NCBI GenBank assembly: GCA_965235115.1
Contig: OZ249436.1
Coordinates: 29,450,001-29,514,000 of the forward strand
DNA from: Laetmonice hystrix
Lineage: Eukaryota
Reading direction: 5' to 3'
DNA length: 64,000 nucleotides
Positions within the stretch are counted from its first letter, which is position 1; each line of letters opens with the position of its first letter. Shown here one piece after another: positions 1 through 64,000 of the stretch. A program made the position numbers and the translations under genes. The notes below the pieces were generated by a model. It saw nothing but the letters and a program-made list of their open reading frames with translations, had not been told where the DNA came from and searched no databases.

Positions 1-2187
1 ATGTCACCACAGTGCATCAGGTTGGCATCGCTCTCCGGGCCTGGACGCTCCTCAAAAATTATATATCTGCCTGATTTGGAATCCTTATTCATGAATAATA
101 GGTAGGGCCTACTCAGAAAATACCATAGATTATTCAAATATGACTTACATGACTAACCTAGACCTATCACCTCCTGATCACGGACCACAGTTCCCAACAT
201 GCCGTCAATGGCGTCAATAAAAACACGCAGGAACACGGCCGCGTGTGAATATTTATTTTATAGGGCCTACGTGGCATAACACCCAGGCCTATACTAGACC
301 TAATGAAACAGTATTATCATTTAAATATGTTGGGGGGGGGGGGCTTATATTATGACATGTAAGGCCGAGGCCTTTGTGAAAACTAACATAAATGTAAGGC
401 CTATAGACCCACAGGCGTCCGCGGGGTGGGGGTGGTGGGTAAGGGGGGCAGTTGACATCCCCGCACTATAGATCTCAGCATTATGTTAGCATGTAGGCCT
501 ATATGATATAGCTATCGTGTCCGTAAGTAGGCATAGGCCTACTACTAGTTACTGGGTACGTAGGCCTACACAGAAGCGATCCTTATACGTTAGACAATAT
601 AGTGATCATGAATGTACACGAGGGACATTGACCTATAATAGTAGACATAAGTGATATTTAACCAAATAAGTTTCCTTACACTTTTGTATTAGATAAAGGG
701 GTAACTCCACCATGCAGCTCATTCTCGGAAACGTACCCCTGGAGCCCTCTTGCGGTAGCCGCTTGAAGCGTTGATGACGGCGATGACCACCAGATGTCAG
801 CACTGATTGTATTTGGCTCGACCATGCGGTAGCTGAGGTCGCTCTGAATTGCGATCATGTGAAAGATGTTATAAATATGGGGAAACGGAGAAGTTTTCTT
901 TCTCAAATAACAGGCAAACGTGTCACTCAAGGTATACTTTAAATATCTGAAGAGCGCACAACTACTCGATCACTTGGCCCTTTTCAATTTTATAATTTAC
1001 GGTATTCCTATAAGGACAGACATGGGCCTGCTCTAAAAGCCAAGTCGTCAAAAATAGCTACCTGCATTCAATTCAATTTATGCAAACACTATAGCGGCTA
1101 TTAGTAAACTGTTATTCGTACAGTTTGTGCAGCTAGCGAGTAGATACTCCGGCCCAGCCTGAATGTACATGCAGTGGCGCAGTGACCGGGGGGGGGGGGG
1201 GCAAGGGGCGCCGGTGGTTCGCTTACCCCGAGCTATAGGCCTAGAGAGAAATCTACTACTTGTGATGAAAGGCTTCTTCGCCAGTGTCTTTTTCATTAAC
1301 GTAGTGGAAAGTGCAACATGATTATCATGATGATATTTTGCTGTTTAAACCTACAAACATATTTTGGCCTTAAGAATGTGTATTACTTCAATAAAATAGA
1401 TAGGCCAAGGTCTAAAATTCTTATTTTTCTAGCACAGTACAGAAAGGGCACCGTCAACTGAAAGTTAAGTTTTATCACACATGCATAGTCCCTCCCGCCA
1501 TTTAATTATTGGAAAAGTCACATGGTAATCATTGTTTCCCTTGGTGGCACCTGAAGTTTGTCTGGCGCCTGGAGGTCGTGTCTTGTGTTCACACAGTCTC
1601 GATCATCCAGACCCTCAGCGGCCCGATCAGAGGTACGCCTTCTCGCACGCCTCTACTGTAACTGAAGACGATACATTACGCCCGGATCTCATTCCCGGCC
1701 TAACGCGCCTAATTCATTGTTGTTAGGACCCTGCTAACGATATTAAGACAGCCGTGCTCGCGACACCTGAACACATTAATAAAGATCTCAGCGGCCCGTC
1801 CACACACCTTATCGTCATTAATCCCTCGGGACCCATGTGGCCGGCTCGCAACAATTCGCCTAATTTGTGCTGATGACTTTAATCGGGCCGCCCGGATCCT
1901 TGGACGGTGTTCGACTAGGCAGGCTGCAAGGTGATAGACTTTCTTTGTCTCAGGTGTCCGCACTTTGCAGTAATCACCTTAGCGTGAATGAAATAGACAA
2001 CAGGTGTTGGAGGGTCGGCTCCAATGTGAATCCTTTTCAGGAAGGTTTCAAACACTTTCTACATAAGACACGCCACATTAATTACCAAGGCAGAAGGCAG
2101 TGTCACTGTTAAGGTCAAGTATAATAGGTAGAGTAAAAAGTGTTAATGGAAAAATAAATCAGGAGGGAACGCAAGCTGTGTGGGAAT

Positions 2188-2191
<4 letters not shown>

Positions 2192-2267
<76 letters not shown>
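2192..2267. repeat. (GA)n microsatellite
   Basis: Direct reading. Confidence 0.97.
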
Positions 2268-5200
2268 TCTAGATAGAGGGGGAGGGAAGGTAGATAGAAA
2301 GGCGATCAGAGTTGATGAATAACTGAACGCTCAAGGCTATGTTTTCAATAACCCCAATCCTGCGTAAAGCTTAGAAGGAAAACTTTGTTGTTTATAGACA
2401 CGTTGCATACAGATGATATCGAAATACTCTCCATAAAAAATGGCATTATGAATATCACCTATGAATTCTTTATCAGCGTTGTGGTGAATGATTTCCGACA
2501 CTTCATTTGTTATGTAAGCGAATTTACAGCGTTTCGATCGATAGAGTTAAGATTTTATGCAGTTCACTATGAGTACTATAACAGATGAATGAGAAAAGTT
2601 TCATCTTAAGAGGATCGTATGACATTTACGCTTCGAGTTAGAAAGAATGGCCAACCGGTAGTAAAAGGGCCTTTGTAATGATGTTGCATCTAGGAAATTG
2701 CAATGAATCATTACTTATTGACGAGCTAAATACCAACTTACATTATAAATTACTCACGTTTTATTTACAGAAATGGGGTTACATTGTATATGGTTTCCAT
2801 GGAAATTGAGTAAAGGTATGATGTTTGTATGTACATTATGTATCGAGATGTATACATAATATACAACTAATCAGTTTTGGATAAAAGGTATACTCCCGTA
2901 ACTGTATAAGTTCCACCATGATTACACTGAACATCTTTGGAAACATAATTTGGAACAAGGTTGCATGGTAGAAGATAATTGGGAATTTATATCATTTTCA
3001 CTCCTTCTTTTAGTGGGCGTAAAACTCTAATTCCAAGTACATTTGTGCAAGTAATACATTTGTAGAACCAACCCCATTTTCTGTGCAGAACACTGTAAAT
3101 GTAAGTAGTTCATTTTGCATCCAGTAATTCGGATATTATCTCCGTTTCAGAGTCCGACATTATCGGCATCATCATTCAAACTTTTCTATATTATATCTTA
3201 GAGCTGACTTTTGAAATAATGTCAGTCAAAGAGGTATTCCATGGCACTTGCGTGTTCCAGTCACGTCAGTATTTTGATTACCTTTAGAGGGGGTGATGAA
3301 ATTACTGAAATTACTAAATAAGCTCTCATCTCCGATATCAGGTATAGGTGAAGTGAGATGGGTTTAATGCAGCACTTTGTTTGGTTCAATATGAATGATG
3401 GGGTTAATTAAAAACGTTTATAGAGAGATGATATAGGAGCTGTGGACGGAGTGTGTGAAACCCCTTGTCGGATTTCCAAGTATTTGCTTTCCGTTCTGTA
3501 TTCATACGAATACTTACAGTCAATTTAACTTGCAAGGAATTCTTGATATTGAATTCACCCAAAGGGCACTTTTAATCATTACTTTGACATGAAAACATGG
3601 ACGCCGCGATGTATCAGAAGATCTTTTTGAAGGCAATTAATAATAATTGAGTAATGGGCTTGGTCATGTTGGCTGTTATCATAACGTTTCAAGCGAGAGA
3701 AACGTTTCCCCTTCATTTAGCATGCTTGATCGATTTCGTTCTTAGATCAACATTATTTTATTTATATTTCAATTTAGTTTGTAAGATTTGGGCGTCCAAT
3801 TATACTTATATCATATCAATCACTAATATTTGACGTGCGCGGTTAGTATAGAAAGCTTGGTTATACATGATCTGTGCAAATCTCTGTTTAATTCATGTAC
3901 CAAATTACTCTCACTACGGCTCGATGCTATCATAATGAAGATATCATCAAGAAGTTCTTCCGACACAGATGAACACCAAACAGGCGGTTTAACATTCTAA
4001 TCTTAACGCGCTGTGAGTACACATAATATACAATGACATATCCATGAACAGGTATTATTAACAGCTCGTAATTTCAAAGATTCTGTCAAAAAGTTCTCCC
4101 ATGATGTGATCAGCAGGCCCCCTATGTAAAAATGGAGATTCCGTAATATTCGCAATATTGACTTGAATAAGTTTAGAGTCTTGCATAATTTTCAGTTGAT
4201 GGCAGCATTGTGCATTCTAGAAATAAAGTGCAACGTTCTCCGGTTTCAATATCCACGGCCTTTTTACGTAAGAAAAGATCATCCCCATAGTTGATGAACT
4301 CCTTAATAATTTCAATGCCCCGGTTGTAATAAATAAATAAATAAACCGGCGAATTTTTATGAACGATGTTACATATAGATTATCACAAGAAATATAATTG
4401 GAACTGAAACACCCGTTTTTAATTTCGACAAATTTCCTTCAATCTTTTGCCATCAATTCATGTCGGAGGCTAATTACTGGGCAAACGCATGTCTTTCCAC
4501 TTACCTGACCACCCCCGGTCTCCAAAAAGAACCACCTGTAATTGACATTCGAGGTTAAGTAATAAAGATTCTCGGTAACGGAACGGTATGAAATAAGGGA
4601 TCATGTTACAACAATAAACTCGTTAAACAAGAAAGTATCTGAACGGCGGATAGACCCATAACAGATCAGTAACAGAGAGCCCGCTGTGTCCAACAGATTA
4701 ACAAACACCAAGCCATATTGCATATAGACAGCTGTCTGAACATGTCTTTGTGTCTAAATAAACAGCGCGTGTTCACCAACAGATTTGATTTTCTTAATCC
4801 GGCTCCTGCACGTGACTGGCAGGTCATGCATGCGTGCACCCTTGTGATAACATCAGGGTTATTTGGTTGCACCCGAAAGATGTTTCATTGTCTCCGTGAT
4901 ATACAAGCCGGCTTAAGAACTGGGTTCAATTATCGTGTCTTAAATTTCAAAATGCTTTATTGCATTTAATGATCATGGCACGGACATCACGCCGATTAGA
5001 CCCGCTGGGGGTGACCTTTGACCTGAGCGAAAGATAGAAGATGCCAATGAGGAATGTAAACCTTCTTGTGCCGTATGTATAACTCACACAATTTAGGGTT
5101 ATTCCAAAGGTTTCTGACAGATCGAGTGTGGATGTAAATACCTGAAATGTATTATAAACAGGCATGGCAATAACCTTCAGGGCAGGTCTCCCAAAGAAGG

Positions 5201-7877
5201 TGACTTTAAAGTGCAGCTTTAGAACTAACAAATAAAGGAATAATAATGACTTAATATCATGGCATCTTTGTGGAACGAGCAATATGGTTGCAAAATGTAG
5301 CTGAAGCACAGGGTCCACACAAGTATAACAGGGCCGATGACCATGTAGATGAGCAGACGCTACCTTGATGCATCTTTGTTTCCTTGACGTAATGACGTAA
5401 CACTTGTCTTCCTTTTATAATATTTCAGCTTCAGCTGTCAACTCTGAAAAAGTTAGATTCAGCAAAGCCGTGCGCTCTCGGTAGATACCCATATGTTCCG
5501 GGTCAGTGTACGCCGAACAATGTCAGCGCCAACGTGACACCCTGACTGGCGGGCGCCATGCTGAAGCCAGGTGCCCATCGACGCCACACGACGGCCCTTT
5601 ATTAACGACCTGCGCGTCACCCTGAACGTGATGCGCACCTCCTGAGTGCGTGAGTTTGTACTCATGGTTGGGGGAATTACTTTAATGCATTATTTAGATT
5701 ACTTGCCTGCCTTTGGCATACATGTATTTCTTCATAATTATATCTGTATCCATATATTGTTGGTGAAAGTTCTCCATTGAGCATTTCACAATTCACAAAA
5801 GAAACGCCTACACGCGTATTCATTTGTACTTCATGTTATATACTTGAGGTCAAATGTAATTAGAGAGGCCTAACTAGAGCTAATATCCGTTAAATTCACA
5901 TTTGTATTGCTTGTGTTTCTGTGGTTATAGAAAAAGTAGTGCAAAAAGTTGAAGATGTCTTGAAGACAAGTTTGGCTTGGCGGGGAGCTTTCTAAAACCT
6001 GTTTATGCACCTTAAAAAGTGAGTCGATCTGGTAATATAGAGATAGGAATAGGTAGGCGCAGTTCGCGGTACCTCAAACCATAGACCTGAATACAAATGA
6101 GCGGCATATGGATGCGTACCTCTCTCTTCAACACAAAACCCATGAAGTTCTGAACCCATATTCTCCCCAGTGCAGGATTGCCTAGGCCTATAGCAGTGGG
6201 GAGGCAAGTTGTTCAGGACATGCGCCATTGTTGTGAATTATTGTATTACAGGAGACTTGGACATGTTGAAGACATGTTTTGAGGCCAAAAAAGTTACAAA
6301 TTATCATGGTCATGAATTAAACATCCCATTTCGAAGAAACATTGATTTTGAATGTTATTTCAACTTACCGGTACATATCGAATAACTGAACGTGTTTATG
6401 AGGACATGTCGCCCTCTTATTGAAACCTTTCTTATAACGCCAAGATAGTCCCGGACTTTATCCTTCCATGACCCCCCCCCCCCCCCTCCCAAAATACAAC
6501 AAACAGGGACAATGTAAGTCGGCGTTGATCAAAACGTTGTCTGTAATCTAGGAGTGCATACAATTCAGTTGCACCCTAGGATGCCGACATGTGGCAAGTG
6601 AACGCGCCCGATCGACGAGCCTCCTGTCCGGAATGACCATTGTTCTGTGAAGTGTCCATATTACCATAATTATATAAAATATCCATTACTTTAATCTGGC
6701 CTCAACAATAGAGCACACTGAGCGGACAGGTTCGAGGACCAAGCACGTGTTGGCTGGACAGCGGTCTGAGTGTACGAGGGTAGGACTGACCAGTGCAGTC
6801 ACTATACCCTACCCCACCTCGCCCACTGCACTGGGGCATCAATCAACCTGGATCATGGCTCTGTAGACTATGCATAACTCCCGTCTCGCATAAAACGTCA
6901 TAAGAACGTTTTCTTCATACAATATAAACATACCCAAAGTTCGCTTCGGTCTGGCTTCAAAGTGCGCGCTGTGAAGGCTGCGAGACACAACACAAAATCC
7001 GGAGTACGGCGGAGAACATGGGCATGGCGTTATGTAGCGGGACTTCGCCTTAATTAGGGCCGTTCACAGGGCGAGCCCAGCATCCTCGTCCTCCTCCTCC
7101 AAGCCTGCCGCCACAAATTACCCCTCTCCCAGGGAAATGGTGTCAATCACCTTGATAGAAATCTGATGGGGTGTGGGGGTAGGGGCAGGTCTGCCTTGGA
7201 TACCGCGGGGTAATTTCGCGGACAAGGGCGTTAGATAATTGCAACAATTTCAAATTGACTCTCATAAACATCCATCAATAGTTCTTGGTGTTATGCAATA
7301 AAAGGGTTGGCTGTGAAATTAAAATTGGTTATGGTTGGCGATTTTTACCGCGCCGAGTTAGGAGTGATCGATGGGGAAAACTTTGCTGTTGCTGTTAAAT
7401 CTGGTTTACAATTAAACCGTTGCTTATCGTCAGGAGGGATCCAAACAGTGAAATGACGCCGGAGTTAATTAAGCCAGATAGGGACGACTCGGTGTCATCG
7501 TGCACCAATATAGCTTATATAAGAACTACACTTATAGGCGGACGCACTTGATTTGCGATGTTACCACAGATCGCGCTATCAGAAGATAAGCCAATGTAAT
7601 TAAGGCAAGCGACATTCTTCAAATTTCCAACAATAAGGAACGTGTATATGGATTATATCTCTACGGGCCAACATGTTGGTGATATTTCAGCCTGTTTGCA
7701 TCACCACAGAATGTAATAGTCTTGTAAACTTGATGTGTCTATAGAAGTTTGGTTATCTCTGCGGGATCACATCATAACATGTATTTATAACCGTATTAGG
7801 CGTTTGTTATGATGAGGCAGAAATATGCCTTTAAAACTATAGGCTTGTATCGCAGGCTTGGATCTATGAATTCAACA

Positions 7878-8017
7878 CACTCTAAAAACAGATTGGTTGA
7901 ATTAACCAATATTGGTTGAAATGTGCCAACCAATCCAATTGGTTGGACACATTTCAACCAATATTGGTTGATTCAACCAATATCTTGGTTAATTTCAACC
8001 AATCTGTTTTTAGAGTG
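7878..8017. mobile_element. Palindromic MITE, 140 bp, CMC/EnSpm-like termini
   Basis: TIRs CACTCTAAAAACAGATTGGTTGAA / TTCAACCAATCTGTTTTTAGAGTG, internal aaccaat/attggtt subrepeats, and CA on both flanks (2-bp TSD). Confidence 0.7.
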
Positions 8018-8604
8018 CAGGCAAATTCGGGAAACTCTCTTCATAATCCACCCGGACATCATACATTGAGAAAACGTTCACAGTGGCGTCACAAGCCTTG
8101 ATTAAAACACAATGCAGTACAAGGGGTTTTTGGATACCAATTGTGTCTGATATTCTCCCACGACCTTTGCCCTGCGCTCACTTATTCTCTATAGAAAATC
8201 TTCATGAACTGTAGTTCGTGTTCCCGCGCACCAGAAGTGGCCAATAAAGAACGAGGCTCATCAGCGAACAAAATGTCACTTATCCGTGGCATATGTCAAA
8301 ACCCATTGGCCACCTGTTGTCTAATGTTCACAATTCGCCGTCTGGCTGCATGGTTGGTGGGGTGGCCGCCCTCCCCCGCACTCACCGCCTCCGCCGCTAC
8401 AGGAGGCAGTAATAACTGACGGCGGGCACGATGTAATCAGGGATTCACGCGAGGGGTGTATTGAGAGGTGGGGGGGGGGGGGGGGTGCCACCAGCTCTCA
8501 AGCCGGAAGGAGGAGATGGTGCCACCTAGTCCACCCGATATTGACTTTTTGTATATATCAGCTATAAAAGGTTTTCAATAAAGTCAGCGATTTTTGACGA
8601 ATAA

Positions 8605-9342
8605 GGTGCTACCAGCTCTCTGACCAGGAGGGAGTAGATGGTGCTACCAGCTCTCTGACCAGGATGGATTAGATGGTGCTACCAGCTCTCTGACCAGGAG
8701 GGAGTAGATGGTGCTACCAGCTCTCTGACCAGGATGGATTAGATGGTGCTACCAGCTCTCTGACCAGGAGGGAGTAGATGGTGCTACCAGCTCTCTGACC
8801 AGGAGGGATTAGATGGTGCTACCAGCTCTCTGACCAGGAGGGAGTAGATGGCGCTACCAGCTCTCTGACCAGGAGGGTGGAGATGGCGCCACCAGCTCTC
8901 TGACCAGGAGGGAGTAGATGATGCTACCAGCTCTCTGACCGGGAGGGAGTAGATGGTGCTACCAGCTCTCTGACCAGGAGGGAGTAGATGGTGCTACCAG
9001 CTCTCTGACCAGGAGGGAGTAAATGGTGCTACCAGCTCTCTGACCAGGAGGGAGTAGATGATGCCACCAGCTCTCTGACCAGGAGGGTGGAGATGGCGCC
9101 ACCAGCTCTCTGACCAGGAGGGAGTAGATGATGCTACCAGCTCTCTGACCGGGAGGGAGTAGATGGTGCTACCAGCTCTCTGACCAGGAGGGAGTAGATG
9201 GTGCTACCAGCTCTCTGACCAGGAGGGAGTAGATGGTGCTACCAGCTCTCTGACCAGGAGGGAGTAGATGGTGCTACCAGCTCTCTGACCAGGAGGGAGT
9301 AGATGATGCCACCAGCTCTCTGAGCAGGAGGGAGGAGATGGT
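8605..9342. repeat. Minisatellite, 35-bp unit, about 21 copies
   Basis: Unit gatggtgctaccagctctctgaccaggagggagta, with diverged seed copies near 8485-8530. Confidence 0.97.
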
Positions 9343-10081
9343 CTGCTGACGCTGTGACGCTCAGTGCCAGCACTTGGCGAGAACTACAATGGCTCTGGGC
9401 ACTCAGTCGTCGATGATAGTGATCAGGCACGATCAAAGAGCGGGCGGCCCGTTTAGGGGATGTTGTCTGCCGGGGACCCAAGGTCAGTCGCCGGTCGCCA
9501 GTCGCCGGTCGCCGGTCAGGGGGACCAGTTGGCCCGGCCGGTGGTCGCACACCCCCGGGGACAACACGAGCCCACTCACCAGTTGATTAAACATAAATAG
9601 CAAGCCCTAAGAACCCCCACCCCCCACTTTAATCATTAATGACTTATCGTCTATCCACCCGCTGTTATTTTGTTTTGTAATTAAAACGGCGGCAAAACAG
9701 TTGGAAATGCAAATGCGCATAGATCAGGATTAACGCAAATTGAACGGGGTGGTGGCAGACTGGGAAATAATAAACCGCACTGGGATCTAACAAAGAATTG
9801 ATGAATTAACAGTCGCTGCAACTGTTTTATTTAATATCGAGAATTGTTATTGTAGGCAGAGTGTGTTTCATAATTAGAAATTGTGCAGTAATTCACTAGC
9901 TTTGGTGTGACATTAGCCTTAATGATCCGGGACCCCTGGTGGTAGAGTCTTGGCGAGCCTTTGTTTGGCATGCACACGCCTGACTATCGTATGGCACGCG
10001 TTTAACACCGGACCTGCAAACATCTGGCCACGGAACGCATGCAGGTCGGCCGGTGGACTGAGGAGCGCTTGGTACGATTGG

Positions 10082-10346
10082 AATTTGTAACACTGTAACA
10101 AATAATGATATTACAGGGCATGGACCAAATTCGTAACACTGTAACACATTTATGATATTACAGGGCATGGACCAAATTCGTAACACTGTAACACATTTAT
10201 GATATTACAGGGCATGGACCAAATTCGTAACACTGTAACACATTTATGATATTACAGGGCATGGATCAAATTCGTAACACTGTAACACATTTATGATATT
10301 ACAGGGCATGGATCAAATTCGTAACACTGTAACACATTTATGATAT
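10082..10346. repeat. Minisatellite, 47-bp unit, about 5.5 copies
   Basis: Unit aaattcgtaacactgtaacacatttatgatattacagggcatggacc. Confidence 0.95.
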
Positions 10347-10926
10347 ATATATTACAGGCGAGAAAGGGCAACCGAACATTGACGGACCCCACCTGCAGCG
10401 CACTCTGTTGGCATTACATGGCGTTGTTCGTGTACAACCCTAATCATGTAAACCCTGAGTTGTATAGTTATGAGGTAGGCCTACATGTATAGGCCCTACT
10501 GTGATTATAGTTTACGATACGTGCTACTGAAAAGGAGCAAAAAGTGGCTTTTGGATGGTGATTGATATTGACCGTCCACGACTCACTTCAGTGCGCAGAC
10601 AACACCGTTACGGCACGCCTTGCCTGAATGAGTGGCGCCCCCTGCCATCGCTAGAACAAGTTGTCGTCACGAGTCCCAATAATCCATTCCAATGTTCCTG
10701 GTGAAAGGGTTGTACATAAAAAAAAATTATTAATTCTTTTGCTTGCCCTTTGTCCATCATTCGATTTTCTTGTCGAACTGATGTTAGCAAACACGGTCAT
10801 TAGGCCTAATTGATGCACTGTGCTTGTCTGTTTGGAAGGGAGGGTGGGGTAGGGGGTGCCAAGGCCCATACCGCGTTTCATTTGCAGGGGAATGGGGAAA
10901 CAACCTTATACAGGTGACTCCTGAAA

Positions 10927-12580
10927 ATGAGGTAGTGTTTCTTCAGGGACTGCATGTTCCGTACATTGCATAGTTGGCCGACTGATCCTTTTTCCCCCGG
11001 TTGGCCATCATCCATTTTCAATGTACCGAGGCCTCGACACTGCCATTCTCTCGAATCTCTGCCCCCCCCCCCCCCCATCGTATGAGGGCAAGACGACGCG
11101 AAACCCTGGCAGACCGTGGCCAGGTGTGGCTGTTTGTAAGCACGCGGCAGGGTATGTTGTGGCGCCTGCCGTGAGTTCACGTGCCAGGCGCTCTGATCAG
11201 AGATGTTTCACGTGTCGTCGGTACGGGCACGTTCTGCCGTGCACGCCGCCAACAGCACCAGCACAGCACCAAATTAAAGTCTAATTAATAGGCCGAAATG
11301 AACAAAGAAACACTCTCACGTGCAACACTTGTACAATCCTTAGACTTACAGTTCCTAGCCACACAATTTGACTCGCATTAACGGGCAAACATTCACTTTT
11401 AAGTGTCTGCCCTCCAGCGGCTGGCCACGTGCAAGGCCAGTTGTAAAAATGGGTTGTTTCCGTGCCCTATAGTGGCCGCGGGCTGCTATTATGGTCGCGC
11501 AGTTTAACAACAACGGAAGAACACGAACGTCCCACAGTTAGAAATACAGTGCCATAACGTCACGTCACGGATCACTGCCCATGGCTTATTCAGGGGGCAA
11601 ACTGCTATAACGCTGGTAGCATATAATTACACGTTTTGTGCTATTGAGGTTTAAAGCTCACTCATTGCTTCGGGGGGATTGGGTCTTGTATGAACACAGG
11701 GGGAGGGGTTGGATGCAATGTAGGGGTGTTTATGGGGGGTGTATGGAAAGGCCTTTGACAGCATGCTACCATATGTCCAGGTGAATAATTAATGTTTACG
11801 ATGTATGAATTAAACAAAATGTTTCAAGGCTATCCCTAACTAAACCCTGCATAATTGATGACCTGCTCTGGTCAGCGATTGGCCGTTTCGCTTCTCAGAG
11901 GGGTTCTTTCAGCATATCAAACGGCTCTTTATCAAATAGAATATAATTCTCTCACTGAACACTGAGGTGGGTCCATATGGTTGGGACTGATTAGTAAGCG
12001 CTGTGCCGTGTTGGACCCCGAAACAATTATTGTTGTTTTGTTTAACAAATGCATAAAGACAATAAGTATGGCACGAGCCCAAGGCACCCTTTGATGTCTG
12101 AGGGCTTCAAAATGCTATATCTAGAGGGGACATCTATTGGCGTGATGATCTGACATGACACAGCTGGCCTCGGCAGACATCTCACCTTCCGTGACCGAGG
12201 CCGTGACATATGGACTGTGAGGGTGATTAGAACGCGCTTCATCACCATGTCATGTTGGTCGGTGAGGGTTCACGCATGTCGAACGTCATGGCAACGCGTA
12301 ACGTTGACGTCGTCGTCGCTGAAAGACATGCACATGTATCCGAGTGGTCTTACGTGATTTGGTAGGTGAACTGAATTGTCCACAGGCTGCCAGGGTTTCG
12401 CGTCGTCTTGTCCTCATAGGAAGGGGGGGGGCAGAGATTCGGGAGAATGGCAAAGGCAGGAACGCAGTGTCGAGGCCTCGGTACATTGAAAATGGATGAT
12501 GGCCAACCGGGGTAAAAAGGATCAGTTGGCCACTATGCAATGTACGGAACAGCTAGTCCTTGCAAGAAACACTGCCTCTT
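10927..12580. mobile_element. Pair of ~200-bp diverged inverted repeats (10927-11119 and 12380-12580) around a ~1.26 kb core
   Basis: For example gttccgtacattgcatag...aaaccctggcag on the left is mirrored by ctgccagggttt...ctatgcaatgtacggaac on the right. No TSD was identified. Confidence 0.5.
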
Positions 12581-14168
12581 ATACGCGACATCCTCTACCG
12601 TCCGATGCGGTTTGGCGAAAGCAAATACATGGCCCTGTACCATGATGAAGTTTTCTATAATAGCATTTTTCATCGCATATAATCATTTTCACATGATAGA
12701 TGCCCTAGTCTATATTTTTTATCGGAAACGGAAAAACTCTATAGACTACCCTGGCGTCATTTAAAATTAGGGAATTTACAAATGACGTAGAGCCTACATA
12801 AAAAAAAATCAAGCAATTATTCCAAACTGACTCTACTGTTCCTTCTCATGGTTGTACAGGAACTGTCTGTATAACTTGCATGGTATGGTAATATAAGATG
12901 CTGATGTAAGGGCCTAAAATATTATTATGTTGAGACCAGAAATATTACCGAACTCTGATATATACAGGAGTTACGTGACGAATCAATCCGTGTCGTAGAG
13001 TCTCTCAAACCTATTCCCACGTTATGACCAGTATAAGCTATAATTACCACACAATGCAGGACTATAGAGCTACATTATCCACGGCATATCTCTACCCTGA
13101 CATCTGTTTTTTTGACTGGAATTAACCCACAAAATGCCTTCGTCACACGAATATGAGATTTAACAGTTACCGACGTCTATTAGAGGTGTAAGCAACGTCA
13201 AGAAGGCTATCAGTCAAAAGCAGGTGATAAGTTAGTTTATTGCCAATTATTTGTGTATATCGCGTGGAGGTCCATGTCACGGGTTTATTATAGGCCCAGG
13301 TGTTGGATTTAATAGTTAGCCAACACGCACGGAACATATCGCACACATATTGTGACCGTCACGGTCGTAGGGGAGAAATCTGGATTATGGGTGCACTTAT
13401 TGTGACAGGCCGAATTGCATGTTTACAGATAGGTATGGAGATAATGGTATTTTTTTTGTTCCCATATATACTTAGAGTCTGACCGTGAGATTTCCATGCA
13501 TGTAAAGGAAAGGTATGGCAACATGCTTGCACACTTATGCACATACCATATGCAAATGGAGACACAAAGACAAAATTGCGTGCAACATGTTCATGTATGA
13601 GACCAACATATTCTTTTTTTCTATTTTGTGAAATTGAATTTGTTAAAACACCGATTTTAATACGTTAAATATTATGTAATGTCTATCAGTTGAAGAAAAT
13701 CTATCAAATTTCCAAGCAATTATAGCAAAAAAATGGTTTGTGTGATATATAAACATAAGGTCTGAGATTCAAGCACAAATCCACCACGACAGCGCGGTAT
13801 TGACTCAAGTTTGATTCACAGAATTAAAAACTACCATTTTCATAAGAAAAGCCGAAATTCCTTAATACCTGGAGTCTTTACAAAGTAGGTTTGTACATCG
13901 GTATTCATCCATTCAATTTCCTCTCATTATATTAATTTAGGTTAGCTTTAACATTAAATATGGCTTTTTTGAAAGGGGAAAGTGCATGAAATTAAGACTC
14001 CATAGAGGGATAATGGATCCTTGTTGTTCTTATACTTGCACTGATTACTTAACATTCATCATTGGTTGCTATTCTATTCTATGAGATCCCCGGGGTGACT
14101 GGAGGCCGCTCCTGCTCCACTATACAAGTGAAAATGTCCTTTTCGTTCAAGTTAGTAATTGCCCACCA

Positions 14169-14402
14169 GGTAACGCAATTAGGAAAGCGGACCTAAGTAA
14201 CATTCAGACTTGGTAACACAATTAGGAAAGCGGACCTAAGTAACATTCAGACTTGGGTAACACAATTAGGAAAGCGGACCTAGGTAACATTTATAAGTAA
14301 CATTCAGACTTGGGTAACACAATTAGGAAAGCGGACCTAAGTAACATTCAGACTTGGGTAACACAATTAGGAAAGCGGACCTAAGTAACATTCAGACTTG
14401 GG
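14169..14402. repeat. Minisatellite, 44-bp unit, about 5 copies
   Basis: Unit aattaggaaagcggacctaagtaacattcagacttgggtaacac. Confidence 0.95.
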
Positions 14403-15770
14403 AGTGTGATGTGTCTACCGGTTACTCCATGCATTCAGCACAGACCATCCTCATTAGCATCATCAAGGGATTACGTATATTCCCAGTGTGTGGGACTTGA
14501 ACAAGCAGTGCCATGACAACTGAGGCGAGGTAATCGGCTTAAAGACCAACATGAAAGCTGCCGCCTGCTGGTCTGACGTAAAGAGTACATTATAACAACC
14601 GACACTGTACTCCGTGCTGCCTGCAGTCCGGCGTCACGGGTCGCCATAGCTTTAAGTACTGTGCGTACATAACAAAACCCGTCGGGCGCCTGCATCCCTG
14701 GCAGCATGCATGTACGATCCGCTCTCCTGACCATAAACTATTGCCTGACACCATGCCACCATGTCACATCCTTTTTACGCCTTGCTGAAACCTGGCAAGT
14801 TGACAAAGACTCGGTACGCGCCGGTCAGTAATACCCGCGCTTTTTAATTAAGTCATTTTGTCCTGGAGTTACGGCTCGCTGCAGTCATTTACAAATCTCG
14901 CTCCCAAAAATTCTGTTCGGTTCTAATTCCACATTATTTGGGACACTATAAAATATGTGAAGATTGATCTCGCTGTGAATAGTTTTGGTTCTGACTGTGG
15001 AAAAAGGGAACTGTGTTTTAGGCGATGGGATTTTGGAGAACCGTATTTCTTCGAAAGTGACTAAAATTAGAGTTGAAGACTGAAATGCAGACAAAGCGAT
15101 TACGTGGGCTGCACGCCCGGATTTCAATTGGCGATATCCCCGAATGGCAGCCAGACGCAGTCGTGGGTGAAACACCCATCTGGGCACACAAGTAGCTTTA
15201 TCTTAATCAAAGTAATAGGGGCTAATATCCTACCGGTCTAAGCCACCGTGCGAGGGCTGGGCCGACGGTCAGAATATAGTCATTTAGTGGTTTTTGCAGC
15301 TCGCCCCTGTTAAGGTGAAGGCGGCCACGCGGCAAGACATGAGGCTGGCAGCGTAACACAAGCGGGCAACCTAACTTTGAAGTGCACATTTAAGCCTGAG
15401 GAGACGGCAGGGGATTCAAGATCAAGTGATGGTTCTGGTGTAACCTTTCAGGGCTTCATGTAACATTGCATGAACAAAATACTCAAGCGCTAGGTCGCCA
15501 TCTGCCCTTCTTCTGGACATTCTGTAAGAAAGAGCTGCAGATCCGCACCTTTTCGTCTCATGTTTACAAACCTGTGTTGTCTGAAGGGGGGGGGGCTGTT
15601 CCCTCTTCCGCCAGGAACGGCCCTGTATTATATGTGAGGCCAATTTTACTTATACAGACGGTACTGCATTGCAACAGGAAACATCCTGGAAACTTTTGCA
15701 TGGAAGACGTACAATTATTGTCCCGAATAACCGTCCACAACAAGCTTGCCCTATAGGGCGAAGTGCGGCT

Positions 15771-16836
15771 TGTTACGACTGATAATGTATCAACTAACCA
15801 ATAATGTATCAACCAACCGATAATGTAGAGAATCAACCGATAATGTAGTAACATTTTCTAATGGTTAATGTAGTAAAAATCAACCGATAATGTAGTAACT
15901 TTTTCTAACCGATAATGTAACAACATTTTAACCGATAATATATCAACTTCTTGAACATGTTTAGTTTTGAAAATGTTCTTTGTTTCTTTGTTTGTTTACT
16001 TATTTCTTTCTTTCTTTTTTCTGTCTTTCTTTCTACGGATTCATTACCAATCCTTTCTGTAATGTACGCCTAGCCTATCTAGAGTGTGTTTTTTGTGTGT
16101 GGAAAGCAGGGGTAAGGAGGGGCGGAAAGTAGGAAGGCAGCAAGGGGAAAAGGAAGGAGGAGAAAAGAAGGGGGAGAAGGAATGGAGAAAGTAGAGAGGG
16201 GCAGAAAGAAGGAAGAAAAGAGAGTGGAGGGAGAAATGAGGAAAAGGAGGGGAAGGGAGGTAGAAAGGGCAGAGGGAGAGAGAAAAAGGAGAAAAAGAGA
16301 TGGAAAGGATAAAGGAGAGAGGGATAGGATAAAGGGAAACAGGGACAGATTTAAGGGGATGAAAAGGAGAGTAGGGAGAAAGGAGGGATGAAAAGAGAGG
16401 GAGAAAAGACAGGGAAAGGGGTCGGGGAAGGGAGGGGGAGAAAGCAGGCAGGGAAAGGCAGGAATGAAGGGGAAATGGAGGGCGAAAGCTAATGGAAGGG
16501 GAAAGGAGACGGAGGAAGGAAGCTGTGAGAAAGGGAATGAGAAAGAGGAGAGAAAGGAAGGAGACAGGGAAGATGGGAGAAAGAAGAAAAAGCGCAGGGG
16601 AAGAAAAATGGGAGAAAAGAGAAGGGAGAAAGGGGAAGGAAGCTAGCAAGACAGGGGAGAAAAGGGAAGTCATGGTGAAAGGGGAAGGCGGTAGAAAGAA
16701 GAAAGAAGGAAGAAACGAAGATGATACGAGGAAGAAAGGAGAATGGGGAGAAATAATGGAGGGTGGAGGAAGGAGGGAAAAAGGAGGAAAATCGAGGAGA
16801 CAGGAAGAAAGAAAGAAATACCAAACAAAGAAATAT

Positions 16837-16868
<32 letters not shown>

Positions 16869-17080
16869 CCAAACAAAGAAAGACCGAACAAAGAAATCCC
16901 AGCAAGAAAGAAGATTTGCAAAGATTTATAAAATAAAAATGTTGAAGAAGTTGATACATTATCGGTTAAAATGATGTTACATTATCGGTTAAAATGATGT
17001 TACATTATCGGTTAGAAACAGTTACTACATTATTGGTTATTGATCATTATCGGTTAGTTGATACATTATCAGTCGTAACA
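15771..17080. mobile_element. Non-autonomous foldback/EnSpm-like element with subterminal repeats and a purine-rich core
   Basis: TIRs TGTTACGACTGATAATGTATCAACTAACC / GGTTAGTTGATACATTATCAGTCGTAACA, multiple inverted aaccgataatgta subrepeats, and mirrored T-rich and A-rich inner arms. Confidence 0.7.
16105..16915. repeat. Low-complexity polypurine (GA-rich) tract
   Basis: About 800 nt, almost entirely A/G on the + strand. Confidence 0.93.
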
Positions 17081-20067
17081 GGGCGTGCTTTCTGCAGGTG
17101 TGTACTGAGAAATCTGCTTTGAGCAGAGTCAAATTCCTAGCGCTAAGCACAAAGTTTAACTATCGTCCCCAGTTTACTCCCCGCGACCCCTTACTTGGCC
17201 ATCTGGCCTGCAATCTATACCACCCCATACATATATAGTCAGCCATTCCGTCCAGTCACCCACTGATGCCTAGGTAGACGAAATGAGGCTGTAGCAAAAT
17301 GGCACCGACCTTGTATTTACAGATGGTCCGCAAAGGGGCTTTTAATGATGACGTTAAGGAGCATCAGAAAATTGCTAATTAGACCTAATGAATAGCGCAC
17401 GTGGCCACAGTAGGTGTGCATGGAAACACACATAAAAACGGCTAGTTAGCGCCAAACTTCCAAACCTGAAAACAATAATTATTAATCAGGCTTGATAATC
17501 TACAGAAGCGTTTGGTATTCACAAACACTTAATTGTGAACATAGCGCTATAAACGAAAAGAACGATCTCAACTATATCCAATGCTTTTAGTAACTGGAGA
17601 AAGGACTTGAATATTCAAGATGAACATCTGCATTTGAACCAAAAGTTAGTCTCAAACTTCTGAACTGTCTCTGAACTATTATTGTCCTCCCCGTAGAAAA
17701 TAGAAGCACTTGTTACAAAACTTAATTTCTAAGTCAGTTTTTTGCAAGTGAAACCGTCAATTACATAATTTTATTGGTTGGTGTTTCGTTTCATATTATT
17801 AGAGCACACTTGTTTTCAGGTGTTTTGAGTCCAATATTATTGTTCAGTTATTCCCTGTAGAGCTTTATGATGCTGCCTAAAACAGCAGCCCAGAACAAAC
17901 ATTTTAAGCTGGCTTCCTCTGCATAAGTGTGTGATGTTTTGCCCTGGAATTGTTAGACAGTGCTGCAGTAAAACATGAAATTATGATATTTATATGATGT
18001 ATACATATGAAATAATGCACGAATATTTATCACTATGCATCCCCGAGGCACCATACAATAGCACGGTGTATCCGAGCAAGGTTGACCAAGAAGACGGCAG
18101 CTCGAACCCATTGGACTCATCCCCTCGCGTGAGCTCCATGCATGAAAACATCACACGATAAGGCAGGTAATTAAAGGACGCGCAGGTAGGCGGGGAGAAA
18201 ATCAGGGAGAAAAGTTTAATTTTGGAGCGGCTTGCCGGCGTTGGAGCTTCTGCTCGACTGAGTGACGACAAGATTGTGTATTAAGTGGCCGCCACACCTG
18301 TGATCTGGCTGGCGGGTGGGTGGGTGGGTGCTGGCCCAGCGCTGGCTGCTGTACGGGGACCGTCAGGCGGCCCGCGGCGGGCAATCACAGCCTGCACTGT
18401 TAATTTGGCGGCCAAACTAGGCGTGAGCAAGACCGCCGCAAAGCTTCACTTTGAACACGATGTTCATTCCCTGAACTCAATGTATCCGTATAAATATGTT
18501 TAATGTGCGATGTGCTTTCAGCGCGACAAGTGCCTACTTCAATCATAGTAAGGCGGGGGCAGTTACAAGAGATGGGTGCCGACAGCACAGTGTGAGGATA
18601 CACGGGGGGAGTTGGTAATATTCCATGGAATAGGAATCACTTTTTTAGCACCGTAGGCTGTTAAAGCGCGACTGTATTCCATCTGCCGTTAGATTTTTTT
18701 CAAACGCGTAACATTTGATATTTGAAACTATGGAGAATGAAATTGTTTGTGCATGTATCAATTCTATATTTCATTTATAATTATGAGACAAGTTAATAAA
18801 GATGTTTGGCTCTTACTGGCATGACGAATGGTATGAAAGTGAAGTTTCTAACTCAAATCCACGCATGAAAGAACAAAAACTCAGAATTCTGTGCCCGGCT
18901 GAAACAGAATACCGTACGCAATGCACGTACATGTACGTGTCTCATTATATTATATAACCAGTATATCACTTTACCTATACTACTACCAAGTAACACTTAA
19001 CTCAAACCTGAAGTCGTAACGCATACCCTCAAGTCAACAAAACGCACAACATCCATGCTCTTGTAGAATTAATCCTCTTTCAAGTGGCCGCCGAGCGAGC
19101 GGCAGGTAACAAGTTGTGATTGATATTGATGCGGCCGGGCGAGGCTGGCTGAACTGGACGGCCAATGATAGCGTCCATATTGCGACAGATGGGCACCGGG
19201 CCCGGAGGGCATTGTTTGAGAGGCGCGAGGCGAGCGGACGCCTCATGTCACAGATATCCCGAGTGGACCCGATCCCTATCCCCAACACCTTCCTAGAACT
19301 CCACTCAACCGTATACACATCCCAGTAATGGACTTGATAATTGCCTATTATACACCGACACAACTTTGTGAATTTTGAAACGACTCCCACTAGGGTGATT
19401 CGTTCTTTAGTTTCAATAGACCTACATGGGTTTCATCAGGTAAAACCCACCAAGTCCCGAAATGTAATCCCGACTTCAAACTTGCCCTCGATGATCTCTT
19501 GACAGATCTCAAGTGAACCAATCGAGGGTTGTGCCCCTCCGTGTTTGACAAAGCACCGTTTGGTGGCTTGTCGAAATGCGTTAGTTCAAATAGATCGAGC
19601 GACCGTAACGCAAACAGTTACTGTATGTTCACAGTAAACGTTTAGAGACTCTAAAACTAATTAAAGGACACCTTTAATGGAGCGAGGAACCAGTGTTATT
19701 TGGTGGTAACAGAGGACGACCGAGAAGGTGTTGGTTATGCCATGATATATTGTCTCTCGGCCTTTGTTTGTTGTCCGGGAATGCATCTGTCATCTGTCGT
19801 ATTAATATTGCACTTTGTTGCTTTTATTGTGGATAGAAACAAAAAAGGACGCGAAGCATTAAGTTACCTGGAAATAAGAATGGTCTGAGGACAAAATTCA
19901 TACGAACCAGCTTTCTCTCCGATCGTGTGGTCAAGACCGTTTTGTTCACCTTGGGTTTAAGATAGCTGGATTGGCGGGGAAAATGTCCTGTCGGAAAGAG
20001 TTGGTCATCTTCGGGACGGCAATAAATCGTCATTTTCTGTCTGGTGGTGATGATGTGACGATACAGG

Positions 20068-21822
20068 CTGAACCGACTAGGGGGTTATTCATAGACTACT
20101 CCCCCAGACTGAACCGACTAGGGGGTTATTCATGGACTACTCCCCCAGACTGAACCGACTAGGGGGTTATTCATAGACTACTCCCCCAGACTGAACCGAC
20201 TAGGGGGTTATTCATAGACTACCCCCCCAGACTGAACCGACTAGGGGGTTATTCATGGACTACTCCCCCAGACTGAACCGACTAGGGGGTTATTCATAGA
20301 CTACTCCCCCAGACTGAACCGACTAGGGGGTTATTCATAGACTACTCCCCCAGACTGAACCGACTAGGGGGTTATTCATGGACTACTCCCCCAGACTGAA
20401 CCAACTAGGGGGTTATTCATAGACTACTCCCCCAGACTGAACCGACTAGGGGGTTTTTCATGGACTACTCCCCCAGACTGAACCAACTAGGGGGTTATTC
20501 ATAGACTACTCCCCCAGACTGAAACGACTAGGGGGTTATTCATGGACTACTCCCCCAGACTGAACCAACTAGGGGGTTATTCATAGACTACTCCCCCAGA
20601 CTGAACCGACTAGGGGGTTATTCATAGACTACTTCCCCAGACTGAACCGACAAGGGGGTTATGCATGGACTACTTCCCCAGACTGAACCGACTAGGGGGG
20701 TTATTCATGGACTACTCCCCCAGACTGAACCGACTAGGGGTTTTTTCATGGACTACTCCCCCAGACTGAACCAACTAGGGGGTTATTCATGGACTACTCC
20801 CCCAGACTGAACCAACTAGGGGGTTATTCATAGACTACTCCCCCAGACTGAACCGACTAGAAAGGTCTTTCATGGACTACTCCCCCAGACTGAACCAACT
20901 AGGGGGTTATTCATAGACTACTCCCCCAGACTGAACCGACTAGAAAGGTCTTTCATGGACTACTCTCCCAGACTGAACCGACTAGGGGGTTATTTAAGGA
21001 CTACTCCCCCAGACTGAACCGAGTAGGGGGTTATTCATGGACTACTCCCCCAGACTGAACCGACTAGGGGGTTATTCATAGACTACTCCCCCAGACTGAA
21101 CCGACTAGGGGGTTTTTCATGGACTACTCCCCCAGACTGAACCAACTAGGGGGTTATTCATAGACTACTCCCCCAGACTGAACCGACTAGAAAGGTCTTT
21201 CATGGACTACTCCCCCAGACTGAACCAACTAGGGGGTTATTCATAGACTACTCCCCCAGACTGAACCGACTAGAAAGGTCTTTCATGGACTACTCTCCCA
21301 GACTGAACCGACTAGGGGGTTATTTAAGGACTACTCCCCCAGACTGAACCGAGTAGGGGGTTATTCATGGACTACTCCCCCAGACTGAACCGAGTAGGGG
21401 GTTATTCATGGACTACTCCCCCAGACTGAACCGACTAGGGGGTTATTCATAGACTACTCCCCCAGACTGAACCGACTAGGGGTTATTCATGGACTACTCC
21501 CCCAGACTGAACCGACTAGGGGGTTATTCATGGACTACTCCCCCAGACTGAACCGACAAGGGGGTTATTCAGGGACTACTCCCCCAGACTGAACCGACTA
21601 GGGGGTTATTCATAGACTACTCCCCCAGACTGAACCAACTAGGGGGTTATTCATAGACTACTCCCCCAGACTGAACCGACTAGAAAGGTCTTTCATGGAC
21701 TACTCCCCCAGACTGAACCAACTAGGGGGTTATTCATAGACTACTCCCCCAGACTGAACCGACTAGAAAGGTCTTTCATGGACTACTCTCCCAGACTGAA
21801 CCGACTAGGGGGTTATTCATGG
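20068..21822. repeat. Minisatellite, 41-bp unit, about 43 copies
   Basis: Unit gactgaaccgactagggggttattcatagactactccccca, with a 42-bp tagaaaggtctttc variant. Confidence 0.98.
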
Positions 21823-24800
21823 AGATTTGTTGGTAAGACGGTCTTGCCTGTGATGACGTCACTAAGTCTTTTTGGATGGCGTCAATTCTGGGTCGTAGAA
21901 AATAACGTCAAAGTCCTAACTTTTTCTTACCCCTAAATATCCTCCTATATCGTTTAGAAATGATTGTGTAGGTTTAAGGCTCACTGTGCTTTAATTATAT
22001 TTTCCTCGTAATGTTCTCTGTACTTAGACTGTCTTTAAGTAAGGACATGTCAATTAGTCTTCACTATATTGCCGTCTTTGCCGGTTATAATTTCCTCATC
22101 ACAAGGCAATAAATTAGATAAAGAGACGTTCTTTCCTTACGTTTCCAGACATTTTAGAACATGGAGTATCATTTGTTAAATTCAAGATGATTAATAATGA
22201 AACTTGAGATAATATCATTATAGCTTCCAACATTACTTAATACTCGCAGTCGTTGGAAAATTTCATTTGATTCAAGTGAATCAGTCGACACTAGGAAGAG
22301 CTATTTTTAACTGCGCCATGCAAATATTGAATACACGCGGGATCGCTTGCTTCGTTTATTGAATAAAGCAAGTGGCTTCAATAATTTTGCCTTGATTCTA
22401 TGTAAAAAAAACCATGGAGGATGAAAGTTTTGAAACCAATGTCTGGATGAAAAGTTATTTTTCAAAATAATAGATACAAATTTTTAAACGACTAAACCAA
22501 TAAAGCAGGACATTCATTGGTAGCTCAAGTTTCCAATGATATCCATTTTCACAGCAAGTTTGGCAAAATGGAGAATTTTCCAAAGCGAGGGCAAACGTTC
22601 CATATTACGATAAACAGTCAATTAGTCACAAAAGACTACACTTTTTTAATCATAACCATTGCCACACATAAGTCAGGAATTACTTGTGTTTTAATTAGAG
22701 GAGGTTAGAGGGTATTGTATGAATGACTGTGCCATCTCCACATTGAAATCAGGCGAGCCATCTGTTCACAATCTTATGTTATAGGTTGGTATAAAGATGG
22801 AATCCTCGGACGATGGACATACCAATTTGGCATTTCTTTCATGGCGAGGGGGTCGAAACAATGTGGTAAAGACCTAATTAATGTCACAGTATAAATGCGA
22901 AATACATACATTTCTAGGTATACATCTGTGTCATGATGTAATTCGTAGTCTTTACAATCCAAGCTGCATGCCCCCCCCCCACTGATGGGCACTGTTCCTT
23001 GGCGCCATCCCAGACAAGGACCACACAACCAACACTTGTGTCTAGAGTCGTGCGAATCCCTCCCATCGTCTAACAGTAATCAATTTGAACAAATCATATT
23101 CACTGGGCTCGTCACCGGGCCTTGTTGATGTATTTGTAACGGGCCACGACCGATAAACGCGCCCCCGGTCCACAAGCTGTATATATTAAGTACCCCCCAG
23201 AACACCCTCCACCCCCATCCTCCACCGCCACCAGAGCCCACGTGGCTTTGCGTACGACGGATCGACTTAATGCAGGCCCCTGCAAATTGTATTTACTAAA
23301 ATGCGATTGGTTCCGAGTGTCGCTTGTGCCGGGGAAGTCCGCGAACCTATGCAATGAATCAGAATTTGCGTTTCACATTGAGGGGAGAGGATCGCAGATG
23401 ATTTAATGGGGTTTTAGGCAAAGTGACATGCAGGAGGGATGGCGAAAATGCAAACGGCACCTCCTAAAGGCTGGGTTCGAGGAGGCCAGAGGCAGGAGAG
23501 GCACTGGCTACGGGCCAGGCCGAATACTTTAGGCATGTCCTGTGCTATTGTAATGGCCACTCTGTAGCCGGGTCACGGAGCCGGGGTGGGACGAGGCGTC
23601 CACTGAGAGATGGGATGACAGGCCGGGCGAGGGTAGGGCCACAGATATCGTGGGAGAGCAGAGTTTGATTGGAGTATCTTCTAACTCAAGAATTATAAAC
23701 AGTCGGATGTTTAAGTTTTACAAGCTAGTCATTAGACGTATACTGTTAGGGACCTCAATGTATACCGTTAGATTTGTAGTGAGAGCAGCAAAATACAATT
23801 TAACTTAAATGTGAAACACTCTTCTGGTCGAATGAGGGTTGCTTAGTTCCTGCCCAACGTGCTTACACTGTGTTGCCTGGGACCATCGTTTTTACTGTTA
23901 CTGTATGCAAATCAGTATGTTATAGTTAATAAAACAAGTAAATAAATAAGTAAGTATGGGTAAGTATGACGTGTGTGTAGGGTTGTAGGTGCGTGTACAC
24001 TTTTAATCATTAGTTTTGACACCAGATTGACCTGACCCAAATATCACTTTTTACATACTACTTACTATCAAGTAAAATCCTATTTTCACCATGGTTGTTG
24101 CCTTGACTTGGATATAAAACGATTCGAAACAATTTTCATAAAGATCAAAGGGGCTAATTTATAGTTTTCCTACAATTTATATAGGCTTGTGTTTGACTTA
24201 TATTCTTTAAATGGATTGAGTGTCTGCTAAAACTGTCGGGCTGTGAGAAGACTGAAACATACTCTATAGAAGGGAGCCTCTCTCTGTAAGTCATTATAGA
24301 TGCAGTGCCCTCGTGTGTTCCGGGCCGTTAGTCTGACCAATGGTTCCCAGAGTGACAAATGGCGGATCCGTGGTATCGATGGCCTGGACACGGGATAATC
24401 ATGTAGCCATCTGATGCGTGCACAATGATATTCATAACCGCCCAGACATCTGATTGAGGCCGGCTTTCTCGGTCACCGTGGCCGTCCGCCGCTCTCCCGT
24501 CCGCCCGCCGGGCCAGGCGGCCGCCCCGCCGGGGGAGTCGCTCAAGTAACCCCCCCTCTCCGCCCACGTCCCCGGTGTGCTGGCCGGGTCTATAGTTAAC
24601 ACAGGCCGTGGTGACTGTACCCCGGACCGCTCCCATTAGAGACCCGTCCTGCTGATGTCGGGCGGCAACCAGAAGCCATGAAGAGGAGGAAGAGGAGGAA
24701 GAGGAAGGGAGAAGCAGGTTTTTTTTAATAATCCGGCCCGGAGCGTGGCGCCAACTGCCGCTGTCAGGGCTCTGGTCACCGACACGGAGAGTGTCATTAA

Positions 24801-25120
24801 CTACCGGTTGCCAGGTCGTTATGGGCTGTCACGTGACACACCTGTCCGGAGGTGGGTCAGCATTGGGGTGCGGTCGGTGGCGGAAACAACGAGTAAAGAG
24901 CTATTTCCTTCCGGACGTTATGGCGAGTTAGCGGCGGCCGGGCGGCACCTCAGGAGGTCCCCCGGGGGTGGGCGGGGAGGGGGGGGGGGGCTGGCCGGCC
25001 GAGCTCGCCGCCCAGGCCAACGGCAGGCACCGCGACCTAGTGATGCGCCTGCACCTCCGTTTAGGTCAATTACATCGAGTTGTCGCTGGAACATGGTTTA
25101 CATTTAGATTACTTGATCTG

Positions 25121-25550
25121 NNNNNNNNNNNNNNNNNNNNNNNNNNNNNNNNNNNNNNNNNNNNNNNNNNNNNNNNNNNNNNNNNNNNNNNNNNNNNNNN
25201 NNNNNNNNNNNNNNNNNNNNNNNNNNNNNNNNNNNNNNNNNNNNNNNNNNNNNNNNNNNNNNNNNNNNNNNNNNNNNNNNNNNNNNNNNNNNNNNNNNNN
25301 NNNNNNNNNNNNNNNNNNNNNNNNNNNNNNNNNNNNNNNNNNNNNNNNNNNNNNNNNNNNNNNNNNNNNNNNNNNNNNNNNNNNNNNNNNNNNNNNNNNN
25401 NNNNNNNNNNNNNNNNNNNNNNNNNNNNNNNNNNNNNNNNNNNNNNNNNNNNNNNNNNNNNNNNNNNNNNNNNNNNNNNNNNNNNNNNNNNNNNNNNNNN
25501 NNNNNNNNNNNNNNNNNNNNNNNNNNNNNNNNNNNNNNNNNNNNNNNNNN
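25121..25550. other. Assembly gap (430 N)
   Basis: N run. Confidence 1.
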
Positions 25551-26438
25551 GGGTGCATGACGGTGAATCATGTAACACCGAGGGAACGAACTCGAAGCTT
25601 TAATAACTTTAATCTCCCGCCTGCGTACAATAACCCGAGCAAATTAAAACACGTTCAGAGCTTTCATTTGATTTCATAAATGGGAAACGTGAAGAAATTC
25701 TTGTTGGTTTGGTTGTCACGTTTCTCTCTTCTTCATTGAAATGATGCATTATGACCTGGTGCTGGTTTCTATACGTGAGCTTTCCCCCGCAAATCGCGCC
25801 ATCCTCACTAAATTATGAAATGCGTTACTTCTCTTCTTTTGTTCCATAAATTTTGCTGATCGAATCACGGATGATAAATTTGATTACGTCGATAGTAGAA
25901 ACCAGAGCCCATTGTTTATTATGACACCAGGCGCGGGCCAGGAAGCCTGGCTAATCATTTCTACAAGATAAAGTTGTAAAAACCTATGTACTTAACAATC
26001 ATTTTTAGTCGTAAGTGATTTGTCTTCTCGCTCGGGCGTAACTGACTCATCAGTGACTCAAGAAAGACGAGAGTTGTGTTAAGATTAATTGGAAGATTAA
26101 AATGAAGATCTGAATGGGATTGGCTGCAATTGAAGCGGGATCACCATTCTGATCTGAGAACTAGAGATGTCTTATCTGCTATTAATTACACATTACAACG
26201 ACTTGCTTCTCACACATATTATGGAGATATTCTTGAAGTTCACCTTGTAGACCGTTAATAACAACACAGACACAAAACCGATACTCTTTCTTCAGTGCGT
26301 ACCACATCTAATTAATTGTACTGCTTGTAGACCTTAACAATAACATTGCTGTTATATGAGACTACAATCAGGTATCACCTCGGAGATCGTCTTTGAAGAA
26401 ATTTAGACTGCAGTTTGGATAACTATTATCATTTTCAT

Positions 26439-26449
26439 TACTACTACTG

Positions 26450-26512
<63 letters not shown>

Positions 26513-26567
26513 CACTACTACTACTACTACCACTACTACTACTGCTACTACAATGTTCTACTACTAC
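26439..26567. repeat. (TAC)n microsatellite running into a gap
   Basis: Direct reading. Confidence 0.96.
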
Positions 26568-26715
26568 NNNNNNNNNNNNNNNNNNNNNNNNNNNNNNNNN
26601 NNNNNNNNNNNNNNNNNNNNNNNNNNNNNNNNNNNNNNNNNNNNNNNNNNNNNNNNNNNNNNNNNNNNNNNNNNNNNNNNNNNNNNNNNNNNNNNNNNNN
26701 NNNNNNNNNNNNNNN
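26568..26715. other. Assembly gap (148 N)
   Basis: N run. Confidence 1.
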
Positions 26716-27376
26716 TATGCATGACGATACACTGACATACAAGACAAACGGGTAGATATTGAGATTCATACACTATAAGGGGGTGGGGTGCTAGGGGTGG
26801 GAGTGGGGTAAGTTGGGGGGGGGGGCTAGGGGTGGGAGTGGGGTGAGTTGGGGGGGGATTCAGAGCGGATGGATAGATTTATGGAGGCGCGCATGCGTAA
26901 CTGATAACAGCGACAACTTGATAAAACAGCAGGATTGAGTGCCCGGATGACGAGTAGGAACTAATTTCCTTCGCCTGCCGATGGCTATTGAAAGCAACAA
27001 TGCCTCACCATCCGTTACCTAAGACCCCAAGAAGACACCAGCAGGTTGGCGACAAGATTGATAAGGCCTCTGTTAATTAAATCATTCCAGCGATGAGCTA
27101 AGCACGCCGACACGGGATGCGCACGGTCCGGGAATGGACGGTGGAGGTTTGGAGAAGTTGGTTTGGTTCCGAGTCAGGAAACCAATGGGTGTTGTAATAA
27201 TTACGTTGTGTGTGGCGGTGCAGCGAGACGCGGGAGGAGGGGGGGGGGGGTGACATGAGCGGGCCTAGCGGGGACAAGTCCGGTATGGCTCCAGACCAGC
27301 ATGACGTCCCGACATGACGTGTCGAGGTCTGGCCGCAGCATGTCCGACATGATATGGCACGGTCCGTCCAGCGTGA

Positions 27377-28168
27377 CACCATCCGGCATGACGTCCGGTC
27401 GGTCCCGGCATGTCACCATCCGGTATGACGAACGTCCGGTCGGTCCTAGCATGTCACCATACGGCATGACGTACGTCCGGTCGGTCCTAGCATGTCACCA
27501 GACGGCATGACGTACGTCTGGTCGGCCCCGGCATGTCACCATACGGCATGACGTACGTCCGGTCGGTCCCGGCATGCCACCGTCCGGCATGACGTACGTC
27601 CGGTCGGTCCCGGCATGTCACCGTCCGGCATGACGTACGGCCGGTCGGTCCCGGCATGTCACTATCCAGCATGACGTACGCCTGGTCGGTCCCGGCATGT
27701 CACCATACGGCATGACGTACGGCCGGTCGGTACTAGCATGTCACCATCCGGCATGACGTACGTCCGGTCGGTCCCGGCATGCCACCGTCCGGCATGACGT
27801 ACGTCCGGTCGGTCCCGGCATGTCACCATCCGGCATGACGTACGTCCGGTCGGTCCCGGCATGTCACCATCCGGCATGGCGTACGTCCGGTCGGTCCCGG
27901 CATGCCACCGTCCGGCATGACGTACGTCCGGTCGGTCCCGGCATGCCACCGTCCGGCATGACGTACGTCCGGTCGGTCCTGGCATGCCACCCATCCAGCA
28001 TGACGTACGTCCGGTCGGTCCCGGCATGTCACCATCCGGCATGACGTACGTCCGGTCGGTCCCGGCATGTCACCATCCAGCATGACGTATGTCCGGTCGG
28101 TCCCGGCATGTAACCATCCAGCATGACGTACGTCCGGTCGGTCCTGGCATGCCACCCATCCGGCATGA
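27377..28168. repeat. CpG-rich minisatellite, 41-bp unit, about 19 copies
   Basis: Unit ggcatgacgtacgtccggtcggtcccggcatgtcaccatcc. Confidence 0.97.
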
Positions 28169-30620
28169 TGTCAAAAAGCCGTTCGATCTCGCCAAGCCAT
28201 CATCCGGCATTCCATGCATGCATGCATGACGTCTCAGCGGTTACAACCAGGCAATCTTATGCAGCAGTAAACGGCCATATGAGTTATTGATTCCATGCAG
28301 CGGCTCGCACTGCCGACTCCAACAGCCGTGATGGACCACTCACGCCATGTAATATACATATAGGCGACGTGTATCGCCTATAAATCAGCACCGAGATGAG
28401 GGCCCGAACTGTATCAGGGGTGGCCCTCTCCAAGAAACCCCGCAAGTACCAGCGCCCACCTCACAACGTGATGAATTCCCGATTACTTTTGATTAACTTT
28501 ACACACATTTGCTCAGTGGTGCTTAATAATTTCATTTTGAAAATGTAATCAAGATACGCCGACTGAGCAGACACCCATGGGGTGCTGGGCGGACCATGTG
28601 GTCCGTCCTCGAGTCAGATGTGCCCCCTTTCTCATCAATCCTCCTTACTCATCTTTTCCGCTTGATTCCGACACCACTGCCTGCCTCGCTGACTCGGACT
28701 ACATCTGGCTGTTCTTCTCTACCATTTACCCCTAGCGTTCTGCTTCAAAATAACAAAAACAAAAAACGGCCCGTTCTACCCCGTAATATCTATCCGCCCT
28801 CCAACTGTACCACACAAGGCGACGTCCATAAGCCGTGACGTCAGACATCAAAATAAAATCTAATTTTATATTGGCGCGGAGCGGGTTATTAGGAGCCTTG
28901 GAATTGTCATGTGTGCACGTGCTACGTCGACCGTAAAACGCGCTGGGCCTCATGTCTCAATAACGGAAACCTCATTGCAACATCTCCATCGATGTGCTTA
29001 TTTGTCCGGTGACTTAGCAGGGAAATTACGCGGGCCCACTTGACATGATGCCAGCTGATGCTAACGTTATGTACCCTATCCCAGATGGCTGCTCCAGAAT
29101 AATCCAAAGAATATTTGTTGGGTGTAAAATGTCAGAAGTTATTTATAATTCCGGCGACATGAAGATGTAAGATGAAGGGACGGAACTGATTTGCCTCAAG
29201 GTATTGCAACCTGCAAGTTCTTGGCGGTCCGAGGCAAACGGCACTTTCCATATACTTCTTGGCTGAAAACCAAATATCCAATGTCCGAGGGTTGTCTGTC
29301 ATTACTATTGCTAATTATATTCCGAGAGTTATAAATATGCCTCGGTGTTACTTGGCTATCCTGAAGACAGGGTTTTTAGATGCAAGTTTTATTAGCAGGC
29401 ATACGTGTATATTATGTATACAAGACCAATAATTCTTAATTATATAAAGTAGACATAATGTAGGTATACATTGTAGCTTAAACTTTGTTTATTAACGCCC
29501 CATTTTAACCAAACATGTGCTCTGTACTCCACTGTAACGATAACCAAAGATTACTAATGTCACTACTTCATCCTCTCTGTCACCAGACACACATATACCC
29601 AGGTATACAGCAGGCAATCCCTGTTCAGGCGACCCCCAATATAGTACCAACCTTCAGCGTATAACCTGTCTATCGGCTCGAATGGCGGAGCAGCCATTGA
29701 GACGGCCAGAGATCGCCCGACCCCGCACAACAGTGAAAGATCCAGCGATGTCGGCACATTTCAACCTAGTCGTTCAGCTTTCCTGCATGCTGAAGCCAGG
29801 ACAGTCATTACATTTCAAAGTTGACCGCTAAACTGATTTACGACAGCCTTGAGGCGGAGCGCTCGTGCCTCGGCGGCTTGACATCATCTGGCCGACCCTC
29901 TCAAGGCACTTGGTGTTATAATTTGGCGTTATCAGCTAGACCTGGCTCTGTATTTAGGATCTGAGACACGATACATCACAAACATAGAGGAAGAACCCGT
30001 TTCATTTACTGCTGGAATAGTATACGTGTAAATGATTATTAAGACCTACATTGACTGTTATTAATTTAACATTAAATATTTTGTTCTGAATGAAAGGCTT
30101 TCACGTGCTTAGAGGAATTTATATAATTACATGTGTGTTGCCTTTAAGTCACGTGAAGCTGTTATAAATGTGACATATAGCAAAAAAATGAAAGCATATA
30201 TAATTAAAAATATTTTTGTACAAAGAGGCCTGAGGTGATGAAGTGATTTATGAAGTCCTCAAACAGAAGACGCCTATAGACGAAGTCATTATGTTTACTT
30301 ACATGCCTGGAGAGTATTGGAGCTCATATACTGACAGAAGACGGTGTCGATGGTGTCTGTAAACTTATTATCGCTACCTGTAACATGTCAGAGTGTCGGC
30401 ATATAACAGAGGCCGGGTGGTCTCCCATGACAATACCGCCGCCGTTTGTAGGGGGTTCTCTGGTCCGAGTTTGCCGTTTCCATGTGTGGATCGGTACTTA
30501 ACTTTAATTGATTGGATTGCACTAAATTAAGTTACTCGGCGTCATCTGTGAACGTAGAAATCCGATCAAATCAAGCGCTGTTCGCCGTCAGGCCTTGGCA
30601 GCGGGAGAAAAGTCACAGAT

Positions 30621-32435
30621 CTGAGTAACCATTGTCAACGTGGTCACTCTACTGACGGGTCTGAGTAACCATTTTCAACGTGGACAGCAGCAGAGTGACG
30701 GGCCTGAGTAACCATTGTCAACGTGAATAGCAGCAGAAGGACGGGCCTGAGTAGCCATTGTCAACGTGAACAGCAGCAGAGTGACGGGCCTGAGTAACCA
30801 TTGTCAACGTTAACAGCAGCAGAGTGACGGGCCTGAGTAACCATTGTCAACGTGAACAGCAGCAGAGTGACGGGCCTGAGTAACCATTGTCAACGTGAAC
30901 AGCAGTAGAGTGATTGATCTGAGTAACCATTGTCAACGTGGACAGCAGCAGAGTGACGGGCCTGAGTAACCATTGTCAAGGTGAACAGCAGCAGAGTGAC
31001 TGATCTGAGTAACCATTGTCACCGTGAACAGCAGCAGAGTAACGGGCCTGAGTAACCATTGTCAACGTGAACAGCAGCAGAGTGACGGGTCTGGGTAACC
31101 ATTGTCAACGTGAACAGCAGCAGAGTGACGGGCCTGAGTAACCATTGTCAACGTGAACAGCAGCAGAGTGACGGGCCTGAGTAACCATTGTCAACGTGAA
31201 CAGCAGCAGAGTGACGGGCCTGAGTAACCATTGTCAACGTTAACAGCAGCAGAGTGACGGGCCTGAGTAACCATTGTCAACGTGAACAGCAGCAGAGTGA
31301 CGGGCCTGAGTAACCATTGTCAACGTGAACAGCAGTAGAGTGATTGATCTGAGTAACCATTGTCAACGTGAACAGCAGCAGAGTGACGGGCCTGAGTAAC
31401 CATTGTCAACGTGAACAGCAGCAGAGTGACTGATCTGAGTAACCATTGTCAACGTGAACAGCAGCAGAGTGACGGGTCTGAGTAACCATTGTCAACGTGA
31501 ACAGCAGCAGAGTGATAGGTCTGAGTAACCATTGTCAACGTGAACAGCAGCAGAGTGACTGATCTGAGTAACCATTGTCAACGTGAACAGCAGCAGAGTG
31601 ACGGGTCTGGGTAACCATTGTCAACGTGAACAGCAGCAGAGTGACGGGCCTGAGTAACCATTGTCAACGTGAACAGCAGCAGAGTGACGGGCCTGAGTAA
31701 CCATTGTCAACGTGAACAGCAGCAGAGTGACGGGCCTGAGTAACCATTGTCAACGTGAACAGCAGCAGAGTGACGGGCCTGAGTAACCATTGTCAACGTG
31801 AACAGCAGCAGAGTGACGGGCCTGAGTAACCATTGTCAACGTGAACAGCAACAGAGTGACGGGCCTGAGTAACTATTGTCAACGTGAACAGCAGCAGAGT
31901 GACGGGCCTGAGTAACCATTGTCAACGTGAACAGCAGCAGAGTGACTGATCGGAGTAACCGTTGTCAACGTGAACAGCAGTAGAATGACTGATCTGAGTA
32001 ACCATTTTCAACGTGAACAGCAGCAGAATGTCGGGCCTGAGTAACCATTGTCAACGTGAACAGCAGCAGAGTAACGGGCCTGAGTAACCATTGTCAACGT
32101 GAACAGCAGCAGAGTAACGGGCCTGAGTAACCATTGTCAACGTGAACAGCAGCAGAGTGACGGACCTGAGTAACCATTGTCAACGTGAACAGCAGCAGAG
32201 TGACAGGCCTGAGTAACCATTGTCAACGTGAACAGCAGTAGAGTGATTGATCTGAGTAACCATTGTCAACGTGGACAGCAGCAGAGTGACGGGCCTGAGT
32301 AACCATTGTCAACGTGAACAGGAGCAGAGTGACGGGTCTGAATAACCATTGTCAACGTGAACAGCAGCAGAGTGACGGGTCTGAGTAACCATTGTCAACG
32401 TGAACAGCAGCAGAGTAACGGGCCTGAGTAACCAT
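30621..32435. repeat. Minisatellite, 43-bp unit, about 42 copies
   Basis: Unit ctgagtaaccattgtcaacgtgaacagcagcagagtgacgggc. Confidence 0.98.
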
Positions 32436-35400
32436 GTTGCGCATGTTGAATGTTGAGCGTTACTGAAATGTTGTCAGCCTGAGTGTTATGTACATCATAC
32501 AATCTTACCTGGTCTCTATTATTACGGTGCATTACATAATTTTAGGATATTCCATTTGGATCCAAAAACCATAATCTGTTATTTATGTTTCACGAGGACA
32601 CTATACGTATACAATTCCCTTCATCGCCGCGTGCTCCGCTAGAAGAACCTCCTATATTATTTACCTCATAATTTTAGATCTTTTTAAATTTTCTTTATCT
32701 CGGAACTGGCACCAGAATCAGCCACATGGACGTTATCTTTCTAACCACGGCTGTATTCTTTAAGAGGATGATTTTTCCCCCCAGAAGATGACATATTCTA
32801 CATCACATAAGTCTCTTGATGCAATGGTTTTTAGTCTTCAGGAAGAGGCAAACGATAACCGCAGCCTTTAATGTGTTTGTTTAACACATTAGAGAAGGTA
32901 TTTGTATGCCTTTACAGTTCTAAAAAAAGGAATCATTTTGTTACATCAGCGGACTGCTTACTTAAATAAAAGATGCTTAAAACTGGAGAATTAAACAAGC
33001 CTGCCCATTTCTGGTCGCAAACTGAAATTAATCACAACAAAAAGGTCCCGGTGCGCCTCCATATTTGCATACTAAGCTCAGTGGGACCCAAAGACTCCAT
33101 CGTTGGCATACACCTCATTTAACTCGGAAATTAACGTTAATGTAATTTCGACTTGCACACATCAAAAGCAGACATTGGAAATTAAATTAAATTACGGGTC
33201 GAAAATAATAAATCTCGAGTTGTACCGTCCCCTCCGGGGCCCTTATCCCTGGTGAAGCTCACAAGAGGGTTCTCCTCGACTGAGCCGTCATCATTACCGC
33301 TACCGCTGGAGTAGAAACATGGTGGCAGCATTCTGGCTTCGCTCCGAGATACCAAACTCGCCGGCGGCACCAACAGGCCTTAGCCACACCGAATTTCCTC
33401 GGAAATTTGCTTAAAATATGGGGACGCACGCAGCATGGTTTGCCCCACAAGGGTAAGATTTGGTCTCCTACAAATTATCGGTCAATTGTGTGTGGTGATT
33501 GCTGGGTTATCAAAGGTCCTGAAGGTCAAGCAAAATAGTGAAAGTAGGCAGTGTCTTATGAGAACCGTCACCACACATTATAGGACTATCATTAGGAATG
33601 ACATAATTAACAGATAATATACATAATTCTGGATAGGCTCCTATCCATTCTAATATGTATGATCCATCGCCTACTTGGACGGTTAGGTATGGTCTTTCTT
33701 TTCATTAATTAAAATCAAGAAAAACGTGTAACTGAAATTTAATTATGTTTCAACTGTACCGAGATTTAATCACAGAGATTTGAAAGAGCACACGTCACAA
33801 GACAGTCGTATTTCATTGGTGGTGGTTCTGGCTTTAAGAGGACACTTTGTCAATAGGACCGACTTCATTAAGCCGCGCAAGATTCATCATTGGTAAAAGT
33901 CCATAGTTATTTTCTCTTGTTCCCTGAGGAACAAGTATTGTGTGTGTGCGGAGGCGGGGGCGTGCACATTCCCATATTTGCTGTGAAAGATTAAAAAAAA
34001 AAGTTTAACTGCCATTCATTACCGAGTTCACAAATAGCCATGTAACATTGCGAACAACATTCCAGCCCTTCCTTGTCGCGCCTTCAGACCTTGACCACAG
34101 GACCACGCATCTCTCGGTAGTCGGAGCTGAGAATGTTTTCTCCGGGATACTCCGGCCTCGATGGCTGTGGCGAAACGCATCTACTTCTACTTCGGGGTGC
34201 TAGTTTACCATGCCTCTTATATAGGCCTACCTGTATGTGCAGGTGAGCACCGCAATCTCTTCATGGGAAAGTCTATAATCTGGACTCACATTGTTATAGA
34301 CACTCTCCGGCAGCGTGTGTATGGCTCGCCCGTCATTGATTCGGTCGACTGATCGGCCTGGATGTCGTGGACTTCAACCGACACAATTCCAGCCATTGGT
34401 TTTTTTTTATAACGTATTCATTGGGGACCCGCTTCAAAAGAAAGGGAAATCTATCCTTAGTGGGCAATAAGTGGGTCATCTACAGACTGGCTTATTCAAT
34501 CAAAAGAATGTCACGAATAAAAAAGATTAAATTTTTATATAAACACATTCATAATTTCAAGAAACATGACAATAGCACTACATCTAATATTCGCCTAATA
34601 AATTCACACATTTGCGTTTAAAGGGAGAATATCACAGCTATGTTTGTTTTAAATGGATATTTATTAAGACAGATACATTCATTACTCATCCTTGCTAAAT
34701 CTCTTCCTTAAATAATTTTCCGAGCTGTGCTGGCGCGACAGATGTCGTGTACTTTGACAATAGCCGGCAGGGAGCCTGCCTAGAGTAACACTGTCACTAA
34801 GCCAACCACGCCACGGCCTTTCATACCCGCCACGTGGATCATGTGTCTACGTCGCTGTTCTAATTTGTGTCCGCGTGGTGCTTAATTCTTTGATTTCATT
34901 AGCCGGCAACGAGCCCAGCTGATCTCATTAAAGAACGCGCGTAATTGAACTTATAACTAAACAAAATCAATTATCGTTTATTAATAAAACAAATCACCGA
35001 ACGAGGCAAAAACGGCGCGCCATAGACGTATAAAACGTAATAAGTATTACAGTCGATTAAAGCACAGTTTGCCGACTTGGCAGGCATCGACTTGAAGAGT
35101 TTGCTCGACCGATCGCCAGCGACACGGCACATTAAATACCGGAGCGATGCCTCAATCGGCAGCGTATTACTGGCTGCAAGTCTCGGGCGGCGAGAAATGA
35201 CGAGGGTATTAAGATTATTAGGCCCAGCGGCCTTGCTCATCAAACGTGTTACCGCGTTATAAGCATCGATAATCAAAGCAGTTTGTAATCGGGATTTGAA
35301 ATGGATTTCTGAAAACTATACACGCTTACTAAATCACGTCGTGTGTTTTCTTTCCTTGTGAATTTACTAACAACATTTCTGAGATACTGATCAATTCAGC

Positions 35401-37490
35401 ACTTTGTGAAGACTTCGTTTATATATGAGACAGTATTTTAACAGCTCTAACTCTTGTTCATATCCCTATGTGAAATTTCTTTATCATCATTCTTATATTA
35501 TCCTAAGTGTTGATACATCTACATATATGCGTTATATTGTATTATACTATTGTTATCACCATCTATATATGATCATAATCAGTATTTTCATTATATGAGT
35601 AGGCCTATCATAATATTATATAGATATGAAGTGGGCTCTTGTATGATGTGTCGGTGATAAATATACGGCTATACTAATATAAAATGAAACCATAGTTGTT
35701 ATTATTTTTAACATTTTAAAGTTGAATAACGCATTGTTCACAGACAAAACCTGATAAAAAAATGTGTGCTTTGAAATTCAGGCTTCAGGACAACATATCA
35801 GGTATGGCGTTTCCTATCACTGGGTCCAAGTTCACCAAGACGTTTCTTACCCATCACAGCTAATTGAGATGTAGCAGTGAGTTAGAATATTGTGGATCGC
35901 ACCTGTAGTGTATGCACTGGTCGAGGTACTTGAGACAATCATTGTCATGCAGGCCCACCCATATAGTCATTAAACAATTCTTTATCGGCACCAAAATCAA
36001 AGAGTCCGGTCGAGAAACCCTGACATTATGTCGCCATGATTGAATTTGGCGCGAGCAATGATTACAACGTTCTTGGAAGAAATCATTTTCCCCTGTCAAC
36101 GAGTGACTGACAGCAAAGTATAATTCCGCCCCCTCCTCTGTTGTGCATCAGAGCCTTTCCACGCCTTGCGCTCTTCGCCTTAATTTTCCTCCCTAGAACA
36201 TATATACGGCCAACCAAGGGGAATACAGCAGTGACATAACAACGATAATTGGCTAGGATTAAAGCGACATCAAAAAGCCCAGACAAAGTGTGCATGAACC
36301 TCATCGCTCAACAGTGTATGACTCTGTAAGTTGTGCCTGCGCGAGCCGTATACGGGATATAGTCCCTGGAAATCGACGACAGATTGGAACCGACAGTGCT
36401 TAGCCAATCGAACGCGTCCGTTGCGGTGTAATGGGTAACTGCGATTGCCGGCCTGTGATGTCGCGCTGCCTGGCGGGCGCTGAGCCGCTGAGGCCGCGTC
36501 GTTTCACGGCAGACGACAATAGGGCAGGCCGCTCAGTCATTATGTGCCCGCCTCATTGAATATTACAATAGCGGTGAGTAGCATACATATGGTGTGTCGG
36601 CAAAACAATACGGTGGCGACCACCATCTGGACGGCGTCGAGTGAGGAGCGTTTGGTAATTACCGTGCACTCGTGTTGTGTGAGGAGGGAGTGGGGGGTTA
36701 GCTGAGGCTGCTGCTGCTGCTGCCGTAGCAGGTAAAGGGGGTGGCGACTATTTGTAACCTGGAAACGTCAGCTATAAAGGCACATCAACAGGGGCGGGGC
36801 AGTTCACACTCTGGCCCAGTCCCGCAGAGTACAGAAGGAGCAGAGCGTGCGCACCGTGTCGAGTTGTACACGCCTGGACGTTACATTTAACGGCCCTAAA
36901 AATCCATACTAAGGTGATAAGGCCGTCAAGGGGCCTTTTAGCTTTTCTGACTTTTCTGACTTTCTGACTAGGCCTACTATACGAAAACAAAAAACTATAC
37001 GTGAATGGAAGCGGCCCGAGTGAGGTGATCGCTGTATAAGGTTGGAGATTCTTGGATGACATGGGACATCATCTACATCAGTTATACACCAGAGAATTGC
37101 CACCTGAGAGTGAGTGACTTACAAACGAGCGCTGTGTTGTGTATATCTCTCCACGGCTCCCATTGGATGAGGAAGTGACTGGGACCATTGTCGAGCCGTG
37201 GGGAGAGCCAGCCAGCCAGCCAGCCAGCCGGGCACACACCACGTGTCGACGATAACGGAGAGACTGAGATATTTATAGGGTGGAGATCCACAGCCGACTT
37301 CCGCATTATTTACGGACCTCCTGGCTATACAGGAATCCGCCGTCATCATTGATAGAATTACAGGTAAGCATTTTACTTTTATCTTTTCTGACAATCTCAA
37401 TCAGCAGAATATGGTGACATTTATAGTCACACACTCACTGCACGACCAAACATATTGCGACCTTATCCCCACAGAAGTTCCTGCAAACAA

Positions 37491-37505
37491 GAGAGAGAGA
37501 GAGAG

Positions 37506-37572
<67 letters not shown>
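37491..37572. repeat. (GA)n microsatellite
   Basis: Direct reading. Confidence 0.97.
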
Positions 37573-37575
<3 letters not shown>

Positions 37576-39550
37576 TCGCACCCTTAACCGTATCGTCCCA
37601 ATCTAAAATCTGTCGGTACATTACAAATAGATAAAACTATACAAAACTAAAATTGCAATAAAAGATCAAATTGACTTCACGACATGAAAATACTTCAGCC
37701 ATGTTGCATGCTGCTGATGGCCAACATAACTTGCATTTCAAGATTTCGGAAATTATATTTTTCATTTATTTTTAAACTTCAGAGCTCTGTTAAATCCCGT
37801 AAACGCTTAGATTGTTAATTATGACTGGAAATGTCACAGTATTATAATACTATATACATACAAACACCTCCCCCCCACACACTCACACATCCGTTTCTTA
37901 TATTTTGACACATTGATCGTTCCGTAATTATAAAGGTGTAAGAGTCACTAAGGTCTGTGTGGCTTAATGGGTTTATGATATCATTAATAATCTGTTAAGT
38001 ATATTACCCATGATCAAACTGATTAGGATGATTGATGCAATAGATGCACGCCGTCTTGGGGCCATCCTACTGTTATGATACGGACAATGATAAGGCCCAA
38101 AATAAAACAAGATCAAGATAAAAGATAAAAATAACGGGGACAAATATATAGGACCATGCGGTATCCTGAATTATATGACCTGTAGTATGGGTGTGTAGTT
38201 ACAGTTTCAATGAAGTGTGATTTAGCTTGATTTAACATTATAGAAATCACTGGTAAAGATATTTAAAAGTGCAGTTAACACAGATGTAGGTGTTTAATGT
38301 TTGTATTTCTGAATTTTTCGAATTCTTTTCACACTGACTATACACTTAAGTAACAAAATTAAGATCGCTAACATTAGAATTTAACAGATTACAGTACAAT
38401 GCCTAAATGGTGCTACCGATCCAGAATTCATATAAATGTCTAAAATGATATATTGCTGAACACTTCCTCTCCGGAGTCCATATCTGCATTATGGTATTAT
38501 GGCATCTTTATCCTAACATTGACACGAAATCTGGGGCCTTGCCCTCTCTTTATTAAGTGTTTTAACGACTACAAATACACGCGGACACAGTCTCAATATC
38601 GGCTGCGTGTGTGCGTGCAGTGAACGCGAGGCCTGCACGTGTCACTTTCAAAGTACAAGGTGTCGGCGACATCAAAGAAAACACCGCATACAAAATGGTG
38701 ACATTGGAAGCCGTGGGAACCAGGGGCCCCAAAGGGGGGTGGTAGAAGCTGTAGGGGTCTACATCTGCCCTGGTGAATTCATGTGAGTACTGCGGCCGAT
38801 CACGAAGCAATTTGAATGAAATACTCGATTATTCGGTCACCCATAGCGAGTCCATCTGTTTGTAATGTGGGACCTCGGAGTGAAATCTCATAAAGTTAAG
38901 TAGTATTCATGCATGCATGTATATTGTCGTGTCGCAAGGAGATGGCCTGCCGTATAAAATGAGCGGTTCGTTTTTGGTGTGAAATTTGTCATTATTGTAT
39001 ATTTCATAGATCAGCAGTATTGAATACCGCGCGAGATACTTGATAAATTTCTAACACAAAGGCCAGGCAGCGTAAAATAAAATACGTATTTACTATACGT
39101 AAATAATACGTAAATAATACCGACGTGAGCGTTATCACTAAATTAGTTTAATTTCCAACAAAGGTAAATTAAATAGCTCTTCGCACATCAACAAGGTCAA
39201 ATGAAAATACAACGTATATATCAGTCTATTATGTCCTGGGACGTTTTAGAATCAATGAAGTCTGTCAGTCCCTTGTCGGTCTGTCCTGAACCCAAACCGA
39301 ATCGTACACCGACCACACTTTAGTGAACACTAACTCTTTCACCGAGAACGCAGAGTACGAACACATAGCCTAATATCTGTAACTGTCTTCTGATGCCTTG
39401 AGTGGGCGCAAGTTTGTTTACCCATCAAATAGGTTGATCGCGGGAGAGAATCGGGCAAACTATATACTGTAAAACGTTAAAATACAATAAATAGCTATAG
39501 GTATCAAAGTCGAAATTTGTGGAAATCAGTGGAAAGCGGCATGATATTGT

Positions 39551-40361
39551 GAGAAAGGTGCAAGAGTATAGCTGCACTCTTTGAGATCGAGGGGAGAAAT
39601 GCCAACTAGAGAACGGTGCATGAGTATGGCTGTACTCTTGGAGATTGAGGGGAGAAATGCCTACCAGAGAACGGTGTAGGAGTATAGCTGTACTCTTGGA
39701 AATGGTGGGGAGAAATGCCTACTAGAGAACGGTGCAGGAGTATAGCTGTACTCTTGGAGATTGAGGGGAGAAATGCCTAACAGAGAACGGTGCAGGAGTA
39801 TAGCTGTACTCTTGGAGATGGTGGGGAGAAATGCCTACCAGAGAACGGTGCAGGAGTATAGCGGCACTCTTGGAGATGGTGGGGAGAAATGCCTACCAGA
39901 GAACGGTGCAGGAGTATAGCTGTACTCTTGGAGATTGAGGGGAGAAATGCCTAACAGAGAACGGTGCAGGAGTATAGCTGTACTCTTGGAGATGGTGGGG
40001 AGAAATGCCTACCAGAGAACGGTGCAGGAGTATAGCTGTACTCTTGGAGATTGAGGGGAGAAATTCCTACCAGAGAACGGTGCAGGAGTAGAGCTGCACT
40101 CCTGGAGATGGTGGGGAGAAATGCCTACCAGAGAACGGTGCAGGAGTAGAGCTGCACTCTTGGAGATTGAGGGGAGAAATGTCTACCAGAGAACGGTGCA
40201 GGAGTATAGCTGCACTCTTGGAGATGGTGGGCAGAAATGCCTACCAGAGAACGGTGCAGGAGTATAGCTACACTCTTGGAGACGGTGGGGAGAAATGGCT
40301 ACCAGAGAACGGTGCAGGAGTAGAGCTGCACTCCTGGAGATGGGGGAGAAAAATGCCTACC
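39551..40361. repeat. Minisatellite, 58-bp unit, about 14 copies
   Basis: Unit agagaacggtgcaggagtatagctgtactcttggagatggtggggagaaatgcctacc. Confidence 0.97.
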
Positions 40362-41647
40362 ATTCACCTTAAAGTGGGGAAGCGCTCCACCTGATCCCGT
40401 AGAGATACAGTAACCCGACAAGTTAATGCGCTCCATACCATCCGGGAAATGGATTAGTGCTCTCATCCTCCTACACCCCTCCCCCACCCCAGGAAGACCC
40501 ATCCCAAAACGACACCCCTGGTTTCCCCTTGCCAACCACCCGCCCCCTCCCAAACAGTGTAAAATTGATTAACTCGGCGTATTACTCGCGATCAACGTTA
40601 ATGAAAGGGGCACGAGAGCTTCCTGGGGACAATTGATATAATTGTGGCAACAAGTATTCAGGTCGGCAAAATCTGATACGGCCTTTGCCCCCGGGGATAT
40701 GGTGTCTGAAGTACTCCATCTAACGGGCCGCAACGCCGGCTGTCCACCGTCGCTAACAGTGGCTAACCACCCCCTGGTCATTATCCATGAAATATAAAAC
40801 TTTGGCACAGGTGTCCACAACCGGACCCAAATTACATTTTAAAATTATATGAAAATCGTTCCCTTGTCTCATCAGCCAATGGTCCGTTTCACGTTTTAAT
40901 AAAGGAAATGATGAAAAGTATCATAAATGGCGCCTCTCGGAATTGAAGTGTACACTTACCGAACAAATAACTCACGTTTTAATTAGTAAATCGACAATTA
41001 GGTTAAAAGTGGTCGCATGTAACTAACCCGATGTTTCATACGTGACTTCCTTGGAAAATTAGACTTTGCAATAATAAAATCGCATTCTAGTATCAAAAAT
41101 ACATTAAATGGAACCGAAACATTTAGCAGCCGGTGTATTCAGTTACCTATTATGATACATTTAATGGCATCATTTGGGGAAAAACTGTTGATCTTTCCAA
41201 TATCTAAATGCACCGGGATTGTCAAATTACAGGTTTAACTGTATCCGATTAAAGTAGTTCTGTAACATTTTGTGAAGGATTGCCGGAGATGATTTAACTA
41301 GGCCTAAACTGGGAAGCCTACTGTGTAAGGGGGGCTACAACCCCTGCACCAACTTTAACACACAATGCACCTTCAAACCTAATGCGTGGGGTCTATACGT
41401 ATTTGTTTCAATGTGATTTTGCAACTTCCGATTCAGCTTTGACTTTTGCGTCGTTTTCTTTTATTAAGCGAACTCGGTCTTGTGCCGTGGTCGACCGCTG
41501 TATAACAGTGATCAATGCTAGAAACGCTGAGAGGTCGACACGAGCAAATTGACTGCCTGCCGACCGGAGCCTGCGATAACGTGTCACACGTGTCAGCGAA
41601 CAGATGGCAAATGGTGCCGGTTGTTCACGTTTCATTGGCGCCCCCCT

Positions 41648-41678
41648 CACCACCACCACCACCACCACCACCACCACC
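41648..41678. repeat. (CAC)n microsatellite immediately upstream of the candidate TATA box
   Basis: About 10 CAC units. Confidence 0.93.
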
Positions 41679-41685
41679 CCGCCAC

Positions 41686-41695
41686 TATATAAAAG
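41686..41695 (+). promoter_or_regulatory. Candidate TATA box of the SKOR promoter
   Basis: TATATAAAAG in GC-rich context with an inverted CCAAT (ATTGG) about 50 bp upstream. A GTAAGG donor follows at 41767. Confidence 0.45.
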
Positions 41696-43639
41696 GCGTG
41701 AGGCGGGCGCCAAAACGCCCGGGCACCCGCCAGTGATACATTTTTACAGAGATCCTTGCAGGAAGAGTAAGGCGAAATGTGAAAGTATCAAACACCAAGT
41801 ACTATAATAGGCTAACGTATATAAATTATTATGAGAATATTAATGCGTGACTTTTGCGGGAAGTTGTGCAGGCTTTGCACCGGCGCACTTATAGCAAGAA
41901 CTAGCATCACTATGATCATAGAGTCTATATTGAATGTAGACTCTATGCTATGATAGAATTCGCTTGTTGTGCATACGCATGCGTGACTGTATATCCTAAA
42001 TAAAAGTCATCAGTATTCTGACTCGCTTTGCAAATTGACGCTATAAAACAATAAGAATGAAAAAAGAAAGGAAGAAAGAAAGATAGAATGAATGAAAGAA
42101 AAAAAACACAAAAGAAAGATAGAAGAGGAGGAAAAGAAAGAAAGAAACATTTTTTGTGGTGGGTGGGCAAGACCACTGAACCATTTCTAATCTCAGTCCA
42201 ACCAGCGAGAGCGGATAAGGTAATATGAACTTGAATTCTTACCCGTCATCAATAATACACGCCATGAACTGTAATACACATACACATGTAATCAATCGTG
42301 CCATGAAAGGAACGAATTAAACATTGAAAACTGTGCTCCGCGGGCAGACGCCGAGAACATATTTCACATGTATAACTAAAACCTGTTTGTCTGCATGTCT
42401 AAAGGCGAAAACCTGAAGAATATATTTGGTGTCGATGGTACTCGCATCGATAAAAACAGCCCTCGCAGGCGCTGGCGAGGGCTAACGATATGATGGTGGC
42501 AATGATACAGGCACGCGGCATTGCTGAAAGGGTGACAGAAATGGTATTGCCATAAAGTCCCGCGAGGGCCCAGCATCTAGTGTCTACGAGTGGACCGTCC
42601 TTTGTGCTCGCCTAGCTTGTCTAAAATATTTAGATTGAAGGCCGCGCGCGTGCCCAAACCGGGGGTAGTCTCAACCCACAAGGAATTGCACATTCGGGGA
42701 GTATGACTTTATGTACCTTTGTTCAAAACGAAACATAACAGACTGCAAGAGACAGGGCTTGTGAAACGGGACAAAGGCGTAATTAGGCGGAACGAGGCGG
42801 ATTAAGAGCAAAGCTCCGCGTCCGGATCATTAAAGAACAAAATGGCCTTCCAAACGTTGATGTCATCAACAGCGGGGCCTCGCCACGACTGCACTGACTT
42901 TCTAGTTGTTCCCATGCAAAAGTCAGCGGGCCATGAAGTTGTCAATCTTGCGGGTTAAAGGGTCGATTGCATGGAGAGAACTGTTGGCAAGAGGCGCGCG
43001 ACGTGCTTGTGCTTGACGGGCTAGCGGAGCGTGAGCAACGCTCGTCATCCTTTGTTGGCTCCACTCGACAAAGGTTGGCTCGTGAAATAAACATGGAAGT
43101 GCCCGTCTGTGGCCAGTGATCCCGAACGATGTTCTTGGTATAATTAAATGCACGGCCGAGCCTGGCACGCGCTTTGAGCGCGGGGGTGGGGGGTGGGGTG
43201 GATATAGGGATCGGCGTGGGGTAGGGGGCCGGGTGAGGGTGGTGAAGGGGTTTAGAATTGAGGTGGGGTAGTAGGGGACGCGGATAGTATCATGATTTGG
43301 TAAGACAAGTATTATATCAGTTTATGTATGGTATAGTTTATTCTGCCATAGGAGGTAATTATGAAGTGTTAAACCTATAAACCGGTTTGCAGGATAAACC
43401 CAGGTATTTCAAAGGAACTATTAACGAACAGAACTTAGGAAACACCAAGTGGCTGCTCACCGTTTCTCTCTACCATGCGATTGTAACCGGAAATGTAACT
43501 TGAAACGATGGAAGAATGGTGCCAAGAAAAATCATTTGAATATTTTCACATTGCCCAGAAATTCGATTCCCCCTAATTGTGCCACTGACGTCATTTTTTT
43601 CTGAACTGGGTAATCGCTTGTCAATGTATGCACACGTGT

Positions 43640-43657
43640 GAATCTTTTTCTTTTTAG
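43640..43657 (+). other. Splice acceptor 43 nt upstream of the SKOR ATG (implies a non-coding first exon)
   Basis: ctttttctttttAG ending at 43657. The in-frame TAA between this site and the ATG excludes upstream coding sequence. Confidence 0.6.
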
Positions 43658-43700
43658 ATTTATCCTTGAGAGGTGTTTGGCGAAACACTAACGTTTTGAA

Positions 43701-45710
43701 ATGGAGAATTCATCGGCCATGATGGATGTGGCGAAAGCTGAGACTGATGTACGGGAAGTGACGTCACCAAGACTTCCGTCACCGGAGAATGTCGGGAGTC
43801 CCAAAACGATTGGCCCAGCCACAAGCACGGCACCCATCGTTCGGACGACAGAGGTCACGTCACCCGAACCCAGGCAAGACACTCCCAAACCAACCAAACC
43901 ACCGAAAAACCACCACCACCAACAACCACCACCACAACCGTTTGTACGCCAGAATACGGTCGGAAGCGTGATGCTTGCAGGGGTAAATATAGTTTCCCTG
44001 GTGATCGACGGGAAAGAGAGGTTGTGCCTCGCGCAGATCTCGAACACGCTGTTGAAGGCTTACAGTTACAACGAGATTCACAATCGTCGCGTCGCGCTAG
44101 GAATCACGTGCGTACAATGTACTCCCGTTCAGCTCGAGATCTTACGACGCGCAGGCGCGATGCCTGTTTCCTCCCGACGCTGCGGGATGATCACGAAGCG
44201 CGAGGCCGAACGTCTCGTTAAGTCGTTCCTCGAGGATACATGCCCCCCGAGACTTCCAGACAACTTCTCGTTCGACGTCAGCCACGAGTGTGGGTGGGGA
44301 GGCCGGGGAAGCTTCATCCCTTCCCGTTACAACAGCTCACGCGCCAAATGCATCAAATGTTCGTTCTGTAACATGTTCTTCTCGCCAAACAAGTTCATTT
44401 TTCACTATCACCGCACGCCGGAATCCAAGTACAACCACCCGGACGCAGCCAACTTCAACTCATGGCGTCGCCATTTGAAGCTATCAGATGAACATCCGGG
44501 CGAAGACCTGCTCCACGCATGGGAAGACGTCAAGGCCATGTTCAACGGGGGAAGTCGGAAACGAGTGCTGAACTCGCACATACAGTCTCATCACCACTCC
44601 AGGTCGCACTCGCCCAGCAGTTCAACCCCACAACATTCCCTGTCACATCCATCTCGATCACCCTCCTCCATATCCCAGCCTTCTCCCGATTACTGTAAGA
44701 GACCCAAGATGGACTCGGAGCGCTTACCGTCCCCCGGATGTCAGATGCCACCAGTAACGTCCCAGAATCAGCAGCAGGCCGGCTTCCAGTATCCGGTGTT
44801 CCCGGTGCCAAACAAGGTCGTCCCCATGAAGTCTGTACCAGCCCACCCAGCCTTTACCGTACCTTTTTCCTACGACAAACCCCTTCCAGAGGGTCAGGCC
44901 GTTATGAAGGCGACCCACCCCGGGCCCTGGCCTAGCAGTATACCAGACACTTACTACCCGCCCTACGAAATGATCTGGGCCAAGCACCTTGGACTGACCG
45001 CTCCAGAGACGAGCTTCGCCCACAGGACCCTAACGATTGGGACTCATGGCGACCCCGGCGCAGTGTCCCCTAGAGGACACCACCCGGTTCTAAGTCCGTC
45101 AAGCAGCCGAGACGGACGTCAGAGCGTCGACACGTCCTGCGGCGAGGAACCAATGAGATGTGGCGACATGAATGACGTCAGTTACCAGATGACGTTTGTC
45201 ACGGGAGACGAGAACGACAGAAAGCGCCACCTCTCGGCCTTCAAACCAGTCGCTCACAAATATTCTCATCACGAGTTCGACTCGTGCTCCGAGAGATTGC
45301 GAGAGGAAATGTCTGAGGCTTCGACCGAGGCTGACTTCCGGGAGGAAAGCGAGGCTGGTAGTGACAACGAGGAAGTTGACGTAGATACCGTGGAGGAGGG
45401 CGTCGACTTCAAAATCAGAATGTACAAAACTGACGAACAACTGGAAGAAAACAACAATGACCCTACAACTACCTGCGACGACGCTAAACAAGAGCCGACC
45501 CACAACACCTCAGATCGTATGGAACAAGGACGAAATGAATCCAAGTCTGATGCCTTAAACCAAACTGCACCTCTTGTACTCAAGGCACCCGCAAGTCCGG
45601 CATCGATGACAGGAAGCGTAACTAGCACTGCGTCTCATGCTCACGATCTTCCCGACGACCAAGGGAAGTCGGACCGGAACCAAGCAAGGCCAACAATAAC
45701 ACAAAGACTC
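43701..45710 (+). CDS. SKOR: SKOR coding exon 1 (670 codons; Ski/Sno and SAND domains)
   Basis: ATG at 43701 with an in-frame TAA at 43689-43691. Phase-0 GTAAGT donor at 45711. The ORF track reads on to 45881 through the intron. Confidence 0.93.
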
Positions 45711-48700
45711 GTAAGTATTGCATTTTCATTTCACGCACACGACCAAATAAATTACCCGCGTAAATTGATGGCGACGATCAAATTCGGCTCCTTGATCATA
45801 TTGAATGAAATACACCTCTGCTGCGCTCGGTACGTCTATCCTCCCGGGGCCAGAGAACTCCTGCGAGCGTCAGTTTTCTAAATGGCAAACATCACAAGAT
45901 GTGACAGGCAATAGCTTATTACCAAGCCGGCCAGGCCTGAGGCAGAGACCGACTCTAAGACAGAGGACTGCCTTACTGGTAATTTGTCAATTATGTTTTA
46001 ACGGACCGTTAGATTCCAACAGACACGCACGGTTCGCGAGAGTCCGCCCTAGGTTACCGAAACACATTCTCGTGAATTGTGAATCACTTATCTTAATAAG
46101 GCGCTCATTATTTATTTATATTTACCTTGTCAGCGGCGATTTGTAAAGTACTTTTGTCGCACCACGACTCGGCAAGCTTAAATAGTATGCGTTACAGACT
46201 ACGATGAAATATTGATAGGAAGTGAACAATGCTAGGTAATGTTTGACAGGGGATGCGTGTGAAGGCGGGGGCTGGAATTACAGTGGCCGGCGGGTGATGG
46301 ACAAGTTATCGTGAATCAATCGACCGGTACTTAATGACTTCCACTTCGCGCAGGCGCAGCACGAGAACGCCGCATTAAACAATTGTTCATTTCGCAGTCG
46401 CCTTCATTTCCTTTGCGTTCCTTGCGTGCTTACAAAGTCTGCGTTCAGAGAAAAAGCTCATGCCGGCATTTTTGGGACGCTCTTGAAACATAACAATTTA
46501 CGCCGTCGATTATTCCACTGTAGATAATCTTACTTGATGTACCCATATATAGAACGCTGGATTATTAACCGGGCCCCCTCGTCCGGAACAGTTTCCCTGG
46601 AAACACTGTGTTAATTTGGCGACTGTATCATGTATGCGAATCCCAATTTCATTACGGAGTAATGCACACTTGTCTCAAAAGATTTCATTAAAGGAAACAC
46701 AGATATGATCACTTAAACATAAAAACTATTTTAATATCAAAAGAACAGATGCGTGATAGTTAAGCCTGATCATAGCACTCGATTGCATATTGCCGGCATG
46801 CCATGTTGCAATTTCCGCTAACCCTTCAAATAGCAATCCTGGTATGGTATGCAAATTTAACTCTGCTAATCCAATCAGTTCCGGGATTAAGCATTTATAT
46901 AATCCACCCTTTCATGTAATAAGAGTATTTTGTAATTAAACACCCCAGTCTTTTAATCATCTCTAACTGCATGTTAACTATGTGTAACTAATCATTCAGA
47001 GGTATTAAAGGGTGGTTCAGTTTGTTCTATTGAATTCTGAAGGATCTATCGTGTCTATGCTGACAGATCCCGAGCCCCACGGCTGGTGTGACAGCAGTGT
47101 TCAAGCCAACGTCCCCCACCGTCGAAGGTAAGGATAATCTCATTAATTTAGACAGCGACATCCCGCCGACATAATTGGGTCTCGGCGTGGAAAGGGAAGC
47201 CACAGCGATCATCGCTAAACCCTCGGCACCAAAGGCTCGTTCGTTCTTTGCATGTATTACTCGGGGATGTAGACTCGACATGCACAAACCAACGGACAAT
47301 AGAAATTATGATTTAATTGGATCAAGGTACAGGGAGCCTCACAAATGAACAGCTAGGCGTGCAAGGACAAACTTCACGGTTCTTTTCGTTGTTTACGTAA
47401 TGAGAGATCTTTATGGATCAACGTTTACCATATTCTTGGTTTCATACGTTTTAAAAGTTCCTTTGTTATTTAACGAGTTAAATCTTGCCGGTGAATGGGA
47501 CAAGTCGACAGGATCACATTTCCTTGTCCCAATTGTGTTTTCCACGTCTAGATAACTTGTTAATTGAATGCAAATTAAAAGATGAACATGGTCTTGCAGG
47601 CCACGAGGAGAGGGAGTCGGCACTACTCAAGGACTTGGCCTCACTGACTAAAGGTAACCACGTCACTACAAACTCGAGTCCCCTATTTGCATTTTGAGGA
47701 GGGATCATTCATTATTTCAATTGACAATGTAATTACGAATCAATTACAACGAGTCCTTGATGGGAGACGACATGTAATTCTTTCTGAATTGTTATGTAAA
47801 CGTTTACATTCGGCGTATTTCCGTCGATCAGCGTCGGTGCCACCCTGTTAATGGTATGGTAATAGAGCCTCGGTTGCATTGAATCAGGCCGCTAATGTCA
47901 TTGACAACTAGAAACGAGGGGCTATGGCTAAGAAGGCTGGATAATGAGGTAAAATACTCAAATCCACATGAGGGAGGCGGGGAGGGGTCGCCGACTGCCC
48001 GGATTGACCGCGGACTCGACCAAAGTGACTAACAGGGCTTTAGTTCATGACTATATTAACTTTCCGATGGTACTTGCGGTAATAACTCCAGCACATCTGG
48101 ACATTTGACAATAGTCAGGGTGACTAATGCGTATTCTATTGACGACTGTATCTTGGGGAACACCAGTTGAAACCGTCTGACTCAGTGACAACAGAACAAT
48201 GTGTATATATTAAACCGGATTTTCCTTTTGTCTGTGCACACAGATGATCTACGCGAGGAACTGGTACAAGAAATTCGTGTCCGAAAGAAGATTGAGGATG
48301 ACTGTCGTATGATAAAAGGTCAGCATAATATTACCAGAGACGCACCGTGAAATGATCTGCTATATATTATAGGGTGATTAAATACAGACCTGAGAATTAG
48401 GTTCTATAAGCCATCCTTTCACTTTTTTGAGCTATTGGCGATTAAATCTTTACCATTGCATCAATTATGCAGATATACAAGAATTTTTAGGGCAAAACAA
48501 TTAAAAGCATATTAATATTTCTGCCAACCCAGCGAAATCTATATAAAAGAGACATACATGTATTCAAATAGAACCTCAGTGTGGCTGGAATCGAACGGCA
48601 TGCATAACCCAAATTTAAACTGAATGTCACTTCAGCCCCAGTAATTTTCATTTATCGTATTTTTATATAACAGAATAAATAAGATGATTACATAAAGTTG

Positions 48701-51025
48701 GGAGGTCTTAAAAAAAACTCGATCTGCGCTTGCACTGAACCCTCAAAGATAGGGTGTCTTAAGTCATACGGCAAACTTCATCTCCATATTTCATCACCAC
48801 TGCCGTGTTTCATTAGAAGATGTATATCATCATAGGTCCCCTTGGAACCTAATTGGGGCAATATTATGTGAAGATGCAGGGTGATTATCTGTTTATATTA
48901 ACCGACGATCCGTCTGACATTAGAGGGCTGTCAGTGATAATCTTCTGGTCTATTTGTCTTCATACAGAAACTTTCCAAGAACAGGTTAAGCGAGAGTTGG
49001 CTTACCGGGAGGAGATGGCCAAACAACTACAGGTTGTCCGAGGTAAGATAGGTGTCTTCATACAGAAACTTTCCAAGAACAGGTTAAGCGAGAGTTGGCT
49101 TACCGGGAGGAGAGGGCTAAACAACTACAGGTTGTCCGAGGTAAGATAGGTGTCTTCATATAGAAACTTTCCCAGATTCAGGTTAAGCGAGAGTTGGCTT
49201 ACCGGTAGGAGATGGCCAAACAACTACAGGTTGTCCGAGGTAAGATAGGTGTCTTCATACAGAAACTTTCCAAGATTCAGGTTAAGCGAGAGTTGGCTTA
49301 CCGGGAGGAGATGGCCAAACAACTACAGGTTGTCCGAGGTAAGATAGGTGTCTTCATACAGAAACTTTCCAAGAACAGGTTAAGCGAGAGTTGGCTTACC
49401 GGGAGGAGATGGCTAAACAACTACAGGTTGTCCGAGGTAAGATAGGTGTCTTCATACAGAAACTTTCCCAGATTCAGGTTAAGCGAGAGTTGGCTTACCG
49501 GGAGGAGATGGCTAAACAACTACAGGTTGTCCGAGGTAAGATAGGTGTCTTCATACAGAAACTTTCCAAGATTCAGGTTAAGCGAGAGTTGGCTTACCGG
49601 GAGGAGATGGCCAAACAACTACAGGTTGTCCGAGGTAAGATAGGTGTCTTCATACAGAAACTTTCCAAGAACAGGTTTAGTGAGAGTTACCGGGAGGAGA
49701 TGGCCAAACAACTACAGGTTGTTCGAGGAAAGATAGGTGTCTTCATACAGAAACTTTCCAAGATTCAGGTTAAGCGAGAGTTGGCTTACCGGGAGGAGAT
49801 GGCCAAACAACTACAGGTTGTCCGAGGTAAGATAGGTGTCTTCATACAGAAACTTTCCAAGAACAGGTTTAGTGAGAGTAACCGGGAGGAGATGGCCAAA
49901 CAACTACAGGTTGTTCGAGGAAAGATAGGTGTCTTCATACAGAAACTTTCCCAGATTCAGGTTAAGCGAGAGTTGGCTTACCGGGAGGAGATGGCCAAAC
50001 AACTACAGGTTGTCCGAGGTAAGATAGGTGTCTTCATACAGAAACTTTCCAAGAACAGGTTTAGTGAGAGTTACCGGGAGGAGATGGCCAAACAACTACA
50101 GGTTGTTCGAGGAAAGATAGGTGTCTTCATACAGAAACTTTCCCAGATTCAGGTTAAGCGAGAGTTGGCCAACCAATTACAGTTGTCCGAGGTATAGTTG
50201 CTGGTGTCAGATCGGGATGCTATTAATCAGTTTTAACAGACTCAACATGTTTTGTTTTTGTAAACACGGGAGCTACACAGGTCCGGGGTGTCCTAAACCT
50301 TGGTTAAATGTATTCTGGGGGATATAATTTTTAAATGTGGTCGGGGGGGGACCTACACCAGTGAACCAATTCAGTCTGATAGTACGCATGATCAATCATT
50401 CGCCATTCAACGTTTAAAAAGGTGTTATATAAATAAAGTAGTGATGTAGTCAATTAAGATTTTATAATAAAAATATAAATCCGTTATCCTGTAATGACAA
50501 GTGAATGTTTAATATCCATATTTCTTAATCGTATTTTTTCATTGTTATACAGAAACCTTATGTCATGAGTTGGACCAGGAAAGGAAAGTGCGATTTTCCC
50601 TGCAGCAGAAATTAAAAGGTATTTATCACTTTGATTTATCCAAAACTTATTCTTTCACGTACTTTCCTTGGTTTCCAGTTCTCTTTGCTGACTGGAAGAA
50701 TTAACAGAGCTATTGCGTTAAGACAATCGTACATATTAAATAGTACTATTAGATGCCAATGTACGGTGCTCCATCAATTCCAGTTGACTATACATAAATT
50801 CAGTACGCTATTTTCATAAGCCCATATTAACATACAAAGTCTTAAACATAACCACCTATACATATTAATCGGTATAGACGTTTCATGCCTGTGCATACAC
50901 TGTAGTCTAATTATAATATGTCTCTTTCAGAAGCCCACGACGCTCTGCACAACTTCTCGTGTAAGATGCTCGCCTCTCGCCAGTGTTCCGAGTGCAGCTT
51001 TAAGGAACCAATGATGCCACGATGA
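43701..51025 (+). CDS. SKOR: SKI family transcriptional corepressor (SKOR1/2, Fussel/Corl orthologue); spliced CDS span, 7 coding exons, 827 aa
   Basis: Contains a Ski/Sno/Dac domain (LVIDGKERLCLAQISNTLL...RRCGMITKREAERL) and a SAND-like SMAD4-binding region (HECGWGGRGSFIPSRYNSSRAKCIKC...FSPNKFIFHYHR). Also has the SKOR-specific PDAANFNSWRRHLKL and WEDVKAMFNGGSRKR motifs and the C-terminal QVKRELAYREEM...ELDQERK...EAHDALHNFSCKML coiled coil. Exon phases are consistent and the exons sum to 2484 nt = 828 codons including the stop. Confidence 0.95.
47067..47127 (+). CDS. SKOR: SKOR coding exon 2 (IPSPTAGVTAVFKPTSPTVE), inferred
   Basis: tgacAG acceptor at 47065-47066 and GTAAGG donor at 47128. 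The 61-nt exon supplies the phase 0-to-1 change needed between exon 1 and exon 3. There is no homology support. Confidence 0.62.
47552..47653 (+). CDS. SKOR: SKOR coding exon 3 (DNLLIECK...KDLASLTK)
   Basis: Pyrimidine-rich acceptor ending tctAG at 47551 and GTAACC donor at 47654; 102 nt, phase 1-1. The KDLASLTK end resembles the residues preceding the vertebrate SKOR coiled coil (recalled from memory). Confidence 0.75.
48244..48318 (+). CDS. SKOR: SKOR coding exon 4 (DDLREELVQEIRVRKKIEDDCRMIK)
   Basis: tttccttttgtctgtgcacacAG acceptor and GTCAGC donor at 48319; 75 nt, phase 1-1. Matches the start of the SKOR coiled coil. Confidence 0.88.
48955..50191 (+). repeat. Tandem array of SKOR exon 5 plus 23-nt spacer; 13 copies, units of 98/99/93 bp
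   Basis: Copy starts at 48968, 49066, 49164, 49263, 49362, 49460, 49559, 49658, 49751, 49850, 49943, 50042 and 50135. The consensus spacer is gtaagataggtgtcttcatacag. Confidence 0.97.
48968..49042 (+). CDS. SKOR: SKOR coding exon 5, first copy (ETFQEQVKRELAYREEMAKQLQVVR)
   Basis: Carries the conserved KRELAYREEM motif; 75 nt, phase 1-1. It is the only copy in the array with a unique upstream pyrimidine tract. GTAAGA donor at 49043. Confidence 0.85.
50553..50618 (+). CDS. SKOR: SKOR coding exon 6 (ETLCHELDQERKVRFSLQQKLK)
   Basis: ttttttcattgttatacAG acceptor and GT donor at 50619; 66 nt, phase 1-1; conserved SKOR sequence. Confidence 0.92.
50931..51025 (+). CDS. SKOR: SKOR terminal coding exon 7 (EAHDALHNFSCKMLASRQCSECSFKEPMMPR*)
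   Basis: tctctttcAG acceptor and the conserved SKOR C-terminus. TGA at 51023-51025 is followed by a second stop, TAA. Confidence 0.92.
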
Positions 51026-52055
51026 TAAGTCACGTGATTTAGTCAATGTCACATTTCTCTCACCCACCACCACCACCACCGCCGCCACCAGCCCCACCTA
51101 CAGGATTAATTTATTTATTTTTCGTTAATAATCACCCATTGGACTGTTAAAGCATACAGAGGACTTTCAGCCCTTTGATTAGGCTTACACACTATGACAC
51201 ACGGGATAACGTAATGATAGAATGGAGTCAGTGCATACAATGCATAGAACATAATGGACATTTATATGCAGTTGTTTGAAGAACTGGTTGATGGTGTCGA
51301 CATCAAAGAGCACACTCCAACTGTGGTCAGTTCCTGAAGTCGCTTTACAGAGTATATAGAGAAGTAATGTGTGCCGTATACATGGTTATTCTCTAACAAA
51401 TGTATTTGTTGTGATACCATTATATATTCGTAAAGTACAGTCCTGATGTTTACAAGGAGAACTGGTATAATGTGTACAGCAGTGTATAGCTGTAAGATTA
51501 TGGGTGCTTTCATAGAAGTGAATGTTTTCAATTCGAGTAATAGTAAAATGGCTAACAAATATAAATCATAGGATTCTGAATGAAGTTCATGATATGCATG
51601 TAATATATATTATATATGTTATATTTGTTTACCCCATGTGAAACAAGCAGATATACAGGAAAGGGTTTAATTAAACCACGGAATTTAGGTGGCGGAGCGA
51701 GTTTCAAACATAGAGCGGGATGGGGCGAACAATGTTACTGAAGATGTTAGATCGGCTTGGGTTGGGAGGGGGGGGGGGGTTGTATCTGTATGTACATGTA
51801 TGTATGTTAATATATATTGTAAGAACATTTCCTACTTCTCTATCATATAGAGAGACACTATATAGAGAGTATTAATATTTTACATAACTATAATATGTCA
51901 CCTTGTACAGCTGTGTATAATAGAGATTGCAATAAACTACATCATTGGAAACACAACACCAGATTCGAAACAAACTATTTGTAGTCTGTGATTTTATTAC
52001 GATTTATGCCAAGTACTGTTAATTTATTAAACGTGCAGTAGCCTAAAGGAAGTTC

Positions 52056-52069
52056 AATAAATAATAAAT
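52056..52069 (+). terminator. Candidate polyadenylation signals of SKOR (about 1 kb 3' UTR)
   Basis: Tandem AATAAA at 52056 and 52064, with another at 51931, at the end of an AT-rich stretch after the stop codon. Confidence 0.45.
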
Positions 52070-55000
52070 AAATATATTTATTCATATATTTCTATTGATA
52101 GTATTAATTCTGTAATAGAAACGTCTAAAATGTTTGAATTAAGTTGTCTATAGACACAAATATAATTATACAGCATATTCACTGCGGTATCTCTTTTTAA
52201 CGTATTAAAACCAAAGAAAAGTTTGGTGATGAAAGAGCTATAAATGCAAACTCAAACAAATAGTTTGTCACTCATAGTTGAGTGACTGTCACCGTTACTT
52301 TACTTCTCTAAATGAAACGATATCGTTAAATCTTACCCACCTCGGCCAAAACGAATTGTTTTATAAGTTATCTGACCTTGAAAAGTAGAAAGTTTTGCCG
52401 AATGTTACAAGTAATCCCCATTTGCTGGCATCGTTGACATCAACATCAAAAGAAGCAGACATCGGTTCTCCCATCGGGCACAGCAGACACGTAATATCTT
52501 CCGAGTGTAATTTACATTTAAATTAATAATTGGGTAAATGACGTGTGCTTGTCCCCCGTGCCACCGACCCGTGGCTCGGCGGGAGGTCGCGCGTGATGGC
52601 TTACAGACGATCCCCCGAGTAGTACACGACGTCGGGGATTTGGCAGCGGGCGCTATTTGATCGGGTCCCGGGGCGCGACGCCCGCCGGGCCGGCCGCGAG
52701 ACGGGCGGCGCGCTCCCTGCCTGCCGATCTTCAACATCTGCGATGTGCGCTAATATAAGTAGATAATGAAAGGAATGTAGCTGGGGACGAAGTGTGTGCT
52801 CGGAGTGTGGCGAGCCGGGTGAGACAGAGGATGACGGATGACACCGCACGGTGACGGCCTGACGCGGTCGGCGTCACATGCCCGTATCGAAAACTTGAGG
52901 GAGCGATGGAGGAGGAGGGGGGGACATGGCGAACCAAGAGGCCATCAAGTTTGTTAACGGCGGCCTTGGGTTTGAAACAGTCTTTATTCACAACGGAATC
53001 TTTACCTTAACAACACATGTCATCTCAGGCATCTCGCTGTATCTTAGCGCTCGGACCCACATGAAAACAACATCCTTGATCGTGCGGTGGGACCTTATCA
53101 GAAACCAATTTGTCATATCTGACGCATAAAAACGCATGCACAGTTGTTATCAAGTGTACGAAGTTGTATTTCAGCTGTCGAAGGAAATTGATACGAGAGG
53201 GGTTTGATGTGGCATTGGCATAGATGTTATCTGTTGTAGCTTACAATCGATTACATCTTGACGTTATTCCCCCTCTCTCCCCCCTCTCCCCCCTCTCCCC
53301 CCTCTCCCTCACAGGACAAAAACAGTCTGCACCACCTCAGTGAAACTGATATATCTTATTCCAGTCAGGCTGTGCTGGCTGGGTGAGGAGGCCACCTCGG
53401 GACGCAGGTCTATAGGGACGGATTATCTAAATACATTTTAGTGAGTCTGTCCGAACTCGACTGGAATGCGTGTCAGTGTGAAAGACGTGAACGACCGTCG
53501 CTTGATTTATATCTTCATTCTTTCTCTCCGGGTGTAACGTAAACAGCAGGCGACTCGGGTACGGAGAATGAAAGTATACTTTGAGTTGTCATCATAGGAA
53601 TCTTTGCATAGAAATGGAACCTCTCTAAACTAATTGTCTACAGGAAAGTTGCGGTGATGATCGTTGTAAGGAAAGAATTTCCTCAATATTTAAGATGCTA
53701 CCTTCACGGTCGGAGAAGCAACTTGAATAAGGCCACACCCAGATGTATAGTTTGACCTTTGACCGGGGTTCTGAGTACCAAACGACTATTATATTTACAA
53801 CACTCGATATCCCCCCCCCCCCCCAAAAAAAAATACATGCCACGCCCAAAGAGATCCCCCTCCCCCCTCCCACACCAAAAAGATTCGCTTCTGGCTTTAG
53901 TGGATATCGATGCCTTTCTTTCATTACACACATGACGGCTATTTAACAACGGTACCTCGTTCAATCAATAACCCGCCCTGGTTGTGTCGCTCGACGCCAC
54001 ACGGGTCCTGCCGACTCCCAAAGAAAGCTCGCTGTTATACCCCATGTGTTGCTCTGGGAGGGTTCAGACACAACCAGAACAAATACCTCCACCAACAACC
54101 TGATGTCCACGCCTTCAAAGTCTCCGTTAGAATTCCAGACATGTCTGCAGGCGAGTCGCCGCCCCTGCAGAATCTCCGCCTCAAAAGGCCGGCTGTGTGT
54201 TGGCGGGTACCGGGGCTTATCACGTCTGTGTCCCCGGGAGCCTCGGCGGGCGGCGGGCGGCGGGCGGCGGGTAGCAGCGGGCAGGTCGGGGGGACATGGC
54301 AGGTCTCCCGGGGACCGCAGGGATAGGGCAGGCGACAGCGGCGGCAAGTCAGAAACAGGATAATCAGGGCATAATACAGGCAGAGTGGGGCGTGGAGACA
54401 GTGGGTGAAGATAGCTTTAAATCTCGCAGTTAAACAGTCAGTAATCAGTGCTACGGACTTCCTAATTATAGACCTACAAAATGATCAATTGTATAGGTTT
54501 TATCTTTGGTCGAAGAGTTGTTTAGGGGGAAAGTGTACAGAAATAACACGGGTCAAAAAGTCCCTGAGGTATGCTTGGGTCTCTATAAGTCACTGGTTGT
54601 TCCCAATCTGATACCCCTGGGAAAACCTCAAAACAAAAGGCGTCCTGTATAACACCTACCTCTTACACTCGGTAATATATTGCGTCCTATATATACAACC
54701 TCGTAAAGGCCAAACTAATAACGTGAGAAAGACAAGGGCAGAATTCGCATGTAATCAGATTGTAGAATCTGATAGTATAAACCCAATGGTACAATTAATG
54801 ATCCTCAAGGACATGGATAAGTAATTATATCCTTGAGTAATGACTTACATGATATACATCACATGGAGAAACCATGCACCTTTTGTCGTTTAATCATTTT
54901 AACCAAGAGTTAAATACACTTGATAGATGACTATAAAATTAACGTTCCCGTGAAAAAAACTTCCTCAGTTATAAATACAAGGGACAGATCTAGTTAGAAA

Positions 55001-58000
55001 CGCCTATTATTATTTCTAGTTACCTGACACTTGCGTCCAATTAAATAAAACTCGAGTAGTTTAAGATTGCCGGGCGTTTTGCCTCTGAATGTGATTTCAT
55101 CTGATAACGTTATGTAAGAGAGATCAGCGGCCGGGCTGGCTGCTATGGCGGGCGGGAGGGACAGAGAAGGGAGTTGATCGCATTGATCAGTTCCGAGAGG
55201 CTGTCCGTCCGCCGGTGATGTGCCGGCCTAATTAGAGCCTATTGGAAATCGTTGATGGTCACGCCCCCTTCTACCACTATCACAGCATCATCTCAGCCCG
55301 CGCGTGTTGCGCTCCCTGGTGTCTGGCGGCCGAGTGACAGGTTGGAGGAATTAGCTCCACAGAGAAACAAGTATTAAATTGGGGACCAGGGAAGGCTATG
55401 GGAGATAATGAAAAATGACGATGGATATCAGAGATGAAGGCCCGCTGTTGTTACATCATCTGGCTGGGAACCTTTTTCTGTCGGTCATAGATAATTGGTA
55501 TTGATATTAAAGTTGATCGCAAGCCTCCAACACGAAGTCGTGCGGGGACTGCCACACCTCCCCCCAGGGTCCCCACAGTCGGCATGAAGATCTGACTTAA
55601 ACAACGCACGGCCGGCGGGGTGTGCAGTCAGTCTTAACTCAGTACATGGTCGCCAAGGATAATTCTTCAGGACCTAGAACAACGTGTAAGAGTAAGATCT
55701 AGTATAACTCAGACCTGTTTTTAATGCACATAGGCCTACAATAGGCTATATCTGAAAGGATGGTTCGACGAATGAACGATTAAATGAATCATGGAGTTTA
55801 TGTGTGACATATCTATGAATTACGTGGGCCTTCAGACCCTTTCTCACTACTGGATGGTGGAATATTATAGGGACCTATAATAGATGACGTCATTGTGAAG
55901 AGCCACAGCCAAGGTCATTCCATAATTGCTTAAGGGTGACCAAAAGAAGATTGCCATAGCATAACCATGCTTACATGCGAGTTATGCCCTAAAAAAGAAG
56001 TTATTTTATGTAGGCCTTAACATTATAGCTTTAACTTTAGAGCCCTCTGAAAGTGGTTTCTGGATTTATAAGGCTTTTGAATGCATATCAGCGACCTGGA
56101 ATCTAGTTTGAAGTCAGGGAGCGACGATAGTCTTTGACCTTATATAGGCCTACAGCTTGACCTTGGTCCATGCAGGATGACTATTACTCCCGGGGGGTAC
56201 GACCTGCAGGACGCCTCCGGAATCTTCGGGGGGGGGGGGGTCCCTGTATCCCCCCGTGCATCCTTGTTCAGGGCACATGCATGGAACCATTGTAATTATT
56301 TAAATCAGGCAAGTTTTCTCGTTGTGTTTCATGGTAAGCGTCCAAGAAGTTTCTTTCAGAATATTTAGACCCGAACATCCAGCCCACCATCTTTGACATC
56401 CCGAACTCCTACAGTATATGCATTGGGCGGTCTCTTAGGTCGCGACTTGGGCTCGTACTTAGGTCTCGCGTCACTGATTGAGTCGCAAGGCTACATGATG
56501 GAGCTGTCATGCCGATACACAATACAGACCCTGCCTTATTCCACAGTAATTACATCTTGCGCTAGATGCCGAGAAATGGGTTCAAGTGTCATCCCCACCA
56601 GGACCAACTCCATTGACTTTTATCACTCCCGGGGGACAAGGCATTAATCTCGTGGCCGACTGGTCGCGTTATGTGCTCAATCAAATCTCGACCTCATATG
56701 CAGTAGATAAGCGAAGATTTCCGGCGTAGATTTAATGTAATACTGCGTGCTGATCTATCAACCACGCGGCTCACACTAATACAAACTTGCCCACGAAACG
56801 CAACGTCGCACTTAATCAATGTTTGACAGGGCATGTATTCTGGGGCACGTCGCCAACCTGGGATGCTATAGTTTACACAGGCGGTCGGGTCAGTGGCATC
56901 TCGTCGGGGGCCAACCGACCATTAGGTGGTCGTATTAAGGCACGCCTCGCCTTATCCGCTTGATGATTTAAACGCCACTGATGATGTCCAACAAGACTTT
57001 TATCGTGTCTCCGAGTTCAGAGGCCACACTCGTCTAGTACGACTTATCAGTGAGCAAGGCGGCCGCTGGTCCGGTCCCTATCTGTGCCCCGTTACCCCCC
57101 AGGGATGAGCCCTTACACATATAAAGGAACGCGCACGTCGCCCACAGATCAACCTGGGATAACCCCGGATAACGATGGCCGAGAGGCTAATTGGGAGTCC
57201 ACTGGGCACGTCCTTTCCCCCACACACTCCCCGGTCTCCTCGCCAGTGTATTATGTCACCATAAATAACACAAATAACGATACCGTAGAAAACACGTAAT
57301 ATAAGAAAGTCTATATATGGATAATTGTGACTTATGTTCCTGAATATATAGGCATAGGTCCTTATATACGTATACAGGGCTATGATATATGGTGCTATGT
57401 TATCAAGGCTATGTTTCAACTTCTGCGAATCCACGAACTGGCAGAATTAACCCCGAAATCAATCTTCACTATACTTGGCGATAATCGATGATTACTACCG
57501 GTAGCAAACCTTTTGTTTTTAAAAATTCCCCGGATGCAGTGGCTGATTTCACATTAAAACACTCTCCATCTCCGCATTGCGTGCCATTGCTTGCCCCTCT
57601 GTTTCATAATGCGGTCGGGTATTTTTCATAATGCGGTCGGGTATTTTTCAAAGTGATGGATAGCCAGGATGCTTCATCCTATCTTACAAGATTATTTCTC
57701 CAGCATTGCGTTCATGTATGTTTACATTGAGAAGCACCCGGCGCCCCACTCCCAGATATCACCTCTTTTGATATTGAAAATGGGATTACACACATGAATA
57801 AATGCATATTTGACCGTCCCAGATAGAGTAAGGGGATAGCGTATCTATAATAGAGGGTCTATATGCAGGTTACCTCTACCCCTGGGCCATCTTTTTTAGA
57901 ACTCCAGTTCTCTAAGACACTATCAGGTAATTGCACTGACACGGCGTTACAGGGGGGAGGAAAGCAAGGGGAATTGTTACTCGGGTGTCCTCAAGTTTAT

Positions 58001-60290
58001 TTACTGTAGCAGATGAGGAGGTCAGGAAAATATGTTGGTGGCAAATCCCCCCAGGTGTGGCGGGTGCGCAGGGAAGGGGGCAGACTTGTAATTACCCCAG
58101 CAGTGGTAAGGTTAATGTCGTAACCGATGTTCTAGGTTTGATCGATATCGACGAAGATATCGGGGCAGTGGCATACAGGAACGATATGCTGGTACGGGAC
58201 TGCGAGACGTGCAGGGAACAATGGACCATAGGCAGACGGCGGGCCGAACGCTATCACTATACACAATGACGAATGGCCGCTGGCTACAAGTTGGGACCAG
58301 CACGTAGTTAGCCCCTGGCCTGCCCTCTGTAAGCCCCTTAGCTTATGGTCCTGCCGTACGTTTGTCTTATCTACAGTTCCAAGTGGGGGGAATCCCGACA
58401 CATGTGCATACATCACGCCAGCGAGACAGTGCGATTAGGCTATAAGGCCGAGAGGATATATTCCACTGCAAACGACGTCTTGCGTAAGATTGCCTTCTTC
58501 TCTCCGACAGACCTGATTACCATAAGGAAGAGATTTGCTCAAGTCCATGTATATCAGTGTATATCAATGTAAATATACATGATATTATTGGGAATCCTAT
58601 GAGGAAAAATGCAGAATGCCTGATGATATGGTCACTTTTCGTATACTACTTGTGCTTCAGTAAATAGTAGGCCTATATACTATAGCTATCCTATCTCAGA
58701 ATGCGGGTATTTTACCAAAGTTACTATTTACAAGAAGAAGGTATTCTTCTAACCTTCTTCCAACTTTTGCCAAAAGTTACAACTGTTTAAAAGAAAATAT
58801 GCATGAATAGAAATTCAATGTAAGTTTCGAAGAAAGACACATAAGATGCCCTCCCTCTCCATTCCCTTGACTGCGTACACGTATTTGTCGGTTTCATTCT
58901 CTTCAGAGACACTTATAATTACATGGCATTCTTGGAGAAGGACTCGTATAGTCAACCATATGTGAAAGGTACGACTTTGTTTTCTCATTTGAATTAATGC
59001 ACCCCAAAGACAGAAACCCCATCTCAAAGTAATTCCTAGTTCTCGTCATTGTCCTTATCGCCTTTGAAGTACAGTTTCCATAATAGGATGCTTTCATAAG
59101 GCAGAGTGCCTTATAGAAGGAATTTATTTTTTGGGTCGGTAACCTAAGGAAAGACGTTGGTTTATTCTGCAGGACCCTAGGTTATGGAAATGTGCGTATT
59201 GTGTCATTACATACTTAAATGTCGAATAATGCAGATTCATTAGAACATAAGGCACAAAAGATGTTTCAAACGAATGACATATCTACGATTGCTAACTTGA
59301 AGAAATACAAATATTCTGTCATCTGGGACACCACAAAGGTGGACAGAAATTAGGCAAAGCTTGATGCTTTCAGCGGGGCCCTGAGTTGGGCCCATAAATT
59401 ACTCTGTAAATATGACATGTCCTTACATGTATATGGAGTTAATATAAGGGGTGAGAAGGTGTAAGTAGATAGTGATGATATATTATAGGTGATTTATAGT
59501 TACATATTGATGATTTTGGACAAGAACATGACCTATATTCATTTGACAAGTAAATCCAATGTCTGTGCCATAGAATTAAACGTGACTCCGACATCGGTAA
59601 AGGCACCTCTGTGAATGACACTCAAAGTATACTTCCTGTCTGATCGTGATCCAGGTACTCACTGAACACCCTATATAGCGGACACCATCCTATTACACCC
59701 TTTCATCTTTCCCCCCTATAGGAAGGATCTCTGAGGGTGACGGGAGTTGGTGGTGGATGGCCGGGGGGGGGGGGGGGTGAGGACGACACACCTCTTGTGT
59801 TGTGTTCAAAGACTGGAGCGCGGTTCGGGTTGAACACCACCTGCCCAGGCCGATAACATTGTCTCCCGGGTTGAACACCGCCTGCTCAGGCCGTTAGCAT
59901 TGTCTCCAGGAGTAACAGACAACAGCAGAAGATCAGCTTTCATTAAGATCTCATACCTTTGAAACTGGCGAAGCTTACAGACGAGCACAGCACCAGACAG
60001 GGCCGGTTCGATGGGTCCTCCTCTCCTGTGTGCTTTTTGGTGAGAGGTTTTGTGGGAGGACTTGTACGCAGGTGAACATTTTGCCACTCGCTGGCATTTT
60101 CTGAAGATTCTTGTGAGTAAAGCTTATTGTGAGATATGGGTAACCGCGATCACAACAATACGTTATTCTGTAATTGTTGGCTGGGTGACCGTCCGACATT
60201 ATTTGCACTCACTTACCCCCAGGTACGGCGGGGTGTACCCGGTGGGGGTCACGTATAGATTGTGCTACATGCTCTCTGTCATGTCATGTC

Positions 60291-60581
60291 CCGGTGTCCC
60301 AATTTCAAATTACCCCCCTGTCAGATTACCGGGGGGTAACCTGAAGCTAACTTCAAATTACCCCCCTCGGTTAGGGTTAAGGTAAGTTTAGGGTTAGTTC
60401 TATTTGAATTAAAGCGCTAAACATTTTTTATCCGAAGTTTATCTTATGTAATTTGAAACTGGGGGAGGGGGTAATTTGAAGCTAGCTTCAGATTACCGGG
60501 GGGTAATTTGAATCTAGCTTCAGATTACCGGGGGTAACTTCAATGGGGGGGGGGGGGGGTAATCTGAAATTGTTACACCGG
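60291..60581. mobile_element. MITE, about 290 bp, with internal inverted subrepeats and a telomere-like core
   Basis: Imperfect TIRs CCGGTGTCCCAATTTCAAATTACCCCCC / GGGGGGTAATCTGAAATTGTTACACCGG. Internal ttcagattaccgggggg subrepeats and ggttagggttaagg...ttagggtta. Confidence 0.65.
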
Positions 60582-60702
60582 TGCCCATACAGTGAATCCA
60601 GTAGGAGTTGTTGGTTTGGATTTTATTGTCTACATGCAGCTTAGTCATGTGGATAGAGATACAAGGAAACTTTAAAAGAAATTTATGGGGGAGGGTTCAT
60701 CA

Positions 60703-60762
60703 AACAAACAACAATAACAGCAAACAAACAAACAAACAAACAACAAAGATACAAACAAACCA
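60703..60762. repeat. (CAAA)n-like microsatellite
   Basis: Direct reading. Confidence 0.85.
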
Positions 60763-61078
60763 AGTGTTTAACTTTTTGACGGCTACACAAACTAACGACC
60801 CGACCCATGACCTGTAGATGTCTAGATCTCTGTAACTTTGGTCTGGCACTTATCAAACTTATTAAATAAATAAATAATAGGTTTCTAAACTTATGAGAAC
60901 CATTTTTGTATATAGATACCTGTATACGAAGAAGACCTTGTAAAGACGACAAGAAACGACAGTAAGAAACTTACTTTTCATGACTTTTCGGTGACTGTAC
61001 GGTAACACAACACCTGTTTGTGGTTGTTATAACCGCACACAACAAGAGACGTTTTCCGACGAGCAATACCTGCTTGAT

Positions 61079-61306
61079 TAAGTTCAGTGCCCTTCCGGTC
61101 CCCGCCAGTCTGGCTCTCTCATTTAAAGTTCAGTGCCCTTCCGGTCCCCGCCAGTCTGGCTCTCTCATTTAAAGTTCAGTGCTCTTCCGGTCCCTGCCAG
61201 TCTGGCTCTCTCATTTAAAGTTCAGTGCCCTTCCGGTCCCCGCCAGTCTGGCTCTCTCATTTAAAGTTCAGTGCCCTTCCGGTCCCTGCCAGTCTGGCTC
61301 TCTCAT
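61079..61306. repeat. Minisatellite, 46-bp unit, about 5 copies
   Basis: Unit aagttcagtgcccttccggtccccgccagtctggctctctcattta. Confidence 0.95.
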
Positions 61307-64000
61307 TAAGAGGGAAACATCAGGTCGGGCTATAGCAGGAGAACAAACTAATCGACGTCTAGGACTACCAGAGCTACGCCAACTGGAGAACAATAATTGT
61401 TAACCTTTCCATAAAACTGATATTAAGTGTTACAGCACTCAATACTTGTAATTCCATCTACATGTATATCTATAATCTGGCCTCAAACGTGAAGCATGGT
61501 ATCCTCCATTTGTCTATAAAAATTAGGGGCTTATCTATCTCCACAGTTGAACCCTTTCTTTTAGTTCTCTATGAAGTACAAGTTTAGTTAAACCTATATA
61601 AGTCATACTCATCGTACGTTAAGGTGGTTTAATAGCCGATACAACAAGAAAAAATAGATTCTAAGTGATACCTAATTGGAGCTAGTTATACCAGAAAAGC
61701 CTGATCATTTGGTGTAACCTTTACCCACACGCCTCTATACATGGCGTATTCCGTTCCCGATGCCTCCCAATGCTAACCCACCTCCCTACCGAACGACTCT
61801 GGAGACAGACTGCCGAATCTAGCGGTGATGAGTCGGGGGTGTCGGCCAGTATGGATGACCACTGGCTGCAGGGTGCTTTGCCTGTCAATGTGGGGTCGGG
61901 TCTGTCGTGGCCTGTCTACCTCCAATGTTTTCCTAATTCGTCCTAATTCAACGTCCCTCGATAACACATACTTCACTGTCGCCCGGTAATGGATGACGGG
62001 GTCTATACGTAAGCAAGGCAATGACTGTTATTCTCGACTTAGCATCTCTTGGTCTCAAGGCGCGCCACAGGAGCCTGCCAACGTAATTAAGGTCTGCATG
62101 TGAGCCAGGCAGAAGGAAATGATGAAAATATATCATAGCCGGCCCGGTATTCACTAAAATTTGTCGCATGACAAACACGATGCACCAACTGATTCATTTG
62201 CTTGTCAATTGGAACGTCAATTTGTGGCCTCAGAGAAATATCCACGTCATATCCACTGGATTTGACGGCAGGATTTTGGCGAAGAGCAATAATTAAATCT
62301 AGAGGATTGCGTGCAAGGCGCTGGGAGATCCAACTCAGACCGACTAGTTAGTTAACTTTATAATCAAAATACACAGCGGTTACATCAACGTCTGAGACCC
62401 CGCTAATTGATTCCAGTGAATAACGACTTCAATTAGGTCGCCCGGGTATAATAATTAATTTGTATCAGAATGCAGATCAAGATAATCCCGTATTAAAATT
62501 ACATATGTATGACAGAGACACAGAGGGCTCGCGACACCACCGCGGGAATTGATAATTATTTGCAAATGGACGAATCAATACAATCAAAAAGCCATGAATA
62601 CAAATTCGCTTAAATATTTTATCCATGTATCTATTCCGGGCCGGGGTTTCAATCAAATCGGGCAAATTTGTTCAGGATTTGATGATCTATCACTGGCAGT
62701 CATGAAAAGTATCGCATGTGGTCTGCGACGCGCGCCAATAATTTAAGTAAATATTCACCAATAAAAGATTGGGGTGAAATTGAGATGGGACACCGACATG
62801 AGGTGCCCGGATATGGGAGATTCGGCCATGTTCGAACAGATTAATCTTTATTTCTTTCAATATTTGATAGCAGCGAGTAGGAGATAAAATATCCATGAGA
62901 AAATTGAATATAATAGCAATTTACAAAGCGTGATCGGCCATATCATTTTGGTGGTCGTGAGGCGGACAATAAGAAGCTCGCCAGTGGCCCTCATGTTGTG
63001 TTTGTCTGCCGACCATCCGTGGTCTGCCCACCGTATTCAACGCTTGTTTGCGCATGTTTAACAAACACTCGATTGGATGACTTTCAGAAAGAGTCGGCCC
63101 CAGTGTGGATTTCCTATACAGTACAGAGCTGGGCGCGAAAGCCCAAGTGCGGTCCTAATCAAACGGCATTATTTACCAAATTAGGCACTGTTAATGACTT
63201 AATCTTTGCGGCTTATTTACTAAACAAGGTGCTGTATTCAAACAGGACATGTACTGCAATTAGGGAAAGACAATAATAATTATACTATGGATTCTGTGTA
63301 ACGGAAACATTCAGACTGTCCAGGGTTATGGAGCTGCATGCGACTAGCCTATACTTTACCTGTGCATCTTTTATTCACTTATATGGGGGGGGGGGGGGGG
63401 TGTCAGAAAACTGACAACTTAATCTCATTCAAAAATACACGTCCACGTGTACATCATTATGTACGCATACACTGTGGCATTATTGTGAAAACAATTCCTT
63501 AATTTCCTTAACGTAAAAAAAATACATTAAGGGTTACACCTTTGCCCTTATTGTAAAAGTTTTAACATATTAAGGGTTACAACTTGAGCCTTAATGTAAA
63601 ACTGTTTTACCTTAAAGCAGAGTACCAACAAACTGGTGACCATGAAAAATTATATTTGGATGTGTCTAGTGACATTACATTGCATCGTCTAACACATACT
63701 GTAGCACATAGATGCTTTATGCTCAAAATAGGTTATACATGCGTAATGCATAATGTATGTATTATAATGTAGATTTATACATACACACATGTAGATACAT
63801 ATCAAGCAGACTATTCTGCTTTCATATCAATCTCAAGGATTATAATGTATTAAGTCGTAGCTGGCGTGACTTGCCGTGCTTTTCTCAGAAGTTGTACTTA
63901 ATACCCGCCGCTATTATTCTTATTTTCTGTCTATGACAAAAAGTGTGCGAAGCGACGACACAGAAAGAGTTTTTAGTATCCCCTCTTATATTTTATTTAA

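What the first reader, a model, noticed from the sequence alone, without database searches (positions are those of the whole stretch)
48955..50191. A conserved coding exon of SKOR, with its splice sites, has become a 13-copy minisatellite
Seen: the 75-nt exon encoding (E)TFQEQVKRELAYREEMAKQLQVVR is repeated 13 times head to tail, separated by a 23-nt spacer that starts with a donor (GTAAGA) and ends with an acceptor (catacAG). Copies 1, 2 (M>R) and 5 are intact 75-nt phase 1-1 exons. Copies 3, 4, 6, 7, 9 and 11 are 76 nt, copies 8, 10 and 12 are 70 nt, and copy 13 is degenerate. Known: this exon encodes part of the C-terminal coiled coil of SKOR/Fussel proteins and is normally single. Inference: this is an exon-containing VNTR in a developmental transcription-factor gene, so copy number may vary between individuals and alter splicing.
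Basis: partly seen in the sequence, partly recalled or inferred. Interest (0 to 1): 0.88.

Follow-up and report, generated by a model that had tools for sequence, protein, structure and literature searches.

The report
Whole-exon minisatellite inside a SKOR gene
A 75-base coding exon of an invertebrate SKOR (Ski-family corepressor) gene, plus 23 bases of its intron ends, is copied 13 times head to tail. Ten copies are already broken and only the first keeps a normal splice-acceptor context. It is most likely a tolerated "mirage"-type intronic minisatellite in a genome full of such repeats, not a working multi-exon array.

Summary
At 48955-50191 (+) there is a 12.5-13 copy tandem array with units of 98, 99 or 93 nt. 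Each unit is the conserved 75-nt, phase 1-1 coiled-coil exon of a SKOR orthologue plus a 23-nt spacer running from GTAAGA to CATACAG.

Evidence that the array is real and recent:
- The unit is unique to this locus in the 627-Mb assembly.
- Read k-mer depth matches the assembled copy number.
- Seven relatives carry the exon once, including the closest one (74% identical protein).

- Only copies 1, 2 (M>R) and 5 can code.
- Six copies carry a +1 frameshift with an immediate stop.
- Copy 13 is degenerate.
- The 23-nt spacer is too short to be excised.
- Internal acceptors lack a branch-point context and have half the pyrimidine tract.

The most likely mRNA is exon 4, copy 1, exon 6. No RNA run and no second individual exist, so splicing and copy-number variation are untested.

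The window holds at least 8 minisatellites. The scan has already found junction-copying minisatellites elsewhere in this genome. The class is published as amphioxus "mirages" and the human F7 IVS7 VNTR. This is the whole-exon extreme of a known kind.

The parts
43701..45714 (+). Large SKOR coding exon, from the ATG, with the Ski/Sno DHD and the c-SKI SMAD4-binding domain. The 3' end is inferred at the nested donor GTAA|GTATTG.
   Evidence: Pfam PF02437 at E 2.8e-36 and PF08782 at E 1.2e-26. Best named hits are SKOR1/2 proteins. The GTAAGTAT donor is conserved in L008 at the same phase, and only the nested GT gives the phase 1 that the next exon needs.
47600..47653 (+). Small 54-nt exon, phase 1-1, encoding ...HEERESALLKDLASLTK. 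It was found here.
   Evidence: tblastx shows conservation with L008 7999-8085. Splice sites were read. It completes an uninterrupted 792-codon CDS.
48244..48318 (+).
   Evidence: tblastn to the Capitella and Lamellibrachia C-termini. Sequence and splice sites were read.
48955..50191 (+). The whole tandem array: 13 units of exon plus 23-nt spacer. Higher-order structure is (A-B-B)x2 at 296 nt, then (C-B)x3 at 192 nt.
   Evidence: TRF, unit alignment, unique in the genome, read k-mer depth 4.8-6.5x the flanks against 6.0 expected.
48968..49042 (+). Copy 1: intact 75-nt exon with the native upstream intron. Predicted to be the exon actually used.
   Evidence: The acceptor context has a pyrimidine fraction of 0.70 and UnAy motifs at -33 and -30. 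Joining it to the flanking exons gives a full in-frame CDS.
49066..49140 (+). Copy 2: 75 nt and in frame, but M>R at a conserved hydrophobic position.
   Evidence: Orthologues have M, V or I at this position.
49362..49436 (+). Copy 5: intact 75-nt exon with one synonymous change.
49164..49338 (+). Copies 3 and 4: 76-nt type B pseudo-exons with a +1 frameshift and an immediate TAA. Copy 3 also has a TATAG acceptor and an extra stop.
49460..49634 (+). Copies 6 and 7: 76-nt type B pseudo-exons.
49658..50111 (+). Copies 8 to 12, alternating type C and type B. Type C is 70 nt with two stops, a 5-nt deletion and the donor GT changed to GA. Type B is 76 nt.
50135..50191 (+). Copy 13: 57-nt degenerate edge copy, joined to the original downstream intron (donor GTATAG).
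50553..50618 (+). 66-nt exon downstream of the array, phase 1-1, encoding (E)TLCHELDQERKVRFSLQQKLK.
   Evidence: tblastn. Splice sites were read.
50931..51028 (+). Last coding exon, encoding (E)AHDALHNFSCKMLASRQCSECSFKEPMMPR, followed by TGA TAA.
   Evidence: tblastn at E 1e-15 to Lineus SKOR. Sequence read.

Best explanation
This is a young, whole-exon 'mirage'. A short tandem duplication took in the entire 75-nt exon, about 10 nt of the start of the downstream intron and about 13 nt of the end of the upstream intron. Unequal exchange then amplified it to 13 copies, in a genome that makes minisatellites very readily. The gene still works through copy 1, which alone keeps the native upstream intron with its branch-point region and full pyrimidine tract. 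The exon 4 donor pairs with the copy 1 acceptor. The copy 1 donor, the most upstream of the identical donors, pairs with the strong acceptor of the next real exon, about 1.5 kb away. Copies 2-13 then lie inside that intron as silent or rarely used pseudo-exons that are decaying neutrally. Adjacent copies cannot both be included, because a 23-nt spacer cannot be excised. Shown: the anatomy, the decay of the copies, uniqueness in the genome, single copy in relatives, and the repeat-rich context. Inferred: which copy is spliced, and the duplication mechanism.
For: The array and all copy states were read from the sequence. Joining exon 4, copy 1 and exon 6 gives an uninterrupted 792-codon SKOR CDS whose C-terminus matches the orthologues. 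Ten of 13 copies are dead as exons, and the frameshifted type B and the donor-less type C were themselves amplified, to 7 and 3 copies. That is expected if copies beyond the first are not under coding selection. The copy 1 acceptor has a pyrimidine fraction of 0.70 and UnAy motifs at -30 and -33. The internal acceptors have 0.50 and no such motif between -18 and -40. Introns under about 40 nt are never excised in C. elegans (PMC4165533). In the human F7 IVS7 VNTR only the most upstream of the identical donors is used (PMC1557585). Amphioxus mirages leave splicing normal, and their edge copies escape homogenisation as copy 13 does here (PMC3087553 and PMC3902484). The window has at least 8 minisatellites and the paralogue locus has 7 in 17 kb. 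The exon is single in L008/L009, P0121, P0125 and four named species. Higher-order repeats differ by about 1.4% (4 of 296 positions), similar to the local heterozygosity, so the array is young.
Against: There is no RNA evidence at all, so which copy is used is inferred. Nine internal copies keep a GTAAGA donor, the best match to consensus among this gene's donors (7 of 8). All internal copies keep an AG acceptor, so some inclusion is plausible. Copy 5 is still perfectly intact, and copy 2 is nearly so. My branch-point and pyrimidine scoring is a crude motif count, not a model calibrated for this species.
Confidence: 0.65

Rival explanations
1. The array is used in splicing. Internal copies are included at an appreciable rate in one of three ways: mutually exclusive choice among copies 1, 2 and 5; in-frame double inclusion (for example copies 1 and 5, adding 25 residues to the helix); or poison pseudo-exons of type B that bring a stop and send the mRNA to nonsense-mediated decay. 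In the last case, array length would tune SKOR output.
For: Nine internal copies keep strong GTAAGA donors and all keep AG acceptors. Non-adjacent copies are at least 121 nt apart, a workable intron length. The exon is symmetric (phase 1-1, 75 nt), so extra intact copies keep the frame. Exon pairs that are mutually exclusive because their introns are too short are known (PMC4165533).
Against: Internal acceptors lack branch-point-like motifs and have half the pyrimidine tract. Published junction minisatellites do not disturb splicing. The copies are decaying rather than diversifying, and only one amino-acid variant exists, at a conserved core position. A 25-residue insert is not a whole number of heptads, and the region is one continuous 86-residue helix.
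Confidence: 0.2
2. This SKOR gene is under relaxed constraint or is on its way to becoming a pseudogene, because a second SKOR paralogue exists. The array would then be damage that is no longer removed by selection.
For: A second SKOR gene with an open 618-codon frame, 82% identical over the DHD and SMAD-binding region, lies about 15 Mb away on the same chromosome.
Against: Every other exon of this gene is intact, with canonical splice sites and conserved residues, and gives a clean 792-codon CDS. It is the paralogue that looks more diverged, and its exon 4/5 equivalents are not recognisable. Copy 1 is perfectly intact.
Confidence: 0.07
3. The array is an assembly artefact, produced by over-expansion or mis-joining of reads at a single exon.
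For: No contig in the three runs spans the array. All the runs come from one sample, probably the one that was assembled.
Against: A 128-nt unitig covering 48955-49082 has depth 139 against 22-29 in the flanks, which is 4.8-6.5x. The assembled array predicts 6.0x. Flank contigs run into both edges of the array. The array has three structured variant types in higher-order repeats, which is typical of real minisatellites. The assembly is chromosome-scale, with 35 contigs.
Confidence: 0.04
4. The spacers are retained and the array is translated as a repeat protein. From the copy 5 acceptor to the donors of copies 6, 7, 9 or 11 the native frame stays open, because the 99-nt and 93-nt units are multiples of 3. 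That would add 33- and 31-residue repeats to the helix.
For: The frame is open for 284 codons over 49343-50194. Both length variants (+1 and -5 nt) restore divisibility by 3, and several differences between copies are synonymous in this frame.
Against: An open frame is expected fairly often for a tandem unit that is a multiple of 3 and is largely made of coding sequence. Copy 3 has stops in this frame. This reading needs the weak copy 5 acceptor. No similar repeat protein exists among 1.84 billion representatives. The Pfam hits to this ORF have no significant individual stretch and look like repeat artefacts.
Confidence: 0.03

Closest known systems
Amphioxus 'mirages': minisatellite-like tandem duplications of exon-intron boundaries in Adh3, globin, TnC and PGBD5 (PMC3087553, PMC3902484)
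   Same: The unit is 10-160 nt and copies the gene's own splice junction. The copies carry AG or GT signals. There is concerted evolution inside the array and a divergent edge copy. The genomes concerned are rich in such repeats. Splicing is reported to stay normal.
   Different: Published mirages span one boundary and only part of the exon. Here the unit takes in the whole exon and both boundaries, so each copy is a complete pseudo-exon. The host is a lophotrochozoan, probably an annelid, not a cephalochordate. Neither normal splicing nor haplotype length variation has been shown here.
Human F7 intron 7 37-bp VNTR (PMC1557585)
   Same: A minisatellite whose first unit spans the exon-intron boundary, giving a row of identical donor sites. 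Only the most upstream donor is used.
   Different: The F7 repeat copies the donor only, with no acceptor and no whole exon. In F7 the polymorphism and the splicing outcome are shown experimentally. Here they are not.
Mutually exclusive exon clusters made by tandem exon duplication, including pairs separated by introns too short to excise, such as C. elegans egl-15 5A/5B at 14 nt and let-2 9/10 at 30 nt (PMC4165533)
   Same: Tandem homologous exons of equal length and phase. Spacing below the minimum intron length physically forbids joining neighbouring copies.
   Different: Those clusters hold 2-4 diverged, functional alternatives under selection. Here 10 of 13 copies are dead, the live ones encode the same peptide, and there is no evidence of alternative use.
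Exon-bearing VNTRs in humans such as LPA kringle IV-2 (from my own knowledge, not checked here)
   Same: Whole exons with their splice sites repeated in tandem inside a gene.
   Different: The LPA unit is about 5.5 kb with full-size introns, and all its copies are spliced in and translated. Here the unit is 98 nt with a 23-nt spacer that cannot be spliced out.

Membership tests
SKOR / Fussel / CORL subfamily of Ski/Sno corepressors (the host gene) | N-terminal Ski/Sno Dachshund-homology domain | tested here: met
   PF02437 at E 2.8e-36, residues 81-180 of the large exon.
SKOR / Fussel / CORL subfamily of Ski/Sno corepressors (the host gene) | c-SKI SMAD4-binding (SAND-like, zinc-binding) domain | tested here: met
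   PF08782 at E 1.2e-26, full profile length.
SKOR / Fussel / CORL subfamily of Ski/Sno corepressors (the host gene) | Closest named relatives are SKOR1/2 rather than Ski, SnoN or Dach | tested here: met
   All named hits among the top 120 that carry a functional name are 'SKI family transcriptional corepressor 1/2'; the rest are generic (hypothetical, uncharacterized or domain-only names). No tree was built.
SKOR / Fussel / CORL subfamily of Ski/Sno corepressors (the host gene) | C-terminal helical coiled-coil region that contains the repeated exon | tested here: met
   The exon peptide aligns to the conserved motif. AlphaFold2 on the orthologue C-termini gives one continuous helix over residues 14-99 with pLDDT 96-99. 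A coiled coil at the Fussel C-terminus is described in PMC3413677. Oligomerisation was not tested.
Minisatellite / VNTR | Head-to-tail array of units of roughly 10-100 nt | tested here: met
   TRF gives period 99 and 12.5 copies.
Minisatellite / VNTR | Copy number varies between alleles or individuals | not testable with these tools
   Only three runs of one sample exist, kept as short contigs, and none spans the array.
'Mirage' (junction-spanning minisatellite) | The repeat unit spans an exon-intron boundary of the host gene | tested here: met
   The unit contains both the acceptor and the donor boundary of the exon.
'Mirage' (junction-spanning minisatellite) | Regular splicing of the host mRNA is maintained | not testable with these tools
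   No RNA run holds this gene. Acceptor contexts favour copy 1.
Mutually exclusive exon cluster | Tandem homologous exons of the same length and phase, all able to code | tested here: not met
   Only 3 of 13 copies are in frame. The others have frameshifts, stops or no donor.
Mutually exclusive exon cluster | A mechanism that forbids joint inclusion of neighbouring exons | tested here: met
   The 23-nt spacer is below the roughly 40-nt minimum intron size (PMC4165533).
Mutually exclusive exon cluster | Exactly one exon of the cluster is found in each mRNA, with different copies used | not testable with these tools
   No RNA data.

The most novel reading that the evidence does not exclude
The array acts as a copy-number-dependent splicing dial on a neuronal transcriptional corepressor. 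The many intact donors and acceptors draw a fraction of transcripts into stop-carrying pseudo-exons, which are then degraded, or occasionally into an in-frame double exon. Alleles with different array lengths would then give different SKOR doses. This would be a nascent exon cluster caught within roughly one coalescence time of its birth.
Probability: 0.12. Interest if true: 0.6.

Novelty: new member of a known kind. Interest (0 to 1): 0.35.

Why it matters
This is a natural experiment in splice-site choice. Thirteen near-identical acceptors (one of them CAG>TAG) and ten identical donors sit in a row inside an essential-looking developmental gene. Only the sequence context outside the repeat distinguishes the first copy.

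If copy 1 alone is used, the 'first site wins' and branch-point-anchored scanning models, established for human F7, extend to a complete exon in a distant animal lineage.

The array also shows the raw material of tandem exon duplication at a very early stage, before selection has either removed the copies or turned them into alternative exons. And it extends the 'mirage' phenomenon from partial junction copies to a whole exon.

The practical consequence is for annotation. Gene predictors may pick the wrong copy, or several copies, in repeat-rich invertebrate genomes.

Tried and rejected
**RNA evidence.** Two run searches, one on the array region and one on the 2-kb coding exon, found no RNA run, only three DNA runs of one sample. 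Splicing could therefore not be observed.

**Copy number from reads.** Logan contigs break inside the array, so no piece spans it. Only a k-mer depth comparison was possible. Depth in most array bins was unusable because multi-mapping contigs were skipped.

**Closest relative's DNA.** The P0001 contig could not be fetched because the file is too large. Its exon 5 was recovered only as the read-through ORF P0121.

**Search for other arrays of this motif.** An exhaustive HMMER search with the 284-residue read-through ORF gave only weak coiled-coil hits and single-exon ORFs.

**Pfam hits to the read-through ORF.** DUF7461, HTH_69, ADP-ribosyl exotoxin and others have zero significant individual stretches. 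I rejected them as repeat-inflated scores.

**Exon 4/5 equivalents in the second SKOR paralogue.** They were not found by tblastn or by motif search.

**Big exon ending at the strong GTAAGT donor (45711).** I rejected this because it gives phase 0, while the next conserved exon needs phase 1, in both this genome and L008. The nested GT four bases on fits. An undetected extra exon is not excluded.

**Exact duplication junction.** It could not be placed to the base. The spacer is about 10 nt of downstream-intron start plus 13-16 nt of upstream-intron end, with only a short shared TGTC or TAG at the join.
Full report
**1. The observation**

The region 48955-50191 is a genuine tandem array. Tandem Repeats Finder gives period 99, 12.5 copies, 92% matches and score 2080, with alternative periods of 192 and 296 nt. 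I split the array at the repeated acceptor and aligned the units. This gives 13 units of three types:

- Type A: 75-nt exon plus 23-nt spacer. Copies 1, 2 and 5.
- Type B: 76-nt exon, GAACAGG changed to GATTCAGG. Copies 3, 4, 6, 7, 9, 11 and the degenerate copy 13.
- Type C: 70-nt exon, with a 5-nt deletion and four substitutions. Copies 8, 10 and 12.

- All three type C copies have lost the donor (GAAAGA).
- The acceptor of copy 3 is TATAG.
- Every B and C copy runs into a stop within a few codons when entered in the native phase.

The order A A B B A B B C B C B C B, together with the 296-nt and 192-nt periods, shows two higher-order repeats, (A-B-B)x2 and (C-B)x3. That is the usual signature of repeated unequal exchange.

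**2. The gene**

The array lies in a SKOR orthologue on the + strand.

- A 2-kb exon starting at the ATG (43701) carries the Ski/Sno DHD (E 2.8e-36) and the c-SKI SMAD4-binding domain (E 1.2e-26).
- The best named relatives are SKI family transcriptional corepressors 1 and 2 of nemerteans, annelids, molluscs, brachiopods and vertebrates.
- tblastn with orthologue C-termini locates exons at 48244-48318, the array, 50553-50618 and 50931-51028. All are phase 1-1 with canonical splice sites.
- Comparison with the relative's locus L008 revealed one more conserved 54-nt exon at 47600-47653.
- With the nested donor GTAA|GTATTG, conserved at the same phase in L008, and copy 1 of the repeated exon, the gene assembles into an uninterrupted 792-codon CDS. 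Its C-terminus matches the orthologues residue for residue.
- AlphaFold2 on the orthologue C-termini predicts one continuous helix of 86 residues (pLDDT 96-99) that includes the repeated exon's 25 residues. This fits the coiled coil described for Fussel (PMC3413677).

**3. Real, unique and recent**

- The 196-nt double unit matches nothing else in the 627-Mb, 35-contig assembly, so it is not a dispersed repeat.
- Three DNA runs of one sample hold the region. Contigs from both unique flanks run into the array.
- A 128-nt unitig over 48955-49082 has depth 139, against 22-29 in the flanks. The assembled array predicts a mean 31-mer multiplicity of 6.0 for that unitig, and the observed ratio is 4.8-6.5. 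The copy number is therefore about right, at least averaged over the two haplotypes.
- The exon is single in Lineus, Capitella, Lamellibrachia and Haliotis proteins.
- It is single in the loci L008/L009 of an unnamed relative, which have no tandem repeat at all.
- It is single in the closest relative found (74% identical protein). There the read-through ORF P0121 shows intron, one exon, then unique intron. It is also single in P0125.
- An exhaustive HMMER scan of 1.84 billion representatives found no other ORF with this motif in tandem.
- The higher-order repeats differ at 4 of 296 positions, similar to the heterozygosity seen in the flanks. The amplification is young.

**4. How it most likely works**

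Four arguments point to copy 1 as the exon that is used.

- Only about 13 nt of the upstream intron were duplicated. The copy 1 acceptor therefore has its native context, with a pyrimidine fraction of 0.70 and UnAy motifs at -30 and -33. The internal acceptors sit behind exon sequence and a donor, with a fraction of 0.50 and no such motif in the usual branch-point range.
- The 23-nt spacer is far below the roughly 40-nt minimum intron. In C. elegans, exon pairs 14 and 30 nt apart are never joined (PMC4165533). Neighbouring copies are therefore mutually exclusive.
- In the human F7 IVS7 VNTR, only the most upstream of a row of identical donors is chosen (PMC1557585). Amphioxus mirages leave splicing normal (PMC3087553 and PMC3902484).
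- The pattern of decay fits neutrality beyond the first copy. Frameshifted and donor-less variants were themselves amplified. Copy 2 has an arginine at a conserved hydrophobic position. The edge copy 13, which carries the original downstream intron, is the most degenerate.

I therefore predict exon 4, copy 1, exon 6 as the main mRNA, with copies 2-13 inside a 1.5-kb intron. I give this 0.65. It is an inference: no RNA run exists for this gene.

**5. Context and comparison**

The window alone holds at least eight separate minisatellites, with periods of 35-99 nt and up to 43 copies. The locus of a second SKOR paralogue has seven in 17 kb.

Earlier notes of this scan report many minisatellites in other parts of this same genome that copy exon-intron junctions, and they point to the 'mirage' literature. 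I checked those papers myself.

The present array meets the defining feature of a mirage, a unit that spans an exon-intron boundary. It is the extreme case in which the unit swallows a whole small exon and both boundaries. It fails the test for a functional mutually exclusive exon cluster, because most copies cannot code.

**6. Rivals**

- Some use of internal copies, as alternative exons, double inclusion or poison exons: 0.20.
- Relaxed constraint because of the paralogue: 0.07.
- Assembly artefact: 0.04.
- Translation through retained spacers: 0.03. The 99-nt and 93-nt units are multiples of 3, and the frame stays open for 284 codons from copy 5. I regard this as a by-product of a largely coding unit.

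**7. Verdict**

This is a new member of a known kind, a whole-exon mirage or tandem exon amplification. It is of moderate interest, mainly as a natural test of splice-site choice and as a warning for gene annotation. Copy-number variation and any effect on splicing remain untested.

Noticed in passing
G000:C1:44717898-44718536 (- strand); loci L011, L013, L014: There is a second SKOR paralogue about 15 Mb away on the same chromosome. It is 82% identical over the DHD and SMAD-binding region and has an open 618-codon exon. Its last two C-terminal exons are recognisable, but equivalents of the 75-nt exons 4 and 5 were not found.
   Followed up: partly
window 45744-45923, and a weaker block at 46823-46918: These intronic blocks just after the large exon are conserved with L008 6166-6345 and 7239-7334. 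They are also conserved with the read-through tail of P0001. They score on both strands, so they are probably conserved non-coding elements rather than exons.
   Followed up: no
window 8605-9342, 10082-10346, 20064-21823, 27377-28168, 30621-32435, 39551-40362, 61080-61307: Seven further minisatellites with periods of 35-58 nt and 5-43 copies. Together with the SKOR array, about 12% of the window is minisatellite.
   Followed up: partly
window 45711-45718 and L008 6125-6132: The strong donor GTAAGT ending the large exon is at phase 0 in both species, yet the next conserved exon needs phase 1. A nested GT four bases downstream (GTAA|GTAT) resolves this in both. The alternative is an undetected small exon.
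   Followed up: partly
window 48458-48834 and 50294-50403: The flanks of the array are heterozygous in the sequenced sample. There are about 6 substitutions and several small indels in about 560 nt in one run's contig, so a second haplotype exists whose array length is unknown.
   Followed up: no
window 48957-48975 and 50542-50560: The repeated exon and the next exon both begin AAAC(T/C)TT behind an ATACAG acceptor. The three consecutive exons (75, 75 and 66 nt) are all phase 1-1 helical segments. This is possibly a trace of much older exon duplication within the coiled coil.
   Followed up: no
window 16047-16981: A purine-rich low-complexity block (GC skew 0.35, AT skew 0.27) gives long spurious open frames on both strands.
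   Followed up: no
window 25121-25550 and 26568-26715: Two runs of N. The second abuts a (TAC)n microsatellite at 26439-26567.
   Followed up: no
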